Below, one piece after another: positions 1 to 64,000 of a DNA stretch of 64,000 nucleotides. The stretch is from an uncultured virus (IMG/VR IMGVR_UViG_2627853864_000004) (lineage: Duplodnaviria; Heunggongvirae; Uroviricota; Caudoviricetes): the IMG/VR virus record IMGVR_UViG_2627853864_000004. One strand, written 5' to 3'. Below the pieces are notes generated by a model. That model was given only the letters and a program-made list of their open reading frames with translations. It ran no database searches and was not told the DNA's origin. The translations under genes were made by a program, and so were the position numbers. Positions within the stretch are counted from its first letter, which is position 1. Each line of letters opens with the position of its first letter.

Positions 1-261
1 TCACACGCTCACCGTGGTGATGGCATCGCCGCCGTCTCCGTCGGTGGTGTCGTAGCGGGCACCACCGGTGGACAGGTCGCCGGCCTGGCCGCTGATCCGG
101 TCGGCCTGGCGACGGCGAAGCGAGGACAGCGCCGCGTCCATCGCGGCGATGCCGACGTTCGAGGACACCTCGCCTTCGCCGGCCAGTGCAGCGGTAGCGA
201 CATCGCTGTCGGCGGCTGCGATGCGCAGGCCGTCAGAGTTCACATTCAGTTTGTTTGCCAT
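1..261 (-). CDS. Small ESX/type VII secretion target-like protein (EspC/EspF-like)
   Basis: 86 aa helical; N-terminal 'LNVNSDGLRIAA' and C-terminal YxxxD-type signal 'RYDTTD'. Confidence 0.55.
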   Translation of the reverse strand: MANKLNVNSDGLRIAAADSDVATAALAGEGEVSSNVGIAAMDAALSSLRRRQADRISGQAGDLSTGGARYDTTDGDGGDAITTVSV

Positions 262-896
262 GCCAATCCCCCAACCGGCGAACACCTGGTCGTGAGGCTA
301 CCTCACGATTGCTGGGGGACGTGACAATGTTCGGCAACTACGATTTGCGCAGCTTGAGTGGCTGAAACGCCCAGTCTGTCGAGGCTCACCAGGAGCGCGC
401 CAACGGACACAGCGAACCCGGCGACGAGCTTCCAGGGTTCGTGTCCCGGATCCCGGAGAGCATCGGCACCACCCGGCCCGTACCGGGGTACGGGTTTTGG
501 CCGTTGGTCCGGATGAACTTCTGGCGTCGGCGTCGGTGCGGTTGATCCGTCGATGGAACGTGACTGCAGCTATTGGGGGTCGGGCGACCCGGAGCAATCC
601 GCTCGCGGTGACAGCCGCGCCGCGCGGGAGTACAGGCGAAACAGACAACGGCGCAGGTCATCCGCATGCCGCGTCCACCGACGCGGGGAGGACGAGAGTC
701 CAGAGCGTGTCAGTCGCGCGTGCCGGCCGGATCAATCGCCGAATCGCGGCAGCGGCCCTGCGCCGCCCGGGTCCCACATCGAAGGTGAGCACGTCAGGCA
801 GGGCTCGCGCCCCGTGCGGTGAATCAGCGCACGGGGCGCGATGGTGGGCCCGCAGTGACAGAACAAGGCGCCTTCGGACGATAGAAAGACGACACG

Positions 897-1190
897 ATGC
901 CCAATTACACCCGTGACGGCAACTACGACATCAACCTGATCAGCTCCGGCTCCGGCTGGCTGGGCACCTTCGCCGCCACAGTGTCCTCCACAGCCGCCGA
1001 CATCCTCACCGACGGCGAACCTTACGGGCCCGTCACCATCACCACTGGACCGGACTCCCCGGCACCTGACATGACCATCACCGGCACCCTCACCGAGGCC
1101 GACGCGCAGGCCCTGACGGTGATCGCCGACGACGACGCCCGCACAGTGCACCGCATTCCCGTCAACACCGTCGTGCGGTTCAGCGCCTAA
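897..1190 (+). CDS. Hypothetical protein
   Basis: ATG after purine-rich GAAAG; GC3-biased codons; first of a co-oriented small-ORF run. Confidence 0.65.
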   Translation: MPNYTRDGNYDINLISSGSGWLGTFAATVSSTAADILTDGEPYGPVTITTGPDSPAPDMTITGTLTEADAQALTVIADDDARTVHRIPVNTVVRFSA

Positions 1191-1497
1191 CCACCGCAAG
1201 GGGCCTCATGAGTCACCTTGACCCCGGAAACCGCTGAAGGGAACAGCACGTGCCCATCGACATCCAACCCGAGCAGGCAACCGTCCGGACGCAGCCGACG
1301 TCGGACTCGAAGATCAGATCCTGGACCCGCTCGCTGCGGACCTCATTGCCGCCGTCCTGAACAACCAAGACCGTACCGTCGCCGCGGAGCGCACGCGGCG
1401 TGCTGTCCAACAGGCACGAGGTGAGCGCTGAAGCCCGAGGCGAAGCGGGGTGCCGGCGGTCGAACTCCGTGCACTGGTGCGAAGAAAGGGAACTGAC

Positions 1498-1854
1498 ATG
1501 GACGTGACCGTCAACAGCATGGTCGACCGAGCGGTTTCAGATGGAATGAACCCCACGGCTGCGCGAACTGTCCTGACCGATGTGCTCGCCAACTACACAG
1601 GCGACGATCTCGAGTACCAGCTCGTAAGTCTCGGCTACGCCAGCGAGGCGGAGGCGTACCACTACGCGCATCAGGATCCGGGTATGCCCGAGGTGGTCGA
1701 GTGGATCAAGGGGAAGTACGGTCCGGTCGGTCTCGTACGGCTCACCTATGACGACTGGAATCAGCACTGCTACAAGTGCTGCGCAGGGCTCGCTGAAGGT
1801 GATCTGGCGCAGGACTGCGGCGATCACTGGCTGTGCCGGAACTGCGCTCGCTGA
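1498..1854 (+). CDS. Hypothetical protein with C-terminal Cys-rich (zinc-finger-like) motif
   Basis: RBS AAAGGGA before ATG; 'CYKCC...CGDHWLCRNC'. Confidence 0.65.
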   Translation: MDVTVNSMVDRAVSDGMNPTAARTVLTDVLANYTGDDLEYQLVSLGYASEAEAYHYAHQDPGMPEVVEWIKGKYGPVGLVRLTYDDWNQHCYKCCAGLAEGDLAQDCGDHWLCRNCAR

Positions 1855-1900
1855 CCGGCACAAATCTCGAACCATCACCGATCACGAAGGAATCCACTCC

Positions 1901-2116
1901 ATGCGTAAGAAGACCGTGTTCGACCTGTGCGAGAGCCACGCCAGCCTAGGCGGTGGCCGTCGCACCGCAGAGATTGTCTGCGAAGGCGGGCCCGCCTACG
2001 GATCGCCGTGCACGCCGCGGCCGTGCCGGATCCTGCCCGGCTCGGACTATTTCGCGGAGTCGGCGACCGATGAGGTGGCTGCCGAGTGGGTCCGCGACTG
2101 GGCCATCAACCGGTAG
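1901..2116 (+). CDS. Hypothetical protein
   Basis: RBS GAAGGA; good codon bias. Confidence 0.55.
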   Translation: MRKKTVFDLCESHASLGGGRRTAEIVCEGGPAYGSPCTPRPCRILPGSDYFAESATDEVAAEWVRDWAINR

Positions 2117-2130
2117 ACCAGGAGCAATCG

Positions 2131-2421
2131 ATGCACGCCACCGTCACCGTCGTCTCGGACACCGAGCACGATCCGTACACCTGCTTCTGGGCCGAACTCC
2201 GCGACGTTCCCGCCGTGGACGCGGCGAACTACTTCATCGGCTCCGACAACTGGACGCAGGTCGAAGAAGAGCCGGAACCTGAGGCGCACCCGCACTCCGC
2301 GTCGGTCGAGCGCGACGGGCACCCTCCGCTGCACTTCATCGCATCGGAGCCCGCAGTCGCGGACGCGGCCTCCGATGCGCTCGTGAAGATCCTCGGGCGC
2401 GGCCCCGACAGCGTCCACTGA
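2131..2421 (+). CDS. Hypothetical acidic protein
   Basis: RBS AGGAG; GC3 bias. Confidence 0.65.
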   Translation: MHATVTVVSDTEHDPYTCFWAELRDVPAVDAANYFIGSDNWTQVEEEPEPEAHPHSASVERDGHPPLHFIASEPAVADAASDALVKILGRGPDSVH

Positions 2422-3151
2422 ACTTCCCCCAACCCACGGAGACCACCGTGCCCGTCAACACCCAGACCTTGATCGACTGTCGCGTCGTCGGCGCGTCGGG
2501 GAACTGCGTTGCGCATATACGCCCGTCTCGCACCGCGTCCGCCAATTGAGTCGGTGTGACTTGGCGGCCCGGGGTGGTGCCAACTTCGCCGGGGATGGCT
2601 CCGACGCTGATTTCGCGTGGGCGGGTCCAAAACTCGGTGGAACCGATCGCGGCCGGGGTGCGTCCAACTGGTTGTGGACGAATACGCGGAGGATCTGACT
2701 GGGCCTCAGTTGCCGTCCGAGGTGGAGGAGTACCTGGCTGGAGAACGCGAATGGCACAGGCTGCTGCGCGGGACCGGGGCTGTGTCGGCGGAGGAGGCCG
2801 CCGAGGCGCTGATGCCGTGGGCGGGGCAGTGACCCGTTACCGGTACGCCGGCCGGCTACGGATCTGGGTGTTCTCTGGCAACCCGACGCCCTTCTGCGCC
2901 AAGGCCCGTAGCACCGACTGCCCGACGCCCAGCGGTAGTGCCGCCGAGCTATGTGCCAGCGCAACCGGGATGACAGCGTTCGGATACAGCCGTGTCCGAA
3001 CACCGTCGAGCACCTCGCAGATTCTGCCGCTGTCGTTGCCGTACATGGCCATGACGCCACGCGGGCCGACAATCACGCCGGGAATCTCGCCGCTCACTTC
3101 GCACCGCGCCCCACAACCGATGCCGGACGCATCTCTACGACGATGCCGCCC

Positions 3152-3397
3152 ATGGCCGATATCACCGCGCGCTCGATGGAACTGTTTCTCGATTACGCCC
3201 GCGACGCCGACAACTGGGGCGGGACCCCGCTCGTAGGCGGCAATGTCGGCGGCTCACGGGAGGACAACGGCAACCTCACGCAACTCAAGCAGGCCGGGCT
3301 GATCACCACGTTCAACCATGATCCGGGCGACACGTGGATCAGGTTCACCGAGGCTGGCAGAGCGTTGGCCGCAGAACACGGCGTCGAGATGGTCTGA
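3152..3397 (+). CDS. Hypothetical protein, possible winged-helix
   Basis: 'LTQLKQAGLIT...IRFTEAGRALA' resembles a wHTH wing/C-terminal helix. Confidence 0.6.
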   Translation: MADITARSMELFLDYARDADNWGGTPLVGGNVGGSREDNGNLTQLKQAGLITTFNHDPGDTWIRFTEAGRALAAEHGVEMV

Positions 3398-3574
3398 GAC
3401 CGGTTTCCCGCAACGTATTCGCCCCCGTTCCCCAGCCCTCGCCATGCGACACCAGGAGAACCGGTCACGTGGGCCCCACTCGCACACCTGCGAGGACACA
3501 CAGGTCGATCGCGTCGCAGCGCAAGATCGCGCCCCGGACTGTGACGGTCCTCATCGGCGGGAAACATCCCGGCC

Positions 3575-3919
3575 GTGAAGTGGATTGAAGCGACCCAAAC
3601 CGTCGAATTGACGCAGCGCAACGTGACTGCCCTCGCCGACAAACTCGACGACCGGCTCTCCTGCCGGACCCTGGTCACGGACTGTCGCCGGATCGCCGTC
3701 TGCTCCATCGAGGACTCCGACTGCACCGTCAGGGACAAGGCAGCTGCGGCTTCCACCGGCATCGTGCGACTGACCAGGTCCGATCTGGCGGCGCTGGCTT
3801 CCCCGGGCGCAGCAGTGGCCGCGGCGGGTGTGACCGTGGTCGCCGTCCAGGACAAGGATCACTACGGCGACCGCGCTCCCGGGACTGTCTACATGCCGAG
3901 CACTGAGGAGTACCGATGA
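3575..3919 (+). CDS. Hypothetical protein
   Basis: Stop overlaps next start (ATGA); internal repeat 'VELTQRNV/VRLTRSDL'. Confidence 0.55.
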   Translation: MKWIEATQTVELTQRNVTALADKLDDRLSCRTLVTDCRRIAVCSIEDSDCTVRDKAAAASTGIVRLTRSDLAALASPGAAVAAAGVTVVAVQDKDHYGDRAPGTVYMPSTEEYR

Positions 3920-4164
3920 GCCGGACGTACGACCGCAGCGAGGTTCCCGATCTGTCCGAAATCGGTGGGCACTGGGACCCGCGTCAACCCCAGTACCACC
4001 AGACCCCGGGAGGTTTCGTCTCCCCCGGCCGACTTGTGGCTCGGATTCCGGGTCGAGATTGGCCCAGTTCCCCCGAAGAGTGCACGGCGGGGCTCCGCGA
4101 TGCGGAGTGGATCCTGGGCGGTCGGGTCCTGATCTGCACCGGCTGTGGACTCGATGGCACATGA
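3916..4164 (+). CDS. Hypothetical protein with C-terminal CxxC
   Basis: Coupled by ATGA overlap; 'LICTGCGLDG'. Confidence 0.55.
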   Translation: MSRTYDRSEVPDLSEIGGHWDPRQPQYHQTPGGFVSPGRLVARIPGRDWPSSPEECTAGLRDAEWILGGRVLICTGCGLDGT

Positions 4165-4254
4165 TCGCGTCTTTTGTCCGCCACGCTCTCAGCCGGTCGC
4201 GAAGGGCAACACGGGGCGTATTTCCTCCGGACTGATACGCCTACCATGGCGTGC

Positions 4255-5556
4255 TCATTGGAACTCGCACAGATGGGTGAGCTTGATCTGATCGGTGCGC
4301 CAAACGATCATCTCGTTGTTGAGCACACCGCAGTGGCCGCCGCGGATGTAGAGCGAGTCGAACTTGCGGCCTTTATCGTCGGTGCCGGTGCGGGATCTGC
4401 GTACCAAATCAGACCCGTATGAGCCCGCAGTGGAGCGGCATTCCCGGCCCATCACCACGTCGGCGAGGAACATCAGAGGATTGCCCTGCCCACCACGACC
4501 CCGCTGCCCAGGGGCACTGCCGATCGCGTAGTTGAGGCTTTTCGTTGACTGGTCGGAGAAGTAGACACCATCGCCAAACATGCGGCCGGTCGTGTTGTAG
4601 GCACCTGCCGTCGACGGTGGGCAGATCAAGCCGGTACGCAAGATCGAGAGCACATTCCCCGTGGTGGTGCCGTGCCACAACTCACGCGTGTGTTTGAGGG
4701 AGTCCTTACGGGCGTCCCAGGCTGCGCCGTCTCCGTCGACGAGAGCCCACACACGGCGCAGTTTGAGCCGATTCGCGGCGTGCATGGAGTTGCGAGAATG
4801 ATCGAACTTCGCTGCAATGCGTGCGAAATCCTCATCCCCCGTACCCAGTTCGGTCATCGTGTGACGGAACGGGATTGCCACATTCTCAGCCTCGTCGTCG
4901 GCAGCCGCGGTTGACATGACGACCGCCGATTCCAACGCGTCAAGTAGGTCGTCCTGCTGTCGGCACCATGTGGACGTCACCCAGTCCGTCTCGCGAACGT
5001 TGGCGATTCTCTGCGGGATCAACGTCAGGTACCTCTCCACTGCCCAGCGGTCGTATCCGGAGCGCAGCTGGGCGAGTGCTGACCGCGCCGCGGTGACTTG
5101 GTCAAGCGACACGGGTCCCAGTGCGGTAGTCACCGATCCGCTGTCGCTGACCGTGATTCGGCCACCGGTGGCGCTGTCGATAGCGTGCCTGTTGTAGCGG
5201 ACCAGCTGGTCCAGCAGCTCGGCTGACGTCGATGGCACGGCACCGGGGAACAGACCGGCAGCGACGTGGCGGCGCAACGCGCCGTTTGCTGAGTGAGGTT
5301 TGCACGCCCGGGTGGAGGCTCCGTCGAACACGGTGTAGCCCTTGCGCAGCTTCTCATCGAGCTTGGCCCGGAAACTGCCGTGTCCGGGGTAGGTGCGGGC
5401 CTGGGCATTGCCAGCGCCGATGCGGCCCCACCGTGCCAGTGTCGATCCGTCAGGCATCCTCGACAGCTCGTAGAACTTGTTGTTGTTGCCGGCCGCGTTG
5501 ACCTGGATCAAGGTCACGGTCTCGACTGCATTGGTGGGCGTCGTGGCGGTGGTCAT
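4255..5556 (-). CDS. Poly(ADP-ribose) polymerase family protein: WGR + helical regulatory + PARP catalytic domains
   Basis: WGR 'NNNKFYEL...ARWGRIG'; helical domain 'LGPVSLDQV...YLTLIP'; H-Y-E triad in 'LWHGT', 'RMFGDGVYFSDQSTKSLNY', 'NNEMIVW'; RBS GGGGAG. Confidence 0.92.
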   Translation of the reverse strand: MTTATTPTNAVETVTLIQVNAAGNNNKFYELSRMPDGSTLARWGRIGAGNAQARTYPGHGSFRAKLDEKLRKGYTVFDGASTRACKPHSANGALRRHVAAGLFPGAVPSTSAELLDQLVRYNRHAIDSATGGRITVSDSGSVTTALGPVSLDQVTAARSALAQLRSGYDRWAVERYLTLIPQRIANVRETDWVTSTWCRQQDDLLDALESAVVMSTAAADDEAENVAIPFRHTMTELGTGDEDFARIAAKFDHSRNSMHAANRLKLRRVWALVDGDGAAWDARKDSLKHTRELWHGTTTGNVLSILRTGLICPPSTAGAYNTTGRMFGDGVYFSDQSTKSLNYAIGSAPGQRGRGGQGNPLMFLADVVMGRECRSTAGSYGSDLVRRSRTGTDDKGRKFDSLYIRGGHCGVLNNEMIVWRTDQIKLTHLCEFQ

Positions 5557-5576
5557 GTTCTTCTCCCCGTCTGGCT

Positions 5577-5593
5577 ATCTCTAAAATAGAGAT
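5577..5593 (-). promoter_or_regulatory. 17-bp palindrome copy 1 over predicted -10 of the PARP promoter
   Basis: ATCTCTAAAATAGAGAT; on - strand TTGTCA-18 bp-TATTTT. Confidence 0.75.
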
Positions 5594-5693
5594 TAGAGGA
5601 CAGGTGTGACAAGTAGTCGCACACGACCGCCAACGCGGCTTGGTCGTGGCGTTGGCAATCTGATGCGTCGGCGAGTGAAGCGTCCGATTAACG

Positions 5694-5930
5694 GCACTCG
5701 TGACGCGCAGCTGCGTCACGAGTGCTGCACCGATACGACCGGCCGCCGCGTCACCTGACGCAGTGACTTGACGCGGCTGAGCGCATTGCAGACGGACTCG
5801 TGACGCAGTGCTGCATCACGCGCACACGGAAAACGTTCCGCGCAGCTGTACCGCGTCATACGGTTCATGACGCACCGCTTCTGCATTGGTGACGCAATCA
5901 CCGCGGGCACCGATGCGTCAGCGTGACGCA
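5694..5930. repeat. Cluster of ~11 TGACGC(A/G) motifs in both orientations, including a perfect 13-bp inverted repeat
   Basis: GCACTCGTGACGC (5694-5706) / GCGTCACGAGTGC (5713-5725); further copies near 5747, 5756, 5769, 5801, 5852, 5868, 5890, 5914, 5924. Confidence 0.75.
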
Positions 5931-6405
5931 AAGCAGTTCTTCTGGCGCCCCGGAGTTTCGTGGCTACCAAACAGCTGCGGAGAAAGGCGCCAGCGCCCAG
6001 CTGCGCCACCGATCGATGGATGTGGAAACCGGCCGGGGTGTCGCATGCTGTCGCGAAAACCGGCATGTCGGATGTGCGGATACTCCCCCGCCGGCCACCC
6101 AGGGCGCGACGGCAGCTGGCGACTTCAACGGAGACTGCGAGCATTTAGCAACGTGATCATTGAGGGACGTGACAGCTCGCCATCGGTCCGCGCTAACCGC
6201 TGCCACAGGTGCAGATACAACCCCGGCTAGTCAAGGACGTCCCGCGAGCCGGCGACCTGCATGCGCCCATCAGTCGGCGCGGAATTCGAGCCGCAACGGG
6301 TACGCCTCAGCTCCGCTGATCCCGCCGTGCACGAGCACGTCGGCGGGTGGTTCACAGCGGAGGGTTCGGGGGCAGTTATCCATCGCCAAAGACTTTGAGG
6401 GAAGC

Positions 6406-6507
6406 TGTATCTGGCGTTGTATCGGTACATGTATCTATCTGTGTAGCTATCGCTGTATCGATCGCTGTAGCGAAGTCCGTAGCGTGCGCTGTAGCGCGGC
6501 CTGTAGC
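6406..6507. repeat. Nine (T/C)GTA(T/G)C hexamers in strict 12-bp phase
   Basis: Copies start at 6406, 6418, 6430, 6442, 6454, 6466, 6478, 6490, 6502 with variable 6-bp spacers. Confidence 0.85.
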
Positions 6508-6757
6508 GCGGACCCGTCATCGAACAAATACTCCTCACGCATGCGCGTTACGACATCGTGCGGCCTATAGGAGGCTCGCATCAGCCGGCCGACGATGCGA
6601 GAGGCCTGTAGCAATGTCGACTATGGGTGCCACAGCTCGCAGTGCCCCCAAAAGCGCCGCCTCGTCCGATGCGCGTCCTGCACCCGAATCGTGTTGCAAC
6701 TTCTGGTTTCCTGTTCGCGGCCGCCGCACCCAGCGCACGGGCCAGAAAGGGAATGCG

Positions 6758-7789
6758 GTGACCCCCTACGAAATACACACACGCGTACGTCGCCTGTTGT
6801 GGGCGCTGCTGGCATTCGCCACCACCGCTAGCCTGTCTGGAAACGTTGCTCGGACTGTGATCACGCACTCCGGTGCTGCCGCTGTCGGACCGATTGTCGC
6901 AGCCGCGCTGGCACCGTTCGCACTGTTGAGTCTCACTCACCTGCTTGGCTTGTGGTCACATATCGCCGCACGTGGTCCGACCTACTGGTGCTTCCTTGTC
7001 GCGATCGTCGCCCTGTCCGTAACGGCATTCAGGCTCTCTTTCGACGCACTGCGGTCGCTAGCCATCGAGTACGGATACACCCCGAACGAGGCGGCGCTCT
7101 TCCCCGTGATGATCGATGGAATCATCGCGGTCTGCACTCTCGGACTAGTCGTGCTGACGCGTATCGAGATCGCCGCGCTGGCACACCAAAGCGCCGCTGC
7201 TGACGCACACACTGACGCAACCAATGACGCACCTGACGCAGCACGTCACCTCACCTCTCGCCTGCGCGGCTGCATCACCACCGCGGTGCATCGCTTCAAC
7301 CGGAGCGGGCCGGTGACGCAAGCCCGGCCCGCGGTGATGCAGCAAAACGACACTCGTGAAGCACCTGTTGACGCGACGCATCGCGACGCAACTCCCGCCA
7401 CCACACGTGATGGGGTGCATCAGAACCAGACACCCGCAACGCTGCCACCACCTGGTCTTGAAGCACCCACATCCGCTTCGTCACTGTCCACGTCTGAACC
7501 GGCCACCGCTTCCGGCAGCGACCAAACGAACCGCCCACAGCCAGGAAGCTCGACGTACCCCGCGCCCCGACGGTCGCAGCTGTCGCGGTCCAAACACGCC
7601 GCTTTGGCTCACCAGCTCTTCGACTCGAAGCGTGTCGCCGCTGCCCCCGACATGATCTGCGCCGTCCTGGATCACAACGCGGAAAAGAAGCCGAGTCGGG
7701 AGATTGCAGCTGAACTCGGTACGTCACCGAGCAAGGTTCAGAGGATCCTGCGCGCAGCACGAGAAGTACAACAATCGGGCTTGGATTGA
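6758..7789 (+). CDS. DUF2637-like membrane protein with C-terminal HTH
   Basis: RBS AGAAAGGG + GTG; four hydrophobic segments; 'LSFDALRSLA...LFPVMIDG'; C-terminal 'SREIAAELGTSPSKVQRIL'. Confidence 0.75.
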   Translation: MTPYEIHTRVRRLLWALLAFATTASLSGNVARTVITHSGAAAVGPIVAAALAPFALLSLTHLLGLWSHIAARGPTYWCFLVAIVALSVTAFRLSFDALRSLAIEYGYTPNEAALFPVMIDGIIAVCTLGLVVLTRIEIAALAHQSAAADAHTDATNDAPDAARHLTSRLRGCITTAVHRFNRSGPVTQARPAVMQQNDTREAPVDATHRDATPATTRDGVHQNQTPATLPPPGLEAPTSASSLSTSEPATASGSDQTNRPQPGSSTYPAPRRSQLSRSKHAALAHQLFDSKRVAAAPDMICAVLDHNAEKKPSREIAAELGTSPSKVQRILRAAREVQQSGLD

Positions 7790-8035
7790 ACTTTGCTCGC
7801 CGCTTCCTGACCCGCGTTGGAATTGATGACAGCGAGCGATTCTGCGGCGCGGTCCGGCCGTTCTCGCTCCCCCGGCGTGTCGTGCTCGCTCCCTGGGCCA
7901 ACGCACCGCGCGCAGGCAAGGTGTCCCTGAAACGCATCAGGTCCGACCGATCCGCGACTGCAATCCCAGATGCGCCTCCCCGGACCAAGAAGGTGCGCGG
8001 CACCAGCCCCCGCCACCGACGGAAGGATCTAGTCA

Positions 8036-10057
8036 GTGAGCTACACCGCCGCGGATGTCATCGAGCTAGACGACATCCAGCACACCCGGATGCGGCCACA
8101 GGTCAACCTCGGTGCGAGGGTCTACCAGACCGCCGCTCGCGAGATCGTCGACAACGCCGTGGAAGAGGCAGGTGCTCACGGGTCCACGGTGTCGATCATC
8201 TTGAGATCCGACGGATCGTTCACCGTCACTGATGACGGTCGGGGCTTACCTGTTGACTCCGACCCGGCCGGAAAGAACGGCGTCGTCAAAACACTGGGCA
8301 CGGCGCGGTCAGGTGGGAAGTTCACCGCGCATGCCGACGCCGAGTCCACCGGTGCCGGCCTCAACGGGATCGGTGCTGCAGCTGCGGTATTCATCTCCCG
8401 ACGCACTGACGTCACCGTGTACCGCGCCGGGAAAACGTACAAGCAGAGCTTTGGTGGTGGGTATCCTGGCCGCTTCGCGGGTGACGGCTTCAATCCCGAC
8501 GCCGACTTCACCCGCGATGACACTCAGAAGCTGCGTGGAGTGTCCAACGGCGAGCCCGCCGTGCACGGCACCTCTGTACGCATGCTGCTCGACCCGTCGG
8601 TGGCCCCCGACACCGCACTCGACATCACCGAGGTTCTGCTGCGTGCCCACGCGGCGGTGCGCATGACCCAAAACGTGCACCTGACCGTGATCGACGAAGG
8701 CTGGCCAAGCGGTCCCCTACCCGCAGCTTTGTTGGGGTCATTCTCCGGGCCTTGGGGTACGAGCGCAGTGCTGGACTTCATGTGTGCCTGCGCGCAGACC
8801 CCCATACCCGCGCTTCGGGCCTCCGTCGAGGGCCGCGGCGAGTACGTGACTGGTCGTGGACCTACGCCGTTTCGCTGGTCGCTGACGGCCGGACCGGCCG
8901 AGCCCGCAACGGTGTCCTCTTTCTGCAACACCGTCTACACCGCTGATGGCGGATCACATCTGAACGCGGCTGTAAAAGGACTGACCGAGGCCCTGGCGTC
9001 CCGCGCCGCGCGGCTGCGCGACCTCGGCCTGGCCAAAGGAGAGGATGGCCCCGAGCCGCAGGACTTCGCCGCGGTCACCGCGCTGGCCGTCGATACCCGT
9101 GCGCCTGATGTCTCCTGGAACGGCCAAGACAAGACCGGAGTGTCGTCACGGTCTCTGAACACGGCAATGTCGACCGACGTGGCACGCAGCACCGCGGTGT
9201 GGTCGGCCAACCCGGCGAACACCGACACCGTGACCATGTGGACGAAACTCGCTCTCGAAGCCGCACGAGCTCGCCGCAGCGCTGAGGGGGCCAAATCCCG
9301 GTCCCGTGCGGCATCTAAAGCCAAGGGGCTGGGGACGAATCTGTCACTGCCGCCAAAGCTGCTGCCCTGCCGTGAAACTGGCCGCGGTTCTGGAGCAGAA
9401 CTGTTCATAGCAGAGGGTGACTCGGCTCTTGGCACCATCAAGGCCGCGCGGGACGCAACGTTCCAGGCAGCGTTCCCGCTCAAAGGCAAACCACCGAACG
9501 TCTACGGGTGGACGGTCGCAAAAGCTCGCGGTAAGGAGGAATTTCAGGCTATCGAGCGGATTCTCGACTGCGGGGTACGTGGCCATTGCGACCCGGAGAA
9601 GTGCCGGTACGACAAGATTCTTTTCGCCTCCGACGCCGATCCCGATGGGGGCAACATCAACTCGTCGCTGATCTCGATGTTCCTCGACTTCTACCGGCCT
9701 CTAGTCGAAGCCGGCATGGTCTACGTCACCCTTCCGCCGCTGTTCGTGGTCTCCGACGGCTCGCAGCGCATCTACTGCCAGGACGACGCCGAACGTGACG
9801 TCGCCGTAGCTCGATTGAGGTCAGGAGGCCGGTCGAGGGTCGAGGTGCAACGCAACAAAGGCCTCGGCGAGATGAACGCCGACGACTTCTGGAACACCGT
9901 GCTGGACCCAGGTCAGCGGACCGTTATTCAGGTACGCCCCGACGACCTCGGCGGCGCACTGCACCACACCTTGTTCGGCGGGACTCCTGAAGGCCGGCGC
10001 ACGTGGATGGCCGACGCCGCTTCGCGCATTGATACCTCGTCCTTGGACCTGGATTAG
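8036..10057 (+). CDS. Type IIA DNA topoisomerase subunit B (GyrB/ParE-like, atypical)
   Basis: GHKL 'EIVDNAVEE', 'DDGRGLP', 'GLNGIG'; TOPRIM 'EGDSA', 'PLKGK', 'DADPDG', 'KGLGEM'. Confidence 0.93.
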   Translation: MSYTAADVIELDDIQHTRMRPQVNLGARVYQTAAREIVDNAVEEAGAHGSTVSIILRSDGSFTVTDDGRGLPVDSDPAGKNGVVKTLGTARSGGKFTAHADAESTGAGLNGIGAAAAVFISRRTDVTVYRAGKTYKQSFGGGYPGRFAGDGFNPDADFTRDDTQKLRGVSNGEPAVHGTSVRMLLDPSVAPDTALDITEVLLRAHAAVRMTQNVHLTVIDEGWPSGPLPAALLGSFSGPWGTSAVLDFMCACAQTPIPALRASVEGRGEYVTGRGPTPFRWSLTAGPAEPATVSSFCNTVYTADGGSHLNAAVKGLTEALASRAARLRDLGLAKGEDGPEPQDFAAVTALAVDTRAPDVSWNGQDKTGVSSRSLNTAMSTDVARSTAVWSANPANTDTVTMWTKLALEAARARRSAEGAKSRSRAASKAKGLGTNLSLPPKLLPCRETGRGSGAELFIAEGDSALGTIKAARDATFQAAFPLKGKPPNVYGWTVAKARGKEEFQAIERILDCGVRGHCDPEKCRYDKILFASDADPDGGNINSSLISMFLDFYRPLVEAGMVYVTLPPLFVVSDGSQRIYCQDDAERDVAVARLRSGGRSRVEVQRNKGLGEMNADDFWNTVLDPGQRTVIQVRPDDLGGALHHTLFGGTPEGRRTWMADAASRIDTSSLDLD

Positions 10058-10069
10058 GAGCTCCACACC

Positions 10070-12199
10070 GTGACTGCCACAGAACAGAACCGCGACCTTG
10101 TGCTCGAGCAGAGCGCCGAGGACTACTGGAACCGATACCAACTCACCTTCGCGCTCTACAGCGTCAGCGATCGTGCGATACCGTCAGCATTCGACGGTCT
10201 CAAACCGGGACAGCGCCGTCTGCTGTACCAGATGCACGCCTCCAAGCTGCTGCCGGGCAACAAGCCGCAGAAGTCGTCGAAGGTCTGCTCGGCGGTTACC
10301 GGCAACCTGCACCCGCACGGAGGTGCAGCGATGTATGGCGCGGCGGCGCTTCTGGCCGCTGACTTCCAGCGCGTCAAAATCATTGACGGACAGGGAGCTT
10401 TCCCGCGCATTCAAGGTGACATACCGGCCGCCGACCGATACACAGAAATGCGCCTGTCCCCAACGGGTGCCGCGCTGACCTCTGAACTCGCAGACCACGC
10501 GGTACCGATGACCGACACGTTCGACGGGGAATGGATTGAGCCGGCCGTGCTGCCGGCGCAATTCCCGTTCCTGCTCTGCAACGGTGCCGTCGGCATCGCC
10601 GAAGGTTGGGCCACCAAGGTTCCCGCACACAATCCTCGCGAGGTAATGGCGGCGTGCCGGGCGCTGCTGGCTGATCCACAGCTATCCGATGACGCGCTTA
10701 TGGAACTGCTGCCTGGTCCCGACTGGGGTTGCGGGGCATCCGTGGTCGGCTCCGACGGGCTGCGCGACTACATCACCACCGGAAAAGGTGCGTTCACCGT
10801 ACGCGGCACGGCGGTGGTCGACGGTAAGACGATCACGATCACTGAGCTTCCGCCCGGTGTTGCCAGTTCCACTGTGCAGGAACGAATCCGTGCTCTAGTC
10901 GAGTCGGGGGAAGCTCCGGGCATAGCAGACATGTCCGACCTAACCGACCGCCGCAACGGACTACGCATTGCAGTCACAGTAAAGCGCGGGCACGATCCTG
11001 AGACGGTGCGTGACCAGCTGCTGGCCCAGACTCCGCTGGAGGGCACGTTCGCCGCCAGCGTGGTTGCGCTTGATGGCGACCGGGTTCCGCGCTGGTGGAC
11101 TGTGCGCGAACTGATCTCGGCGTTTTTGTCCCTGCGTGATTCAGTGGTGTTGCGCCGCAGCGAGTACCGGCTGGAGAAGGTCGAGGCGCGGCGGCACCAG
11201 GTGGCCGGCCTGATGGCGGTGCACTTGGACATCGACGCCGCCGTGGCGATCATCCGCCGCTCCGATACCGTCGACGACGCACGAACTGGGCTGCAAGCGC
11301 GGTTCACGCTTGACGCAGAGCAGGCCGACTACGTACTGGCGATGCAGCTGCGCCGACTGACCCGGCTCGATGTGCTGGAACTGCAGGCTGAATCGAAGAA
11401 GCTGGATGCTGAACACGCCACGCTCACCCGACTGGTCTCGTCACCGACCGAGCGCCGCGCGGTGATCGACAAGGAGCTGGTGGAGACGACAAGATTGTTC
11501 AACGCGCCCGAGTTCGATCGCCGCACGCACCTGGACTTCGATGCTGTTCCGGTGTCCGGTGGGAGCTCCGACGACGGCCCCCGTGAGCGCACGATCAACA
11601 AGAACTGGCGACTCGATGATCGGGGCGTGTTCTCCGACAGTCACGGTGAGTTGCTCTCGAGTGGTCTCGGATGGGCGGTATGGACTGACGGCAGAGTGAA
11701 ACTGACTGACGGCAAAGGCCTGCCGACCAAGACTCGCGACGTTCCAGTCGCCCCAGATATCACCGGGCTGCTGTGCTCCGGAGTGTTGGCCCCCGGTGCG
11801 CACCTCGGACTGATCACCCGACGCGGGAAGGTTTTGCGACTGGATCCCGCGACTGTTAATCCACAGGGCGCCGCCGGCAACGGGGTGGTCGGCGTCAAGC
11901 TGGCGGCCGATGGAGGTGACGCGGTGATTGCCGCGTTCCCGCTCACTGGAGCTGAGTCTGAGGCGATCTTGTCGATCTCAGAGAAGGGCTGGAAAGTCAC
12001 TGCTGTCTGGGATATTCCGCCGAAAGGACGTGGCGGTAGCGGTGTCGGGTTCCATCCGTTCATCAGCGGTGAGAGCATGCTCGTTTCTACAGTCGCCTCC
12101 ACCGCCGGCTTCGTGCGCGACGGAAAACCGGTACGCGCCGAGAAGCGAGCGAAGGCCTCGGTGAAGGGCGCAGCTGCCGGAGTGGATCCGGCGAGCTGA
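10070..12199 (+). CDS. Type IIA DNA topoisomerase subunit A (GyrA/ParC-like, atypical)
   Basis: 'RAIPSAFDGLKPGQRR', 'HPHG', catalytic 'RYTE', 'GIAEGWATKVPAHN', 'LPGPD', 'ITELP'; short divergent CTD; RBS AGGAG. Confidence 0.93.
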   Translation: MTATEQNRDLVLEQSAEDYWNRYQLTFALYSVSDRAIPSAFDGLKPGQRRLLYQMHASKLLPGNKPQKSSKVCSAVTGNLHPHGGAAMYGAAALLAADFQRVKIIDGQGAFPRIQGDIPAADRYTEMRLSPTGAALTSELADHAVPMTDTFDGEWIEPAVLPAQFPFLLCNGAVGIAEGWATKVPAHNPREVMAACRALLADPQLSDDALMELLPGPDWGCGASVVGSDGLRDYITTGKGAFTVRGTAVVDGKTITITELPPGVASSTVQERIRALVESGEAPGIADMSDLTDRRNGLRIAVTVKRGHDPETVRDQLLAQTPLEGTFAASVVALDGDRVPRWWTVRELISAFLSLRDSVVLRRSEYRLEKVEARRHQVAGLMAVHLDIDAAVAIIRRSDTVDDARTGLQARFTLDAEQADYVLAMQLRRLTRLDVLELQAESKKLDAEHATLTRLVSSPTERRAVIDKELVETTRLFNAPEFDRRTHLDFDAVPVSGGSSDDGPRERTINKNWRLDDRGVFSDSHGELLSSGLGWAVWTDGRVKLTDGKGLPTKTRDVPVAPDITGLLCSGVLAPGAHLGLITRRGKVLRLDPATVNPQGAAGNGVVGVKLAADGGDAVIAAFPLTGAESEAILSISEKGWKVTAVWDIPPKGRGGSGVGFHPFISGESMLVSTVASTAGFVRDGKPVRAEKRAKASVKGAAAGVDPAS

Positions 12200-12662
12200 T
12201 CGGGTACGCACTGCCCCTGTGGGTTGTCAGCACCAGGACTGCCGCGAGGAGCATCGTGATCGGCACCAAGGAGGCCGGACCGCGCATCAGTTCCAGATCT
12301 CGGCACTCCTCGCGCAGTCGAGCGCGTTCGTTAATCCTGCAGCTGGAGTCAATCAACGCTGCGCACGTTGTCGCGGCGGAATGCGAGCGCAGCCGAGGCC
12401 CCAGAAGCCGATCCTGCGGCGTTGACGCCACCGTTGAGGGCTCGGCCGGCCAGCAGCTCCGCGGCGTACCCGAGATCCGGGGAGGAGACAGGCTTTGACC
12501 AACTACGACCGGGCGAAGGCCGTGCGACGTAGCGCGGCGTTTTGAGGACGAAACGGACCAGGCTGACCGGCACCCGATCCACACCACGTAAATTCGTGTA
12601 ACCCATCAGGGTGAGACATCACCCTGTGTTCGTGGGTGATTCGAACGGACGCAGGGGGCTGG

Positions 12663-13328
12663 ATGCGGAAGGTGCCGACGAAGGCGATCGCTCTTCTTCT
12701 TGTGGTGCTGGTTGCGACATTCGTGGCCGGGTGCCAGGAATCGCCCCAGAAACCAACGTGCAGAGACGATAGTTCTTCCCTTCACGGAGCACTCAGGGAT
12801 GCCACGAATGCCGCCTGCGAGGCGGAATATGCCTGGTACCAGGCTCAAGAGGATCGATCGCTGCCGAGAAAGCTGGCTGACGGAGACAAGGACTCCTGGT
12901 CGATAGTTGCTGGAGCCTTGCTTCTCGTTGCCGGTATCGCCGGAATCGCCATAGGCCGATCAAAAGGCAGCAATGCCCCATCGACAGAAGCGGAACAACC
13001 TCCCGGCCAGGAGTCGGCTTTCGTGACGCCGACTCCTGAGTCAGCGGCGGGTTCACTGATGGATTCCGACGGAGGCTGCACCCGTGCTCGATGGGCGACC
13101 GTCGGCGCGTGCGCCGCGGTCGGCATGCCGGACGCGCTGGTTCTCGTCAGAGTCGACCCGCGACCAGACGGGGACGCTGAAGTCATTCTCGAGCTTCGGG
13201 GAATCACTGAAGGAACGGCCATGTCCCTGGTCAAAAGCCACCTGCTTGCGGCGTGGGGCGTTCGGTCGGTGCGCGGCATCGGCCTGTCCCGAGACGGTCT
13301 GTTCCAAGTGACAGTCAGCAACGACTAA
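12663..13328 (+). CDS. Putative lipoprotein/membrane protein
   Basis: Signal peptide with lipobox 'VAGC'; second hydrophobic helix. Confidence 0.55.
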   Translation: MRKVPTKAIALLLVVLVATFVAGCQESPQKPTCRDDSSSLHGALRDATNAACEAEYAWYQAQEDRSLPRKLADGDKDSWSIVAGALLLVAGIAGIAIGRSKGSNAPSTEAEQPPGQESAFVTPTPESAAGSLMDSDGGCTRARWATVGACAAVGMPDALVLVRVDPRPDGDAEVILELRGITEGTAMSLVKSHLLAAWGVRSVRGIGLSRDGLFQVTVSND

Positions 13329-13598
13329 CTATGTGCTGACATCCTGGGACTGGGTCTTCACCCAGATTTCCCGCTCGCCTTCAGCGTCGATGATCCCGAC
13401 AAGTGCCGGGTACCCGGCTTCAAGCCGTTCGACGGCGGCACCCAACACGAAGGGCCCGGGAAGCAGTTCCGCGATCAGTTCGTCAACGGTCAGCGCTCGC
13501 CCATCAGTGGACCCGCCACGCACCTCGAACTGCTTCCCATCACCTGCCACGCGCAATCGCTGCATCAGATCGGTTTCCGTGGCGGTGATGGTGGTCAT
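13329..13598 (-). CDS. Hypothetical protein
   Basis: RBS GGAAGGG; downstream of putative GntR operator. Confidence 0.55.
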   Translation of the reverse strand: MTTITATETDLMQRLRVAGDGKQFEVRGGSTDGRALTVDELIAELLPGPFVLGAAVERLEAGYPALVGIIDAEGEREIWVKTQSQDVST

Positions 13599-13714
13599 AT
13601 TCCGAATGCCCTTCCTGCTGCGGTTATCTCATGCCACTGCGTACTTGGCGGTGGCGCCAAATGAGAGTCCGGTCGGCTGATCCGACGGACCCTCCTCTAG
13701 ATGAGTTGAGCATA

Positions 13715-13729
13715 CATAGACGTCTAGAC
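13715..13729. promoter_or_regulatory. Putative GntR/HutC (KorSA-type) operator
   Basis: CATAGACGTCTAGAC contains GTCTAGAC (GTnTAnAC); related TCTAGACGACTAGCC at 14574-14588. Confidence 0.5.
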
Positions 13730-13772
13730 AAGTTCTACACACAGCGGGGCCATCAAAAGGGTTTCCGAGGAT

Positions 13773-14567
13773 TTAACGCGCCGAGAACTCGTATTCGAGC
13801 AGGTAGGAAGGTGCGACTTTCACGGTGTCGCAAACTTCGACCGCCACATCGTTCACGTCGTAGGCGGTACGCAGCACGGTCAAGACAGGCACGCCCAGAC
13901 CGATGTTGAGCACACGGCGTTCGTCAGGAGTGGGCATCCGTGCTCCAACCTCCTCAGTGAACCGTGCTAGGACATGCCCGGATTCTTCGAGACGCGCATA
14001 GATACCGCCGGGACCCGTGTCGGTTTGTTCGATCGCGGTGCCGGCAGCAAAAGCCACCGGGATGTAGGAAACGGCGGTCTCGATTGGCTGCCCGTCCGCC
14101 AGGTAACGCCGCGACCGTACAACGACGTCATCACTGACGGGAACGCGAAGTCGCTCGGCAACGATGGAACCTGGCTTCTGTCGCCGAACAGTGATGCTGT
14201 CGACGCGGGGAGAATAACCGGACTTCTCAGCTTCGACACTGAACGCGGCTTTTCCCTCGTCACGATGCCTGCGCGCGAACCGATCAGAGGCCAGTCGCCG
14301 AATCGGCGGACGCGCCTGCACAAAAACACCACGACCGTGTTCGGAGACAACAAGCCCCTCGCCGCGCAGCTCCTGGACGGCCTGCCGGACGGTCATGCGT
14401 GCTACACCAAAATGCTCGATCAGGTCCGCTTCGGACGGAAGCCGCTCGCCGGCCGCAAACTGGCGCGACTCGATAGCTGCACGCAAAATCGCCGCGATCT
14501 GACGATACGGTGGACGGTCGTCCGTCTTGTCGATCCCGTCAAGTTGCAGCACGTGTCGGCCTTTCAT
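13773..14567 (-). CDS. GntR/HutC-family (UTRA) transcriptional regulator, KorSA-like
   Basis: 'PYRQIA...GERLPSEADLIEHFGVARMTVRQAVQEL..EGLV..HGRGVFV' plus UTRA-like C-terminus. Confidence 0.9.
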   Translation of the reverse strand: MKGRHVLQLDGIDKTDDRPPYRQIAAILRAAIESRQFAAGERLPSEADLIEHFGVARMTVRQAVQELRGEGLVVSEHGRGVFVQARPPIRRLASDRFARRHRDEGKAAFSVEAEKSGYSPRVDSITVRRQKPGSIVAERLRVPVSDDVVVRSRRYLADGQPIETAVSYIPVAFAAGTAIEQTDTGPGGIYARLEESGHVLARFTEEVGARMPTPDERRVLNIGLGVPVLTVLRTAYDVNDVAVEVCDTVKVAPSYLLEYEFSAR

Positions 14568-14645
14568 GGCATATCTAGACGACTAGCCTAGAGGTATCGC
14601 TCACGCGTGTCACGAAGCAGCACCCGAGTCAATGGAGGTCGGACG

Positions 14646-15074
14646 GTGGCAGACACACCGAAACACTCGGTCAGTGTGGCAGGGATCGTCGTCGACAGCG
14701 ACAATCGAGTTCTCGTCATTCGACGTGACGACAACGGCCGCTGGGAAGCTCCCGGTGGCGTTCTGGAGCTGGACGAATCGTTCGAGGACGGTGTACGGCG
14801 TGAGGTTCGCGAAGAGACCGGTTTGCAGGTCGAGGTCGAGCAGCTGACGGGCGTCTACAAGAATCTCAGCCGCGGCATTGTTGCGCTGGTTTTTCGGTGC
14901 CGCCCTGAGGCCGGCGAGGTTCACCCGACCGACGAGGCTCAAGACGTCCGCTGGATGACCAGGGACCAGGTCGAGGTCGCGATGACGCCCGCGTTCGCCA
15001 TCCGGGTGCTCGATGCGTTCGACGGCACGGTCCACACACGAATTCACGACGGCACCAACCTGGTCACCGCCTGA
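14646..15074 (+). CDS. Nudix (MutT-like) hydrolase, Pif-like
   Basis: Nudix box 'PGGVLELDESFEDGVRREVREETG'; RBS GGAGG; divergent from GntR. Confidence 0.9.
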   Translation: MADTPKHSVSVAGIVVDSDNRVLVIRRDDNGRWEAPGGVLELDESFEDGVRREVREETGLQVEVEQLTGVYKNLSRGIVALVFRCRPEAGEVHPTDEAQDVRWMTRDQVEVAMTPAFAIRVLDAFDGTVHTRIHDGTNLVTA

Positions 15075-15190
15075 ACACGCGGCTGTCCAGTAGATTCTGA
15101 GTGTCGGTCTCGGTCCTGCCGCGCCGTGCGTCGATCAGCTGCCTCCCGAGGCGGATTCTCACGGTGCCCCCGACTTCACAAAGGATCACC

Positions 15191-15688
15191 GTGACCCGCA
15201 CTCAGGACCAGCTGTTCGACACGTTCCTGGACGACGCCTGCGCCAACCTCACCAGCGCCGGCATCCTCGCGCCGCCGCACACCTGTGACAGTGTCGCCGA
15301 ACCTGCATCGCTGGCTGGCGAGTTCCACCGGTTCATCTCCGGCATCGGCTCCCCTTTCAGCGACCGGGCAGAGGCCGCCGAAGTGGCACTGGATGCGGTG
15401 GCGTCGGTCATCGCCGGATTGCCGTGGCCGCAGTGGCTGCACGAGCCTGCAGACACAATCGGCAAGCAGGGTTACCGCGCCGAGGCCCTTCTCCTGATAT
15501 GCGCACTCGCCGAGGATGCCGAACCCGTTCAGGTTCGCGACTGGTACAACTCCCGCAGCGGTTTGTGGGACGACCCGGGGTATGACCGCAGCAGTGACGC
15601 CGCCGCGGCACTTCGGCGCATCGGTGAACTCGCCGGCGAGGCGGCTGGTCGCGCTGACGGTTACTTGGCATGCATCACCGAGGCGTAG
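15191..15688 (+). CDS. Hypothetical protein
   Basis: RBS AAGGA + GTG; GC3 bias. Confidence 0.55.
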   Translation: MTRTQDQLFDTFLDDACANLTSAGILAPPHTCDSVAEPASLAGEFHRFISGIGSPFSDRAEAAEVALDAVASVIAGLPWPQWLHEPADTIGKQGYRAEALLLICALAEDAEPVQVRDWYNSRSGLWDDPGYDRSSDAAAALRRIGELAGEAAGRADGYLACITEA

Positions 15689-15802
15689 CAGGCCACCGGA
15701 GTCCGTGCCCGCAATATTCCAACTGCGCGCCCGATCCGTGGACGGGTCCGAAACCGTGGCACGCTGCCCTTCGATCAGCAACTCCGGGAAAGGCGGCAGC
15801 CC

Positions 15803-15958
15803 ATGGCATTGTTCAACGTCTTATCGAGCGTCGTCGAACTGATCGAGGCCCCGACAGCTGAGGCGGCCATCGCAGATCTGAACACGCGCCTTCGGAAGGC
15901 CGGCTTCGAACTATACGATGGTCAACCGTCGAACGCTTTCGAGAGTGAGCCGCAGTGA
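15803..15958 (+). CDS. Small hypothetical protein (51 aa; not in ORF track)
   Basis: RBS GAAAGG; MALFNVLSSVVELIEAPTAEAAIADLNTRLRKAGFELYDGQPSNAFESEPQ. Confidence 0.5.
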   Translation: MALFNVLSSVVELIEAPTAEAAIADLNTRLRKAGFELYDGQPSNAFESEPQ

Positions 15959-16197
15959 CACGGCGCTCAACTTGCCAATGCTGGATACCGCGGGGCCCTT
16001 CGTCAGGTTCCTCATCCCGGGAATCGTCGTTGGTCTACTGACGGACGGCCACACTGGGCCGGACCACCCCGACCACTCCGCCGACACGGCATCCGCGAGG
16101 ATGCGGCCGGGTTGCCAGCGGTGATCGCCAACGTCGATGCAGTCCTGCCCTCCCCAATCACCGACCAAGTTCCACAGAGCACCGTGTCGGCGCTGCG

Positions 16198-16575
16198 ATG
16201 GTGGTCCTTGGGTTCGGACTGCTGCCGGACGGATCGCTGCGTGATGGGCTGATCGATCGGCTGCGTCAGGGATGGGCGGTGGCGCAAGCGTATCCGGCGA
16301 TGCGGGGTGCGGTTTCCGGTGTCGATTCACGTGGCGGACACACCGCAGCTGCGGCCACGCGCGATTGTCTGATCGGCGGAAGTATGCCGGCACAACGCAT
16401 CCTTACCGAGCGCACGTTAATATCAGCCACATCCAATGCTGCAGCGCCGCTGCGCCGTTCGATGATCGTCTCGGGCACGGTGCTGATCACCTAACCGGAC
16501 CATCTGCGCCGCGCGATCGCTGATTTCCTGGTGGGCGGCGCAGCACTGCAAGCGGTCTTGGCCAGACCCGGACTG
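16198..16575 (+). pseudogene. Decayed YdcF/DUF218 (ElyC/SanA-like) gene
   Basis: 'VVLGFGLLPDGSLRDGLIDRL', 'RILTE..SATSNA', then in-frame TAA followed by 'PDHLRRAIADF'. Confidence 0.55.
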
Positions 16576-16727
16576 GTTCCGGGCCCCGACCAGGTCGCGC
16601 CTGTCCACGCCGTTTCCTGGGCTGTCTTAGGTATCTGAGCTACGCGCCTGGCGGCCCGCTCTTCCGGCGCCCATGCCACGATCAGCGGGCGTATCACTCA
16701 CCGCGGCAACGGAAGGGGGCCCACAAC

Positions 16728-16880
16728 ATGGACCAGGAGTTCGTCGCTGACGACGTTCACGTGTACGGATTCAGCGGTCCTGCTCAGGATCGAGTACTGA
16801 TCGCCACGGCCGAGTCGCCAACCTGGGCGAAGACGATCGCCGAGCTTCTCACCCGCGACCCTGACGCTTATGTCGTCTGA
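16728..16880 (+). CDS. Small hypothetical protein (50 aa; not in ORF track)
   Basis: RBS GGAAGGGGG; MDQEFVADDVHVYGFSG...; overlaps next start. Confidence 0.45.
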   Translation: MDQEFVADDVHVYGFSGPAQDRVLIATAESPTWAKTIAELLTRDPDAYVV

Positions 16881-17130
16881 GCCCACGGCACACCCATTCA
16901 GGGTCGGGGACCGCGTCACGCGTCGGGGCGGTTCCGGTGTCGAGGGCGAGGTGCTCGCCGACAGCGGATCCATGGGCGGACTGAACCCGGTCCCCGGCTG
17001 GGAACCGGGAACTCCACGTCCGCCGGCCGCCACCACCGGTCTCATCCCCGTGTTCTGGATGGACCGCGACCGCGGGGTTCACGAATGGTGGGAGGACCCT
17101 GCTGGGCTGGAAGTCGCGCCAGCCGACTAA
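16870..17130 (+). CDS. Hypothetical protein, SH3/KOW-like
   Basis: 'FRVGDRV...GEV'. Confidence 0.55.
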   Translation: MSSEPTAHPFRVGDRVTRRGGSGVEGEVLADSGSMGGLNPVPGWEPGTPRPPAATTGLIPVFWMDRDRGVHEWWEDPAGLEVAPAD

Positions 17131-17246
17131 GCCCCCAGCGCCGCACACCGCGACACCCCCTAGAAATCCAGTTCCGGTTTCCTCAGTTGACTGCCCATCC
17201 TTGGATGCACCCATCGGCAGCGCGGGCCGGCTGAACCTTGATGCGG

Positions 17247-17486
17247 TCACTCATTCGGATGCCTCCGGTGTCCAGGCGACGCGGCGTGGGAACGGCAACC
17301 GGGCTCAGTCATCCGCACCGCCTGGACAGCCCGGACGACGCGGCGCTGAATATCGGATCCCTCGCTGATGGCCCGGCCCACGTGGTTCATCACAAAGTAC
17401 GACCCGTCCGGTCGGCGGCTTGCCGTGTACCACTTGCGGCCGTCGACGACTTCGTAGAGCTGATCTTCGATCAGCCGCGCCTTCAC
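17247..17486 (-). CDS. Hypothetical protein
   Basis: GTGA overlap with upstream ORF. Confidence 0.5.
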   Translation of the reverse strand: MKARLIEDQLYEVVDGRKWYTASRRPDGSYFVMNHVGRAISEGSDIQRRVVRAVQAVRMTEPGCRSHAASPGHRRHPNE

Positions 17487-17671
17487 GGTGCACCGTCCCG
17501 CAGGATCTTGTCGGCTTCGGCGGGGTCTTCAGGTTCGAATCCGGTGCAATAGCAGACGCGTTCGCGACCGAACTCGACGACGAACGCAACGCACGACGCG
17601 GATGCACCGGTGTGCTCGTCATGTTCATGTGGACAATCGGCGCACGTGCCGGTGGTGACTGGCGCCGTCAC
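17483..17671 (-). CDS. Small Cys/His-rich protein
   Basis: 'CADCPHEHDEH...C...CYC'; GTGA overlaps at both ends. Confidence 0.55.
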   Translation of the reverse strand: MTAPVTTGTCADCPHEHDEHTGASASCVAFVVEFGRERVCYCTGFEPEDPAEADKILRDGAP

Positions 17672-17808
17672 AGCGATCCCCCGCCTGCGCCGCCGTCTGC
17701 CACGGTGCCAGCGAAAGCCGCTTGCGCGTCTGCGAAGATCGCGTCGATGCGATATTCGCGGGTTTCCAAGCTCGTCTTCAGTTCCAAGATGTCCGATGGG
17801 ACCGACAT
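17668..17808 (-). CDS. Small hypothetical protein (46 aa; not in ORF track)
   Basis: RBS GGGGAGGG; MSVPSDILELKTSLETREYRID...; first gene after palindrome copy 2. Confidence 0.5.
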   Translation of the reverse strand: MSVPSDILELKTSLETREYRIDAIFADAQAAFAGTVADGGAGGGSL

Positions 17809-17830
17809 ACGCTTACCCTCCCCGAGGTCA

Positions 17831-17849
17831 GTATCTCTATTTTAGATAC
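17831..17849 (-). promoter_or_regulatory. Palindrome copy 2 (variant)
   Basis: GTATCTCTATTTTAGATAC; TAAAAT -10 on - strand just upstream of the 17808 start. Confidence 0.65.
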
Positions 17850-17943
17850 TACCACCAACACGGTGCAGATTTTGCGCCAGAAACCGGCTCGTACCAGCAG
17901 CTACTCGGTTGTCACGTCCTACAGCCGCTGCGGGAAGAAAGCG

Positions 17944-18450
17944 CTAAGGACACAGGACAGTAATGGCAAAAGACCGCAAGACCGCACCAGTCGACCCATC
18001 CGATTCGATTGCCGCAGCGCTGCCCCGCACGGTAAATGCATCGTTGCTGCGGCTCGCCACAGCGCCAGATCCGGCCACGTCGGAGGCATACCGCAACGTG
18101 AGACCGTCCACGGCGCCCAGGTCAACTTGCTCGACGATCGGCTCGTGTGCGTCGGTGACGATGGCGGTGATCTTGGATTCACCAGTGCCGATGACGATGC
18201 GCACTTTTCCGCCAACGGTGCTGCAGGCCACTGCGGATTCGATGTCGAGCGGCACCCCGCCGACCGAGACAGTGGCCGCACTGGGGCCTGGCGCGGCGGT
18301 GCGACTGGTCGTCGATGCAACGTCGCCGGCGACGGGCGCCGGTTCCGCGCCACACCCGGCGACCGCGAGCGAGATGACAGCAGCGGCAGTGATCAACGAA
18401 CCGACCTTCTTGGTGCCGTAACGGCAGCTGCCAGGGGACGAATCGATCAT
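17944..18450 (-). CDS. LpqH (19-kDa antigen) family lipoprotein
   Basis: Lipobox 'VAGC'; 'VACSTVGGKVRIVIG...VDLGAVDGLTLRY...FTVRGSA...SFAITVLCP' mirrors LpqH; true start probably later. Confidence 0.75.
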   Translation of the reverse strand: MIDSSPGSCRYGTKKVGSLITAAAVISLAVAGCGAEPAPVAGDVASTTSRTAAPGPSAATVSVGGVPLDIESAVACSTVGGKVRIVIGTGESKITAIVTDAHEPIVEQVDLGAVDGLTLRYASDVAGSGAVASRSNDAFTVRGSAAAIESDGSTGAVLRSFAITVLCP

Positions 18451-18457
18451 CAGGTCC

Positions 18458-18676
18458 TCAATCTTGACGAGTCGGATCGTTGTTGGCGGACGTTAAACCG
18501 ACCGATACCAGCACCAGACACTTGATGCGGCTCCTCAGTCGGCGATCAGACGGGTACTTGATCACGGCCTCGTCCTGGTCGACATCGACCACCGTTCCCG
18601 GGATTCCGCTCCAGACCTCACGCACGATGTCGCCTCGACCGATCTCAATGTGGTCGCGAATCTGGCATTCCGACAT
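18458..18676 (-). CDS. Hypothetical protein, SH3-like
   Basis: 'GDIVRE...GTVVDV'. Confidence 0.5.
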   Translation of the reverse strand: MSECQIRDHIEIGRGDIVREVWSGIPGTVVDVDQDEAVIKYPSDRRLRSRIKCLVLVSVGLTSANNDPTRQD

Positions 18677-18681
18677 TCTGG

Positions 18682-18963
18682 TCAGTCTCCCGCCAGCTCG
18701 GGGAACAGACGAGCCGCCGCTTCGTCCGCGGCCAGTTGTGCGGTTTCGAGGCCGTCGTCGCCGTCCGAGCTCCCCTGTTCGATGACGCGCCCGCAGGATC
18801 CGTCCTCTACTGACCAGTTGTACGTGTAGGGCTGCGTGCGGCCGCCGTCAAGATCTGGGTCCGGCAGATCGAAAGCGACGTAGGCCATGATCCGATCGCC
18901 GCCGACTTCGCGTCGGTAGCAGGCCCGGCCGCCCCAGGTATCACCGCGAACCCAGCCGCTCAT
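18682..18963 (-). CDS. Hypothetical protein
   Basis: ATGA overlap with upstream ORF. Confidence 0.6.
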   Translation of the reverse strand: MSGWVRGDTWGGRACYRREVGGDRIMAYVAFDLPDPDLDGGRTQPYTYNWSVEDGSCGRVIEQGSSDGDDGLETAQLAADEAAARLFPELAGD

Positions 18964-19235
18964 CGCCGTGCCGTCCACTGCAGCGGCGCGGTCGGGATGG
19001 CGATGCCGGTCGCGAGAACCGTGACGCCGCTTCGAATTTCCCACTCCCCGGCGCTACGCGACTGCACCAGCCGCGCGCCCTGCGCTGCGGGGTAATCGGC
19101 GAGTTCGGCGTTGACGCGCCGCACGTCGTCGTCGGTGAGCTCAGCTGTGCGGGTGATGGTGAACGTGACCTGACCTGCGCCGATCGGCTCATCGACGGTC
19201 AAGGCGACGTTTCCCCGATGGTAGGTGTTGATCAC
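18960..19235 (-). CDS. Hypothetical protein
   Basis: RBS GGGGGA; GC3 bias. Confidence 0.6.
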   Translation of the reverse strand: MINTYHRGNVALTVDEPIGAGQVTFTITRTAELTDDDVRRVNAELADYPAAQGARLVQSRSAGEWEIRSGVTVLATGIAIPTAPLQWTARR

Positions 19236-19499
19236 GGTCCCCCGTTTCCTTGTGGTCGCTGCGTGAGCTGTCTACCTCCGCTGACGCGTGGGCTGTGTTT
19301 GCGGCGCGATGATGTCAGTGCCGGCGGCACTTTGGTGACAGCCGGGTGGTGCGGGATCCCTCGTCGGTCGCATCGCACCACCCGGCTGGAGTCCGAGCAG
19401 GAGGTACCGGCTACTGAATCGCAGCGAGTCGATAGGGCGCTGAGCCGATGCTCGTCAGAAAGCGGCGTGCGGCAGCCCGCAACGCGGGACGTGCCGAAC

Positions 19500-19955
19500 T
19501 CAGCCATCCCGCCCCCGAACTGCGTCGATAACTGTGCCGAAGATGCTTTTGGGAAACTCGCCGCCAGTGACCTGCCCTGGCCCATAGACACGAACACGGT
19601 TGTCCTCGGGCGCGTCGACATGCAGACTCCCCTCGTTGTCGATTGTCACCTTGGTGTGGCCGTCGGTGAGGACGTGAGCACTGGCGGCGGGGCGCACCTT
19701 GAGTGAGTTGCCCCAAGATGACCGGAATTCGATCGTGACGTGACCGGACTCGACGATGAGCCTCGGAATACCGCTCCACACCACGATCATTAGCTCGTTG
19801 CCGGGTGCGACGTTGATGGGATATTCCGGTGACACGTCTCGTGTCTTGATGTGGTTCCAGTCCACTCTGCGGCGGATACCGGTGACTCGTCGAAGGTTCA
19901 GCGCCGACACGCCTTCTCGGTGTGTGGCCGGCTTACGGCAATCGATCTCGGTCAT
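19500..19955 (-). CDS. Hypothetical protein
   Basis: ATGA overlap; RBS AGGAG. Confidence 0.55.
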   Translation of the reverse strand: MTEIDCRKPATHREGVSALNLRRVTGIRRRVDWNHIKTRDVSPEYPINVAPGNELMIVVWSGIPRLIVESGHVTIEFRSSWGNSLKVRPAASAHVLTDGHTKVTIDNEGSLHVDAPEDNRVRVYGPGQVTGGEFPKSIFGTVIDAVRGRDG

Positions 19956-20335
19956 GGTGCTTTCTCCTGGATTCGGAACTGCTTGAGCTCGGCGCGGAGC
20001 TGGTCAAGGCTGTCGAACGGAGCTCCGGTGTGTTCCGGGGAATGCGCCCACGGACGATCGCGGCAGTAGTCCATGACTGCGCCGATGTCCCAGTCACTTT
20101 TTGGCAGCACGTATTTCTGCATACCGTGCTCCAGCGAATGCTTGTGGAGCTTGATTTCCGGCTGGTCGTAGGTCGAGTGACGATAGGCCTTGATCGCGCC
20201 TTCGCGGGTCACCGAGGTCACGAGACCCACACTGATGGTGGTTCGGTCGTAGGACGGTTGACCGATCATGGCCACCCGCTCATTGCGCACGAACACGATT
20301 CCGTCACCGCGTTTGAAGCTCGTCATAGGGAGCAC
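19952..20335 (-). CDS. Hypothetical protein
   Basis: Operonic; plausible composition. Confidence 0.6.
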   Translation of the reverse strand: MLPMTSFKRGDGIVFVRNERVAMIGQPSYDRTTISVGLVTSVTREGAIKAYRHSTYDQPEIKLHKHSLEHGMQKYVLPKSDWDIGAVMDYCRDRPWAHSPEHTGAPFDSLDQLRAELKQFRIQEKAP

Positions 20336-20408
20336 ATCCGACTCTCATGCCGTCGCGGGATCTCGAACGCGAGGCCGGAAAACGCCTGCCCTACATGGTC
20401 TCCGTACA

Positions 20409-21116
20409 TCAGAGTTCCCCAATCCAGTTGGGGCGATGCCACTGTGGGTGTTCGCTGGTGACGTCGCGAAGATTGACCGGCATGATGACACCGATGAAGG
20501 CGTCTCCGATCGTGACCAGGATGCTCTTCTGCGACTTGCCATGGACGCCGTCGCGCGTCACCAGGACCATCGGGGAGTCCTCGACGACGACCGCGAACTT
20601 GGCGATCTGCTTGGGGTTGAGGCCAGTCACCGCGCGCGGCACACCTTCGGTTGACTCGGGGAAGAGGGCTTGCCAACGCGGGAAATAGACGTCAGTGTCC
20701 TTGACGGTCAGCGTCTCCCCGGAACTGAACACGAACTCGGCATAGTTGCCGGCCGGATTCACCGATACAGTCCGCGTCCAGCGGTCACTTTTGAGCGTAC
20801 GGCTCAGCCGTATCAGTTCTTTGGCGTCGTCGAGCGAAACATTGAGCCCGAACACCGGACCCGGCTGGTTGTCGAACTGCGATGGCGACGGGATGTCACA
20901 TTCCCCGCTGATCTCAGTAATCCACTTCGCCTTCGAGACGCCCATGGCCTTCCCGTCGGTGGCCACCGAGAGCAGGTTTTCACCGAATGAGGTCAGATGG
21001 ATCTGGTGGTAGCTCTTGGCCCATCCGGTGTATGCGAGCACTTTGTCGTGCTCGGCGAATGCCATCGCCTGCTTGATAATCCGGTACAAGTCGGCAGTGA
21101 ACAGAACGTTGCTCAT
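20409..21116 (-). CDS. DNA polymerase III beta-clamp-like protein (truncated, actinophage-type)
   Basis: 'LSVATDGKAMGVS', 'YFPRWQALFP', C-terminal 'FIGVIMPV'; only ~235 aa. Confidence 0.7.
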   Translation of the reverse strand: MSNVLFTADLYRIIKQAMAFAEHDKVLAYTGWAKSYHQIHLTSFGENLLSVATDGKAMGVSKAKWITEISGECDIPSPSQFDNQPGPVFGLNVSLDDAKELIRLSRTLKSDRWTRTVSVNPAGNYAEFVFSSGETLTVKDTDVYFPRWQALFPESTEGVPRAVTGLNPKQIAKFAVVVEDSPMVLVTRDGVHGKSQKSILVTIGDAFIGVIMPVNLRDVTSEHPQWHRPNWIGEL

Positions 21117-21181
21117 GCTCGTACCCCTTTTCAACAGTTGACATCACGGGTCGATGGCGTTGAGCTCCCGCCGTCAGCCCA

Positions 21182-21198
21182 CTCTCTATTTTAGAGAT
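21182..21198 (-). promoter_or_regulatory. Palindrome copy 3
   Basis: CTCTCTATTTTAGAGAT; - strand TAGACA-16 bp-TAAAAT upstream of the clamp operon. Confidence 0.75.
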
Positions 21199-21504
21199 TA
21201 GCACACCGCTGTCTATGCCGTGATCACCGGACGCACCTCATCCCCGCGCCGAGGGGCTGCGCGTGGACGGTGCCATGAACTACAACGGATTCCAGTCGTG
21301 GGCAGATCACATCGACGCCAGCAGCGCGCAACAAGCGTGCGAAAAAGCGGCTGGCTGGTGAGCGCGTGCGGGCGGGAGAAGTTGCACCACGTGAGGGGAT
21401 CCCGCGTACAAAACGACCACTGCGAGGAACCACGGCGGGTCGCAGATGCCGCACCGAGGGACACGACAGCCGGCCGTCTGTTCGGCGCGTTCTACCAAAA
21501 TCAC

Positions 21505-24500
21505 TCATCGCCGCACCTTTTCCAACGTGGACACTAATTCAATTGGCAGTCCGCTTCTCTCAGCGGCATGCTTGACCGAATACCCTTGATCTACAAGTGA
21601 TTTGGCCCAAGCCTCCGCATCGGGTGTCACCGACTTAGCGCGGTCAACTCGCTTGTTTCGCCGTGTGGGCGATTTCTTCGTTCCCGGCTTCTTCGCTGGT
21701 GGCAACGGGGGCGGGGTCAGGTCGCCGTCCAGCGACTCGAACCAGACATGGACGAGTTTGGCCTGGGCGATGGTTACGGGCTTGCCGCTGATCGGCGTGT
21801 TGGCCGTACTGCTGTAACCGAGCGCTGCGGTCAGCTGCTGGCGTGTCCAACCCGCCGCTGCGGCCTGGTTGAGCAGCATCCAGGTGGGCTCCGGGTCGTC
21901 GACCTGCGCGTTGTAGTCACGGATGCCTTGACGTCCCCGGGACCGCTGCACTGTCCGCACCGCGCGGACGTCGTCCGCGGTGAGGTCAAGCAGTATGCGC
22001 CGATGCAATTTGCTGCACCTGGGCTCCGCTGCTCGCCCAACGAGCAGCGACACTAGACCTCGCGAGACACATGCAGCCGCGGCGATCGCACCGATCGTGA
22101 ATGTGGCATCAGATCGGTCCTTGCTTGCCTCCAGCGCAAGCAAGCCTTGGAGGTGTTCACGGACGTCCTGCGCGGACACCCAATCAGCGCGGTACGTCGC
22201 TCGCCGCTCCGATGCGACGCGTCGCATGTAACTGCGGTTCTCGGTGACGCAGACAACGCAGCGGCAACCCTGTTGAAATCCACGGGTGCTGTGGTCGGTG
22301 ACGCCCGGCTTTGGACCGGTGATCATGTCGGTGCCGCCTTGCCCGGGTGAACCCCAGGTCCATCCAGTGAATCGTTCGATAGCGCCATCCTGCGGCCGTA
22401 AGTCTCCGCGCTTGCGCCGAGACCGGGTGGCCGCACACCATTGGTACAGCTCGAAACGCTTGCCTTCGACGTCCTCGACGGTCCCAATCGGCATCCGCGC
22501 CAGTGTGCCGTGCTTGGCGATGTACTGATGGCACGCCATTTCCGCTATCTGCCATCGCGTTTCCGATGGCTTCCACAGGAAGCGCCGTTCTCCTTTGCGG
22601 CCGGTCGGTGTCGATGCCAGTAGGACCGATTCCAGGATCGGTGGCAGTGTCCCGTAGATCTTGCGGCGCCGAACTGTTCCGAGCCAAGCGTCGAGGTCGA
22701 TGTCATCCTCGATGTGCCCCGGTGGGACATCGGCGTGACCTTCCCACGCGGCGAAGGAGCGAAATGCCGCCACGCCGGCTTGATCGACCTCTGACAACGG
22801 ATACCAGTCCCAGCCCGGCATCTGCCGGAGTGCCTCGGCGATCCCGCTGTCCAGCTCGTTGTCCCAGTATCTGCACAGCTGTGTTGCCACCCACAGCCGC
22901 AGTGGGCGGTTCAGTCCGTCGACGTATCCCGTGAAGATCGAATCGCCCGGTGCCGTGTCATCGAGGCTTCCCCGATCAGTGCAAACAGCGCGGAGACGGT
23001 CCAAGGTTCGCTCGTCGGAGGCCTCTTTCGCACCCCATCGCCAGCCGTTGACCGATTCAAGCCTCTTGCGACGGTCTTCGTCGAGCATCCCATCACGGAA
23101 TAGAATGCGCTGCAGCGTGATCCACTGGCCCAACGCTGTGCATTGCGTGGTAATCCGCGCGGCTGACCCTAGCCGATCTGTCTCGTGGCATAGCTGCTGA
23201 AAGTTGCGCTCCCATACCGACGATGTGCGCTGCAGCAGCCGCGTGATTATCGTCCCGGGCTGGCTCCCGGTAACTTCCAACCAGTCCACAACATCGCGAT
23301 CGATGTAGCCGTGGGTACCTGTGCGGCGTGCCCTGTCGATGTCGTGACCGATCCGCGAGTCATGGGCACGCAGCCCTTGCAGAACCCGCCACACGTGGGC
23401 GTAGGAGGACGTGGACAGCTGGTCCTGATCATCAGCGTCGGGGTCGAGAATCAGCGGAATGACGATGGTGCCGTGGGATTTTCCGGGATGCTTACGCAAG
23501 GCTCGACCAATGGCCTGGATGATTCCCACCTGGCTGGTGCGTGGATCGGCGAACACGACGGCGTCGACTGCCGGCACGTCGATGCCCTCACGCAGGCACT
23601 GCGACGAGGCAACCACGGTGATCCCATCCGTCCGTGTATCGGCGAGTCTGGCCAGGATCTTCACGCGCTCTGAGTCGTGCATTGAACCGTCAACGGCGAG
23701 CGCACGGATAGGTGCGCCGTCCACATCGATGAGTGCGCTGACACGTTCAGCGAATGCCCGTGCAGAATCGACTCGATTGTGAAAAGTCAGGATGCGCCGC
23801 ACACCGTACCGGCGCACTACATCGAGCAGCGCGGCCAACGCAGCTCGCTCTCCGGTCGCTTCCCCTGCTGGTTCGGTTGTGGTGGTCACCAAGACGCGGT
23901 AGTCGGCCAACAATCCAGCGCTGACGGCTTCCCCAACATTCAGGGTGTATGCGATCTCCCCGAACAACGCAGTGTCATCCATGGATCTTGCGACCGCACT
24001 CGCTCCGGACAAATCGTCGATGGCCTCAGCGCCGCCACGGCTTTTCAGGACGATGGGCGTTGCCGTTGCGAATACTCGGCGCCGCGCCAGCACACTGCGC
24101 GGATCGAGCACCGGGAGAAATGCAGCGTTGGTGCGGCCGGCAAGGTGGTGAGCCTCGTCAGCGACCACCAGATCCAGGGGTCGTCCGCTGCGCGTCAAGC
24201 CGATCCCGTCAGCGACCACTTGCGAGGAATGGTAAGTGGACACCACGAGAGACATGGACGCACCGGATTTCTCAGCACGTTCAAGGAACCCGGCAACCAC
24301 CTCAGCTCGGGTGGTCACGTTGCCGTCTTGGTCGTGTTGCCCTTCGAACGGGTCGATTCCGTCAACGCCGATTTCCGCGCGCCCGGCATCCGTTGTCGGA
24401 TCTGAACATACGGCCAATACGCGCACGCCAGGTACGACGCGGCGCCACTCGGCGATGGTCTGTGCCACCAACGCAATGCTGGGCGTGAACACCGCGACTG

Positions 24501-24681
24501 TGCGGGCCCCGACTTCGAGCGCGTGCCACGGTCCGATGAGAGTCTTGCCGGTACCGCATGCCATCCGCAGCTGCGCTCGTTCCCCTGCGTCGGCTAGCTC
24601 GTCGAGCGCGGCACGCTGATGCGGACGCGGTTGCGGCACAGCATCACTGATCGGTGAATACCCCTGCAGTAGCGCAGTCAT
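21505..24681 (-). CDS. SF2 DEAH helicase with helicase-associated (HA) repeats and C-terminal Zn-finger/HTH
   Basis: 'ACGTGKT', 'DEAHH', 'TATP', 'EGIDVP', 'QAIGRALR'; Trp-rich HA-like repeats; 'GCRCVVC'. Confidence 0.88.
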   Translation of the reverse strand: MTALLQGYSPISDAVPQPRPHQRAALDELADAGERAQLRMACGTGKTLIGPWHALEVGARTVAVFTPSIALVAQTIAEWRRVVPGVRVLAVCSDPTTDAGRAEIGVDGIDPFEGQHDQDGNVTTRAEVVAGFLERAEKSGASMSLVVSTYHSSQVVADGIGLTRSGRPLDLVVADEAHHLAGRTNAAFLPVLDPRSVLARRRVFATATPIVLKSRGGAEAIDDLSGASAVARSMDDTALFGEIAYTLNVGEAVSAGLLADYRVLVTTTTEPAGEATGERAALAALLDVVRRYGVRRILTFHNRVDSARAFAERVSALIDVDGAPIRALAVDGSMHDSERVKILARLADTRTDGITVVASSQCLREGIDVPAVDAVVFADPRTSQVGIIQAIGRALRKHPGKSHGTIVIPLILDPDADDQDQLSTSSYAHVWRVLQGLRAHDSRIGHDIDRARRTGTHGYIDRDVVDWLEVTGSQPGTIITRLLQRTSSVWERNFQQLCHETDRLGSAARITTQCTALGQWITLQRILFRDGMLDEDRRKRLESVNGWRWGAKEASDERTLDRLRAVCTDRGSLDDTAPGDSIFTGYVDGLNRPLRLWVATQLCRYWDNELDSGIAEALRQMPGWDWYPLSEVDQAGVAAFRSFAAWEGHADVPPGHIEDDIDLDAWLGTVRRRKIYGTLPPILESVLLASTPTGRKGERRFLWKPSETRWQIAEMACHQYIAKHGTLARMPIGTVEDVEGKRFELYQWCAATRSRRKRGDLRPQDGAIERFTGWTWGSPGQGGTDMITGPKPGVTDHSTRGFQQGCRCVVCVTENRSYMRRVASERRATYRADWVSAQDVREHLQGLLALEASKDRSDATFTIGAIAAAACVSRGLVSLLVGRAAEPRCSKLHRRILLDLTADDVRAVRTVQRSRGRQGIRDYNAQVDDPEPTWMLLNQAAAAGWTRQQLTAALGYSSTANTPISGKPVTIAQAKLVHVWFESLDGDLTPPPLPPAKKPGTKKSPTRRNKRVDRAKSVTPDAEAWAKSLVDQGYSVKHAAERSGLPIELVSTLEKVRR

Positions 24682-25580
24682 GCCGCCACCTGCTGCTCGC
24701 CCCGAAGTTTGGCCATCGCCCCTTCAATGAGCCCGCGGACCTTGACGACGGGGAGCCGATACTTGTCTGCGACTTCGGTCACCGACTGCGGCTCTCCCGT
24801 ATCCAGCCCGAACACTTCGGAAATGACTCGCCGCTCGCGATAAGAGAGCCGCTCCATCAACTGCGAAAGCTGCTGGGCAGCACAGTCATGAGCATCATCC
24901 CGGTCGCCACAGTCTCGACCTGCCAGGAGGTCGAGCAGGCTGGAGGCGCCATCGCGACCTCCCTCGCTTAGCGGTGCGTCCAGAGAAACTGCGCGGGACA
25001 TCATGGCGCGCATCTGAGCGATGCCCATTGGGCTGACACCCATCACGGCTGCGAGATCAGCATCGCTAGGCGTCCTACCCAGGTCAGTACCCAGCTGGGA
25101 GGTGACCATGAGCAGTTCCCTGCAACGCTCCTGGTCGCTGGAAGACAGCGCGGCGGGCGTTGCCTTGGCGATCGCTCGCTGTTGATGGAGACGCACCCAA
25201 TGAAGCGCGTACGTGGAGAACTTGAATCCCTGTGTGTAGTCGAATTTTTGAACAGCCCGAATGACGCCGACCATCCCTTCGGCGGTGAGGTCTTCCACTG
25301 TCAGCAACGCACTGGCGCCCCTTACCGCCCGCTTACGCGCCCACCACGCGGAGAGCCGAACATTCGCGGTCACGAAATGCTCGAATGCTGCTCGACCGTC
25401 CGCAGCGACCAATCTCAACTGTGCCGGGGTGTACGGCGAGGCTCCCTTGGCGAGTAGGAACTGTGCGTACAAGCCGGCCTCTATCCGCTTGGCAAGCTCC
25501 ACTTCTTGCTCCGCGGTCAACAACTCGGGCAGATCCTTGGGAAGATCCGTCTGCTTCACTAAATGCATGGCCGTGCTCAC
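24678..25580 (-). CDS. Sigma-70 family RNA polymerase sigma factor (SigA/SigB-like, divergent)
   Basis: Region 1.2 'LLTAEQEVELAKRIEAG'; region 2 'RAVQKFDYTQGFKFSTYA'; region 4 'LSYRERRVI..FGL'. Confidence 0.88.
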   Translation of the reverse strand: MSTAMHLVKQTDLPKDLPELLTAEQEVELAKRIEAGLYAQFLLAKGASPYTPAQLRLVAADGRAAFEHFVTANVRLSAWWARKRAVRGASALLTVEDLTAEGMVGVIRAVQKFDYTQGFKFSTYALHWVRLHQQRAIAKATPAALSSSDQERCRELLMVTSQLGTDLGRTPSDADLAAVMGVSPMGIAQMRAMMSRAVSLDAPLSEGGRDGASSLLDLLAGRDCGDRDDAHDCAAQQLSQLMERLSYRERRVISEVFGLDTGEPQSVTEVADKYRLPVVKVRGLIEGAMAKLRGEQQVAA

Positions 25581-25735
25581 ATCTCCCTGAGACGCGACAC
25601 AATCGCGTGTGGGCCGTAAGTGACGTACCCCTCTCGGACTCCTCCAATGGAGGGATCCTCTACGCGGAGCCGAGCCCCATGCTCGAAGAAGTCTCCCGCC
25701 CGAAGCGGCTCAGCGTGGATCTCGGTAGTCCTCAT
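25577..25735 (-). CDS. Small hypothetical protein (52 aa)
   Basis: ATGA overlap with rIIB stop and GTGA overlap with sigma start. Confidence 0.5.
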   Translation of the reverse strand: MRTTEIHAEPLRAGDFFEHGARLRVEDPSIGGVREGYVTYGPHAIVSRLREM

Positions 25736-26784
25736 AGCGACCACTGATCCGGCATGCACGGCGTCTCCCCCAGCGGCACAACGATCTCATCCTCGTCGCC
25801 ACCCACGTACTCATCGCAGCGCTGATCGCCCTGTTGTTCATCACCTTCGTGGTATTCGTGATCACCATCGGGTTCGTCGTCCAACTCACCGAACGACACC
25901 ACGACGCCGAACGTCGGACGTGGCTTATTCCTCTCTCGGCGGGCGTATTCGTCGGACGCCTCGAAATCAGGCACCGTACGGATATGCTCAATCACCGCGT
26001 CCGAGATCTGCTCACCGTCGTGACGAGCGGCGACCGTCAGGCGACACACCCGCATCTTCTGCGCGTTGTGATCGGCGGGCACCGACACCACATCGGCCGG
26101 GTCCACCAACACCACCAGCATCTGCTCGCTGAAATCGCTGGCATAGCTGTAGGTTCCGACATGCAGGCCCACCGAGCACGCCGAGTGCCTGTCTGGGTTG
26201 ACCAGATCACGGTCCATCCACACCGTCGCACCGACCGGGTACGGAATGTTCCCGGTGATGGTCTCGCTGGTGCCGTCCTGGTGGACCACCGTCACCGCCT
26301 CACGACCGGCGTGCGCCGAGAAGCCATCGTTGCGTACCGACTTGTAGCCGACGATCAGCCCGTCGGTGGTCAGCACGAAGCCTCCGGCCTTGAGCCAGCC
26401 GAACAGCTGTGAGCGCGACGCGGCCGACGGGTTCCGCTCCAGACGGCGAAGGAACGCCCCCAGTGGTGCCATGTCGGCGGTCTCGCGGGCAAGCCGCAGC
26501 GCGGTAGACAGCACTGTCTCGGCCACCGGGTCACCGTGAGTGACCCGATAGGCGTCATCGGCGTCGTCGTCGTTGCCGTCCACTACCGACACCGCCTCGG
26601 CGACGGCTGCTTTCACGGTGACCCGAACCACCTCCACCAGGCTCTTGACAGTGGCGAAGTCCTGGCCGTGGTCATCAACGAGGTAGGTCCGCACGTTCTG
26701 GTAGGCGGGGTCGGCAGAGCCGACCATCACGGTGTCATCGCCTTCGGTGACGATGATGGAGTTGGCGTCGATGAATGCGCGCAT
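25732..26784 (-). CDS. T4 rIIB-like protein
   Basis: 'LTTDGLIVGYKSV', 'ACSVGLHVG..YA', 'VDPADVVSVP.D...KMRVCR'; acidic tail. Confidence 0.85.
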   Translation of the reverse strand: MRAFIDANSIIVTEGDDTVMVGSADPAYQNVRTYLVDDHGQDFATVKSLVEVVRVTVKAAVAEAVSVVDGNDDDADDAYRVTHGDPVAETVLSTALRLARETADMAPLGAFLRRLERNPSAASRSQLFGWLKAGGFVLTTDGLIVGYKSVRNDGFSAHAGREAVTVVHQDGTSETITGNIPYPVGATVWMDRDLVNPDRHSACSVGLHVGTYSYASDFSEQMLVVLVDPADVVSVPADHNAQKMRVCRLTVAARHDGEQISDAVIEHIRTVPDFEASDEYARRERNKPRPTFGVVVSFGELDDEPDGDHEYHEGDEQQGDQRCDEYVGGDEDEIVVPLGETPCMPDQWSL

Positions 26785-26828
26785 GGTGTGTGTTTCCTTG
26801 TCTTTCGAAGCTCGATGGGAGATACCGG

Positions 26829-28901
26829 TCAGGCAGCGTTAGCGGAGGCGTTGTCGGCGGTGGGCAATCGCGGCGGGGTGTGCACGATGTAGTCCACAAA
26901 CTGCCGGCGGTCGAATTCAGAGACGTTGCTGCGCATGTGGTCCAGCAGCGGGTACGCCTTGTTCAGTGCTGTAGTCATCTGCCGCACCTCGGCCAGGGCG
27001 CCGCTGCCGACCCCCAGGACAGCCGCACGGGCCATTACCGTGGCATGTTCAGCGGACAGCGCCCGGCGTGCAGTCTCGATCTCGGCAAGGCGCACCACCA
27101 TCTCGCGCAGCGGGTGGCCCGGGGCGATCCGGGCCACCGCATCGGTGGCGAGCGCCAGGCGCATCTTGTCGCCGGTCCAGTAGGGCTGCGCATCCACCGC
27201 AGCAGCGATACGTTCGATGTCGGTCCAGCCGGCGGACTCGGTGTCGAACCGCGCCCGCGCCCACTGGTGATAGGGCTGCGCCTCGGGGACCGCAGCCAGC
27301 AGCGGACCCGGTTTGCGCCTTCCCAGGTAGACGGCCACTGCCACAATGGAATCCAGGCGTGAGTCGTGCCTGGGCAGGCAGTCGCCTTCGATGTACCAGA
27401 CCGGCAGGCCGAGCGCGGCGATCTCCGCTCCGGTGAGGGTCTGCCGGGTCTGCGGCCCGCCATCCGTGGCGACCATGCGGGTCTCGTATCCGGACAGCCC
27501 GCTGCGCGGTGCCCGCTTGGTCGTCGTGGCCGCCAGCCACTCGGTGAAGCTGTACACGGTGACACCGGGGGTGTCGGCACTGATCGGCCAGACCTGTCCG
27601 GTAGCGGTGTCGCCTTCTCCCAGGATCGGCAGATCGATGCGGTCGGAGCCTTCGACGATTGGGACCACCCACCGAGCCTCAGCGTGCGTTTCAGCCATCA
27701 GCGTGGCGAAGCTTCGAAGGCCGCGTCGCGCGGGAACATCGGTAACCACCACAACGTCTTTGAGGACTCGCTCGGCCCCCAACGCGGTGAACACCACCTC
27801 GCCGGCCTCGGCGATCTTCCAGCGACGCCGGTTGGTGCGCCGCCCCTTGTCCGACCCCTGCCGCACCCCAGAACCCGCCGGCACGACGGCGTGAAACGGG
27901 ACCGGCAGGAGATCGGCGCGGGCCACATCGCCCAGGATGCTGGCCCGCAGAGTCGCAGCGGCGTGCACGTCGGTCAGTGCCAGGGTCGCCACTTCTTGTT
28001 CAAGGTCTCCGTAGACCTGCGCGAACGTCTCGAGCGCGGCGTCCACGGCGCTCAGCGTGCGCTCGGTGGCGACCACTGATTCGCGACTGGGTGTGTGGTC
28101 GAACGAACCGATGGGCAGTTCGATCACAGCCGCCTGTAGCCGCGTGGCCCCAAGAACCTGGTCGACCACCTCTGGAACGGCGTCGAACAGTGTGCCGCCG
28201 GACAGCACCGCGACGGTGCGATCCCCCGCGCGCAGGCAGCCGACGGGTCCGATCCAGCGCAGCCCACCCGACAGGCTCGCCACCGGCTTACCGTCCACCA
28301 GGACGGTGCCTTCGGGGTGGGCCGAGGCGACCTCACGGATGACCGTGTTCCACTTGTCGATCTGGCCTGTGACTTCCACGGCGACGGTGATCGTGGTGCC
28401 GTTGGGCAGGTCACTGGGAGCATCAGCGAGTAGCACCTGATGGGTGAGATCACGAGCGGCGCGCACCAGTGTGCGGCGGCCGCCCTTGATGGTGTCCACC
28501 AGGAACGATTCGGCCACTGTGAGAGCCGATTTCGCGCCGACACCAAGACCGCCGATCTGGTCGTTGCTGTCGCGCTTGGTCGAAGCGGCGAACGCCAGGA
28601 ACGTGGCTTCAACCTCGGCTGCGGACATACCTATACCGGCGTCGGTGACAATGAGGTTGGGTTCCAGTTCGGTTGGGCTGGTCACCTGCACCGGGGCGGT
28701 ACTGCCCGCCACGCGAGTGGCGTCAACGGCGTTGGAGACGTACTCGCGCACCACCGCCAGGCGACGGTCGGCGTAGAGGTTGATGAGGATATCCATCATG
28801 CGTCGCGCCCCCTCGGGGTCCACGCGGCTGGCCATCGTCGGTGCCGAAGCGGTGACATCGCCAGTGGTGACCAGTGTCGAGGTGGGGGCGGGAAGACGCA
28901 T
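26829..28901 (-). CDS. T4 rIIA-like protein (GHKL/Hsp90-like ATPase N-terminus)
   Basis: 'LY...AVVREYVSNAVDA', 'DAGIGMS', 'STKRDSNDQIGGLGVGAKS', 'PSRE'; directly upstream of rIIB-like. Confidence 0.85.
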   Translation of the reverse strand: MRLPAPTSTLVTTGDVTASAPTMASRVDPEGARRMMDILINLYADRRLAVVREYVSNAVDATRVAGSTAPVQVTSPTELEPNLIVTDAGIGMSAAEVEATFLAFAASTKRDSNDQIGGLGVGAKSALTVAESFLVDTIKGGRRTLVRAARDLTHQVLLADAPSDLPNGTTITVAVEVTGQIDKWNTVIREVASAHPEGTVLVDGKPVASLSGGLRWIGPVGCLRAGDRTVAVLSGGTLFDAVPEVVDQVLGATRLQAAVIELPIGSFDHTPSRESVVATERTLSAVDAALETFAQVYGDLEQEVATLALTDVHAAATLRASILGDVARADLLPVPFHAVVPAGSGVRQGSDKGRRTNRRRWKIAEAGEVVFTALGAERVLKDVVVVTDVPARRGLRSFATLMAETHAEARWVVPIVEGSDRIDLPILGEGDTATGQVWPISADTPGVTVYSFTEWLAATTTKRAPRSGLSGYETRMVATDGGPQTRQTLTGAEIAALGLPVWYIEGDCLPRHDSRLDSIVAVAVYLGRRKPGPLLAAVPEAQPYHQWARARFDTESAGWTDIERIAAAVDAQPYWTGDKMRLALATDAVARIAPGHPLREMVVRLAEIETARRALSAEHATVMARAAVLGVGSGALAEVRQMTTALNKAYPLLDHMRSNVSEFDRRQFVDYIVHTPPRLPTADNASANAA

Positions 28902-28928
28902 TTCAAGCTCCTGAAGGGGTGTCGGCTG

Positions 28929-28945
28929 ATCTCTATTTTAGAGAT
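28929..28945 (-). promoter_or_regulatory. Palindrome copy 4 over predicted -10 of rIIA operon
   Basis: ATCTCTATTTTAGAGAT; - strand TTGTCG-18 bp-TAAAAT. Confidence 0.8.
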
Positions 28946-29001
28946 TACACACAGCCGCCGACAAGTTCGCGTTGTGCAATAAATGCGGTGTTAGTCAGCC
29001 A

Positions 29002-29313
29002 CTAGTCAGTCAAGATTCCGTCCTCGACGAGCCACTGAACCAGGCGCGCTGCAACTGTGGGCGCGTGCGGCCACCCCAATGCGCGCAGATCGTCACTGGG
29101 ACCGGGAATGCGACGTTCGATGGCCGGCTCCAGCACCTCGATGCACCACATGGCCGGATCGGCTCCCCACTGCGCGGGACCGAGACCACCCATGAGCGCG
29201 GCGGCGAACTGCCGTGCCACGCAGGCGCGGTCGGGCCAGCCGAGATCATCGGCGCTGCGGCCGGCCAGAAACAGCGCCGCTTCGGCTGCGACTCGCGATG
29301 CGCTCTCAGACAT
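29002..29313 (-). CDS. Hypothetical protein
   Basis: RBS AAGGAG. Confidence 0.55.
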   Translation of the reverse strand: MSESASRVAAEAALFLAGRSADDLGWPDRACVARQFAAALMGGLGPAQWGADPAMWCIEVLEPAIERRIPGPSDDLRALGWPHAPTVAARLVQWLVEDGILTD

Positions 29314-29550
29314 GGGTTCTCCTTGCGTTCCAGGCGGGACATCGTTGGCAGGAAACCATTTCCCGGCCGCTCGACCTAGCCACATGCACCGACACACCGG
29401 GGCGCAGCCTGCCGCCGGTCACGGGCTACGGCTCGGTCGCAGGAAGGACGTGACAGCTACCAGCCTGGGCTCGTCGCGCCGCGTGCCCCCGCCGATGGGG
29501 TCGCCTGACACTGTGGCGACGCACCTGGCCCCCACGAAAGGAACCGCCCA

Positions 29551-29781
29551 GTGCAGATCACCGTGAAATTCACCGACGTCTATGACGGCCAGGAGTATCC
29601 GCGCACAGAGACCTTCGACGTGCCAGCTCCGACTGGCGGCCTCGACGAGTGGGCCGATGAACATCTGCGCCCACGCACTGGCAGCGATGCCGGTGCCGAC
29701 GAGTCCGGTTACTTCGCCGAGATCGCCACCTGTTCCGACGATCCGGGACTGGTCGGCCGCGAATTTAGCTGGGACGTCTGA
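29551..29781 (+). CDS. Small acidic hypothetical protein
   Basis: RBS AAAGGA + GTG. Confidence 0.6.
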   Translation: MQITVKFTDVYDGQEYPRTETFDVPAPTGGLDEWADEHLRPRTGSDAGADESGYFAEIATCSDDPGLVGREFSWDV

Positions 29782-29981
29782 TGGCCTGGGAGCTGACCAC
29801 CGCCGACCCAAGTGCGGGCGAGCCTGCAGTCACGCGTCACGCCACCTACGACGAGGTGCTCGACCACATTCGCGCCACCTACGATCCCGGCGGCTATTAC
29901 GCCGACGAGGGCAGCGGGAGTCTGCAGAACTACCTCCACGGCGAGGGATACGAGTTCGACTACCGCGAACTCCCCAACTGA
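29781..29981 (+). CDS. Small acidic hypothetical protein
   Basis: TGATG coupling. Confidence 0.6.
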   Translation: MAWELTTADPSAGEPAVTRHATYDEVLDHIRATYDPGGYYADEGSGSLQNYLHGEGYEFDYRELPN

Positions 29982-30191
29982 ACGGACCGCAGGATGCAGT
30001 GGATGTTCAGGACGCACCTGCCGTCAGTTCAGGTGTGCCCGTGAGGCTTTGGAGCGGCGACTTTCGCGTTGACCAGAGCACACGCCGTGCGTGTGGGCGC
30101 GTAACGACGCCTGAACGCCGCTCTGAATAGGACCCCGGTGGCGGCCAGCGCGGCGGGAACGACGGGATGCAGAGAAGCCCCTTCGGTGATA

Positions 30192-30208
30192 TTCTCTATT
30201 TTAGAGAT
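30192..30208. promoter_or_regulatory. Palindrome copy 5
   Basis: TTCTCTATTTTAGAGAT, ~120 bp upstream of the 30328 operon. Confidence 0.7.
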
Positions 30209-30327
30209 TTACGAAGAGCAATCACCGACCCTGTCGCGAGACCCGCAGAACCCGAACCGCCTCCACAGTTGCCGCGGTCGATCACCGCTCCAACGCCGTC
30301 AACCAGAACAGACAAGGAATGCCATCT

Positions 30328-30576
30328 ATGTCCGCACCCGCGCTAACGGCCACACTCCCCGACTGGGCACAAGTTCTCCCACAGCATCTGGCCTCCGGGA
30401 CTCTGGAGGGCCGAAGTGTGATCTTCTACCGCCACATCGACGGGGTGTTCTGGGACTCCGCGTGCCGGATGTGCCAGGGGCGCACCGCTGTCAACGAGCT
30501 CATGCCCAATCACCGCACCTCTCCAGCATGCCGCTCCGGCGGCCACCACCACTGCACCTGCGACGCCTGCTTCTGA
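30328..30576 (+). CDS. Small Cys/His-rich protein
   Basis: 'CRMC...PNH..SPACRSG...HCTCDACF'. Confidence 0.6.
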   Translation: MSAPALTATLPDWAQVLPQHLASGTLEGRSVIFYRHIDGVFWDSACRMCQGRTAVNELMPNHRTSPACRSGGHHHCTCDACF

Positions 30577-30592
30577 ACGGAAAGGACGAACG

Positions 30593-30796
30593 ATGCGCGT
30601 ATTCGGACGGGATCTGACAGAGGGTGACGTGGTTGTTCTCAGCGGCGTGAACTGCCACATCCGGTCCATCCTCGGCGGTGATTCGTACCGGGATCTGTTC
30701 ACTGACAAGGGCTACCACCTCGTCAAACCCGGTTTCACCTATACGGTGTTGGAGCGCGGCGGCGTCGCCGCGACGGACGCCGAATCCAAGATCTGA
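30593..30796 (+). CDS. Small hypothetical protein
   Basis: RBS GAAAGGA. Confidence 0.55.
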   Translation: MRVFGRDLTEGDVVVLSGVNCHIRSILGGDSYRDLFTDKGYHLVKPGFTYTVLERGGVAATDAESKI

Positions 30797-30894
30797 GACT
30801 TCCGCGCCCAGCTTTCCCGGGGCCGGGCCCACGGCACTGTCGTCCTGCGCCGTTATATTGCGACTCACACGCTGCATGCAGGTCGGAGGGGAAG

Positions 30895-31884
30895 ATGGCT
30901 GGACGTTCGCACCGGTGGGATGCATTCAGCATGCCGTGGATCGCCGAGGCACTCGCAGATTCCGAACGCTGCTACCAGGCCTCGATCGACGAGATCGACA
31001 CCGTCCCAGACGAGATGAAGAACCACCCCACCAGGCCGTACATGAAAATGTTCGCCGACAACATCGCTGACGCCGAGCTGTACTGGATGAGCCGCACAGC
31101 GGCATCCGTTGCAGCAGACCTCGCCAGCCGCGATATGCCGGAGACCACTTTCCAAGAGCTGATCACCACGTCAGATCTGGCACCAGTCGGGCTGATGCTG
31201 TGGCCGAAACCGCTGGCCACATTCAGTTGGCGAAGCATTGACATGAAAGACGCGGGCCAATCAACGGTTCCGGTCACCTGGGACGGTATCGCTTGGATCT
31301 ATGACCAGACCCACATCACCAGCTACCTGCTCTCCCAGATGCGCGATCCACGCAAGCACGGACAGCTCAGCGACATGCGCCCCAAAACATCACCAGGAAA
31401 AGTACTCCGCTTCGACCAGCACGAGCTAGCCACAGTGGTCGACCGCGGTTCCGGCGTCCTCGACCTGGTAAGCCCGCTCGACGACCCCGAACTGAATCAA
31501 TCCGGACCACCCACACTGACGGCCACAGTGCTCTCGCTGCTCGCACTGATCGGCCAGCAGCGCGTTGTCACCCAGAAACGGGTCAACACTGGCCCGGCCA
31601 AGAAATCAACCCGCACCACACGCAACGACGTCACGATGCTCGACATTCTGCGCCCACCTGGAGTCAGCGGCGTCAACGGCAACCCAGACAACGACGATCG
31701 CGCCTACCGTCGATGGTTCGTACGTGGCCACTACAAGCACCAACCACACGGCCCACAAAACAGCCTGCGCAAACTGATCTACGTCTCCCTGCACACCGCC
31801 GGCCATCCCGACGCACCCGACCCGACCGGCCCACCGCCGCCACGTGTCTCAGGCATCTACGGCAAGAAGTTCAAGCGTCGGTAG
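30895..31884 (+). CDS. Hypothetical protein with basic C-terminal 'VRGH' motif
   Basis: RBS GGAGGG; 'RWFVRGHYKHQPHGP...RKLIYV'. Confidence 0.7.
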   Translation: MAGRSHRWDAFSMPWIAEALADSERCYQASIDEIDTVPDEMKNHPTRPYMKMFADNIADAELYWMSRTAASVAADLASRDMPETTFQELITTSDLAPVGLMLWPKPLATFSWRSIDMKDAGQSTVPVTWDGIAWIYDQTHITSYLLSQMRDPRKHGQLSDMRPKTSPGKVLRFDQHELATVVDRGSGVLDLVSPLDDPELNQSGPPTLTATVLSLLALIGQQRVVTQKRVNTGPAKKSTRTTRNDVTMLDILRPPGVSGVNGNPDNDDRAYRRWFVRGHYKHQPHGPQNSLRKLIYVSLHTAGHPDAPDPTGPPPPRVSGIYGKKFKRR

Positions 31885-31909
31885 CACTCCGGCTACAGTT
31901 TCACCCCGA

Positions 31910-34111
31910 TCAACTCGCGCGGCCGTACTCGTCGACACGGTTCCCCTGCCGGTCGACAAGCTGATACTCCTGCCACGGTTCCAGCTCTGGGGCGCGTCCG
32001 TCACGCAGATGCTCGACAGTGACCGGGATCGGTGTCCGAGGCAGGTCACCGCGGCACTGTCGCAGCCTGATCGCGGTACGAACGCTCTTGTCCGACACCA
32101 GGAACCCGCCATGGTTGACGGGGAAGTCGCGCTGTACCCATGCCCCGCCCTCGATGCGGCACCAACGCTGCTTGGCCGCCTCGATCGCCAGCAGCGCTCC
32201 GCGTTCGATCATGCGCAGCACGGTTCGTTCACTGACACCGAGGTGGTTGGCCGTGTCATTGACAGTCTGGTTGTAGCCACCGAACCGCCTGTGCTTGATC
32301 GTTCGATACGGCCGGACCGTCTGCCGGTAGCGCACCAAACCGGGGCCGTAAACCTCGCTTTCATGCAATCGATGGTTCCCCGACCCGAAGCGCACCGCGT
32401 GCAAGGTTCCGATCCTGGCCAGATAGCGAACCTCAGATGCGGGTCGCTCGACAATCTGGGCGGCCTGGTCAAAAGTGAGGTATTCCGCGGTGACGCTGCG
32501 CCGTTGACGCGGATCACCGATCCTCAGCTTCGGGCACATCCGCGCCACCTTGGCACTGAACACCCCTGCCGCAACCAGATCGACGGTGCGGATCCGAAGA
32601 TCGCGGCCGCGGCGCTGGGCCGGCAGCAGCCCTTCGGCGACAAGCGCCTCGATGACATTCGGTCGGGTGCCGGCGAACGTAGCCGCGCTGGAACGCGTGT
32701 GCAGTGCCAATGCGGGGTCGATGTCGGGTTGGCTCCACTTCAGCCACGCCAGGAAGTTCTCCACGTGCGCATCGGTCAGATTCGCACCCCGTTCAGCAGC
32801 GGCGCGACGGCGGTCGCAAGCCTCGGCGGCGCGTGCTGGTTTGGCGGCCTGGGCGGCAACGAGCGCATCCACCTCGTGGCGCCGTAACCACAGCTTGGAT
32901 CCGGAGGTGACTATTTCGAGCTTGCCAGCAGCGGCACGGCGGCGCAGGGTGCGTACGGTTACACCGATCTTGTCGGCAGCCATCGCGATCGGCACCAGCA
33001 GTGGGTCCTTCATCAAGCCACCGGGCGGAAGGCCCCGAGACTTGCGGATCTTGTCGCTGCGCAGCTGGAGCACAGCGAACAAGTCGTCTTGACAGACCCG
33101 CGTCGTCCCAGCAATGGTCCAGGTGATGGCCCCTCCGCGCTGCAGCGCCTTGCGGGTCCCTGAGGTACTGATCCCCATCATCGAGGCAGCATCCGCCATA
33201 GTGAAGCACTGCAGGCCCGATACCTGGTCGCGGATCATCCTGTTTTTGCGCCGAAGCAGGCCGGGAGCGACACCATCGGTTCGGCGGCGGTTCTCGGCGA
33301 TCGCCGCGCGGACTTCGGCGTCGATGCGATACGCCTCCTCGAAATAGATGCGGCGCAGCGAGGATTTCTTGTAAGGAATCCCCCACACCATCAGGATGTC
33401 TTCCGGGACCATTGCCCGTTCACGCCGACCCACACAGCGCCACATCAAATTGCGCGGCTTCATATCCGGGTTGGCCTTGGCAAACCTGCGCCACCACCGC
33501 CACATCGTTTGCGGATGCAACCGCAAGATGCGGGCCACCTCCTCGGCAGGCACACCGCGGTCGAGTGCTCCGCGAGGGCGGTTGGTGGCCCAGCCGCAGC
33601 CCATCTCTGGAGGCAGACCTGCCGCCAAGATGTTGCCCATCGCCCACACGTAGTCCGATCGGATACGGATCGTTCCGAACATCCGCAACGCGGGCAGTCC
33701 CCCTCCCAGGGTCATGCGGCGCACCCGCTCCCTCCCCAATCCCAGCTGAGCGGCTGTCTCAGCGAGGGTGAGCATGCGGACCGGCTGGTTGTGGCACGCG
33801 GGATAGAAACCGCGGTCCGGGTTCGGAGTGCCCAGCAAGGCGTCGATCTCGCGGACCCGATCGTCTGGCAGCGGTTCGGCTTCCAGATCCCGGCCCGGGT
33901 AGAGCAGCTCAGTGACCAGTGTCCGGTCGTCGACTGACGGCGGGGCGGGCACCTCGAGCCGCGTCTGCTGCTCTTGCTGCTCGTCGTAGGCCGCCATCGC
34001 TGTCATGGACTGCAGCATCATCTGGCGTTCTTCGGGGGTCAGGCCTTCGCACGCGGAACGTAGCCACTCGGGCAGCTCGTCGAAGTCGCACTGGGTGTAG
34101 TCCGCGGCCAT
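31910..34111 (-). CDS. Multi-HTH (about seven MerR/excisionase-type wHTH repeats) DNA-binding protein
   Basis: Repeats such as 'LTLAETAAQLGLGRERVRR', 'FTMADAASMMGIS', 'IAMAADKIGVTVRTLRR', 'LTFDQAAQIV', 'QTVNDTANHLGVSERTVLR'; start uncertain. Confidence 0.8.
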   Translation of the reverse strand: MAADYTQCDFDELPEWLRSACEGLTPEERQMMLQSMTAMAAYDEQQEQQTRLEVPAPPSVDDRTLVTELLYPGRDLEAEPLPDDRVREIDALLGTPNPDRGFYPACHNQPVRMLTLAETAAQLGLGRERVRRMTLGGGLPALRMFGTIRIRSDYVWAMGNILAAGLPPEMGCGWATNRPRGALDRGVPAEEVARILRLHPQTMWRWWRRFAKANPDMKPRNLMWRCVGRRERAMVPEDILMVWGIPYKKSSLRRIYFEEAYRIDAEVRAAIAENRRRTDGVAPGLLRRKNRMIRDQVSGLQCFTMADAASMMGISTSGTRKALQRGGAITWTIAGTTRVCQDDLFAVLQLRSDKIRKSRGLPPGGLMKDPLLVPIAMAADKIGVTVRTLRRRAAAGKLEIVTSGSKLWLRRHEVDALVAAQAAKPARAAEACDRRRAAAERGANLTDAHVENFLAWLKWSQPDIDPALALHTRSSAATFAGTRPNVIEALVAEGLLPAQRRGRDLRIRTVDLVAAGVFSAKVARMCPKLRIGDPRQRRSVTAEYLTFDQAAQIVERPASEVRYLARIGTLHAVRFGSGNHRLHESEVYGPGLVRYRQTVRPYRTIKHRRFGGYNQTVNDTANHLGVSERTVLRMIERGALLAIEAAKQRWCRIEGGAWVQRDFPVNHGGFLVSDKSVRTAIRLRQCRGDLPRTPIPVTVEHLRDGRAPELEPWQEYQLVDRQGNRVDEYGRAS

Positions 34112-34276
34112 GGGCGTCAACGTAATGGCCACACGCGGAGGCGCTTTCCTGCGACGCGGGGCACGCCGAGCAGCCGACAAAATCACAACACGCTCGAACA
34201 GGTTTTCGACAGGCCGGTTCTCGTGTCCGGTTCCTGTTTCCGTCTGGATTTGTCGGATGTAAATTGTCCCGGCCGC

Positions 34277-34635
34277 GCTGAACCTCCCCGTACTTCGATG
34301 TAAATTACCCGTTTGACCTGTGGTAACTGTCAAGGTTCTGGTTAATTCACTGCTCAGCTGGGCAAACACGCAACTGTCGTGGGAATGGGGGGTGCCTCCG
34401 GCAGCGGATATTCTCTGTTTCAGAGAGAGTGCAGGTAAAGATATGTATCTAGAACAACTAACTAATGAGCTTTCACCTATAGACCCTGTTGCCCCTGTCA
34501 CGCCGGGTTGTCCGAGGCACCCCCCATTCCCACGACAGCTACGCATTGCTGCAGGTGAACCGAAAAGTCACCGATTTACTGACAGTTACCGCAGGTCAAA
34601 TGGGTAATTTACCGCGAAACTCGGGGAGGTCCAGC
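34277..34635. repeat. Large non-coding dyad: nested inverted repeats with a common axis; candidate origin
   Basis: Imperfect 56-bp arms 34277-34332/34580-34635; perfect 25-bp arms 34374-34398/34514-34538; both centred at 34456; AT-rich core. Confidence 0.85.
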
Positions 34636-34869
34636 TAGCAGCGAACCGCAGCGAAGACGAACACCCGAGTAGGCGTTCGAGCATTTGGAACTGGTCGTGC
34701 TGGCATGCACTTGCGCCTCATGAACGAGCACTAGCGGAACCTTGGTGCAGTGGCGGTCCAGAGCCCGGTCTGCGCATCCTGGATGGTGGATGGATCAGTA
34801 ATCGCACCGGCCCGGAGGGTGGCGAAACCGCCCAGTCCGGTGGCGTGGCCCGCCGGCGCCCGGATCAGG

Positions 34870-35277
34870 TCAGTTCACGAGCAGCTGCGCTGAGTCCCAT
34901 GGTGTGGCTTCGGTGGCCGCCTCGACCAGATTGCCGTCGGCGTCGAAGCCTACGAACAGGGTTCCGATCTTGCCGCTGGAGCTGGCGGTCACCGTCGCCC
35001 GCCCGCCCGTGCGAGCGCTGACCAGCGACGGGGAGCTGTCGTCGAGGATCATGAAATCTGTCCCGGCGAACCGGACCCGCTTGGCCACCAGCGACGCTGG
35101 CGCCACGCCTTCACGCTCTTCGCGCTGCACGTCCGACCAGATCTTTCGGAGACCGACGACGATTGCGGCCGCTCCCCCAAACACGAGCCAGGTCGGGCCG
35201 CCTTCAGAAAAGTAGAAGGCCACCGCGAGCAGACCAACGCTTGTGAAGAGTGCACCGCCGGGGTCGTGCTGTTTCAT
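34870..35277 (-). CDS. Hypothetical membrane protein
   Basis: RBS AAAGGAG; two N-terminal hydrophobic helices. Confidence 0.65.
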   Translation of the reverse strand: MKQHDPGGALFTSVGLLAVAFYFSEGGPTWLVFGGAAAIVVGLRKIWSDVQREEREGVAPASLVAKRVRFAGTDFMILDDSSPSLVSARTGGRATVTASSSGKIGTLFVGFDADGNLVEAATEATPWDSAQLLVN

Positions 35278-35500
35278 GGTCCGCTCCTTTCGTCAGATCC
35301 GTTCGGATGTGCAAGTGTTGCCTGCTGCGAGCAAATCTAACGCGGCAAGCGCCAATCATTCTCGCGTTGGCTGTCACGTCCTTCTTCCTGCTGGAGATCT
35401 TGATCGCCTCGGCCATTTTGGAAGACGGCTGACGCGCGACTAAAGAGTGTCGAGCAACGCCACGGAAGACCGGGCCCGGCCGGCCGATTAGGATGCGGTC

Positions 35501-35959
35501 ATGATCTGGACGCTTCACGCCAGCACCAACAAATGCCTGTACAAGGCCAGGATTCATGGCGTCGCAGATATTGAAGACACCATCCGCGCGCAACGACTCG
35601 AGACCATTACAAGTCCCGGCGGGAGCCTAGTTTTCTGGTTCTCGCCGTATAGGACCATCCAGGTGCTGAATCATGTTGGCGTCGAGATGCTGCTCGCGGC
35701 GTCGGATTTCACAGCTCGCGATGTTCCGTTGCTGTATGGCGGCGTTGTTGTTTCCGGTCGCGACGCGGCTGGCAGACTGGCAAGTCTGACTGATGAGCAG
35801 ATGCGCTGGTTAATAAACGTGGAGCCCGGACGTCGCGAGGATTGGGTTTTGTCCCGGCGTTTCGCCCGGGCGGAGAAGGAGCTGCGCCGCCGGTCCCGCT
35901 CTGAGCATGCGGCATTGGAGGCTTCGCTGTGGGAGAAGTTCTTGCCGCCATCCGACTGA
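35501..35959 (+). CDS. Hypothetical protein (DUF3846-like motif)
   Basis: 'LN..G...LYGGVVVSG.D..G.LASLT'. Confidence 0.55.
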   Translation: MIWTLHASTNKCLYKARIHGVADIEDTIRAQRLETITSPGGSLVFWFSPYRTIQVLNHVGVEMLLAASDFTARDVPLLYGGVVVSGRDAAGRLASLTDEQMRWLINVEPGRREDWVLSRRFARAEKELRRRSRSEHAALEASLWEKFLPPSD

Positions 35960-36210
35960 ATCCGGCCGACGTAGCTATCACTTAGGACGCACCACTAATC
36001 ACGGCTTCAGCAATATCTTCACGATACCGACACCGGTCGCTAAGAGAGGCACCCCTCGGGTGATCGCCGTTCACTCTGTTCATCGATCGCTGGAATGCGG
36101 TTGCCGACAGGAGAACCAGGCGTCCCGCACGTTCGAACTGCCCCATCTGCCGACCGGGGCTGCACTTGGCCGGCTGAGTGATCGGTGTCGCGGTTGCGGA
36201 TCGGCAATCC

Positions 36211-36325
36211 GGAACATAACGTATACAGATAGTTTCATCTGCATACGTTATGTTCCAATGACAGTGCGAATCACCTTTCGAAGCGAAACGTACACAGGTA
36301 TGATCATCTGTACACGTTTCGTTTC
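36211..36325. promoter_or_regulatory. Two related inverted repeats: putative AbiEi autoregulatory operators
   Basis: IR1 GGAACATAACGTATACAGAT/ATCTGCATACGTTATGTTCC (36211-36256); IR2 36280-36325 with the same AACGT..ACAG.T core. Confidence 0.75.
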
Positions 36326-36349
36326 ACTGTGCGATTGAGGAGGTGACCT

Positions 36350-36907
36350 GTGGAAGCCCTCACCCCGAACACGGCCAAGCTGCGGGGACTGTCGCGCAGC
36401 GCGCTCTACCGCCTCGCGAACGACGGACGGATGGACCGCATCGCACGGGGGATCTACCTGCCCGTTAACGCGCCGGCTGCCGACTGGGACCAACTCGAAG
36501 CCGCGACCCGACGTACCGACGCGACGATCTGCCTGACGTCTGCTCTCGCCTATCACGACTTGACCGACGCGATCCCCTCCACGCTGGACGTCGCGATCCG
36601 GCGAGGGGCGCGCCCACCGGCCAGCACAGGTGCCATCACGTGGCACCTGTTCGATCGGGACACGTTCGACATTGGCCGCGAGCAGATCACGATCGCCGGA
36701 TCGGACCAAACGATCGGGATCTATTCCCCGGAACGCTCGATCGCCGACGCGTTCCGCCTCCGCGGCGAGGTCGGACACGAGCTGGCACGCGATGCGTTGC
36801 GCGAATGGCTGCGCCGCGGTGGAAAGCCCGCGCGGTTGATCGACATCGCGACCCGGCTTCCGAGGGCCAAGACCCCCGCTCTGCGCGCGCTGGAGATGTT
36901 GGGTTGA
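36350..36907 (+). CDS. abiEi: Type IV TA antitoxin, AbiEi family
   Basis: 'GLSRSALYRL..GRMDRIARGIY', 'ICLTSALAYHDLTDAIP', 'YSPERSIAD'. Confidence 0.88.
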   Translation: MEALTPNTAKLRGLSRSALYRLANDGRMDRIARGIYLPVNAPAADWDQLEAATRRTDATICLTSALAYHDLTDAIPSTLDVAIRRGARPPASTGAITWHLFDRDTFDIGREQITIAGSDQTIGIYSPERSIADAFRLRGEVGHELARDALREWLRRGGKPARLIDIATRLPRAKTPALRALEMLG

Positions 36908-37755
36908 GCGACGGCGACAAGGTGTTCCGCCGCATCCAGTCCGCCGCCCGCTCGGCCAAGGACAGGGGCGGCCCCGCCGCGCCGACCCAGGAGTACTTGA
37001 TCCGTCATGTTCTCGAGTCGTTCCTGGACCGGCTCACCCGCACGCCGCACGCCCGTGACTTCATCCTCAAAGGCGGGATCCTATTGGCCGCCTACGGTGT
37101 TCGCCGACCGACGAAGGACGCTGACGCTAACGCTGCCAGCGCCGACGTCACCGCGCAGCACCTCGTCGACGTGGTCCGCGATATCGCCGCTGTGGCCGTC
37201 GACGACGGAGTCGTCTTCGACATCGACGCAATCACCGTTCAGGACATCCGCGAGCAAGCCGAATACCCCGGCTTGCGCGTGCGGGTTCCTGCGACGATCG
37301 GTCGGTGGAAAGGCGTAGCGCTGTGGGACGTTTCCACCGGTGACCCGGTCGTTCCGGCGCCCCGGCCGGTGACCATCGAGCGGATTCTCGGCGACCCGAT
37401 CACGCTGCTCGGCTACGCCGCCGAGACCAGCATGGCCGAGAAGGGCGTGACGATCCTCGAGCGCGGCATCACCAGCACCCGCTGGCGGGACTATGTCGAC
37501 ATAGTCGCGCTCGGTCGGGCGGGCTTCGACGAGGCGGAGCTTCTGCGCGCGGCCCGGGCCGTCGCGGGATACCGAAGGGTTGTGCTCGGTCCGGTTGCTC
37601 CGCTCCTGGAGGGCTACGGCGCAGTGGGACAGGCGAAGTGGGCCGCGTGGCGGCGCAAGGAGGGCGTCGAGTCCCTCTGCGAGGAGACCCTCGATGACCA
37701 GGCCGCCCTGGTCGCAGCCTTCCTCGACTCCACCTTCTCCCTCGGCCCCGGGTAA
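36904..37755 (+). CDS. abiEii: Type IV TA toxin, AbiEii/AbiGii nucleotidyltransferase
   Basis: TTG start overlapping abiEi stop; 'FILKGG', 'RPTKDAD', 'AEK', 'TRWRDYVD'. Confidence 0.88.
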   Translation: MSDGDKVFRRIQSAARSAKDRGGPAAPTQEYLIRHVLESFLDRLTRTPHARDFILKGGILLAAYGVRRPTKDADANAASADVTAQHLVDVVRDIAAVAVDDGVVFDIDAITVQDIREQAEYPGLRVRVPATIGRWKGVALWDVSTGDPVVPAPRPVTIERILGDPITLLGYAAETSMAEKGVTILERGITSTRWRDYVDIVALGRAGFDEAELLRAARAVAGYRRVVLGPVAPLLEGYGAVGQAKWAAWRRKEGVESLCEETLDDQAALVAAFLDSTFSLGPG

Positions 37756-38039
37756 CCGCCCGCCTGGCCGACGGTCGGCGGGCACGTCCCCCTGCCGAAC
37801 GGCCGACCGGCCTTTCGTTACGACGCACTGCACGTGCCTTCGACCGGCCCATTGAGTGCCCACGGCGCATCCGCCTTCCGAGCCGATAGTCCTCAGCGGG
37901 ATACCGCCGCGTAAATGGTGTCGGCGCCCCTGATTCGCCGCACGCAGGCACGCTACAAGCGCTGCCGCGCCGGACACCCGCGTCAGCTGCGCGCTGTGGC
38001 ACAGTGCGCGACAACGGGGCGCAGACGGAAGGGACTGCA

Positions 38040-38513
38040 ATGGCCAATTGTGAAGTCAATCGACCGCTTGAAGTCTTCGAAATGGCACTGACACAGCGTC
38101 TGATGGACACGTTCGAGCCGATGATCGAGCGCGCGACAGCCGAACAACTCGACAGGCTGGCCACCCTCGTTGAGACCCGCCGGACCCACCTTGCCGACCC
38201 GGTAGATCAGGCCCGCCGCATTGCGGCTTTTAAGCGCGCCGCGATGGAGCTGGCGCGAGAATCAAGCGGCGATGACCCGTTGCCCGCAGGCGCCGTGTTG
38301 TTCTACGCAATCGAAACCGAATCCATGCTGACCGGCCAGCCGCCGAACGAGATAGCGGCTGGAGATCCGGCTGCCGCGGAGGCGCTCGAGGAGATAGCGC
38401 GTACCGGCCGCAGAACCCATGTCATGCGGGGGTGGCTGCATCAGAATTGGGAAATTGTGTCGCAGCGCGCCTCAACGATTCTGAGCGTCGAAGCGATCAC
38501 CGCTGCGGGGTGA
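38040..38513 (+). CDS. Hypothetical protein
   Basis: RBS GAAGGGA. Confidence 0.55.
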   Translation: MANCEVNRPLEVFEMALTQRLMDTFEPMIERATAEQLDRLATLVETRRTHLADPVDQARRIAAFKRAAMELARESSGDDPLPAGAVLFYAIETESMLTGQPPNEIAAGDPAAAEALEEIARTGRRTHVMRGWLHQNWEIVSQRASTILSVEAITAAG

Positions 38514-38585
38514 TGAGTTTGCAAGCGCCACAGTCTTTCTCGCCGTCCAGACACCAGCTCATGCCCGCTCGCCTGCGGGCGGCGG

Positions 38586-38837
38586 TCAACGATCCAGGTT
38601 CGCGATATCCCTGAGTAAGTTGGACCAGATACGGGCGACGACGCCGTAACGGACCCGGTCCTCGACCAGCACAGTTTCGTCACTGTCGAGCACGCCGGCA
38701 CCGCGCACGGCGACGCTGGCTAGCAGGAACACCGTCTCGATCCGGTCCCGCAGCTCAGCGTATTCGGTGTCGGTGAGGTTGACCGTTTCAGCCGCCCCAG
38801 CGGAGCCGAGCGTGGTGGGGATGGTGCTGGTTTTCAT
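38586..38837 (-). CDS. Hypothetical protein
   Basis: ATGA overlap with antirepressor stop. Confidence 0.55.
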   Translation of the reverse strand: MKTSTIPTTLGSAGAAETVNLTDTEYAELRDRIETVFLLASVAVRGAGVLDSDETVLVEDRVRYGVVARIWSNLLRDIANLDR

Positions 38838-39676
38838 CGCGAACCTTTCGACGGACGAGTGACATAGACGGCGGCATGTGGACCGAATAGCTGCTCCCAA
38901 ATGGCATCGAGCGCTGGCCGGTCAGCTTCGGTGTAGGTGAACGATCGCAGTCCTGTCCCCCTCGGAGCCCCTGACTTGCGAAGGGCAGGGAGGGACTCGA
39001 TGCCGCGATTGCCCAGGAATGCGTCGAATTCCGGCTCCAACGCTTCGGCCACGGCCGAGGTCATCCCCCGCTGCTGCAGGTAGTCGCGCAAGCGCAGCGG
39101 AGCATCGCCGGGGTCGATGTCCGCGATCTCGCCGAGTGCGCCGGCAAGGGCTCGGCGCGCCTCGGCTTCCAAATGATCCGCGTCGACAAGGTCCCGAAAC
39201 GCGCGCAGCACCGTCGCTTTGGCGTGCACTGCCTCGACGACGCACGCCAGCCGATCCCCACCGACACGCGGGTTGGCCCCAGCGATCTCCCCAGCCGCGG
39301 GTGCGGGTGGATCCAGTGCTGGAGATGTCCCATTGAAGTACGCATCGAGAGCATCGGCGGCCTCGGCCTGAAATGCCTCGATGATCGGACGGGCGTCATC
39401 GGAGACACGGTTGGTGTCGATGGTTGCCAGCCACATCGTGAAGGTGCGGCGGTCGATCATGACCATCTCGCGGTTCTTGCCATCCTCCGCGACCGTGGAG
39501 ACGAGCTCCATGGTTGCCCAAGACTTCCCCTTAAGCTTCTGAAGTTGGCCCGAGTAGTCGACATTGATCGATTCGCAGCCGTGACGAAGCGACACCATCG
39601 GCGTGCTGTCGATCAGGGTCGCGACGATTTCGCGGTTGGTACCGGGCACCGCGATCGGAATGAGTTCAGCGCTCAT
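38834..39676 (-). CDS. Phage antirepressor-like protein (P22 Ant N-terminal domain)
   Basis: 'PMVSLRHGCESINVDYSGQLQKLK', 'AEDGKNREM', 'MWLATIDTNRV'. Confidence 0.8.
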   Translation of the reverse strand: MSAELIPIAVPGTNREIVATLIDSTPMVSLRHGCESINVDYSGQLQKLKGKSWATMELVSTVAEDGKNREMVMIDRRTFTMWLATIDTNRVSDDARPIIEAFQAEAADALDAYFNGTSPALDPPAPAAGEIAGANPRVGGDRLACVVEAVHAKATVLRAFRDLVDADHLEAEARRALAGALGEIADIDPGDAPLRLRDYLQQRGMTSAVAEALEPEFDAFLGNRGIESLPALRKSGAPRGTGLRSFTYTEADRPALDAIWEQLFGPHAAVYVTRPSKGSR

Positions 39677-39849
39677 CAAATCCCCCCAAGCCTCAAAACG
39701 TACGTTAACTATTGCGTACGTTCGCGCGTACGTCAAGATAATCGCGCCCTGAACACGGACCCAAACGTTCGTGTCCCCGAGATCGTCTACCGCGCAGCTC
39801 GCTGGACTTCGCCAGTCCCGTAGCCGACACTTACCCTGTGCGCGAACCT

Positions 39850-40599
39850 ATGCAGCCACCAGAGGCGGAGTTTTTAGAACGTCTGCGTACCGCAGCAAAG
39901 CCCAGCCTTTCGGTACGCGCGGCCGCCAAGGAGGCTGGCATCTCAGATTCGCGATGGCGACAGATCATCAAGGGCTATCGGCAGGAGACGAAAGACCTGC
40001 GTATCCCTGTCCGTGCACCCGCCGATACCTTGGCCCGGATGGCAACGGTTGTTCAAGCCTCCCCTGAAGAACTTGATGCTGTTGGCCGAAGTGACGCGGC
40101 CGACATCATGCGCGCCGCTGCTGATCGCATGATGTCGGCGCTCGACGAACGAGAACGCAAGCCCGAAGGATTGGCTGAGACTGCTTCGGTCCAGGCTCTC
40201 GGGAATCGGGCCGCCAGGTACATCTCGGAGCATCCGATGTTGGTCGATGGGGTTTCCATCGAAGAACTCGCCGAAAGATTCAAAACCCTGCTCGACATGG
40301 TCGACAACAGCCAGGCCACGCATCAGGCGATGACCCAGCTGGCCCGACAACTTGAGGCGGCGACCGACAACAATCCGGAGTTTCCAACGCCATCCGAAAT
40401 CGAGCAGTCCCTACACGAGGCCCGACGGGGAGCTGTCGAATTCCGGACATTCCTGGCCGACGTGATGTTCCAAGTAATGACGACCGCAAATTCCGCGACC
40501 GCTGCAGAGCTCAAATCGCTGCTACGGCCCCTGTACGACCGCGCGATCACCGGAGGGGCTTCACCGCACGCAGACGACAGCGAGGCACCTCGCGGTTGA
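39850..40599 (+). CDS. XRE-family repressor, actinophage immunity-repressor-like
   Basis: 'LSVRAAAKEAGISDSRWRQIIKGY...TLARMA'; divergent from antirepressor. Confidence 0.75.
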   Translation: MQPPEAEFLERLRTAAKPSLSVRAAAKEAGISDSRWRQIIKGYRQETKDLRIPVRAPADTLARMATVVQASPEELDAVGRSDAADIMRAAADRMMSALDERERKPEGLAETASVQALGNRAARYISEHPMLVDGVSIEELAERFKTLLDMVDNSQATHQAMTQLARQLEAATDNNPEFPTPSEIEQSLHEARRGAVEFRTFLADVMFQVMTTANSATAAELKSLLRPLYDRAITGGASPHADDSEAPRG

Positions 40600-40756
40600 C
40601 CACAACCGCATAGTTCCTGATTCCATGGTCATTCATCAGGAATGGAAGCTGCTTCCGGCCGTGGGCTGAGAGCGGGCTACGCCCTTTAGCCGGATTCTTA
40701 AAAGGACGTGACAACGCGTGCGCAGGCCAGTAGCACACGGGTGCGACAATTGAGCG

Positions 40757-41587
40757 ATGAACAGGCGCACGGCACTATTGGCGGCTGTGGTGGTTACGGC
40801 CAGCGCAGCGGTGTCGGCATGCTCGTCCAGCGATGCCGCCGAGAGCGCTCCTACACCTGTTTCACACGCGGTTCCCACAGCGGACACCGCTAAGGGTCCG
40901 GCGGCGCCCGCACAGCGGTGGATTGACGTGGGCGGAACCGCTGTCCCCCAAGCAGATGCGGCCGGCATCCAATATGGTGCGCAGCCTTACCCAGGTATCA
41001 ACATCGGACAAGGTCAGATCGGCACCTCACCAAACAAGTGCACTCTCGGACCACTGGCCCGACGGATCGCCGACGGCGCTTACGTTTTCGTGACCGCTGG
41101 CCACTGCGACGAACGCCCTGGAGAGGTGGTCAGCATCTGGTCCGGCCCCAACGGCGAAGGCCCGAAAGTAGTGGGAACGCTCACCGGGGAATTCGATGAC
41201 GAAGCCACAGGCCAAGACTCAGCGCTACTGGAGACTGTCCTCGCACCTGCGCCCGACGCCACCAAGATCGCCGGAAAATTTCCGATCAGCGGGGTGATGC
41301 CCGAAGCCGAGGTGCGGAAACTGCCAGCCGGAACCCCGATCTGTCTGGACGGTGCACGCAGCGGGGTGGTGTGCGGGCCGCTGGTCCGAACCGACTGGGA
41401 CACGATCAAATTCGGCACCAACGCTATAGGAGGAGACTCGGGCTCCCCTGTGTTCCTCGTCGGCGCGGACAATCGGGCTGTGCTGATCGGGATCTTCAAA
41501 GGCGAGCACGGAGCGACTGCGCTGGATGCGGCCACCTACCTGCAGCCGGCCCTCGACCGTCTCGGTGTCGAGATCGTCACCGGCTGA
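40757..41587 (+). CDS. Lipoprotein trypsin-like (S1) serine protease
   Basis: Lipobox 'VSAC'; triad 'VTAGHC', 'DSAL', 'GDSGSP'. Confidence 0.85.
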   Translation: MNRRTALLAAVVVTASAAVSACSSSDAAESAPTPVSHAVPTADTAKGPAAPAQRWIDVGGTAVPQADAAGIQYGAQPYPGINIGQGQIGTSPNKCTLGPLARRIADGAYVFVTAGHCDERPGEVVSIWSGPNGEGPKVVGTLTGEFDDEATGQDSALLETVLAPAPDATKIAGKFPISGVMPEAEVRKLPAGTPICLDGARSGVVCGPLVRTDWDTIKFGTNAIGGDSGSPVFLVGADNRAVLIGIFKGEHGATALDAATYLQPALDRLGVEIVTG

Positions 41588-41763
41588 CCCGCGCCGCCGA
41601 CACATCGGAGGTGCATCGGCCGTCCACTTCCAACCCAAATTCATCAAGGCTGCAGAAAATGGTCGCATCTGCCTGGGTAAGCCCGCGCGACGAAGACCAA
41701 GCCCGCCAATCCCGTCGTCCGATCTGTAGTCATCAGCGTACCCATCCGATGTGGATCTGGCGT

Positions 41764-42228
41764 CTAGGACTCGTCTGCCCGCCAGGAGCGCCGGAAAAGC
41801 CCGTGGCTGAAGTCAGGATCCGCCGAGGTTCCTGTGAAATCCGGCAATGCATCTGCTGTGACGTTACGCAGGGTCGCCGCGGTGAAGGCGTCGGTGCCTT
41901 CGAGGTCCTCAATTAGCCGTTGTCGGTGCTGTTCTAGGGGCTCAAGTACTTCAGCCACCTTTAACGCCGCGTTGAACGAGGCCTGCTGGGCGGCGGCGAC
42001 GATGAGCCGGCTCAGCCGGTCACGATCCATGTACCGTGTGTCGTCGGCCAGTTCGATGTCAACGAGGTTGCCGGAGGTCGTGACCCATGCGCGGACCAGC
42101 CCGTTGTCGGATACACCGTCGACCCGGCCGATGGAGTCGATGGCTTGTCGAGCTCGCCGGAACGCTTCGGCTTGACCTTCGAGGCTGTCGAGGTCGAGAT
42201 CCGGGTCGAAGCGGTGGTCGTCACTCAT
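41764..42228 (-). CDS. YbaB/EbfC-family (EspL-like) protein
   Basis: 'GVSDNGLVRAWVTTSGNLVDIEL...LSRLIVAAAQQA'; ATGA-coupled to immunity gene. Confidence 0.75.
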   Translation of the reverse strand: MSDDHRFDPDLDLDSLEGQAEAFRRARQAIDSIGRVDGVSDNGLVRAWVTTSGNLVDIELADDTRYMDRDRLSRLIVAAAQQASFNAALKVAEVLEPLEQHRQRLIEDLEGTDAFTAATLRNVTADALPDFTGTSADPDFSHGLFRRSWRADES

Positions 42229-43079
42229 TCGGGGAGCCGTTCCATGGCGCGCCGAGCTTCTTTGCGGATCGACGCGTCGCTGTGGGTGAGGTAGGGCTCG
42301 ATCCGTGCCCGGACACCGTGTGCCTTCATCTGGATCAGGGCGCGAATCGAGAAATACGTGAAGGTGTCGAGAAACCTCAACGCCAGATCGCGCGCCTCGT
42401 CGGTTTTCACCTTGCCCAGGTACTCGATCAGCGGGCCCGCCGCTGCGCCCTGAGGCCGCAACTCGTCGATGAGTTCAGCGATAAGGGCGAAGTCGCGTTT
42501 GGTGGCGATACGGGCCAGTGCCACTGTGGCGTAACCGATTAGGCCGCTGCGCATCGGTGGTTGTCGGCGCAGTTGGGCAACGAGCGCCTCGATCGCGGCC
42601 GAGTTGCCGCGGGCAGCGAGATCGTTGAGGTTGCGAATGAGCCCTGCTCGGATGGATTCGCGGTGGGGCGTTTCCGGGCCGGGGATGCGTTCCTCTAGGT
42701 GTGTCAGCCAGTCGATGAAGATGGGGATGCCTTGGGGAATGGTCCGGACACGGTTGGACAGGTCGCCCAGCGTGTAGCACGGCACCCCAACAGCGGCGAG
42801 TTCTTCCATGATGCGCCGGTCAAACCCCCGCTGTCCGTCCTTGTAACGGGCTGGCAGGTGCTCCATCCAGTGAGGGCCTTCAGGCATCCCTGGGTAGGTG
42901 ATGGGCTCGTGGGACTCCTGTGCGTCGGGGCGGGTGCGGGGGGTGTCACCAGCTTGGGCTGGGCGTGGCGCTCGGACCAGGTCGGCGCTGGTGGCTTCGA
43001 TGCTGCCGATGGCATTGCGGAGGCCGGCGAGGACCTCGGCTTTGTCACGGTTGGGTGGTGGGCCGGCGGACTGAGTCAT
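42225..43079 (-). CDS. Putative immunity protein with HEAT-like repeats
   Basis: Directly downstream of toxin; helical repeats ending 'IEPYLTHSDASIRKEARRAMERL'. Confidence 0.65.
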   Translation of the reverse strand: MTQSAGPPPNRDKAEVLAGLRNAIGSIEATSADLVRAPRPAQAGDTPRTRPDAQESHEPITYPGMPEGPHWMEHLPARYKDGQRGFDRRIMEELAAVGVPCYTLGDLSNRVRTIPQGIPIFIDWLTHLEERIPGPETPHRESIRAGLIRNLNDLAARGNSAAIEALVAQLRRQPPMRSGLIGYATVALARIATKRDFALIAELIDELRPQGAAAGPLIEYLGKVKTDEARDLALRFLDTFTYFSIRALIQMKAHGVRARIEPYLTHSDASIRKEARRAMERLPE

Positions 43080-43112
43080 GAGACGGCGCCCCGATGAGGG
43101 TGGGTGGTGTGG

Positions 43113-44453
43113 TTAGTGGTCATTGTTGTCATCGAGTTCTTTGCGGATGAGTTGGATCTGCCCCGAGTCGATCGCCTTCTGGATATCGGGATCGTTGATC
43201 TGTGTCCGGTGGTCCACGACCAGGGTCATGGTGTAGCCCTCTTCTTGGGCAAACTGAAGTTCCTTCAATATCTGGGTCTTGTACGGCCTAATTTCATTCG
43301 TGTTCTTGACCTCGACGACATTCTGGTTTTCGTCATCGATGTAATCCGGTTCGATCAGCGAAGGGACGCCGTTATATGTGATCGGTACCCTGCGTTTTTC
43401 GTGTGGTGGAATGCCGGCCCGCTCTTCGCCTTGTTCACCGGCTTTCCTGTTCTCTTCGTCGCTGCGATTGCGCACCGGGTTTGTTTGTCGCGGTGTGCGG
43501 TCGAGTATCGACGACAGCAGCTGGGTACTCGTCGTCGCTGTCGTATAAATCCCCTTGTTGGACTCCGCTGCGGTGTTGACCGCGCCGTTGATGCCGTCGA
43601 TGAGCGCATCCATGGCGCGGGCATAGTCGCGCTTGTTCTTTTCGATCAAATTGTCGAGAAGCCGTACAAGCCAACCCGCTCTGATGCGTCGGGCTCCGAT
43701 CTTGTCGACCTCGTAGGAGAAGACGATCGCGTTCAGAATCTGCAAACTCTGACGGCCGGTGCGTTTGTCGATATCGGCAACGCGGTGCACCTCCTGGCAT
43801 GCAGCACCCAGCGCGATGCCCATATCACCCGCGTCGCTCAGGGCCCGGTAGACGTTGGCGACTTCGTCGACCATGCCGTCGACCTCGGGGCTTTGGTCTT
43901 GGGCGGCTTGGGTGAATACACCCAATACATCGGACCTCAACGTGGCAGCGGTCGCCTTCGTTGTATTCCCATACGTGGTGAAGTGCGTTCCCGCAGTGCC
44001 GATTCGACTTTCGTCGCAGTCAGCCCACTGCTTGGTGACATACTTTTCGATCAGATCCCAGTGGGCTGGCTTCTCGTGAGTGCCTCCCACCGCATGTTTG
44101 GCGGGGTGCAGATTGGTGGCCAGCGACGACCCCTGCGGATGTGGCGGTGTCGGTTGCACACCTGTGCCTCCGCTGGATCCGTTCTCAACATCGGCATGAT
44201 TCAGTCCGGATTGATGGACCAGATAGCCGAGTTCACGTGCCGCAATCGATGTCGTGGATGCCATCTCGAAGACGTCGGAGGCGGATTGGTCAAAGCTGAT
44301 CGCCCACACCGGCCCGCCGCTGTCGTAAGTGCCCGCGCTCTGGCTGACGTCCAGTTTGTTGTCCAGATCCTTGAGCGCGGTCTCCAGAGTCTTCGAGAGC
44401 TCGCATAACTTCGCTGCGACCGCGTAGTAGTCCTCGGGAGTAACTTTCGTCAT
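43113..44453 (-). CDS. T7SS polymorphic toxin: WXG100-like N-terminus + PD-(D/E)xK (Tox-REase-like) C-terminus
   Basis: 'KVTPEDYYAVA...SAGTYDSGG..W...FD'; 'WADCD'; C-terminal 'IEPDYID...VVEVKN...TQI'. Confidence 0.8.
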   Translation of the reverse strand: MTKVTPEDYYAVAAKLCELSKTLETALKDLDNKLDVSQSAGTYDSGGPVWAISFDQSASDVFEMASTTSIAARELGYLVHQSGLNHADVENGSSGGTGVQPTPPHPQGSSLATNLHPAKHAVGGTHEKPAHWDLIEKYVTKQWADCDESRIGTAGTHFTTYGNTTKATAATLRSDVLGVFTQAAQDQSPEVDGMVDEVANVYRALSDAGDMGIALGAACQEVHRVADIDKRTGRQSLQILNAIVFSYEVDKIGARRIRAGWLVRLLDNLIEKNKRDYARAMDALIDGINGAVNTAAESNKGIYTTATTSTQLLSSILDRTPRQTNPVRNRSDEENRKAGEQGEERAGIPPHEKRRVPITYNGVPSLIEPDYIDDENQNVVEVKNTNEIRPYKTQILKELQFAQEEGYTMTLVVDHRTQINDPDIQKAIDSGQIQLIRKELDDNNDH

Positions 44454-44462
44454 GAACCTGGC

Positions 44463-44750
44463 CTATCCCAGCATTTCCACGTTCTTGCGTTGTGCCTCGG
44501 CGTAGTTCGCCCGAGCGTCCGCAACGAAGACTCGGTGGGCTTGCAGAGTGTCGAGGTGCTGCTGCAGCGAGGCCTGCCACCGGTCGTGGGACTGGGTGAA
44601 GGCTGTCGCCGCGGTACCCGAGTAGTGCTCACCGATTGATGCCACAGTCGCTTTCGCGCCGTCGCGGTGGGCCGAGAGCTCCTCAATCGAGCGATCAATC
44701 AGCTCGACGAATTCGTCGAGCTGATTCAGGTCGTATTGATATGTCGGCAC
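44463..44750 (-). CDS. WXG100 family protein
   Basis: 95 aa; 'HYSGTAATAF...W'; 'ANYAEA'. Confidence 0.8.
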   Translation of the reverse strand: MPTYQYDLNQLDEFVELIDRSIEELSAHRDGAKATVASIGEHYSGTAATAFTQSHDRWQASLQQHLDTLQAHRVFVADARANYAEAQRKNVEMLG

Positions 44751-44759
44751 GGTGCGGGC

Positions 44760-45059
44760 TTACATCTGTTCGGCGATCACGGCGCCGGACTCGTTGTCCT
44801 CGGTCCGATACAGTCCGGCGGCAGTATGCAATTGATCTGCATCATGGGCGAGGTCGTCGAGATGTTTGCTGACGTTGGCGAGCAGCTCCGAGAATCTGGT
44901 GTCGGCGATGTCGGAGGTCTGGCCAGTCCATGTGCTGCGAAGTCGGTCTTGGGCCGTGTGCAGGGTGTCCAGGACCGAACGCATCTCGTCGTGGATGTCG
45001 TGCAGTCGTTGCGAACCCGCGACAAGAACGTCCGGATTCACCCGTAGGCTGTTGTCCAT
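44760..45059 (-). CDS. WXG100 family protein
   Basis: 'LRVNPDVL', 'TWTG', T7SS signal 'YRTED'; RBS GGGGAGG. Confidence 0.85.
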   Translation of the reverse strand: MDNSLRVNPDVLVAGSQRLHDIHDEMRSVLDTLHTAQDRLRSTWTGQTSDIADTRFSELLANVSKHLDDLAHDADQLHTAAGLYRTEDNESGAVIAEQM

Positions 45060-45090
45060 CGACACCTCCCCCCTAGACCGCAAGGTAATC

Positions 45091-45528
45091 ATGGACTGGC
45101 GTGCATCACTGAGTCAGGCAGCCCAAGCTGACCTCGATCGGCTGTTTGCAGACAGCATACAAGTGGCTGGCATAGGCCTAGAGCACCAAAATTTGGCGCC
45201 GTTCATGCTGGTCGTCGCTACCAACGGTGATCGTGCTATGCGAAATCTCGGGGCGCCGTCTGGGCAGCGCAGCGTCGACGCCATCATCACGGCGCTGCAG
45301 GATGAAACCGACGCCGAGAGCTTGCGCGCCCGGGCGACCGTCATGGACGTCACCGTGCGTGAGCCGTTTGCCGGTGACGCGATCAACATCCGGCTCGAAC
45401 ATCGGGAAGGCCAAGCCATCGACATCTTGGTGCCGTACAGGACAACCGACGACGGCATCACGATCGATGGTCAGGCAATGACGGCCTCAGTCGATGTCGC
45501 CCGATTGTGGCCAACCAGTCCACCGTGA
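45091..45528 (+). CDS. Hypothetical protein
   Basis: GC3 bias from ATG 45091; divergent from the WXG100 operon. Confidence 0.6.
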   Translation: MDWRASLSQAAQADLDRLFADSIQVAGIGLEHQNLAPFMLVVATNGDRAMRNLGAPSGQRSVDAIITALQDETDAESLRARATVMDVTVREPFAGDAINIRLEHREGQAIDILVPYRTTDDGITIDGQAMTASVDVARLWPTSPP

Positions 45529-45560
45529 CGACGACACCACCAGTGAGAGGTCACCGCGGT

Positions 45561-46136
45561 TCATGGCAGTGGGGCGATGCTGAAGCCGAATTCGGTGAGT
45601 GGTTCAAGCGGGGCGGGTCCTGTGTCTCCGATTGGGGCGAAAACAATCACGGTGTCGGCACGTTCTGCCGATGCGAAAGAGCGAATTGCCTTGTAATGCA
45701 TCAAGTCTTGGTGCATCGTCAGCTTGTCGTTCCATTCGCCGATCAGAATTGGGACGACCCCGCCACCCGAGCCAGGTACACGTGACATGCAGGATGCGTA
45801 GTTTTCGACGTTCGGGAACCCGGCTTTCCCATCTGAAATTGTCGACACCGTCCCGTCTGTGCAAACGGCTGCCGACCATTCCTCACGATCACCGGACACC
45901 TGACCGGCCGCAGAGGCCGCATGTCCACCGGCGACCCTGTCCAGATCGATCCACCCCGCCACCGCCGCGACAGCGACGACAGACACCAGGATCACGCATA
46001 CAACCAACGTCACCGTCCGCACACGTCGAGCACGCGACCCTTCGGCCGGCACGCCCGGAACCGCGGCGCTGCGGTTGTAGCCATTCGGAGTCTGACCAGG
46101 CCCCTGATCAGAGTGGGGCAGCGACGGATACCTCAT
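45561..46136 (-). CDS. Hypothetical membrane-anchored protein
   Basis: Single TM helix; paired Cys in extracellular part. Confidence 0.6.
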   Translation of the reverse strand: MRYPSLPHSDQGPGQTPNGYNRSAAVPGVPAEGSRARRVRTVTLVVCVILVSVVAVAAVAGWIDLDRVAGGHAASAAGQVSGDREEWSAAVCTDGTVSTISDGKAGFPNVENYASCMSRVPGSGGGVVPILIGEWNDKLTMHQDLMHYKAIRSFASAERADTVIVFAPIGDTGPAPLEPLTEFGFSIAPLP

Positions 46137-46256
46137 ACGACTCAGCGTATCCGCACCCCGGAGCAGACTGCGCAGGATTCGACCAGAGCCGACACTCGCG
46201 TCGCCGGCATCTCAGCGCTGCTGGTCGGGGGCCATCAGCCTCGCTTCCCCCGACGG

Positions 46257-46367
46257 TTACAGCCGCCGGTCGCGTCGGGGCGCGCTGCTGAAAAGCCCTT
46301 GGCTGAGGCCGAGATCTAGAGCTTCGTCACCTTGGAGGTCCTCAACGAGGCGTTGTCGGTGCTGTTC
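46257..46367 (-). pseudogene. C-terminal relic of a YbaB-like paralogue
   Basis: 46335-46367 matches 41902-41934 at 30/33 nt; 'EQHRQRLVEDLQG' vs 'EQHRQRLIEDLEG'. Confidence 0.65.
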
Positions 46368-46425
46368 ATCTAGACGCGCGCGACGGGATCTGCTTGCAGC
46401 ACTTGCCGCTGCGCGCGATTTCCAG

Positions 46426-46683
46426 ATGGACGGGACCACCCACGTCCAGCCTCTTGCGGATGGCACCTACAAGGTGACCGTGGACGGTGGGTACAAGTTC
46501 AACGACATCATTGATCCGAACTTTGACTACTCGACGGACACGTGGAAGAACCGCATTGCCGAGATTGTCACTCTCGGGCAAGCTGAGCCGTATCAGATCC
46601 ACATCGGATGGCATGCTGAGTCGGACTTCATTTTCGACCAGAACGGATCTCTGGTAAGTGCGAAAGGCTACCCGTACAAATGA
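46426..46683 (+). pseudogene. Probable C-terminal fragment of a larger (toxin-like) gene
   Basis: No clear RBS; ATGA-coupled to a lipoprotein gene; preceded by a recombination scar. Confidence 0.45.
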
Positions 46684-47120
46684 TTTTCACGACACGCGCT
46701 CGACGGGGTCTGCTTGCAGCACTTGTCGCTGTGAGCGCGATCGTTGCCGGGTGTTCGTTGTTCGGGCAGTCTAGATCGCTTGACGGGGACCGCTTCGTGC
46801 GTCCGGACCACCCGGTCGATTCACCGTCCGGTCAGTACACCGCAGCAGTGGAGCACGGGCCTGCCGAGAACGGCGTGGACACGTGGATACCGGTGATCCG
46901 GGACAAGAACGGCAACGAGGTGTTCCGCGATGTCCACGATTCCTACGCGCCATACGGCACGCGCAGTGTGCTGTATGTGACGTGGCTGTCCTCTAAACCT
47001 GCTGAGCTGTGGGTTTATTCGGGTGACGTTGGCGAGTTCGCCATCTCGCAGCAGCCAGACGGAACATGGGCAAAGCGAGTCGAGGCGGCGCCCAAGGAAA
47101 TCACCGACCTGCACCCATGA
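46680..47120 (+). CDS. Lipoprotein (possible orphan immunity protein)
   Basis: Lipobox 'VAGC'; 'SPSGQYTA', 'LWVYSGDVG'. Confidence 0.7.
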   Translation: MIFTTRARRGLLAALVAVSAIVAGCSLFGQSRSLDGDRFVRPDHPVDSPSGQYTAAVEHGPAENGVDTWIPVIRDKNGNEVFRDVHDSYAPYGTRSVLYVTWLSSKPAELWVYSGDVGEFAISQQPDGTWAKRVEAAPKEITDLHP

Positions 47121-47200
47121 CAGCGGCCGTCATCGCTGCTCGATCTTCCTTGCGACCGGTCGCCTCGGGACCGCAGCCGAACGCCGAGCGAGGCAAGCGA

Positions 47201-47512
47201 TCAGAGCGCCAGCGGGATGCGGGTTCCGTCGGGACGCTTGACCGCCACCTCCAACTCGCCGCCGGTGGCCTCGACGTACTTGCGCAGGGTCGACACCTGC
47301 GCGGCGGCGATCTGCCCGTGCTCCATCTGGGAGACCCGGTTCTGGCCGACGCCGATGAGCACGGCGAGGGCCTTCTGCGTGTAGCCGGCGTCCTCACGAA
47401 GCTGGCGGAGGCGGTACTCGGCTGCCTCGCGCCCCATCTCGGCGGCGCCGCGGGCGATGCGTTCGCGACGCTCCACGGGCAGACCGGACAGTAGTTCGTC
47501 GAGTGTGCTCAT
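47201..47512 (-). CDS. HigA-like XRE antitoxin
   Basis: 'LRQLREDAGYTQKALA..IGVGQNRVSQMEHG...TLRKYVEATGGELEV'. Confidence 0.85.
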   Translation of the reverse strand: MSTLDELLSGLPVERRERIARGAAEMGREAAEYRLRQLREDAGYTQKALAVLIGVGQNRVSQMEHGQIAAAQVSTLRKYVEATGGELEVAVKRPDGTRIPLAL

Positions 47513-47550
47513 AGTCTCTTCCCCTTCCGCTGCTTCTTCTCGGTGGTCCG

Positions 47551-47898
47551 TTACAGGTGCCGGTCGAATAGATCGTCCGCCGCCGGAACGTTGTCCCGGT
47601 ACCACTTGTTCCAGTCGCCGGTCTTGTCACCGGCGATCAGTGTGATCGCGTGCGATTGCAGGTCGAACGCGAACAGGATGCGCAACTGCCGGCTTCCGCC
47701 GGGGCTGCGCGGACGCAACTCCTTCATGTTCTGGTGCCGTGAGTGGTGGATGCGGTCCACGAACGGTCGACCCGCGGTGGGGCCGTTATCGGCCAGGTAC
47801 TCCAACGCCGACAGGACGCTGTCCTGCGTGGCTTCGTCCAGGCCGATGATCCAGTCGTGGATCAGTGTCGTGTCCACCTCCCACCGTCGTATCGGCAC
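47551..47898 (-). CDS. HigB/RelE-like (Gp49-type) toxin
   Basis: 'GPTAGRPFVDRI..SRHQNMKELR...RILFAFD...LIAGDK...WY'; toxin-first order. Confidence 0.85.
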   Translation of the reverse strand: MPIRRWEVDTTLIHDWIIGLDEATQDSVLSALEYLADNGPTAGRPFVDRIHHSRHQNMKELRPRSPGGSRQLRILFAFDLQSHAITLIAGDKTGDWNKWYRDNVPAADDLFDRHL

Positions 47899-48029
47899 AG
47901 GACTAAGGCATCACTCAAAACTGATACTAGCTAGAACTGATACAGGGGTCGACGTGGCCGTTCTCTGAAGCTTGACCGCAGGCCGCGCCGCGCTCGTCCA
48001 ACACCCCTTGGCCAGCTCACACTCGCGTT

Positions 48030-49430
48030 ATGGAACCCGAAGATCCTGATCTCTCGTTCGCCGATCTTGGCATGAGCAAAACCCTTTCCGAACAATCAGC
48101 CCGTTACCACGACACCGCCGACCAACTGAAGGCTGCGATCGCAGGCATGGCCGCCCAGGCGTCCGGCGCGACCCCGACCAAAAACCTCGACCAAATGCGT
48201 AAAGAGCAGGCAGAAGCTCAACGGCTCGGCGACTCGATCGGTATCGCGGCCAAGGCGACTGCAGCGATCGAGAAAGCCGCCAAGGCGTGGCGTGACGGCG
48301 TCGGAACCGGCCACTACGACAAGACGTGGCTCACTTGGCTACGTGCGCAGCTTGATTCGAAGCGCACAGCGATGGCTGACGCCGAGACCGAGCTGCAGAA
48401 CGCCCAGAGCTCCGAGGACTCGGACCGGATCACCAAAGCCCGCACCGCCGTGTCGAACGCAACGAGTGATTTCATTGCGGCGCAACGGGAATACGACGAC
48501 GCGAAAGCCGCCCGCCAGACGGCCGACGAGACACTCGATGCCGCGGTCGCCGAAGCGACGGAGCAGTTCAACGGTGGAGTAGCCGCGCTCGGCGGGGCCA
48601 GTTACAGAGATATGTCCAGTGACGGCAACTTCAGCAACACCCCCAATAATCCGGGCACCACTTCATCCCGCCCCGCCGGCTCCCCCGCGAGTTCCCCCGG
48701 CAACGCGGCCCCGGGTTCAGCAAAAGCTGCTGGTGCCGCTGCGCCCGGCGGCAGCCCATCGCCCGACACTCGATCGTCGAGTTCCGGTGGCGTGGACCCA
48801 GTCGCGGTTCTTAACGCATTGCGCCAGCAGCCTGCCGCGGGACAGCAGCAGCAGCCTGCCGGGACCGGTCAACAGCCCGCAGCGACTGCACAGCCGGTGT
48901 CGTCCACCCAGCCGGGGAAGAACGACAAATCCGATGCAATCACAAACTCTGACCTCGACAACGCATTCGGAACACCCCCAGGTCTGGCTGCCCTGGCGAC
49001 CACACCGACTCCGACGCCGCGGGTTTCGGTACCGTCACCGGCTAGCGGGCCCGCAGCCGGGCCGGCCGAAGTGTCCGGTGGCCCCACCGGGAACTCGGTA
49101 CAGGGGATGAAGACCGAAACGAACGTGACTGGCCGGCCCGAAGGCGCGACGGCGCAGACACGTCTGAGCGCCGCGGAATCCGGTAACGCGATGGGCAAGC
49201 AGGGAACCCCTGCTGCTACGGCGCCCCACGGTGCCGGCGGCGTGCCGATCATGCCTGGAATGGGCGGTGTGGGACAGGGCGGCGGCAGCACGAAACAGGC
49301 TGACCCGGTTCGGGTTCGGCAGGTCGGCCCTGACGTCGCGGAAGTTTGGGGTGAACAAACCATCGCCGAGTCGGTCCGTGGCGGAACGATAGCGAAAAAG
49401 GACCCGCTGGATCCAGGAAACGTGCCGTAA
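48030..49430 (+). CDS. Coiled-coil / low-complexity protein, probable T7SS-associated
   Basis: Ala-rich coiled coil, P/A/S/G linker, 'GVPIMPGMGG' tail. Confidence 0.65.
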   Translation: MEPEDPDLSFADLGMSKTLSEQSARYHDTADQLKAAIAGMAAQASGATPTKNLDQMRKEQAEAQRLGDSIGIAAKATAAIEKAAKAWRDGVGTGHYDKTWLTWLRAQLDSKRTAMADAETELQNAQSSEDSDRITKARTAVSNATSDFIAAQREYDDAKAARQTADETLDAAVAEATEQFNGGVAALGGASYRDMSSDGNFSNTPNNPGTTSSRPAGSPASSPGNAAPGSAKAAGAAAPGGSPSPDTRSSSSGGVDPVAVLNALRQQPAAGQQQQPAGTGQQPAATAQPVSSTQPGKNDKSDAITNSDLDNAFGTPPGLAALATTPTPTPRVSVPSPASGPAAGPAEVSGGPTGNSVQGMKTETNVTGRPEGATAQTRLSAAESGNAMGKQGTPAATAPHGAGGVPIMPGMGGVGQGGGSTKQADPVRVRQVGPDVAEVWGEQTIAESVRGGTIAKKDPLDPGNVP

Positions 49431-49512
49431 CACCTGGAAGCTGCGTTCATCTGGCCGATGCGGAAGTGAAAAGGGCTCGACGCGCCCCCACGCTGCAGGC
49501 ACAATTCAGGTC

Positions 49513-49950
49513 ATGCAGCTCACCAGGCTGACGATGTATACCCCGGCATCGATCATCGCGCACGTCTCCGCCGGGTACGCCGCCATGTTCGGCGTCGAAC
49601 CGGAGCTTGGCTCCGACGAGAGCGGTGCGTACACGACCGTCACATCCGCAGAAGGCCTCACGCTCGAACTACGCCAGGTGCAGCCCGGCGACGGCCGCAT
49701 GTCCACTGCCACCCGCTTGGAGTTCCGCGGCACTGATGCCCATGGGGCCGCCGACCGCCTACACGATGAGACCCACGGCGTACAGCATCACTTGTTCGGC
49801 GGCCGGTGGGAGACGCTGGCGGGCAACACGATCCGCATGATCGCAGACGGAGACGAGCCCGACAATGCGGAGAAGGCCCGCATCAGCGCCGCGATCCAGC
49901 GCGGTGAGTTGGAGGCCGAGATCGCGCGCATGCATTCCCGGCAGACGTGA
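49513..49950 (+). CDS. Hypothetical protein (VOC-like start)
   Basis: 'LTRLTMYTP...YAAMFGVEP'. Confidence 0.55.
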   Translation: MQLTRLTMYTPASIIAHVSAGYAAMFGVEPELGSDESGAYTTVTSAEGLTLELRQVQPGDGRMSTATRLEFRGTDAHGAADRLHDETHGVQHHLFGGRWETLAGNTIRMIADGDEPDNAEKARISAAIQRGELEAEIARMHSRQT

Positions 49951-50614
49951 CGCGTGTGGAGCCCACACCCGCGGCCTAATCACCTGGCCGGTTCGACGCT
50001 GACGGCGTCGTGCTCGATCCGGTCGGCGGCGTAGCTCGTGTGAGCGTCGGCGATGCGGGCTCCGATCGCATCGTCCGCGTCGTCGGTTTCGAATTCCACC
50101 TTCTCGCCGGTGATTCGGTTCTGCACCATGCACTACCTGGTGGGATCTTCTCTGGCTCAGTCGACTTCGGTGAACGGGCCGACGAGGCGACTGAAGCTCT
50201 CCATGGACTTCTGGCCTCGCCATGCGTCCCGGTCGGCCTCGCCTTTCGACTCGTCGAGCCACATGGCGCGGCTTTCGTCCCAGGACCATGTGCCGCCGCA
50301 GCGGGCGCGCCAGGCTCGGTCGCGGTGAACTGGTAACAGAACCGGGACGGTGCACGGGGTGTCCAAGGGAGTCCTCCTGGTCCATCGGGTCTCGTGGAAT
50401 GCACGGTAGGCGGCCGAGCCGCACCCCGTCACCAGCGGCGCGGGCCTGCTGTAGCCCGCTCCTGAGGCTGTCGCCTGGTGGGGCCAGTCCGCGCCGCGGC
50501 GATCCTCAGGGTCAGGATCGCTTTACACTGCGGATGCCGGTCAAGATGCATTAGGTGTTTGCTGCGACACATTGAACGCATCTTTGGCGGCATCAAACGA
50601 GAGGCGGCGCGCAA

Positions 50615-50956
50615 ATGGGCGGCAACGAAGGCTCAATCGCAGTCGACAAGGCTGCATTGGATCGGGACACGGCGGAGATCAAGCGGATCGCAGCCGAGCT
50701 GCGCGGGTTCGTCGAGTCGTTCGACGCCGTTGGGGCAGCGGCGGAATCTGATGCCAAGACGTTCACCGCCGATGGCGCGGTCTCCCCCGTCTACACACCC
50801 GTGGTCGCTTCGCTGAAGGCGTGGGCGGCCGCGTTGAACGCCACGATCACTGCCGCCTGCGACAGCGCCGAGAACTGCGCCGACACCGCCAAGACAAAGG
50901 GCTACGCCATGGTCGGCATCGACCTGAAGGCCGCTGACGACGTCCGCAGGGCCTGA
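50615..50956 (+). CDS. Small helical ESX-substrate-like protein
   Basis: 113 aa Ala-rich hairpin; 'IAVDKAAL'; C-terminal 'MVGIDLKAA'. Confidence 0.65.
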   Translation: MGGNEGSIAVDKAALDRDTAEIKRIAAELRGFVESFDAVGAAAESDAKTFTADGAVSPVYTPVVASLKAWAAALNATITAACDSAENCADTAKTKGYAMVGIDLKAADDVRRA

Positions 50957-50984
50957 CTGGCACCTGGGACCGAGGAGGACAAGG

Positions 50985-51521
50985 ATGAGCGAGGATGGCG
51001 CGGACGATGTCACCATCGGTGACAAATTCGGCGATGCGTGGCAGAAACTCGACACTGTCGCAAAAGCGTTGGCCAGTGTGGCAACCGAAACCGAGACGGC
51101 CGCGACAACCGTGGCGTCGAAAAGCAGCGGCAGCCTGGCCGCGGGCGCGGTTCCCAGCGCTTCGGCTCCCTTGTCGCCGTTCGTCTCTGCGCTCACCAGC
51201 ACGTTGACCAAGGAGAGCGCGCCTGCGAAATCCTCGGCAGCCGCGCTGGGTACGGCGGTGACGGGGTTGCAGACTTGGGCCAAGACGACGCACAACATCG
51301 ATGTCACTGCGGCTGCCGCAGTTCCCGGCGCCAGCGGCTCCGAGCCCACCCCGAAGGCCGGTACCGCTGATTCCCCGGCTGCGGGCACTCCCAACAGTGC
51401 ACCGCTGCTTCCGGTGACACCGCCTCCAGCTCCGCCCGGCACGGTGCCGGCGGCCCCGGGTTCCTCGATCTTCGCTGGACCGTACGGCGGCGCCGCGGCG
51501 CCGGCTGCACCGCCGAAATAG
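50985..51521 (+). CDS. ESX-substrate-like protein with Pro-rich tail
   Basis: RBS GAGGA; 'THNIDVTAA'. Confidence 0.6.
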   Translation: MSEDGADDVTIGDKFGDAWQKLDTVAKALASVATETETAATTVASKSSGSLAAGAVPSASAPLSPFVSALTSTLTKESAPAKSSAAALGTAVTGLQTWAKTTHNIDVTAAAAVPGASGSEPTPKAGTADSPAAGTPNSAPLLPVTPPPAPPGTVPAAPGSSIFAGPYGGAAAPAAPPK

Positions 51522-51561
51522 CTTCTGAAACGACTTCGAGACGGCTCTGAAAGGACAGACT

Positions 51562-51900
51562 GTGGCAAACGACGTCACTATCAGCTCGCCCGAGCAGTTC
51601 CAGGCGACCCTGAACACGCTCACAACGCTGCGCGGTCAGCTCGACTCGGCGTTGAAGGCCTCCGACGCGGTGACCGAGGCAGCCGAGGCCGCCGCCAAGC
51701 CCGGCACCGGCGCTTCGGACGACATCGCCCCGGCACTTGAGCCATTCACCTCCTCGCTGCGCACAGACATCACCAAAGTAAATCAGCTGGTAAACGCCGG
51801 TGGCGGCTCTATCGGGTCGGTGACCTCAGACCTGGCGGCGCTTCTGCGGGGAATCACGGGCACCGACGCGACAGCGGCCAAGACAGCGAGGGCGGTCTGA
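51562..51900 (+). CDS. Small helical ESX-substrate-like protein
   Basis: RBS AAAGGA; 'VTISSPEQF'; 'ITGTDATAA'. Confidence 0.65.
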   Translation: MANDVTISSPEQFQATLNTLTTLRGQLDSALKASDAVTEAAEAAAKPGTGASDDIAPALEPFTSSLRTDITKVNQLVNAGGGSIGSVTSDLAALLRGITGTDATAAKTARAV

Positions 51901-51901
51901 C

Positions 51902-52840
51902 ATGGCAGGGGAAATCAGGAGCAACGAGCTGGTCATCACCGAGCCCGGCAAGATCGCGCAGGATCTGCCGGCCAGCTCCGGCGGTACCACCGCCAGCCCC
52001 GGCGTACATCCCGGCCTAACAGCTGCAGTCGACGACACCACCAAGGACGGTGAGCGAGCGCGCGACAAGGTCAAGGAGGGCTCGGACAAGACCAGCAAGT
52101 TTGGCGAGGGCGTCAAAAGCATCGACAAGAAGGGCGGCGACGGCGTCAATGCGATCCCCGCTGCCTTGCTCAGCGCGTTCGGTGCCGGAGCGAGTTCACT
52201 GCTCGGCGGTGCCGGCAACCTGGGTTCGGGGATGCAGATGCCGCAGGTGCCGTCTTCCAGTCCCGGTGGATCGATCAATTCGCCCCTGTCCAGTCCGAAC
52301 GGTGCGCAGGCACTGTCCAAGTTGCTCGGCGGCGACGGCTCGATGGGCACGGGTTCGCTCACCGCCAAGGGCAAGGTCGGCGCGGGCGGGCCGACTTCAC
52401 CTGGCTCCACCGAGTACCAACAGCGGATCATCGAGCTAGCTAAACAGGTTGTCGCTGAAGGTATTCCGTACGCATGGGGTGGAGGCAGCATCGACGGGCC
52501 CAGCCAGGGCATCAGCGACGGCGGAGCGGCCGACGCCGCGGGCGACTACGACAAGATCGGGTTCGACTGCTCGGGGCTGGCCCGTTACCTCGTATACCAG
52601 GCATCCGGAGTGGAGATTCCCCGCGTGTCCGGCGAGCAGTACGCAGCTGGGCAGCTCGTAAGTGCCGCCGACGCGCGTCCCGGTGATCTCGCCTTCGATG
52701 ACAACCCAGATCACCACGTCATGATTTACGTCGGTGACGGCCAGGTTGTCGAAGCCCAACAGTCCGGGACCAACGTCATGTTCAGCGACGCCGCAAGCCG
52801 CGGGGCTACTCAATTCGTGCGCGTGGTCAGCGACTCGTAG
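51902..52840 (+). CDS. NlpC/P60 peptidoglycan endopeptidase (RipA-like catalytic domain)
   Basis: 'GIPYAWGGG', 'GFDCSGL', 'PGDL', 'HVMIYVGDGQVVEA'; no Sec signal. Confidence 0.9.
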   Translation: MAGEIRSNELVITEPGKIAQDLPASSGGTTASPGVHPGLTAAVDDTTKDGERARDKVKEGSDKTSKFGEGVKSIDKKGGDGVNAIPAALLSAFGAGASSLLGGAGNLGSGMQMPQVPSSSPGGSINSPLSSPNGAQALSKLLGGDGSMGTGSLTAKGKVGAGGPTSPGSTEYQQRIIELAKQVVAEGIPYAWGGGSIDGPSQGISDGGAADAAGDYDKIGFDCSGLARYLVYQASGVEIPRVSGEQYAAGQLVSAADARPGDLAFDDNPDHHVMIYVGDGQVVEAQQSGTNVMFSDAASRGATQFVRVVSDS

Positions 52841-52944
52841 GCCGCGCCGGGCCCGCCGCCGGTGGACCCCAGCCCCCAATATGGCAACACGACACGCACC
52901 CCATCTCCGGCGGTGCGGCCTGACAGAGAGGACGGAACCGCTCC

Positions 52945-55035
52945 GTGTCCCCCACCGACATTCCCCCCGTCCCCACCCCGCACTCCGCCGAGATCATCGG
53001 TACCAACTTCCCGACCACATCGGAGACGCAGACGGTGGCTTCGGCGTTGCAGTTGTTCGAGCAATCCGCCGCATCGGTTGGCACCGGCAACACCGCTGAG
53101 GTCATGTACGCGCTGATCGAAGCCAACGCCACCGGCAACACTCCTGATCAGCTGCTCTCCGGGTTCACTGAGGACCAGCGGGCGGCGTTCGACCGGGCAC
53201 TGGCGCAGCTGAATATGGGTAACGGTGCCAGCGTGATGGCACAGGACATCCTCAACACCAAGATCCAACTCAACGGTGTGGCCACGACTTTCGAGACAGC
53301 CGTGGAGGAGTTGATCGCGTCCTACGCCGGGTCAGGTGGCCCCAACTCGCCCAAGAACCAGGCAGAGTTCACACAGAAATACAACGAGTTGCTGCAGGCG
53401 GCCAAGGACCAGGCCGACCAGATCGGTGGCAATCACAACAGCACCCAGGAGGAGCTGGTCAGCGGCGTACAGAAGGGAGCTACACCCACCATTCCTTCGA
53501 CCATGGCTCCGATGCCTGAGAACGGCCAGATGGTGCCCGGAATGCCCGATGGCGCCCTGGCGTCGCTGCTGCAGAACGTCGGCGGCCAGGTGTCGAAGGT
53601 GGGATCCGGGATGCCTAACCTGGGCCAGCAGGCCCAGCCAATCATCCAGGCCGGGCAATCGGTGATCCAGGATCTGATGAAGAAGCTGCCCGGCAACAAC
53701 GGCGTGCCGATCAGCGACGACGCGCTGTCACGGCTCACCAAAGCCTCAGGGCTTGCCGATAGCAGCAACCCACTATCGGGGCCGCGCGCAGACAAGACCG
53801 GAAGCTCTGAGAACAACAGCACCGCGGGATCTCCACTCGGCCGCCCACTCAGCGGGTCACGTGACGGGGAGAACGCGCGCTACACCCCCACAGGAACCTC
53901 CCCCAAAGAGGAGGAAAGTCCAGTCGAGGTGCCCGCAGGGGAAACCCGGGCCGATACACCATCGGAACCGGCAACCACTGCGGCACCGACACCGGCAGCA
54001 CCAACCACGACCCTGTCCTCAGGCGAGGCAGTCAGCGGCAACAGCTCGTTGTCGACGCCAACCACCCACGTCTCTTCGGGTGACGCGGGCGCAGGTACCA
54101 ACACGCTGAGTCCGGGCACAGGTGCGCCCGGGTCATCGGTGTCCCCGGGCGTGCCCATGGCACCCGCGATGGGTCCGATGATGGGGCCAATGGGTGGCGG
54201 ACTGGGTGGTCCAGGGGCTGCCGGCGGCGCAGCCGGTGGACGTCCCACCAGTGGTCCCGCGATCAAGCCCGGTAAGGACTCCGACTCCGTCGCGTATGTG
54301 CCGAAGGAACGTGAAACCCCCAGGGAACTTTTCGATTTCGGAGCGGATCTCAAGGGCCTTGACCATGCCACGGACATGGACCTGGTCGCCGCGTCTATCG
54401 TCGCGGGAATCTACCGGGCGCACCGCCGAGAGGGTCGAGTCATCCAGGTGGCTGTTGGGGTGAACCGCTCCGAGGCAGTGTTCGCCACCGGTGACGGTCT
54501 CGGATTTCTGGCGCCGGGTATGCGGGCCGCACCACACCTGATTCCGTTGATTACCAAGGTGTCCGATGGATTCGCCGCCAGGTGGCTGGGATGTGACCAG
54601 CCATGGCGGCCATTGCTGGAGGCGGTGGCGATCGGTGTCGTCGGCCCGTTCGACGCAGTGGTGGCCACCGACCCCGAAGCTGCCCGCAGCGGGGTGCTGG
54701 TGCTCTCGGAGCAGGAGATCGACGCGGTGAACATCGCGGCCGGCTCCAAAGACCGCTGGGGTTTCGATGCGATCGACCCTGAAGACATCGACGACACCCT
54801 GACCTATCTGTCCACGGTGTGGGGTCGCCCCGTGCAGGCAGCGGCGGATCTGGAACGTCTGGTCAATCAAGCCCGATGGACCGGCAGCGCGGGTCCGGGC
54901 CGGTATCCCCGGATGTGGGCCCGCTACCTGCTTTCGGCGGCGCTGGCCGACCGCACTGCCGGAGACATCGACGATGCCCGTTACGCGCTGCGCAGCGCGC
55001 TGCGGGTCCCTGAGACTTTCGGAGGTGGGCAGTGA
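52945..55035 (+). CDS. EspK-like ESX secretion-associated protein
   Basis: Helical N-terminus, long P/S/T linker, C-terminal 'VAVG...VFATGDGLGFL.PG'. Confidence 0.55.
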   Translation: MSPTDIPPVPTPHSAEIIGTNFPTTSETQTVASALQLFEQSAASVGTGNTAEVMYALIEANATGNTPDQLLSGFTEDQRAAFDRALAQLNMGNGASVMAQDILNTKIQLNGVATTFETAVEELIASYAGSGGPNSPKNQAEFTQKYNELLQAAKDQADQIGGNHNSTQEELVSGVQKGATPTIPSTMAPMPENGQMVPGMPDGALASLLQNVGGQVSKVGSGMPNLGQQAQPIIQAGQSVIQDLMKKLPGNNGVPISDDALSRLTKASGLADSSNPLSGPRADKTGSSENNSTAGSPLGRPLSGSRDGENARYTPTGTSPKEEESPVEVPAGETRADTPSEPATTAAPTPAAPTTTLSSGEAVSGNSSLSTPTTHVSSGDAGAGTNTLSPGTGAPGSSVSPGVPMAPAMGPMMGPMGGGLGGPGAAGGAAGGRPTSGPAIKPGKDSDSVAYVPKERETPRELFDFGADLKGLDHATDMDLVAASIVAGIYRAHRREGRVIQVAVGVNRSEAVFATGDGLGFLAPGMRAAPHLIPLITKVSDGFAARWLGCDQPWRPLLEAVAIGVVGPFDAVVATDPEAARSGVLVLSEQEIDAVNIAAGSKDRWGFDAIDPEDIDDTLTYLSTVWGRPVQAAADLERLVNQARWTGSAGPGRYPRMWARYLLSAALADRTAGDIDDARYALRSALRVPETFGGGQ

Positions 55036-55410
55036 CGCAGGTTGAGCCGTTGATTGTCGGCGGGATACCGCTGGTGCGGCTGTCGGGGACGGTGACTGAA
55101 CGAAGTGGCGCCGAACTCGCGTCCAAGGTGATGAGCGCGATCTTCTACTCGAGCCACGAGGCGCGTCCGTTGTCCCTGCAGCAGCCCCGGTTAGCCGACA
55201 AGACACCCCCGTGACGCATACGTCGCCCCAGCGGCGGGTAGGCAGTTGAGCTACCGATTGCCGGCGCACTGGAGGACATGACATTTCGACAGTGCCCGCG
55301 ACACGGCACATCGACCGTCGCTGGAGTGAAGACGTGGAATGATTTCAGCTAGAGCAAACTCGGCCAGCTCCGTCCAGGGCCGATGATCGCGAACGTAAGG
55401 AGAGAAAACG

Positions 55411-55716
55411 ATGACCATTGGAGTGAGCAGCTTCGCCGACGTTGTCGGCCAGGTGTCCGGACTAATCACCGAGACGACCGGATTCACAGCGGCAGCCGGG
55501 ACCGCGACCGCCGCCGCTGCGGCGGTCACCCCGCCCGGAAACGACGCCGACTCGGCAATGGCGGTCACTCAGCAGGCCGTAACGACCGCCGATTTCATCG
55601 CGATGCTCGGGTTGGGCATCGAGCAGCTTGGTGAGCGTGCCGCCGAGACCGCTAGTGTCAACGGCACTTTCGAGGCGCTCAACGCCGCCGGCGGACTTGC
55701 CGCCATGGCTGTTTGA
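55411..55716 (+). CDS. PE-like protein
   Basis: 101 aa Ala-rich; 'VTPPGNDADS'; RBS AAGGAG; upstream of PPE. Confidence 0.6.
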   Translation: MTIGVSSFADVVGQVSGLITETTGFTAAAGTATAAAAAVTPPGNDADSAMAVTQQAVTTADFIAMLGLGIEQLGERAAETASVNGTFEALNAAGGLAAMAV

Positions 55717-55929
55717 TCTGACCCGTCTCCGGAAAATCCCCTCCCCCTCGCTGGAGACGGGCCGGCTCGATGCCGCTGGTTTCTTTGCCTCTCCGGTAAG
55801 AAACCAGCGGCATCGCTAGTTTTCGGAGGAGGTTCCGGACGCGCCGCGGGACATAGTGCACAGCCGCCCCTGGTTACGGTGCGCGCACGGTGGCCGCCGC
55901 AGGGGCGGTCGCCGGCGGAAGGAGCCGAC

Positions 55930-56700
55930 GTGCGTGAGATGTGGGAACTGCCACGGCCAAGTGCGGGCAGCCGTGCGACCCGCGTCGTGTTGACGCTGGC
56001 GCTGGTGTGGGCAACGGTGGCGGTCCCACTGACCGTCTGGCTGGCTTTGCGTACCCCGCCGCCGGAACCGGTGCCAGCCACCCGAACCCCATCGGTGCTC
56101 GAAGCCGCAGCGTTGCGCTACGCCAGCCAGACTCTGTCGACAGGGCCGGTGACACTGGCCTCGACGGTGACGACGGCGACCGCGCGGCTGGAGGTTCAAG
56201 AAACCGCCGATCCCTCACACGCCGTCTCCTACGGAAAAGTCCGCTCAGGTACGCAGACCGCCGAGCTGTTGGTGGTCGGCACACGTGTGCTGCTGCGAGG
56301 TGATTCGGCGTTTTGGTCCAGTGTCGGTGTCCCCACCGCAGAGCCCGGGTGGATCGAAGTCGGTGACCGTCTCGGACGCATCCCGTTCCCGCTGTCCGAG
56401 GCCATCACGGCACTGGGCGCAGACAGGGTGGAAGTGAACACCCCCACGGCTGGGTCGGACACGATGACGGCGCGTATCGGCAACTTGGTCGCCGACTTCA
56501 ACGCGGCGGGGGTATCGGCGTTGACTGTCGGCGGACGCAGTGCGGCGGTGACGCGTGCCCCCGCCGACGCGCCGGCCCGCGTGTCGGCAGTGGCGGGCTC
56601 CGATCCGGCCGCGGCGAAATTGGTCGGCGCTTCCGGATCGCTGACGGTTTCGGCGCCGACTGCGCCGGAGCCCCCACCAGTTCCGGCCCCGGGTTCCTGA
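55930..56700 (+). CDS. Membrane-anchored hypothetical protein
   Basis: RBS GAAGGAG + GTG; one TM helix. Confidence 0.6.
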   Translation: MREMWELPRPSAGSRATRVVLTLALVWATVAVPLTVWLALRTPPPEPVPATRTPSVLEAAALRYASQTLSTGPVTLASTVTTATARLEVQETADPSHAVSYGKVRSGTQTAELLVVGTRVLLRGDSAFWSSVGVPTAEPGWIEVGDRLGRIPFPLSEAITALGADRVEVNTPTAGSDTMTARIGNLVADFNAAGVSALTVGGRSAAVTRAPADAPARVSAVAGSDPAAAKLVGASGSLTVSAPTAPEPPPVPAPGS

Positions 56701-56839
56701 CCACCGGCCGCTGGTCTTTCGAAAACCGCTGTCAGCGCGGGGACATGACAGCCTCAGCGGTCCGTGTCCGCATTGTCGGACACAGATTCCCGGTGGCACC
56801 CTGGCCAGCACACCCCGACTGCATGAGAGGCAGACGCAA

Positions 56840-58069
56840 ATGACGGCACAACCCTGGTCCCTGCCGCCCGAGCTGAGCGCAGGGATGCTCGAAACCGGTT
56901 CTACAGGGGCGACGTGGGCAGCCGCGTCGGCCGCATGGATGGGTTTGGCGTCGACCACCTTGGCAACACTGGGCATCGTTGGCGAACAAATGATGGCCTC
57001 ACTGTCGTCCATCTCAGGCATGCGTTCGGCCATCCAATCAGCGGCGACGCCGCCCTTTATGACCTGGCTGGCCTCCATGGCTGCGATCGCGTTCAAACAG
57101 TCGGCGATCAATGCTGTAGTTGCCGAAAGTTATGGAATGTCGCGGACATCGATGATCCCGTCGGAGCAGTCGATCAACAATCGCGTGCGGGAGCTGGCAG
57201 CCGAGTCGACCAACTTCTTCGGGCAGAACACACCGCTGATCGGCGAGCTCAATGGAGAGTACGCCGCGTACACCGCCCAGAACACCATGATTGGAACCAC
57301 TTACGGCGAGGTGATCACGGCGGCCACGCTACCGGTGCCGATCCCGCCTCCGCCGCCACTGAGCAATGCGGCGTCCGCTGTCGCCGACGGCGCTCAGGCG
57401 GTGCAAGGTGCCACCAATATGGTGAGCAGCGCCGGACAAGGAGCTTCACAAGCTGCCACGCAGGCCACTTCGGCGGTTACCGATACGGGAGCGAGCACGG
57501 CCGGCACCTCCTCGGACATGACCTCGATGCTGGGGCAGTTCGGTTCGGTGCTGTCGAGCCCGATGCAGATGGCCTCCAGCTTGCCGCAGTCGTTTCAGCA
57601 GCTGCTGTCGGCACCGATGCAGATGTTCGGGTCGTTGTCCGGCATGGGTGATCTGCTCAACGGCGGATCGACCGGAAGTTCCTTCGCGCCTGCGACGTTG
57701 GCCGGTTCCGGTGGTCTTCCGCTGGGCAGTACCGGGATCAACCCTGCCTCGATGGGCGCCGGCGGAGGCGGCGGAGTCCCCGGAATGGGGGGCATGGGAT
57801 CGCCGTTGATGGCCAAGCCTACTGGCTCCAGTGACAGTGTCAGTGCACGGAATACAGTGCTGTCCGGCGTGTCAAATGTCGCCCAGGAGAAAGTGATCGG
57901 CAGCGCCCCGGTGGGAACCCCGGGTTCGGGGATGGCACCAGGAGCCGGCGCCGCTGGTGCTGGCGCACGTGACCGCAGCCGCTCCGATTCGGTCGTTCTG
58001 TCGTACGCCGGCAGCGGGGACATCCCACGCCGGGCGGCCGAAGGTAACGAGCGCGAGCAGTTCACTTGA
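56840..58069 (+). CDS. PPE family protein
   Basis: 'WSLPPELSAGML..G......AASAAW..LA'; 'NR.....TNFFGQNTPLI'. Confidence 0.9.
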   Translation: MTAQPWSLPPELSAGMLETGSTGATWAAASAAWMGLASTTLATLGIVGEQMMASLSSISGMRSAIQSAATPPFMTWLASMAAIAFKQSAINAVVAESYGMSRTSMIPSEQSINNRVRELAAESTNFFGQNTPLIGELNGEYAAYTAQNTMIGTTYGEVITAATLPVPIPPPPPLSNAASAVADGAQAVQGATNMVSSAGQGASQAATQATSAVTDTGASTAGTSSDMTSMLGQFGSVLSSPMQMASSLPQSFQQLLSAPMQMFGSLSGMGDLLNGGSTGSSFAPATLAGSGGLPLGSTGINPASMGAGGGGGVPGMGGMGSPLMAKPTGSSDSVSARNTVLSGVSNVAQEKVIGSAPVGTPGSGMAPGAGAAGAGARDRSRSDSVVLSYAGSGDIPRRAAEGNEREQFT

Positions 58070-58077
58070 GCGGCAAT

Positions 58078-59601
58078 TCAAGCCACGTTTCCCACTGCAT
58101 CGCCGCCGAGGACGGCCAGTGCCGCCGGCTCCGCTGGCTCGGGGGCACAGACCGCATACAGCGTGGTGTGATGCTTGGTGACATCTGAGCCAATCACCGC
58201 TAGCCGGGTTCCAGCCGGGAGCATCACCGCGTAGCCGCGGCGGGTGCGCACTGCGACACCGCGACGTACGCGTGCCTTCAGCGCAAGCCGGTGGCCTTCC
58301 CCGGGCACGACATCCTGGTCGATGCGTCCCAGCGTCGGTGCCGTCAATGTTGCTCCACCGGCGCTGCGCAACTCTGCGGCCAGAGCGCTCACGTCCTGCC
58401 ATGGAGGGGTCGCGAAGTTGATGGTGACTTCGACTTCAGTGCCGAAATCGAAAGGCTCTGCAGCAGCGAGCAGCGTTATCTCGTCACGGTGCACGTTCGG
58501 AAGCGTGACGTAATCCTCGAGGCGGGTGTCGGCGCTGAGCTCGTCGCCTGGATCACCACCGTGTCGCATCCTGGCGAGCATCCCAGGCGGCGCTTCCACC
58601 GGCCGTATGGAGGTGTCCGGCGCCAGTGGCAGTTCGCCTGCGGCCAGTGCTTCGAACGGGCCGGTTGCTGCAACCTCTTCGGAGCGCTGACCGCCGACCA
58701 ATTCCGCGATCGCTGCCGCCGCTGGGCTGACAAGGAATTTTCCCGGTGCGGCCCCAGGCTGCAGCACCAGCTCCTCGCCCGCTTCGCCACTGAGCCGGCG
58801 CGTCATCGAGGCCACCCAGCTGCGAACACCCGGTGAACACATCCGCAAGCAGTCCGTGACCACCTCCCGAGGCCAGCGCGTCGGGCTGCGGGTGTCCCCA
58901 ACGCCGGCGGTGATCTCCAGAGGTGCGGCGATTCGTGCGGTCCATGCGCCGGGCAGCGCATCGGGTCCCGCGTCGACCACAACCGTTGCGGGGTGTCCGG
59001 CGACGGTGACCGTCGAGGTGGCTCGCAGCCAGCGCATCCCTGTCGTACGACGGGAGTCTTCCCGGGTGGCGTAGTCGGGAAGCAGCGCAGTCCGGCAGCC
59101 GAGCATTCCGGTGCTGGAAAGCAGATCGCTCGCGAGTACGCCGGCCAGCGGCGCCGGTGCGGGGGCGTCTTTGGCGGTCATCTCGATCTGGCTGCAGGCG
59201 TGCTCGAGGAACCGGGTCTGCAACCGTGCCACCAACGCCGCCGCGGCGAACCACTCACGCCACGGGCGCGCCACGGCAGCGTTGAGTGTGTCGGGGTGGC
59301 CCGCCGCGGCGTCGGCCAGTGCCAGCGCCAAGTAATAGGCATCGAGGACGACCTGCTGATCGGACTCAGTGGCCCTGCGGGTCCGGGAGGGACGTGACAG
59401 TAGCACCTGCCGAAGGGCAGCAGCGGCTGACAAGTGCAGCATCTGCTCGTCGATGCGATGCCCGGCGGTATAAGCGACGTCGTCGGGATCGGGGTCCACG
59501 CCGTTCATCACCGCCGCGATCGCTTTCTGTGCACGGGTCAACCGCAGGGCGTTGGCGCGTACCGCTGACCGGCGGCGAAGCGGGGCCTGTGTCAGATCCA
59601 T
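58078..59601 (-). CDS. Hypothetical protein; C-terminus faintly ART-fold-like
   Basis: Long ORF; start uncertain; 'VMLPAGTRLAV'. Confidence 0.55.
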   Translation of the reverse strand: MDLTQAPLRRRSAVRANALRLTRAQKAIAAVMNGVDPDPDDVAYTAGHRIDEQMLHLSAAAALRQVLLSRPSRTRRATESDQQVVLDAYYLALALADAAAGHPDTLNAAVARPWREWFAAAALVARLQTRFLEHACSQIEMTAKDAPAPAPLAGVLASDLLSSTGMLGCRTALLPDYATREDSRRTTGMRWLRATSTVTVAGHPATVVVDAGPDALPGAWTARIAAPLEITAGVGDTRSPTRWPREVVTDCLRMCSPGVRSWVASMTRRLSGEAGEELVLQPGAAPGKFLVSPAAAAIAELVGGQRSEEVAATGPFEALAAGELPLAPDTSIRPVEAPPGMLARMRHGGDPGDELSADTRLEDYVTLPNVHRDEITLLAAAEPFDFGTEVEVTINFATPPWQDVSALAAELRSAGGATLTAPTLGRIDQDVVPGEGHRLALKARVRRGVAVRTRRGYAVMLPAGTRLAVIGSDVTKHHTTLYAVCAPEPAEPAALAVLGGDAVGNVA

Positions 59602-59731
59602 GATGCACACGGTATGCAGACGTGGAGGTTGTGGTCGTGCCCGCGGTACGACACGCCGGTGCCCGCACCTTACGCCTAGATGCCGACACAAGCGCAGCTG
59701 CGACCCGCGCCGTGTACGCGAGAACTGGCGG

Positions 59732-60106
59732 ATGCAACTTACTGTGCCCGCCATGATTCCGATCCAGGACGCCGGCCGAGGGACTCTGCTGTACATGCAC
59801 ACTCTGGCCTCGGCACTGGCCGCCACATCCGACGAGACGGTGGTGCTGCTGGACCTGACCGGTGTGCGGGAACCGTCCCCCGCCGCGCAGAAGGCAGCGG
59901 TAGCCGCACATCTGGACGCCGCGATGGCTCGGCTGGACGCCACGATCCGGTCGAAGAAAATGGCACCGGCACGGATACCGCGAGCCACGCAGGGACGCCT
60001 GATGATTCAGGACGGCGAGGTCTACGACGCTGTCGCCCACACCTACCAGCCGGGATTCCCTTTCGCCGCCTTCGTCACCGCTTTCGTCGCCGGCAGCCGC
60101 GGCTAG
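59732..60106 (+). CDS. Hypothetical protein
   Basis: GC3 bias; start uncertain. Confidence 0.5.
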   Translation: MQLTVPAMIPIQDAGRGTLLYMHTLASALAATSDETVVLLDLTGVREPSPAAQKAAVAAHLDAAMARLDATIRSKKMAPARIPRATQGRLMIQDGEVYDAVAHTYQPGFPFAAFVTAFVAGSRG

Positions 60107-60154
60107 ACGTGACCCGTTCCGTCCGCAGATCCAGTCAGATGAGGAGAGCCGATC

Positions 60155-62419
60155 GTGAGTGAGTCCACAGGGTCGCAGGGTGTCCCCAACCCGACCCACG
60201 ACGCCGCAACGAGTGACGCGACCAAGCCTGCCGCTGACGCTCCCCCAGCATCGGCACCGGGCACCGCAACAGCAGCAGCGAATACTCCTGCCGCTGCTAC
60301 CAACACCACGTCAACGACGAATGCGGCCAAACCGGCAGCCCCAGCTCCGTCAACTGCCGGCGCCGCCAAGCCCGCCGGCAAGCTCACCGCGACCGGAACG
60401 GTCAAGGGAGCCGGGGGCCTCTACAAGGCCCAGTACAGCAGGGGTGTCGATGTTCTCGACAAGGGGATCGAGAAACTCGGCGCCAAGGGAATGGCCAAGA
60501 GTGCCTTGAAGATAGGTGCCCGTGCAGTGCCCGGTATCGGCACCGTCGTCGGCCTCGGATTCGCCGCGCAAGACCTCAAAGACGGCGACGTTGTCGGTGC
60601 CCTTCTCAATACAATCGGCGCAATCCCCGGGCCCATCGGATGGATCGGATTGGGCGCAGGCCAGGCGTGGGAGGCATTCGGACCCGACTGGCACCTGTGG
60701 GGCAACGGCGGCGCCGGCTACGGACTGTGGGACGCCCCCGACGGCACTTCCACACACATGTTGCCCGCCGCGGCCAGTGAGGCCGCAGGGGTCCGAGAGG
60801 TCGACGCGGCGCTGGCGACGGTGCAGCGCAACATCTTCGGGTTTGAAGACGGGCCGAACGGCTCGGTGTGGAACTCGAACCCGCCGGCGGCACTGACCCT
60901 GGATACCCCGCAGGTCGAAGCCGCGGTGAAAACGTGGCTGACCGGTATCGCGGACTTGTTCCATCAAATGGATCAGACCATGGCCCAGTCCGGGGAGCCC
61001 TACTTCGAGCAGTACCGCCAGAAGCTGGCCCCGCACTTTTCGGCGATCGCGGCACTGCCCGACAAAGTCCCTGAGGTGATGGCGCAGCTGCGCGCCGGGT
61101 CCAAGGCAGCCGAATCCGCCTACGACGCGCTGCTGGCCGCCAATCGCAACGCCCGCAACCAGCTCACCGACCACGGCGCGCTGACCGATCAATCACCGGC
61201 GACAACGCTGAAGAACACCCTCGAAACAGAGCTGACCAAAGTGCAGGCCGCCGCCGACAAGCTGGCGACCGTGTTCGACGGCCCGATCCCGGCCCCGGTA
61301 CAGGCACGGTCGGCAACCGCCAGCCCGCACGACAAGACCGCCACCACCCCGGTCACCGCGCATCCGTCGCCACTGGCCCCGACACCCCCATCGCCGACCA
61401 GCCCGTCGGTGAAAGACACCGGCACAAGCGACAAGTCAGACCTGGGCAATCTGCTGTCGAAGCTGGGCCAAACCCCGCCCGCCGGTTCGATGGGCACACC
61501 GATGGGCGCACCGTCGACCGGCTCCGGCGGTGGCGGCACCCCGTTGAACAGCCCAGCATCGTCGAAACCGGATTCTGAGCCCAAGAAGTTGCTCGATGAC
61601 GACAAGGACCACAAGAAGCGCGAGGACCGCAAGCCCGAGCCGCTGACCGCGGTGAAGTCCGACACGGCCAAGCCGGCGAGCACTGCGCCGGTCACCGCGG
61701 GGACTGCCCCCGCCGCGCCGGTGACCGGTGTTCCACCGACCGCCAAGCCGGCGGTCGCACCCGAGCAAAGCAGAGAGGTTCAAGTGAAAGACCGCAAAGT
61801 CACCTTCCCCGACGCCAAGAGCGCCAAGCTGGCGCAGGTGCTGGCGGCCGCCGATCCGACGCATCCGGTGTCGCTGGCCGATGCCGCTGCCCAGGCCGGA
61901 CTCAAGCCTCCGGTACCGGGTCAGGACCTTGGGCAGCAGGTCGCACCGGTCGACGCCAAGCCCGGCGACATCCTCGACACCGGTGACAAGAAGTTCATGC
62001 TGCTCGGCGACGGCGCGTTCTACGACCTGTCGGAGTACAAGGTGGTCGACGCGAGCGCGCTGCCGCAGGACATGGGTGAGCGCGCCGCGTACTTCCATCT
62101 CGAAGATGCCGGTGCCGCATCCTCACCGGTATCCGGTCAGGCTCCCGCCGCGACGACCTTCGACGTTCCCGGCGGGACCCCCGAGCCACACGTTCCGGCC
62201 GACGGATCGCCCGCATCACCGGCCGCACCCGCGGGGGCCCCGGCCGATCCTGCCGTGGCGCCGGAATCCGGGACGCAGGCCATCCCGTCCGTCGGAACTC
62301 CCGGTGTGCCACGCCAGGGCGAGGGTGGGCCGGCCAACGCCGCGGCCACCGACACCGGCACCGGAACCGACGTCCCGTCGTCAACGGCGCCGCGGCTGGA
62401 TCCGGGTGCGGTCAAGTAA
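60155..62419 (+). CDS. Large T7SS-associated hypothetical protein
   Basis: RBS GAGGAG; 'AVPGIGTVVG...GALLNTIGAIPGPIG' hydrophobic hairpin; helical core; P/A linker. Confidence 0.75.
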   Translation: MSESTGSQGVPNPTHDAATSDATKPAADAPPASAPGTATAAANTPAAATNTTSTTNAAKPAAPAPSTAGAAKPAGKLTATGTVKGAGGLYKAQYSRGVDVLDKGIEKLGAKGMAKSALKIGARAVPGIGTVVGLGFAAQDLKDGDVVGALLNTIGAIPGPIGWIGLGAGQAWEAFGPDWHLWGNGGAGYGLWDAPDGTSTHMLPAAASEAAGVREVDAALATVQRNIFGFEDGPNGSVWNSNPPAALTLDTPQVEAAVKTWLTGIADLFHQMDQTMAQSGEPYFEQYRQKLAPHFSAIAALPDKVPEVMAQLRAGSKAAESAYDALLAANRNARNQLTDHGALTDQSPATTLKNTLETELTKVQAAADKLATVFDGPIPAPVQARSATASPHDKTATTPVTAHPSPLAPTPPSPTSPSVKDTGTSDKSDLGNLLSKLGQTPPAGSMGTPMGAPSTGSGGGGTPLNSPASSKPDSEPKKLLDDDKDHKKREDRKPEPLTAVKSDTAKPASTAPVTAGTAPAAPVTGVPPTAKPAVAPEQSREVQVKDRKVTFPDAKSAKLAQVLAAADPTHPVSLADAAAQAGLKPPVPGQDLGQQVAPVDAKPGDILDTGDKKFMLLGDGAFYDLSEYKVVDASALPQDMGERAAYFHLEDAGAASSPVSGQAPAATTFDVPGGTPEPHVPADGSPASPAAPAGAPADPAVAPESGTQAIPSVGTPGVPRQGEGGPANAAATDTGTGTDVPSSTAPRLDPGAVK

Positions 62420-62445
62420 GTGCGGATACACGGAAGGAACGATTG

Positions 62446-63411
62446 ATGGCCGGTGAGATCAGCAGCGACGGAGCGGCGCTTGTTTCCGGGGCGCAGAAGG
62501 CCGACAGCACGCTTCCCGGCAATGCTGACCGAACCCCCGCAGCCCCGGGGGTGCATCCAGGGTTGACGGCGGCAGTCGATGACACCACCAAAGACGGTGA
62601 GCGAGCGCGCGACAAGGTCAAAGACGGCACAAAGAAGACCGACAAGTTCGCCAAGGGTGTCGAGGATCTCGACAACAAGGGCGCCAAGGGCGTCAACAAT
62701 GTTGGCTCGATGCCCACGGTTCCGTCATCGGCACCCCAGCAGAGCGCACCAACGGCTCCCTCGCCCGCACCGATGCCGGCCCCGGTACCCGCAACCCCGC
62801 CAGCCGGTGTCACCAGTATCGACCCACAGATTCTGGCAGCGCTGATCGAAGCGTCGCGCGCGCAGGCCGAATCCGATGGCGCCAATGGAATCTTCCCTCA
62901 CAGCGACGATCCGTTCGCAGGCTCTTCGGCGACCTCGCCACAAAACCCCGATCCCCTTGACGTATCGCAAGTGTCGCTGGCGAAGTACCCCGGTGGACCG
63001 CTAACGGCCCAGGAAACAGCGTCCGTGATCAATCAGGCGCTGACCATCAACGGGATCCCTGATGACCCTGCCCTGCGTGAGCAGTGGCAGGCCTTGTATC
63101 AGCACATGTCCCAAGGCGAGTCCGGCGGAAATCCGAACGCCGGCAATGGATGGGATTCCAACGCGACCGGAATGATTATGGAGGATGGGTTACCGTCCAA
63201 CAGCAGCCGCGGTCAGTGGCAGTGCATTCCGTCCACATTCGCGGCCTACCACATGGCAGGTACGTCGAACTCGATCTACGATCCGGTCGCCTCGGCGAGC
63301 GCTTCGATCAACTACGTCATGGACACTTACAAGGTCGGGGCTGACGGTTCGGGTCTCGGCGCGTTCATGTCGCGTCAAGGTGTCGGTACGGGTGGATACC
63401 AGGGATACTAA
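62446..63411 (+). CDS. Lytic transglycosylase (SLT-like)
   Basis: 'GESGGNPNA.N.WDSNA', 'SRGQWQCIPSTF', 'IYDPVA...SINY'; no Sec signal. Confidence 0.88.
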   Translation: MAGEISSDGAALVSGAQKADSTLPGNADRTPAAPGVHPGLTAAVDDTTKDGERARDKVKDGTKKTDKFAKGVEDLDNKGAKGVNNVGSMPTVPSSAPQQSAPTAPSPAPMPAPVPATPPAGVTSIDPQILAALIEASRAQAESDGANGIFPHSDDPFAGSSATSPQNPDPLDVSQVSLAKYPGGPLTAQETASVINQALTINGIPDDPALREQWQALYQHMSQGESGGNPNAGNGWDSNATGMIMEDGLPSNSSRGQWQCIPSTFAAYHMAGTSNSIYDPVASASASINYVMDTYKVGADGSGLGAFMSRQGVGTGGYQGY

Positions 63412-63740
63412 GCCGGAAGCTGTTGTCGTGCCTTGTCAGTCGGACCGGGTGACGGCGGCGACACGGTGCCGCGACGCACGGCATTCGCCATCAGCGCCAT
63501 CAGTTCGCCTCGTTTCGCCGGTGTGCTGCTTTTTCTTCGGCGCGGGCCTGACGCAGCGCTGTCCGTGCGGCAGCGCGGCGGGAGCTTCTGTTCGTGGGGG
63601 TCAGGTTCGTGCCGGAGGCAGCGACTTGATCAAGGATCGAGGCCAGGCGTGCGAGGTCTGATGGTCCGTGCCGATTCTCGTGGCGAGTGTCGTTCAAAGC
63701 GTTGCGGCTTCCTCTTCGTTTTGATGTGCCGTCATCTGCG

Positions 63741-63998
63741 TCAGGCACTTAGGAGACTGGTGTCGTCGTCGAATAGCGTCGGCGGGTCGGGTGCCAGCGC
63801 CGAGCCGAAAGTGATTCGCGCGTTTGTGTGCGTACAGACGCGCGGCCTCAGGGGCGCGTCGTTCCGCCCGCACTTCGCCTGCACCGCATTGCGGGAAGCG
63901 ATAACTCGTACCAGATGCGCGACGCGCTCATCGTCAATCGCCCAGACGCACCCGGGGTGCGGAGCCTGCGACCAGTAGCCGAGTCCAAGCGCCCGACA
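63741..63998 (-). CDS. Partial hypothetical protein running off the window end
   Basis: Open frame 'GLGYWSQAPHPGCVWAIDD...' ending in TGA at 63741. Confidence 0.4.
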   Translation of the reverse strand, partial: CRALGLGYWSQAPHPGCVWAIDDERVAHLVRVIASRNAVQAKCGRNDAPLRPRVCTHTNARITFGSALAPDPPTLFDDDTSLLSA

Positions 63999-64000
63999 GG

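Follow-up and report, generated by a model that had tools for sequence, protein, structure and literature searches.

Control networks in which one element-encoded protein addresses many palindromic sites in promoter regions are exemplified by the KorB OB sites of IncP plasmids and by the dispersed centromere/operator sites of N15. These networks include a site at the binder's own operon, their sites measure 13–30 bp, and their binders are of the ParB type. Palindromic origins with an AT-rich centre are found in herpes simplex (oriL and oriS) and among archaeal origins with inverted ORB elements, and the Frpo hairpin has a length of ~330 nt. Small proteins of the Xis/HTH_17 fold control promoters through arrays of AT-rich binding sites; the excisionase-like winged-helix regulators with such operator arrays include RdfS, Apl of phage 186, and Gp36 of mycobacteriophage D29. 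BldC of Streptomyces has the consensus AATTXXXX(C) and binds several AT-rich sites side by side, with distortion of the DNA and regulation of promoters (PMC5859096). Among giant linear plasmids, those of M. avium carry terminal inverted repeats of ~415 bp (PMC12803027).

The dyad in the 64,000-nucleotide window (the whole stretch of DNA that was analysed) looks like a shared control region and not like a single replication origin. It may represent one copy of a cis-regulatory cassette in the backbone of rare giant (at least ~250 kb) ESX-bearing Mycobacteriales elements, which carry 3–4 such copies each, in intergenic positions before a gene for a protein of seven HTH units (the seven-HTH gene), a RuvC-like nuclease operon, an XRE-type regulator, and others.

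The geometry proposed by the sequence-only reading, with coaxial arms, a common midpoint and an AT-rich centre, is borne out by a repeat finder and by the GC values. The outer arms (34277–34332 and 34580–34635) are 56 nt long, 86% complementary and separated by 247 nt, the inner arms (34340–34403 and 34509–34572) are 64 nt long and 73% complementary, and both pairs have their midpoint at 34456. The GC content falls from 64.2% in the window to 51.8% in the dyad, 45.7% in the segment between the arms (34404–34508) and 27% in the AT-rich stretch (34437–34473). The limits that had been given, 34277 to 34635, are correct for the arms and too narrow for the repeated unit, as the extent of similarity between copies (located by nhmmer and BLAST), together with a closing helix formed by CTCGAAC (34193–34199) and GTTCGAG (34675–34681) around unequal flanks of the dyad, define a full unit of ~489 bp. 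The extension beyond the dyad is asymmetric, and contains a third copy of a GTAAATT..CCC box. As a single strand, the segment 34190–34685 folds with −234.9 kcal/mol (z −10.85) on the plus strand and −246.0 kcal/mol (z −14.10) on the minus strand; for either strand, no fold of this stability arose in 100 dinucleotide shuffles. The features are as follows.

31910–34111, minus strand: gene for the seven-HTH (Xis/HTH_17-like) protein, 733 aa, starting 165 nt past the left outer arm
34193–34681, minus strand: the repeated cassette in full, 489 bp; its sense strand, towards the seven-HTH gene, is the minus strand of the window
34257–34273, no strand assigned: third GTAAATT..CCC box, in the gene-proximal extension; direct repeat D1, without mirror partner, conserved in 8 Mycobacterium copies
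34277–34332, no strand assigned: outer left arm, with a CCTCCCC box, the GTAAATTACCC box, and box 2, TTTGACCTGTGGTAACTGTCA (34312–34332); the boxes are kept in all four lineages
34374–34398, no strand assigned: inner left arm, perfect 25-mer CTGTCGTGGGAATGGGGGGTGCCTC within the 64-nt inner pair; holds box 3, GTCG..G-run..CCTC, of which GTCG, the G-run and CTC are preserved in all lineages
34404–34508, minus strand: asymmetric non-palindromic core, AT-rich at 34437–34473, with a conserved minus-strand motif, TTAGTTAGT..CTAGaTACAT, and a local hairpin around 34410–34430
34514–34538, no strand assigned: inner right arm, reverse complement of the 25-mer
34580–34635, no strand assigned: outer right arm, mirror of the left arm, with box 2 at 34580–34600
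34870–35277, minus strand: putative membrane protein, 135-aa ORF, GC3 0.79; ends 234 nt before the right outer arm

The neighbouring gene encodes seven HTH units, as the sequence-only reading had it. All seven segments of ~65 aa match Pfam HTH_17 (E 5.5e-6 to 0.076), with only one of them passing the curated cut-off on its own, and the whole protein matches with E 7.4e-29; the closest solved relative is the mycobacteriophage excisionase Xis Gp37 (4J2N, E 0.017). The most likely start of the gene is 34111 rather than 34546, which places the dyad upstream of the gene and not inside it. Proteins of this type are very rare, as a word-based search among 5.8 billion, covering proteins of 403–1283 aa, returned only 3 clusters, and those of different lineages share only 32–44% identity. 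On the other side, the 135-aa ORF matches no Pfam family. A small ORF from 34444 (MYLEQLTNELSP...) was rejected as coding, for a 1-nt indel breaks its frame in other copies and it is absent from Tsukamurella.

Copies of the cassette occur in four lineages. The nearest genome in the collection carries 3 of them on one 217.6-kb contig (the C19 contig), which may be mis-binned or mobile, given an assembly of 4.1 Mb (85% complete) in a genus with genomes of 2–3 Mb; none of 60 relatives of that genome has the cassette, and a lone 30-nt match (E 8.8e-4) is noise. The two named Mycobacterium genomes G062 and G063 have exactly 4 loci each, the further Mycobacterium lineages G727 and G521 have 3 and 4, and Tsukamurella G299, reached only via the seven-HTH protein, has 4. 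Within a genome the copies are 92–96% similar in three Mycobacterium lineages and 75–83% in Tsukamurella, and no copy lies outside the giant element in the genomes of 6.3–7.6 Mb examined. An origin of the palindrome by telomere fusion was dropped, the copies being internal and having an asymmetric conserved core. Among 401 family genomes, the seven-HTH protein was found only in G062 and G299, and the dyad in the same two; a loose pattern scan of this set gave matches in 80 genomes, of which G062 (24) and G299 (22) stand out, the other 78 having 1–6 two-mismatch matches, about the level of a reversed-pattern control. Among 400 scored genomes of the genus, six encode the protein; the dyad of G062 and G063 was known before that scan, and the four newly found carriers (G675, G613, G727 and G521) all have the dyad at the gene. 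As protein and cassette ride on one mobile element, their co-occurrence reflects linkage and is not independent evidence. A BLASTN search of 34100–34900 against plasmid and phage collections gave no match, and in metagenome contigs none of 166 candidates from a protein-pattern scan was confirmed and the DNA pattern had no match. Genome G203, promising in the scan, is not a carrier, and six single-arm loci outside Mycobacterium from a contig scan have no similarity to the cassette.

The tie between dyad and seven-HTH gene, suggested from the window alone, is stronger than that reading could know: each of the eight genomes that encode a homologue has the cassette immediately upstream of that gene and oriented alike. 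A second copy precedes the operon of the RuvC-like nuclease (Pfam RuvC, 29.5 bits against a cut-off of 22.2; tblastn identities 51–74%) in all four lineages, and these two positions are orthologous across the lineages. In 11 of 15 loci from the four lineages, a supported gene start on the same strand follows ~120–330 nt beyond the same arm. Divergent genes flank the c1-type loci of G727, G521 and Tsukamurella, and the Tsukamurella copy Ts_3 lies beside PolA; on the C19 contig, the stretch upstream of PolA that is orthologous to the Ts_3 site lacks the cassette and contains no more than a 21-nt palindrome. Ahead of copy c3 lies the 3' end of a convergent gene, and this copy is antisense to both neighbouring genes; copy c2 has no supported gene start within 1.3 kb, and no paralogy was found among the genes that flank c2 and c3. 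Copy c1 is opposite in strand to c2, c3 and c4, the copies of G299 are divided two against two, and in G062 a single replicon carries c1 and c4, each with a clear downstream gene, on opposite strands.

The sequence has drifted from lineage to lineage, and the three arm boxes and the asymmetric AT-rich core are still conserved. The boxes TGACCTGCG..AC.G.CA and GTCG..G-run..CTC are kept across lineages along with the core motif, and the core, whose orientation-specific motif is common to the four lineages, varies least among the 8 Mycobacterium copies. That the boxes persist in spite of the low identity of the seven-HTH proteins is sequence conservation beyond pairing, which fits recognition by a protein. 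The observed copy number, conserved position, orientation, boxes and linkage to the gene are the basis on which we tentatively read the cassette as a promoter/operator shared by the members of a small regulon of backbone genes, with the seven-HTH protein as its probable binder; judged from sequence, we give this reading somewhat less than an even chance. The asymmetric core would carry the directional signal, a promoter or start region, and the mirrored arms would present three conserved duplex boxes at ~±65, ±140 and ±170 bp from the centre to a sequence-specific DNA-binding protein. The likeliest binder would be the adjacent protein of seven excisionase-like winged-helix units, which would then regulate its own gene, and binding on both sides of the core may wrap or loop the DNA and switch the 3–4 units together. 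Such control would be exerted on double-stranded DNA. By eye, the GTAAATTACCC and GTAAATTGTCCC boxes resemble the AT-rich sites of excisionase-like proteins, a putative regulator gene adjoins the cassette and is co-inherited with it in all eight genomes, and the position of several copies between divergent genes suits a symmetric operator. Against a promoter/operator stand the results of a promoter/terminator scan of 34000–35000, which predicted no sigma-70-type promoter on either strand, and the inspection of the core by eye, which found no conserved TANNNT hexamer. The convergent 3' end before c3 and the lack of a near gene start at c2 count against it as well, as do two structural observations: the closing helix around unequal flanks is more like a folded single strand, and a covariation specific to Ts_3 (GTTCCC to CGCGCC in both arms) is not predicted by a shared binding specificity. 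Covariation of the arms outside the conserved boxes and the surplus of G.U pairs on the sense strand, both detailed below, weigh against it too. The scan of 34000–35000 gave no terminator either.

The same covariation and closing helix are in favour of a structured leader RNA, in which each copy would lie in the 5' leader of the downstream operon as a 360–490-nt hairpin and serve as attenuator or antiterminator, RNase III processing site or stabiliser, with the boxes recognised in the stem. Beyond the conserved boxes, 31 of 125 arm pairs are changed on both sides, compared with 9.7 in shuffles (0 of 500 reaching the observed count) and 8–15 in slid controls. In addition to the orientation kept towards the downstream gene at 11 of 15 loci, all 3 copies of the C19 contig fold more stably as the sense strand (−246, −247 and −253 against −235, −229 and −223 kcal/mol), as do all 4 of G521, by ~35 kcal/mol. 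The sense strand also has more G.U pairs than the antisense strand in three of the four lineages (window copy 17:9; Tsukamurella 20:6 and 9:12; G521 18–22:4–9); G727, however, has no sense bias (11–13:11–18), and there the antisense strand folds better. Metatranscriptome contigs from two runs of two studies cover 34449–34953 (the upstream flank and the 5' arm), with none over 33600–34283, which would fit transcription that enters the hairpin and is then largely stopped or processed there; yet such contigs show neither the RNA strand nor its ends, and they break at repeats. Pairing is broken by 8 of 16 recent substitutions among the Mycobacterium paralogues, c3 would be transcribed antisense to both its neighbours, the TACGTT hexamer seen by eye 7 nt before the ATG of the window gene would suit a leaderless mRNA that excludes the hairpin, and strict sequence conservation of the duplex boxes is unusual for a purely structural RNA. 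Nor does the window match any Rfam 15 family at gathering scores; with the limit relaxed to E 1, the sole hits are the hairpin of a plant miRNA precursor, at 29.5 bits where 150 would be required, and a fragment of an lncRNA. A leader RNA, in line with the long hairpin RNA among the alternatives of the sequence-only reading, is a doubtful reading, though one with a real share of the probability. The folded strand might instead be DNA, as a signal used after conjugative entry, either a hairpin promoter or a priming site of Frpo/ssi type, allowing early gene expression or complementary-strand priming before the DNA is double-stranded. The element is of conjugative type, with ESX EccB/EccC, FtsK-like ATPases, and SLT and NlpC/P60 hydrolases, the hairpin is similar in size to Frpo, and box 2 holds a −35-like hexamer, TTGACC, although by eye no lineage has a −10 at a workable spacing after it. 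The occurrence of several copies ahead of genes parallels the description of Frpo in leading regions (PMC11541004), but Frpo-type signals act on the transferred strand only (PMC11541004), whereas the cassettes lie on both strands and are spread over ~240–270 kb without clustering in a single leading region. We consider such a single-strand signal very unlikely.

A role in replication, with the seven-HTH protein as an initiator that would bind the arms and open the core, is likewise unlikely, if less so; the copy at its own gene would be an origin, and the others would act as additional origins or control copy number, in the manner of palindromic viral origins or of iteron control loci. An AT-rich stretch, as expected of the unwinding element of an oriV, is present between the mirrored conserved boxes, the DNA-binding protein gene adjoins in all eight genomes, other copies stand beside the RuvC-like operon (four of four lineages) and the divergent PolA of Tsukamurella, and genes for a PolA, a primase-helicase, type II topoisomerase subunits and a ligase are part of the element itself, with which an unusual mode of initiation is conceivable. 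The single bidirectional oriV that the sequence-only reading had offered as defining the replicon is nonetheless contradicted by the 3–4 copies per element, as against one locus per replicon for a theta-type oriV, by the orientation fixed relative to genes, and by the lack of iterons (the sole direct repeat is a chance-like 17-nt pair) and of DnaA boxes; in a scan of the whole window for DnaA-box-like 9-mers with at most one mismatch, none of the 19 matches, itself a chance count, lies in the cassette. Cumulative GC skew, which that reading had named as a check, has no inflection at any copy in the window, the 217.6-kb contig or the 302-kb Tsukamurella record, a result of little power with a skew so weak and noisy. 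The gene for a Prim-Pol/DUF3987 primase-helicase, ~34 kb away, is a conventional replication candidate, and no copy lies beside it. We regard as improbable to a similar degree that the giant element is self-replicating and uses the cassettes as multiple palindromic sites for initiation or processing, the core being opened by the seven-winged-helix protein or the cruciform cut by the RuvC-like resolvase; such multi-site initiation or resolution, if true, would be virus-like, and undescribed for a bacterial plasmid or ICE. A recombination or structure-specific site, whether a cruciform that this resolvase would cut or pair, an invertible promoter or a homology island for module exchange, has little probability in our view, although a recombination site was also among the alternatives of the sequence-only reading. 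It could draw on the RuvC-like gene next to one copy in all four lineages, on the synteny of the window with an M. syngnathidarum record, which ends ~60 bp past the cassette, and on the orthologous c3 locus, where the cassette is ~11% and the flanks 2–3% diverged, as expected if copies exchanged, but exchange at repeats can be a by-product of similarity. In one contig of the metatranscriptomes (depth 3.1), 34322 is joined to 34591 with a change of strand, exactly as an inversion between the outer arms would produce; a lone RNA joint, however, can be a reverse-transcription artefact at an inverted repeat, a probable DNA run (X8) has no such joint, the 2–3 assemblies compared agree in the orientation of the core at each of the 4 loci, and no recombinase gene is adjacent. 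A selfish foldback repeat (MITE) without function for the element, finally, is unlikely in the extreme. The sequence-only reading had named a dispersed MITE with target-site duplications as the case that would overturn it, and the cassette is indeed a dispersed, intergenic, hairpin-forming repeat of 450–490 bp; duplications, on the other hand, are found at no copy, the ends are ragged with boundaries that differ among copies, the copy number is constant at 3–4, all copies are inside the giant element, two positions are orthologous across four lineages, and the cassette matches nothing else on the contig, IS copies included.

Giant ESX-bearing mycobacterial plasmids and integrative elements are only now being described, and the cassette is a testable handle on their control circuits: a cis element of 3–4 sites whose positions are kept across Mycobacterium and Tsukamurella, always paired with a rare seven-domain protein. 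If that protein binds the cassette, the pair would constitute a new architecture for coordinating the backbone genes of a mobile element, and a natural 'pre-assembled' filament of Xis/BldC type. Should the hairpin instead work as an RNA or serve as a site of initiation, its size and copy logic would be unusual for either class.

With the herpes simplex and archaeal ORB origins the cassette shares mirrored boxes, an AT-rich centre, more than one copy per genome, and a location in promoter regions near replication genes; it is far longer, its direction is fixed to genes, and initiation is here only one of the readings. MITEs and REP/ERIC repeats are also intergenic, dispersed and hairpin-forming, whereas the cassette lacks target-site duplications, is confined to one mobile element in 3–4 copies, keeps orthologous positions from genus to genus, and has a single protein gene linked to it. 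The Frpo/ssi signals (PMC11541004) are alike in being long imperfect hairpins that recur ahead of genes on a conjugative element; the cassettes differ in lying on both strands, in having no −35/−10 pair in the stem, and in not clustering in a leading region. Dispersed palindromic sites in promoter regions and one element-encoded DNA-binding protein, here a putative binder, are shared with the KorB OB and N15 networks; the cassette measures hundreds of base pairs, the ParB-type binder belongs to those networks, and among the part of the element's ORFs that was scanned, none is of the ParA or ParB family. The BldC, Apl, Gp36 and RdfS systems resemble this locus in the HTH_17/Xis-like units of the adjacent protein and in the GTAAATT..CCC boxes, which are similar to the BldC unit. 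Those regulators consist of one small domain each and form oligomers on short direct repeats, whereas here seven units are fused in one 733-aa protein, and its putative operator is a nested inverted repeat of 360–490 bp with an asymmetric core, present 3–4 times per element.

The nested inverted repeat, or dyad, at 34277..34635 is borne out as the sequence-only reading gave it: both arm pairs are coaxial at midpoint 34456, and the AT-rich core has a GC content of 27%, that of the window being 64.2%. The dyad lies within a longer repeated unit, the cassette (34193-34681), which is closed by the helix CTCGAAC/GTTCGAG, and whose gene-proximal flank is the longer one and bears a third GTAAATT..CCC box.

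Arms of the dyad and boxes conserved within them
34277-34332 / 34580-34635: outer arms, 56 nt, 86% complementary (repeat finder)
34340-34403 / 34509-34572: inner arms, 64 nt, 73% complementary (repeat finder)
34374-34398 and 34514-34538: perfect 25-mer and its complement (sequence reading)
Box 1, arms: CCTCCCC/TCGTCCC
Box 2, arms: (G)AAgTT.CCC box, then TGACCTGCG..AC.G.CA
Box 3, arms: GTCG..G-run..CTC

In the arm alignment these three duplex boxes are kept in all lineages, and the stretches between them match poorly from arm to arm. The centre is non-palindromic. Its motif points the same way in every lineage (TTAGTTAGT..CTAGtTACAT.T in Mycobacterium, TTAGCAAGAGTAATTACATGTATCT in Tsukamurella), and a local hairpin whose sequence varies comes after it; across the eight Mycobacterium copies, conservation of the cassette is highest in the core. 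Folded as a single strand, 34190-34685 reaches -234.9 kcal/mol on the plus strand (z -10.9) and -246.0 kcal/mol on the minus strand (z -14.1), energies matched by none of 100 shuffles of either strand.

Contig C19 (217,607 bp) of G001, the nearest genome in the collection searched, carries the window sequence plus three IS insertions not in the window. It holds three dyad copies, which match the query over 359 nt at identities of 100%, 94% and 94%; a fourth paralogue, c4, is located outside this contig. Similarity between copies extends over ~455-490 bp, with ragged ends and unrelated flanks, and no target-site duplications were found at the copies compared. A pattern made from two arm boxes matched 14 loci, eight of them in Mycobacterium syngnathidarum 27335 and Mycobacterium sp. 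48b, each of which has the cassette at exactly four places; one locus matches the window copy at 100% identity. The other six loci, from unrelated taxa, have no similarity to the cassette and were rejected as copies. The sole homologue of the seven-HTH protein in the plasmid collection comes from Tsukamurella tyrosinosolvens (34% identity); a diverged nested dyad lies upstream of its gene, a second copy lies 64 kb off, and the corresponding genome, G299, has four. A protein-alignment search found the seven-HTH gene in 6/400 genus genomes, and in all four new carriers (G675, G613, G727 and G521) the cassette is directly upstream of the gene in unchanged orientation, with three copies in G727 and four in G521. 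Among 401 sampled family genomes, the dyad occurs in just the two that hold the seven-HTH protein. Nucleotide searches of phage and plasmid collections gave no cassette match, no cassette or protein match was confirmed in the metagenome contigs searched, and none of 60 examined relatives of G001 has the cassette. The copies of G299, G727 and G062 (one of the two named Mycobacterium genomes) sit within multi-megabase contigs.

We note that G001 is 4.1 Mb (85% complete), the other 20 sampled genomes of its genus being 2.0-3.1 Mb and free of the cassette (0/20), and that C19 shows the mycobacterial hallmarks PPE, ESX and 19-kDa lipoprotein; the contig may be mis-binned in G001, or may be mobile DNA in another host. 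Its three insertions (1,397, 1,656 and 1,657 bp, at window 26127-26135, 35995-36000 and 47899-47907) have breakpoint flank overlaps of 9, 6 and 9 bp, resembling target-site duplications; one encodes a DDE_Tnp_1_4 transposase, and the two of 1.66 kb are 79% alike. By their gene content, the window and C19 represent an element of Mycobacteriales that is a giant plasmid of conjugative type or ICE-like.

Gene classes on the window and contig C19
ESX components (EccB, EccC-like ATPases), PPE and WXG100 proteins
SLT and NlpC/P60 hydrolases
Restriction-modification and toxin-immunity genes
Replication and expression set: PolA, Prim-Pol/DUF3987, GyrA/GyrB-like subunits, ligase, sigma factor, WhiA-like proteins

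For a plasmid or ICE, the gene set is unusually self-sufficient: the products encoded at window 4255-5556, 8036-12199 and 24678-25580 and C19 193484-196243 and 9315-12302 include a WGR-PARP protein, GyrB- and GyrA-like subunits, a sigma-70-family factor of the element's own, a family A DNA polymerase, a Prim-Pol/DUF3987 protein, two WhiA-like proteins, a WGR-ligase and a Thg1-like enzyme. In addition, window 43113-44750 has what looks like a module for a nuclease toxin secreted by ESX: a WXG100 gene and, after it, the gene of a 446-aa protein whose C-terminal domain is Tox-REase-7. Elsewhere on C19 are Tox-REase-5 and GH-E nucleases with Imm33 immunity genes.

All 15 loci examined, from four lineages (window lineage, G727, G521 and Tsukamurella), are intergenic, and at 11 of them a supported same-strand gene starts ~120-330 nt past the same arm.

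Genes downstream of cassette copies
Seven-HTH gene (31910..34111, minus strand, in the window): four lineages
RuvC-like gene, then PD-(D/E)XK-like gene: four lineages (Pfam RuvC 29.5 bits; tblastn 51-74% identity)
XRE regulator gene: G727
170-aa gene and 610-aa gene: Tsukamurella

For copy c2 the closest same-strand gene is 1.3 kb away, and two G521 loci have only short putative ORFs nearby. Copy c3 faces the 3' end of a convergent gene on one side, and its other arm is 149 nt upstream of an opposite-strand gene, the strands of both neighbours being backed by the codon-position substitution pattern. The copy at the seven-HTH gene has a divergent 284-aa gene as its other neighbour in G727, G521 and Tsukamurella. 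In the window lineage, ~6 kb of apparent cargo separates it from the homologue of that 284-aa gene; this cargo includes an AbiEi antitoxin/AbiEii nucleotidyltransferase toxin pair (36350-37755). Synteny between the window and L048, an M. syngnathidarum record, ends ~60 bp past the cassette (34740 onward); the seven-HTH gene, which lies at the opposite end of the cassette, has 95% identity. Borders between modules may be marked by cassettes. Downstream of the Tsukamurella copy Ts_4 (record L096:947-4606) are two paralogous large proteins with the common N-terminal motif ..ARRIRD.Y.IPLTA.KSIA.AL.., the second having an FtsK/SpoIIIE P-loop (27.6 bits); homologues of both were sought on C19 and none was found.

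The most likely start of the large ORF at 31910-34546 is 34111 (MAADYTQ...), which places the dyad 165 nt upstream of the seven-HTH gene. The seven HTH units proposed from sequence hold up, as each of the seven protein segments matches HTH_17, weakly by itself. The best solved relative is the mycobacteriophage excisionase 4J2N (E 0.017), and the family is very rare (3 clusters among 5.8 billion in a word-based search of 403-1283 aa). Read by eye, a TACGTT hexamer ends 7 nt before the ATG (34097-34111, minus strand) and a Shine-Dalgarno sequence is absent, so the mRNA may be leaderless; unlike this gene, the RuvC-like gene of c4 has GGGAG before its ATG.

Copies are 92-96% identical within genomes of the window lineage, 93-95% within G727 and G521 and 75-83% within Tsukamurella, against 70-79% of aligned columns between lineages, where orthologous copies are no nearer each other than non-orthologous ones. 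For the orthologous c3 locus, divergence is ~11% in the cassette and 2-3% in the flanks. The copies thus exchange sequence or are otherwise kept alike inside an element. Both sides have changed in 31/125 predicted arm pairs, versus 9.7 +/- 2.5 in shuffles (0/500) and 8-15 pairs with slid partners; Ts_3 alone altered three adjacent pairs in both arms, and recent differences between Mycobacterium paralogues broke the pair in 8/16. In a long quasi-palindrome, arm-to-arm template switching or conversion can also produce co-variation, which therefore shows that complementarity is maintained, not which molecule folds.

The two strongest readings, which are mutually compatible, are a double-stranded promoter/operator cassette and a giant hairpin in leader RNA. 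The promoter/operator cassette is our tentative choice, held at somewhat less than even confidence. A protein would recognise the boxes mirrored on either side of a directional AT-rich core, and the obvious candidate is the always adjacent seven-wHTH protein. Sequence-level box conservation, invariant gene linkage and sites ahead of a few backbone operons, often between divergent genes, favour this choice, as does the behaviour of related small wHTH proteins (PMC5859096). A leader-RNA hairpin, possible but less probable, draws on the fixed orientation, the closing helix, copy-specific co-variation and a G.U bias to the gene-sense strand in three of four lineages (sense versus other strand: window lineage 17:9; G521 18-22 versus 4-9; one of two Tsukamurella copies 20:6, the other 9:12), G727 having no sense bias (11-13 versus 11-18).

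The single oriV of the sequence-only reading is not supported, given 3-4 copies per element in fixed orientation to genes and a cassette with no iterons or DnaA-box-like sites; the GC skew, weak and noisy, has no inflection at any copy. A conventional replication candidate, the Prim-Pol/DUF3987 primase-helicase gene, is ~34 kb off and has no copy next to it. Initiator-binding or origin sites of some kind are improbable. A recombination or cruciform site is more doubtful still, and equally so is an Frpo-like single-strand DNA signal, against which copies occur on both strands. Least credible is a MITE, since the copies lack duplications, are confined to the element, are fixed in number and are orthologous in position across genera. 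What probability remains belongs to something outside these readings.

Sixteen runs from several studies contain most of the 1.7-kb query stretch as DNA, or probably DNA. Four runs were mapped: two metatranscriptomes (two studies), one probable DNA run and one raw-read run, from which no read mapped. Both metatranscriptomes have contigs over 34449-34953 at depth 3-21, a stretch from the core through the right arm and the spacer upstream of it into the 3' end of the upstream ORF, and none over 33600-34283 (left flank and seven-HTH gene start); as these contigs carry no strand or end information and break at repeats, the expression data are a lead only. A contig of metatranscriptome X19 (depth 3.1) links 34322 to 34591 on opposite strands. 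This joint, not found in the probable DNA run, may be an outer-arm inversion junction or a reverse-transcription (cDNA) artefact at the inverted repeat.

No Rfam family matches the cassette, and a non-exhaustive, keyword-level literature survey on Frpo/leading regions, mycobacterial conjugative plasmids with inverted repeats and excisionase/BldC-type tandem HTH proteins gave no description of the cassette or of a seven-fold fused Xis-like protein. In sum, systems of this kind, in which a palindromic control site recurs across a mobile element that also encodes the protein binding it, are already known; no precedent is known for the size, the nesting about an asymmetric core, the constant set of 3-4 copies kept alike in each element or the seven-domain partner.
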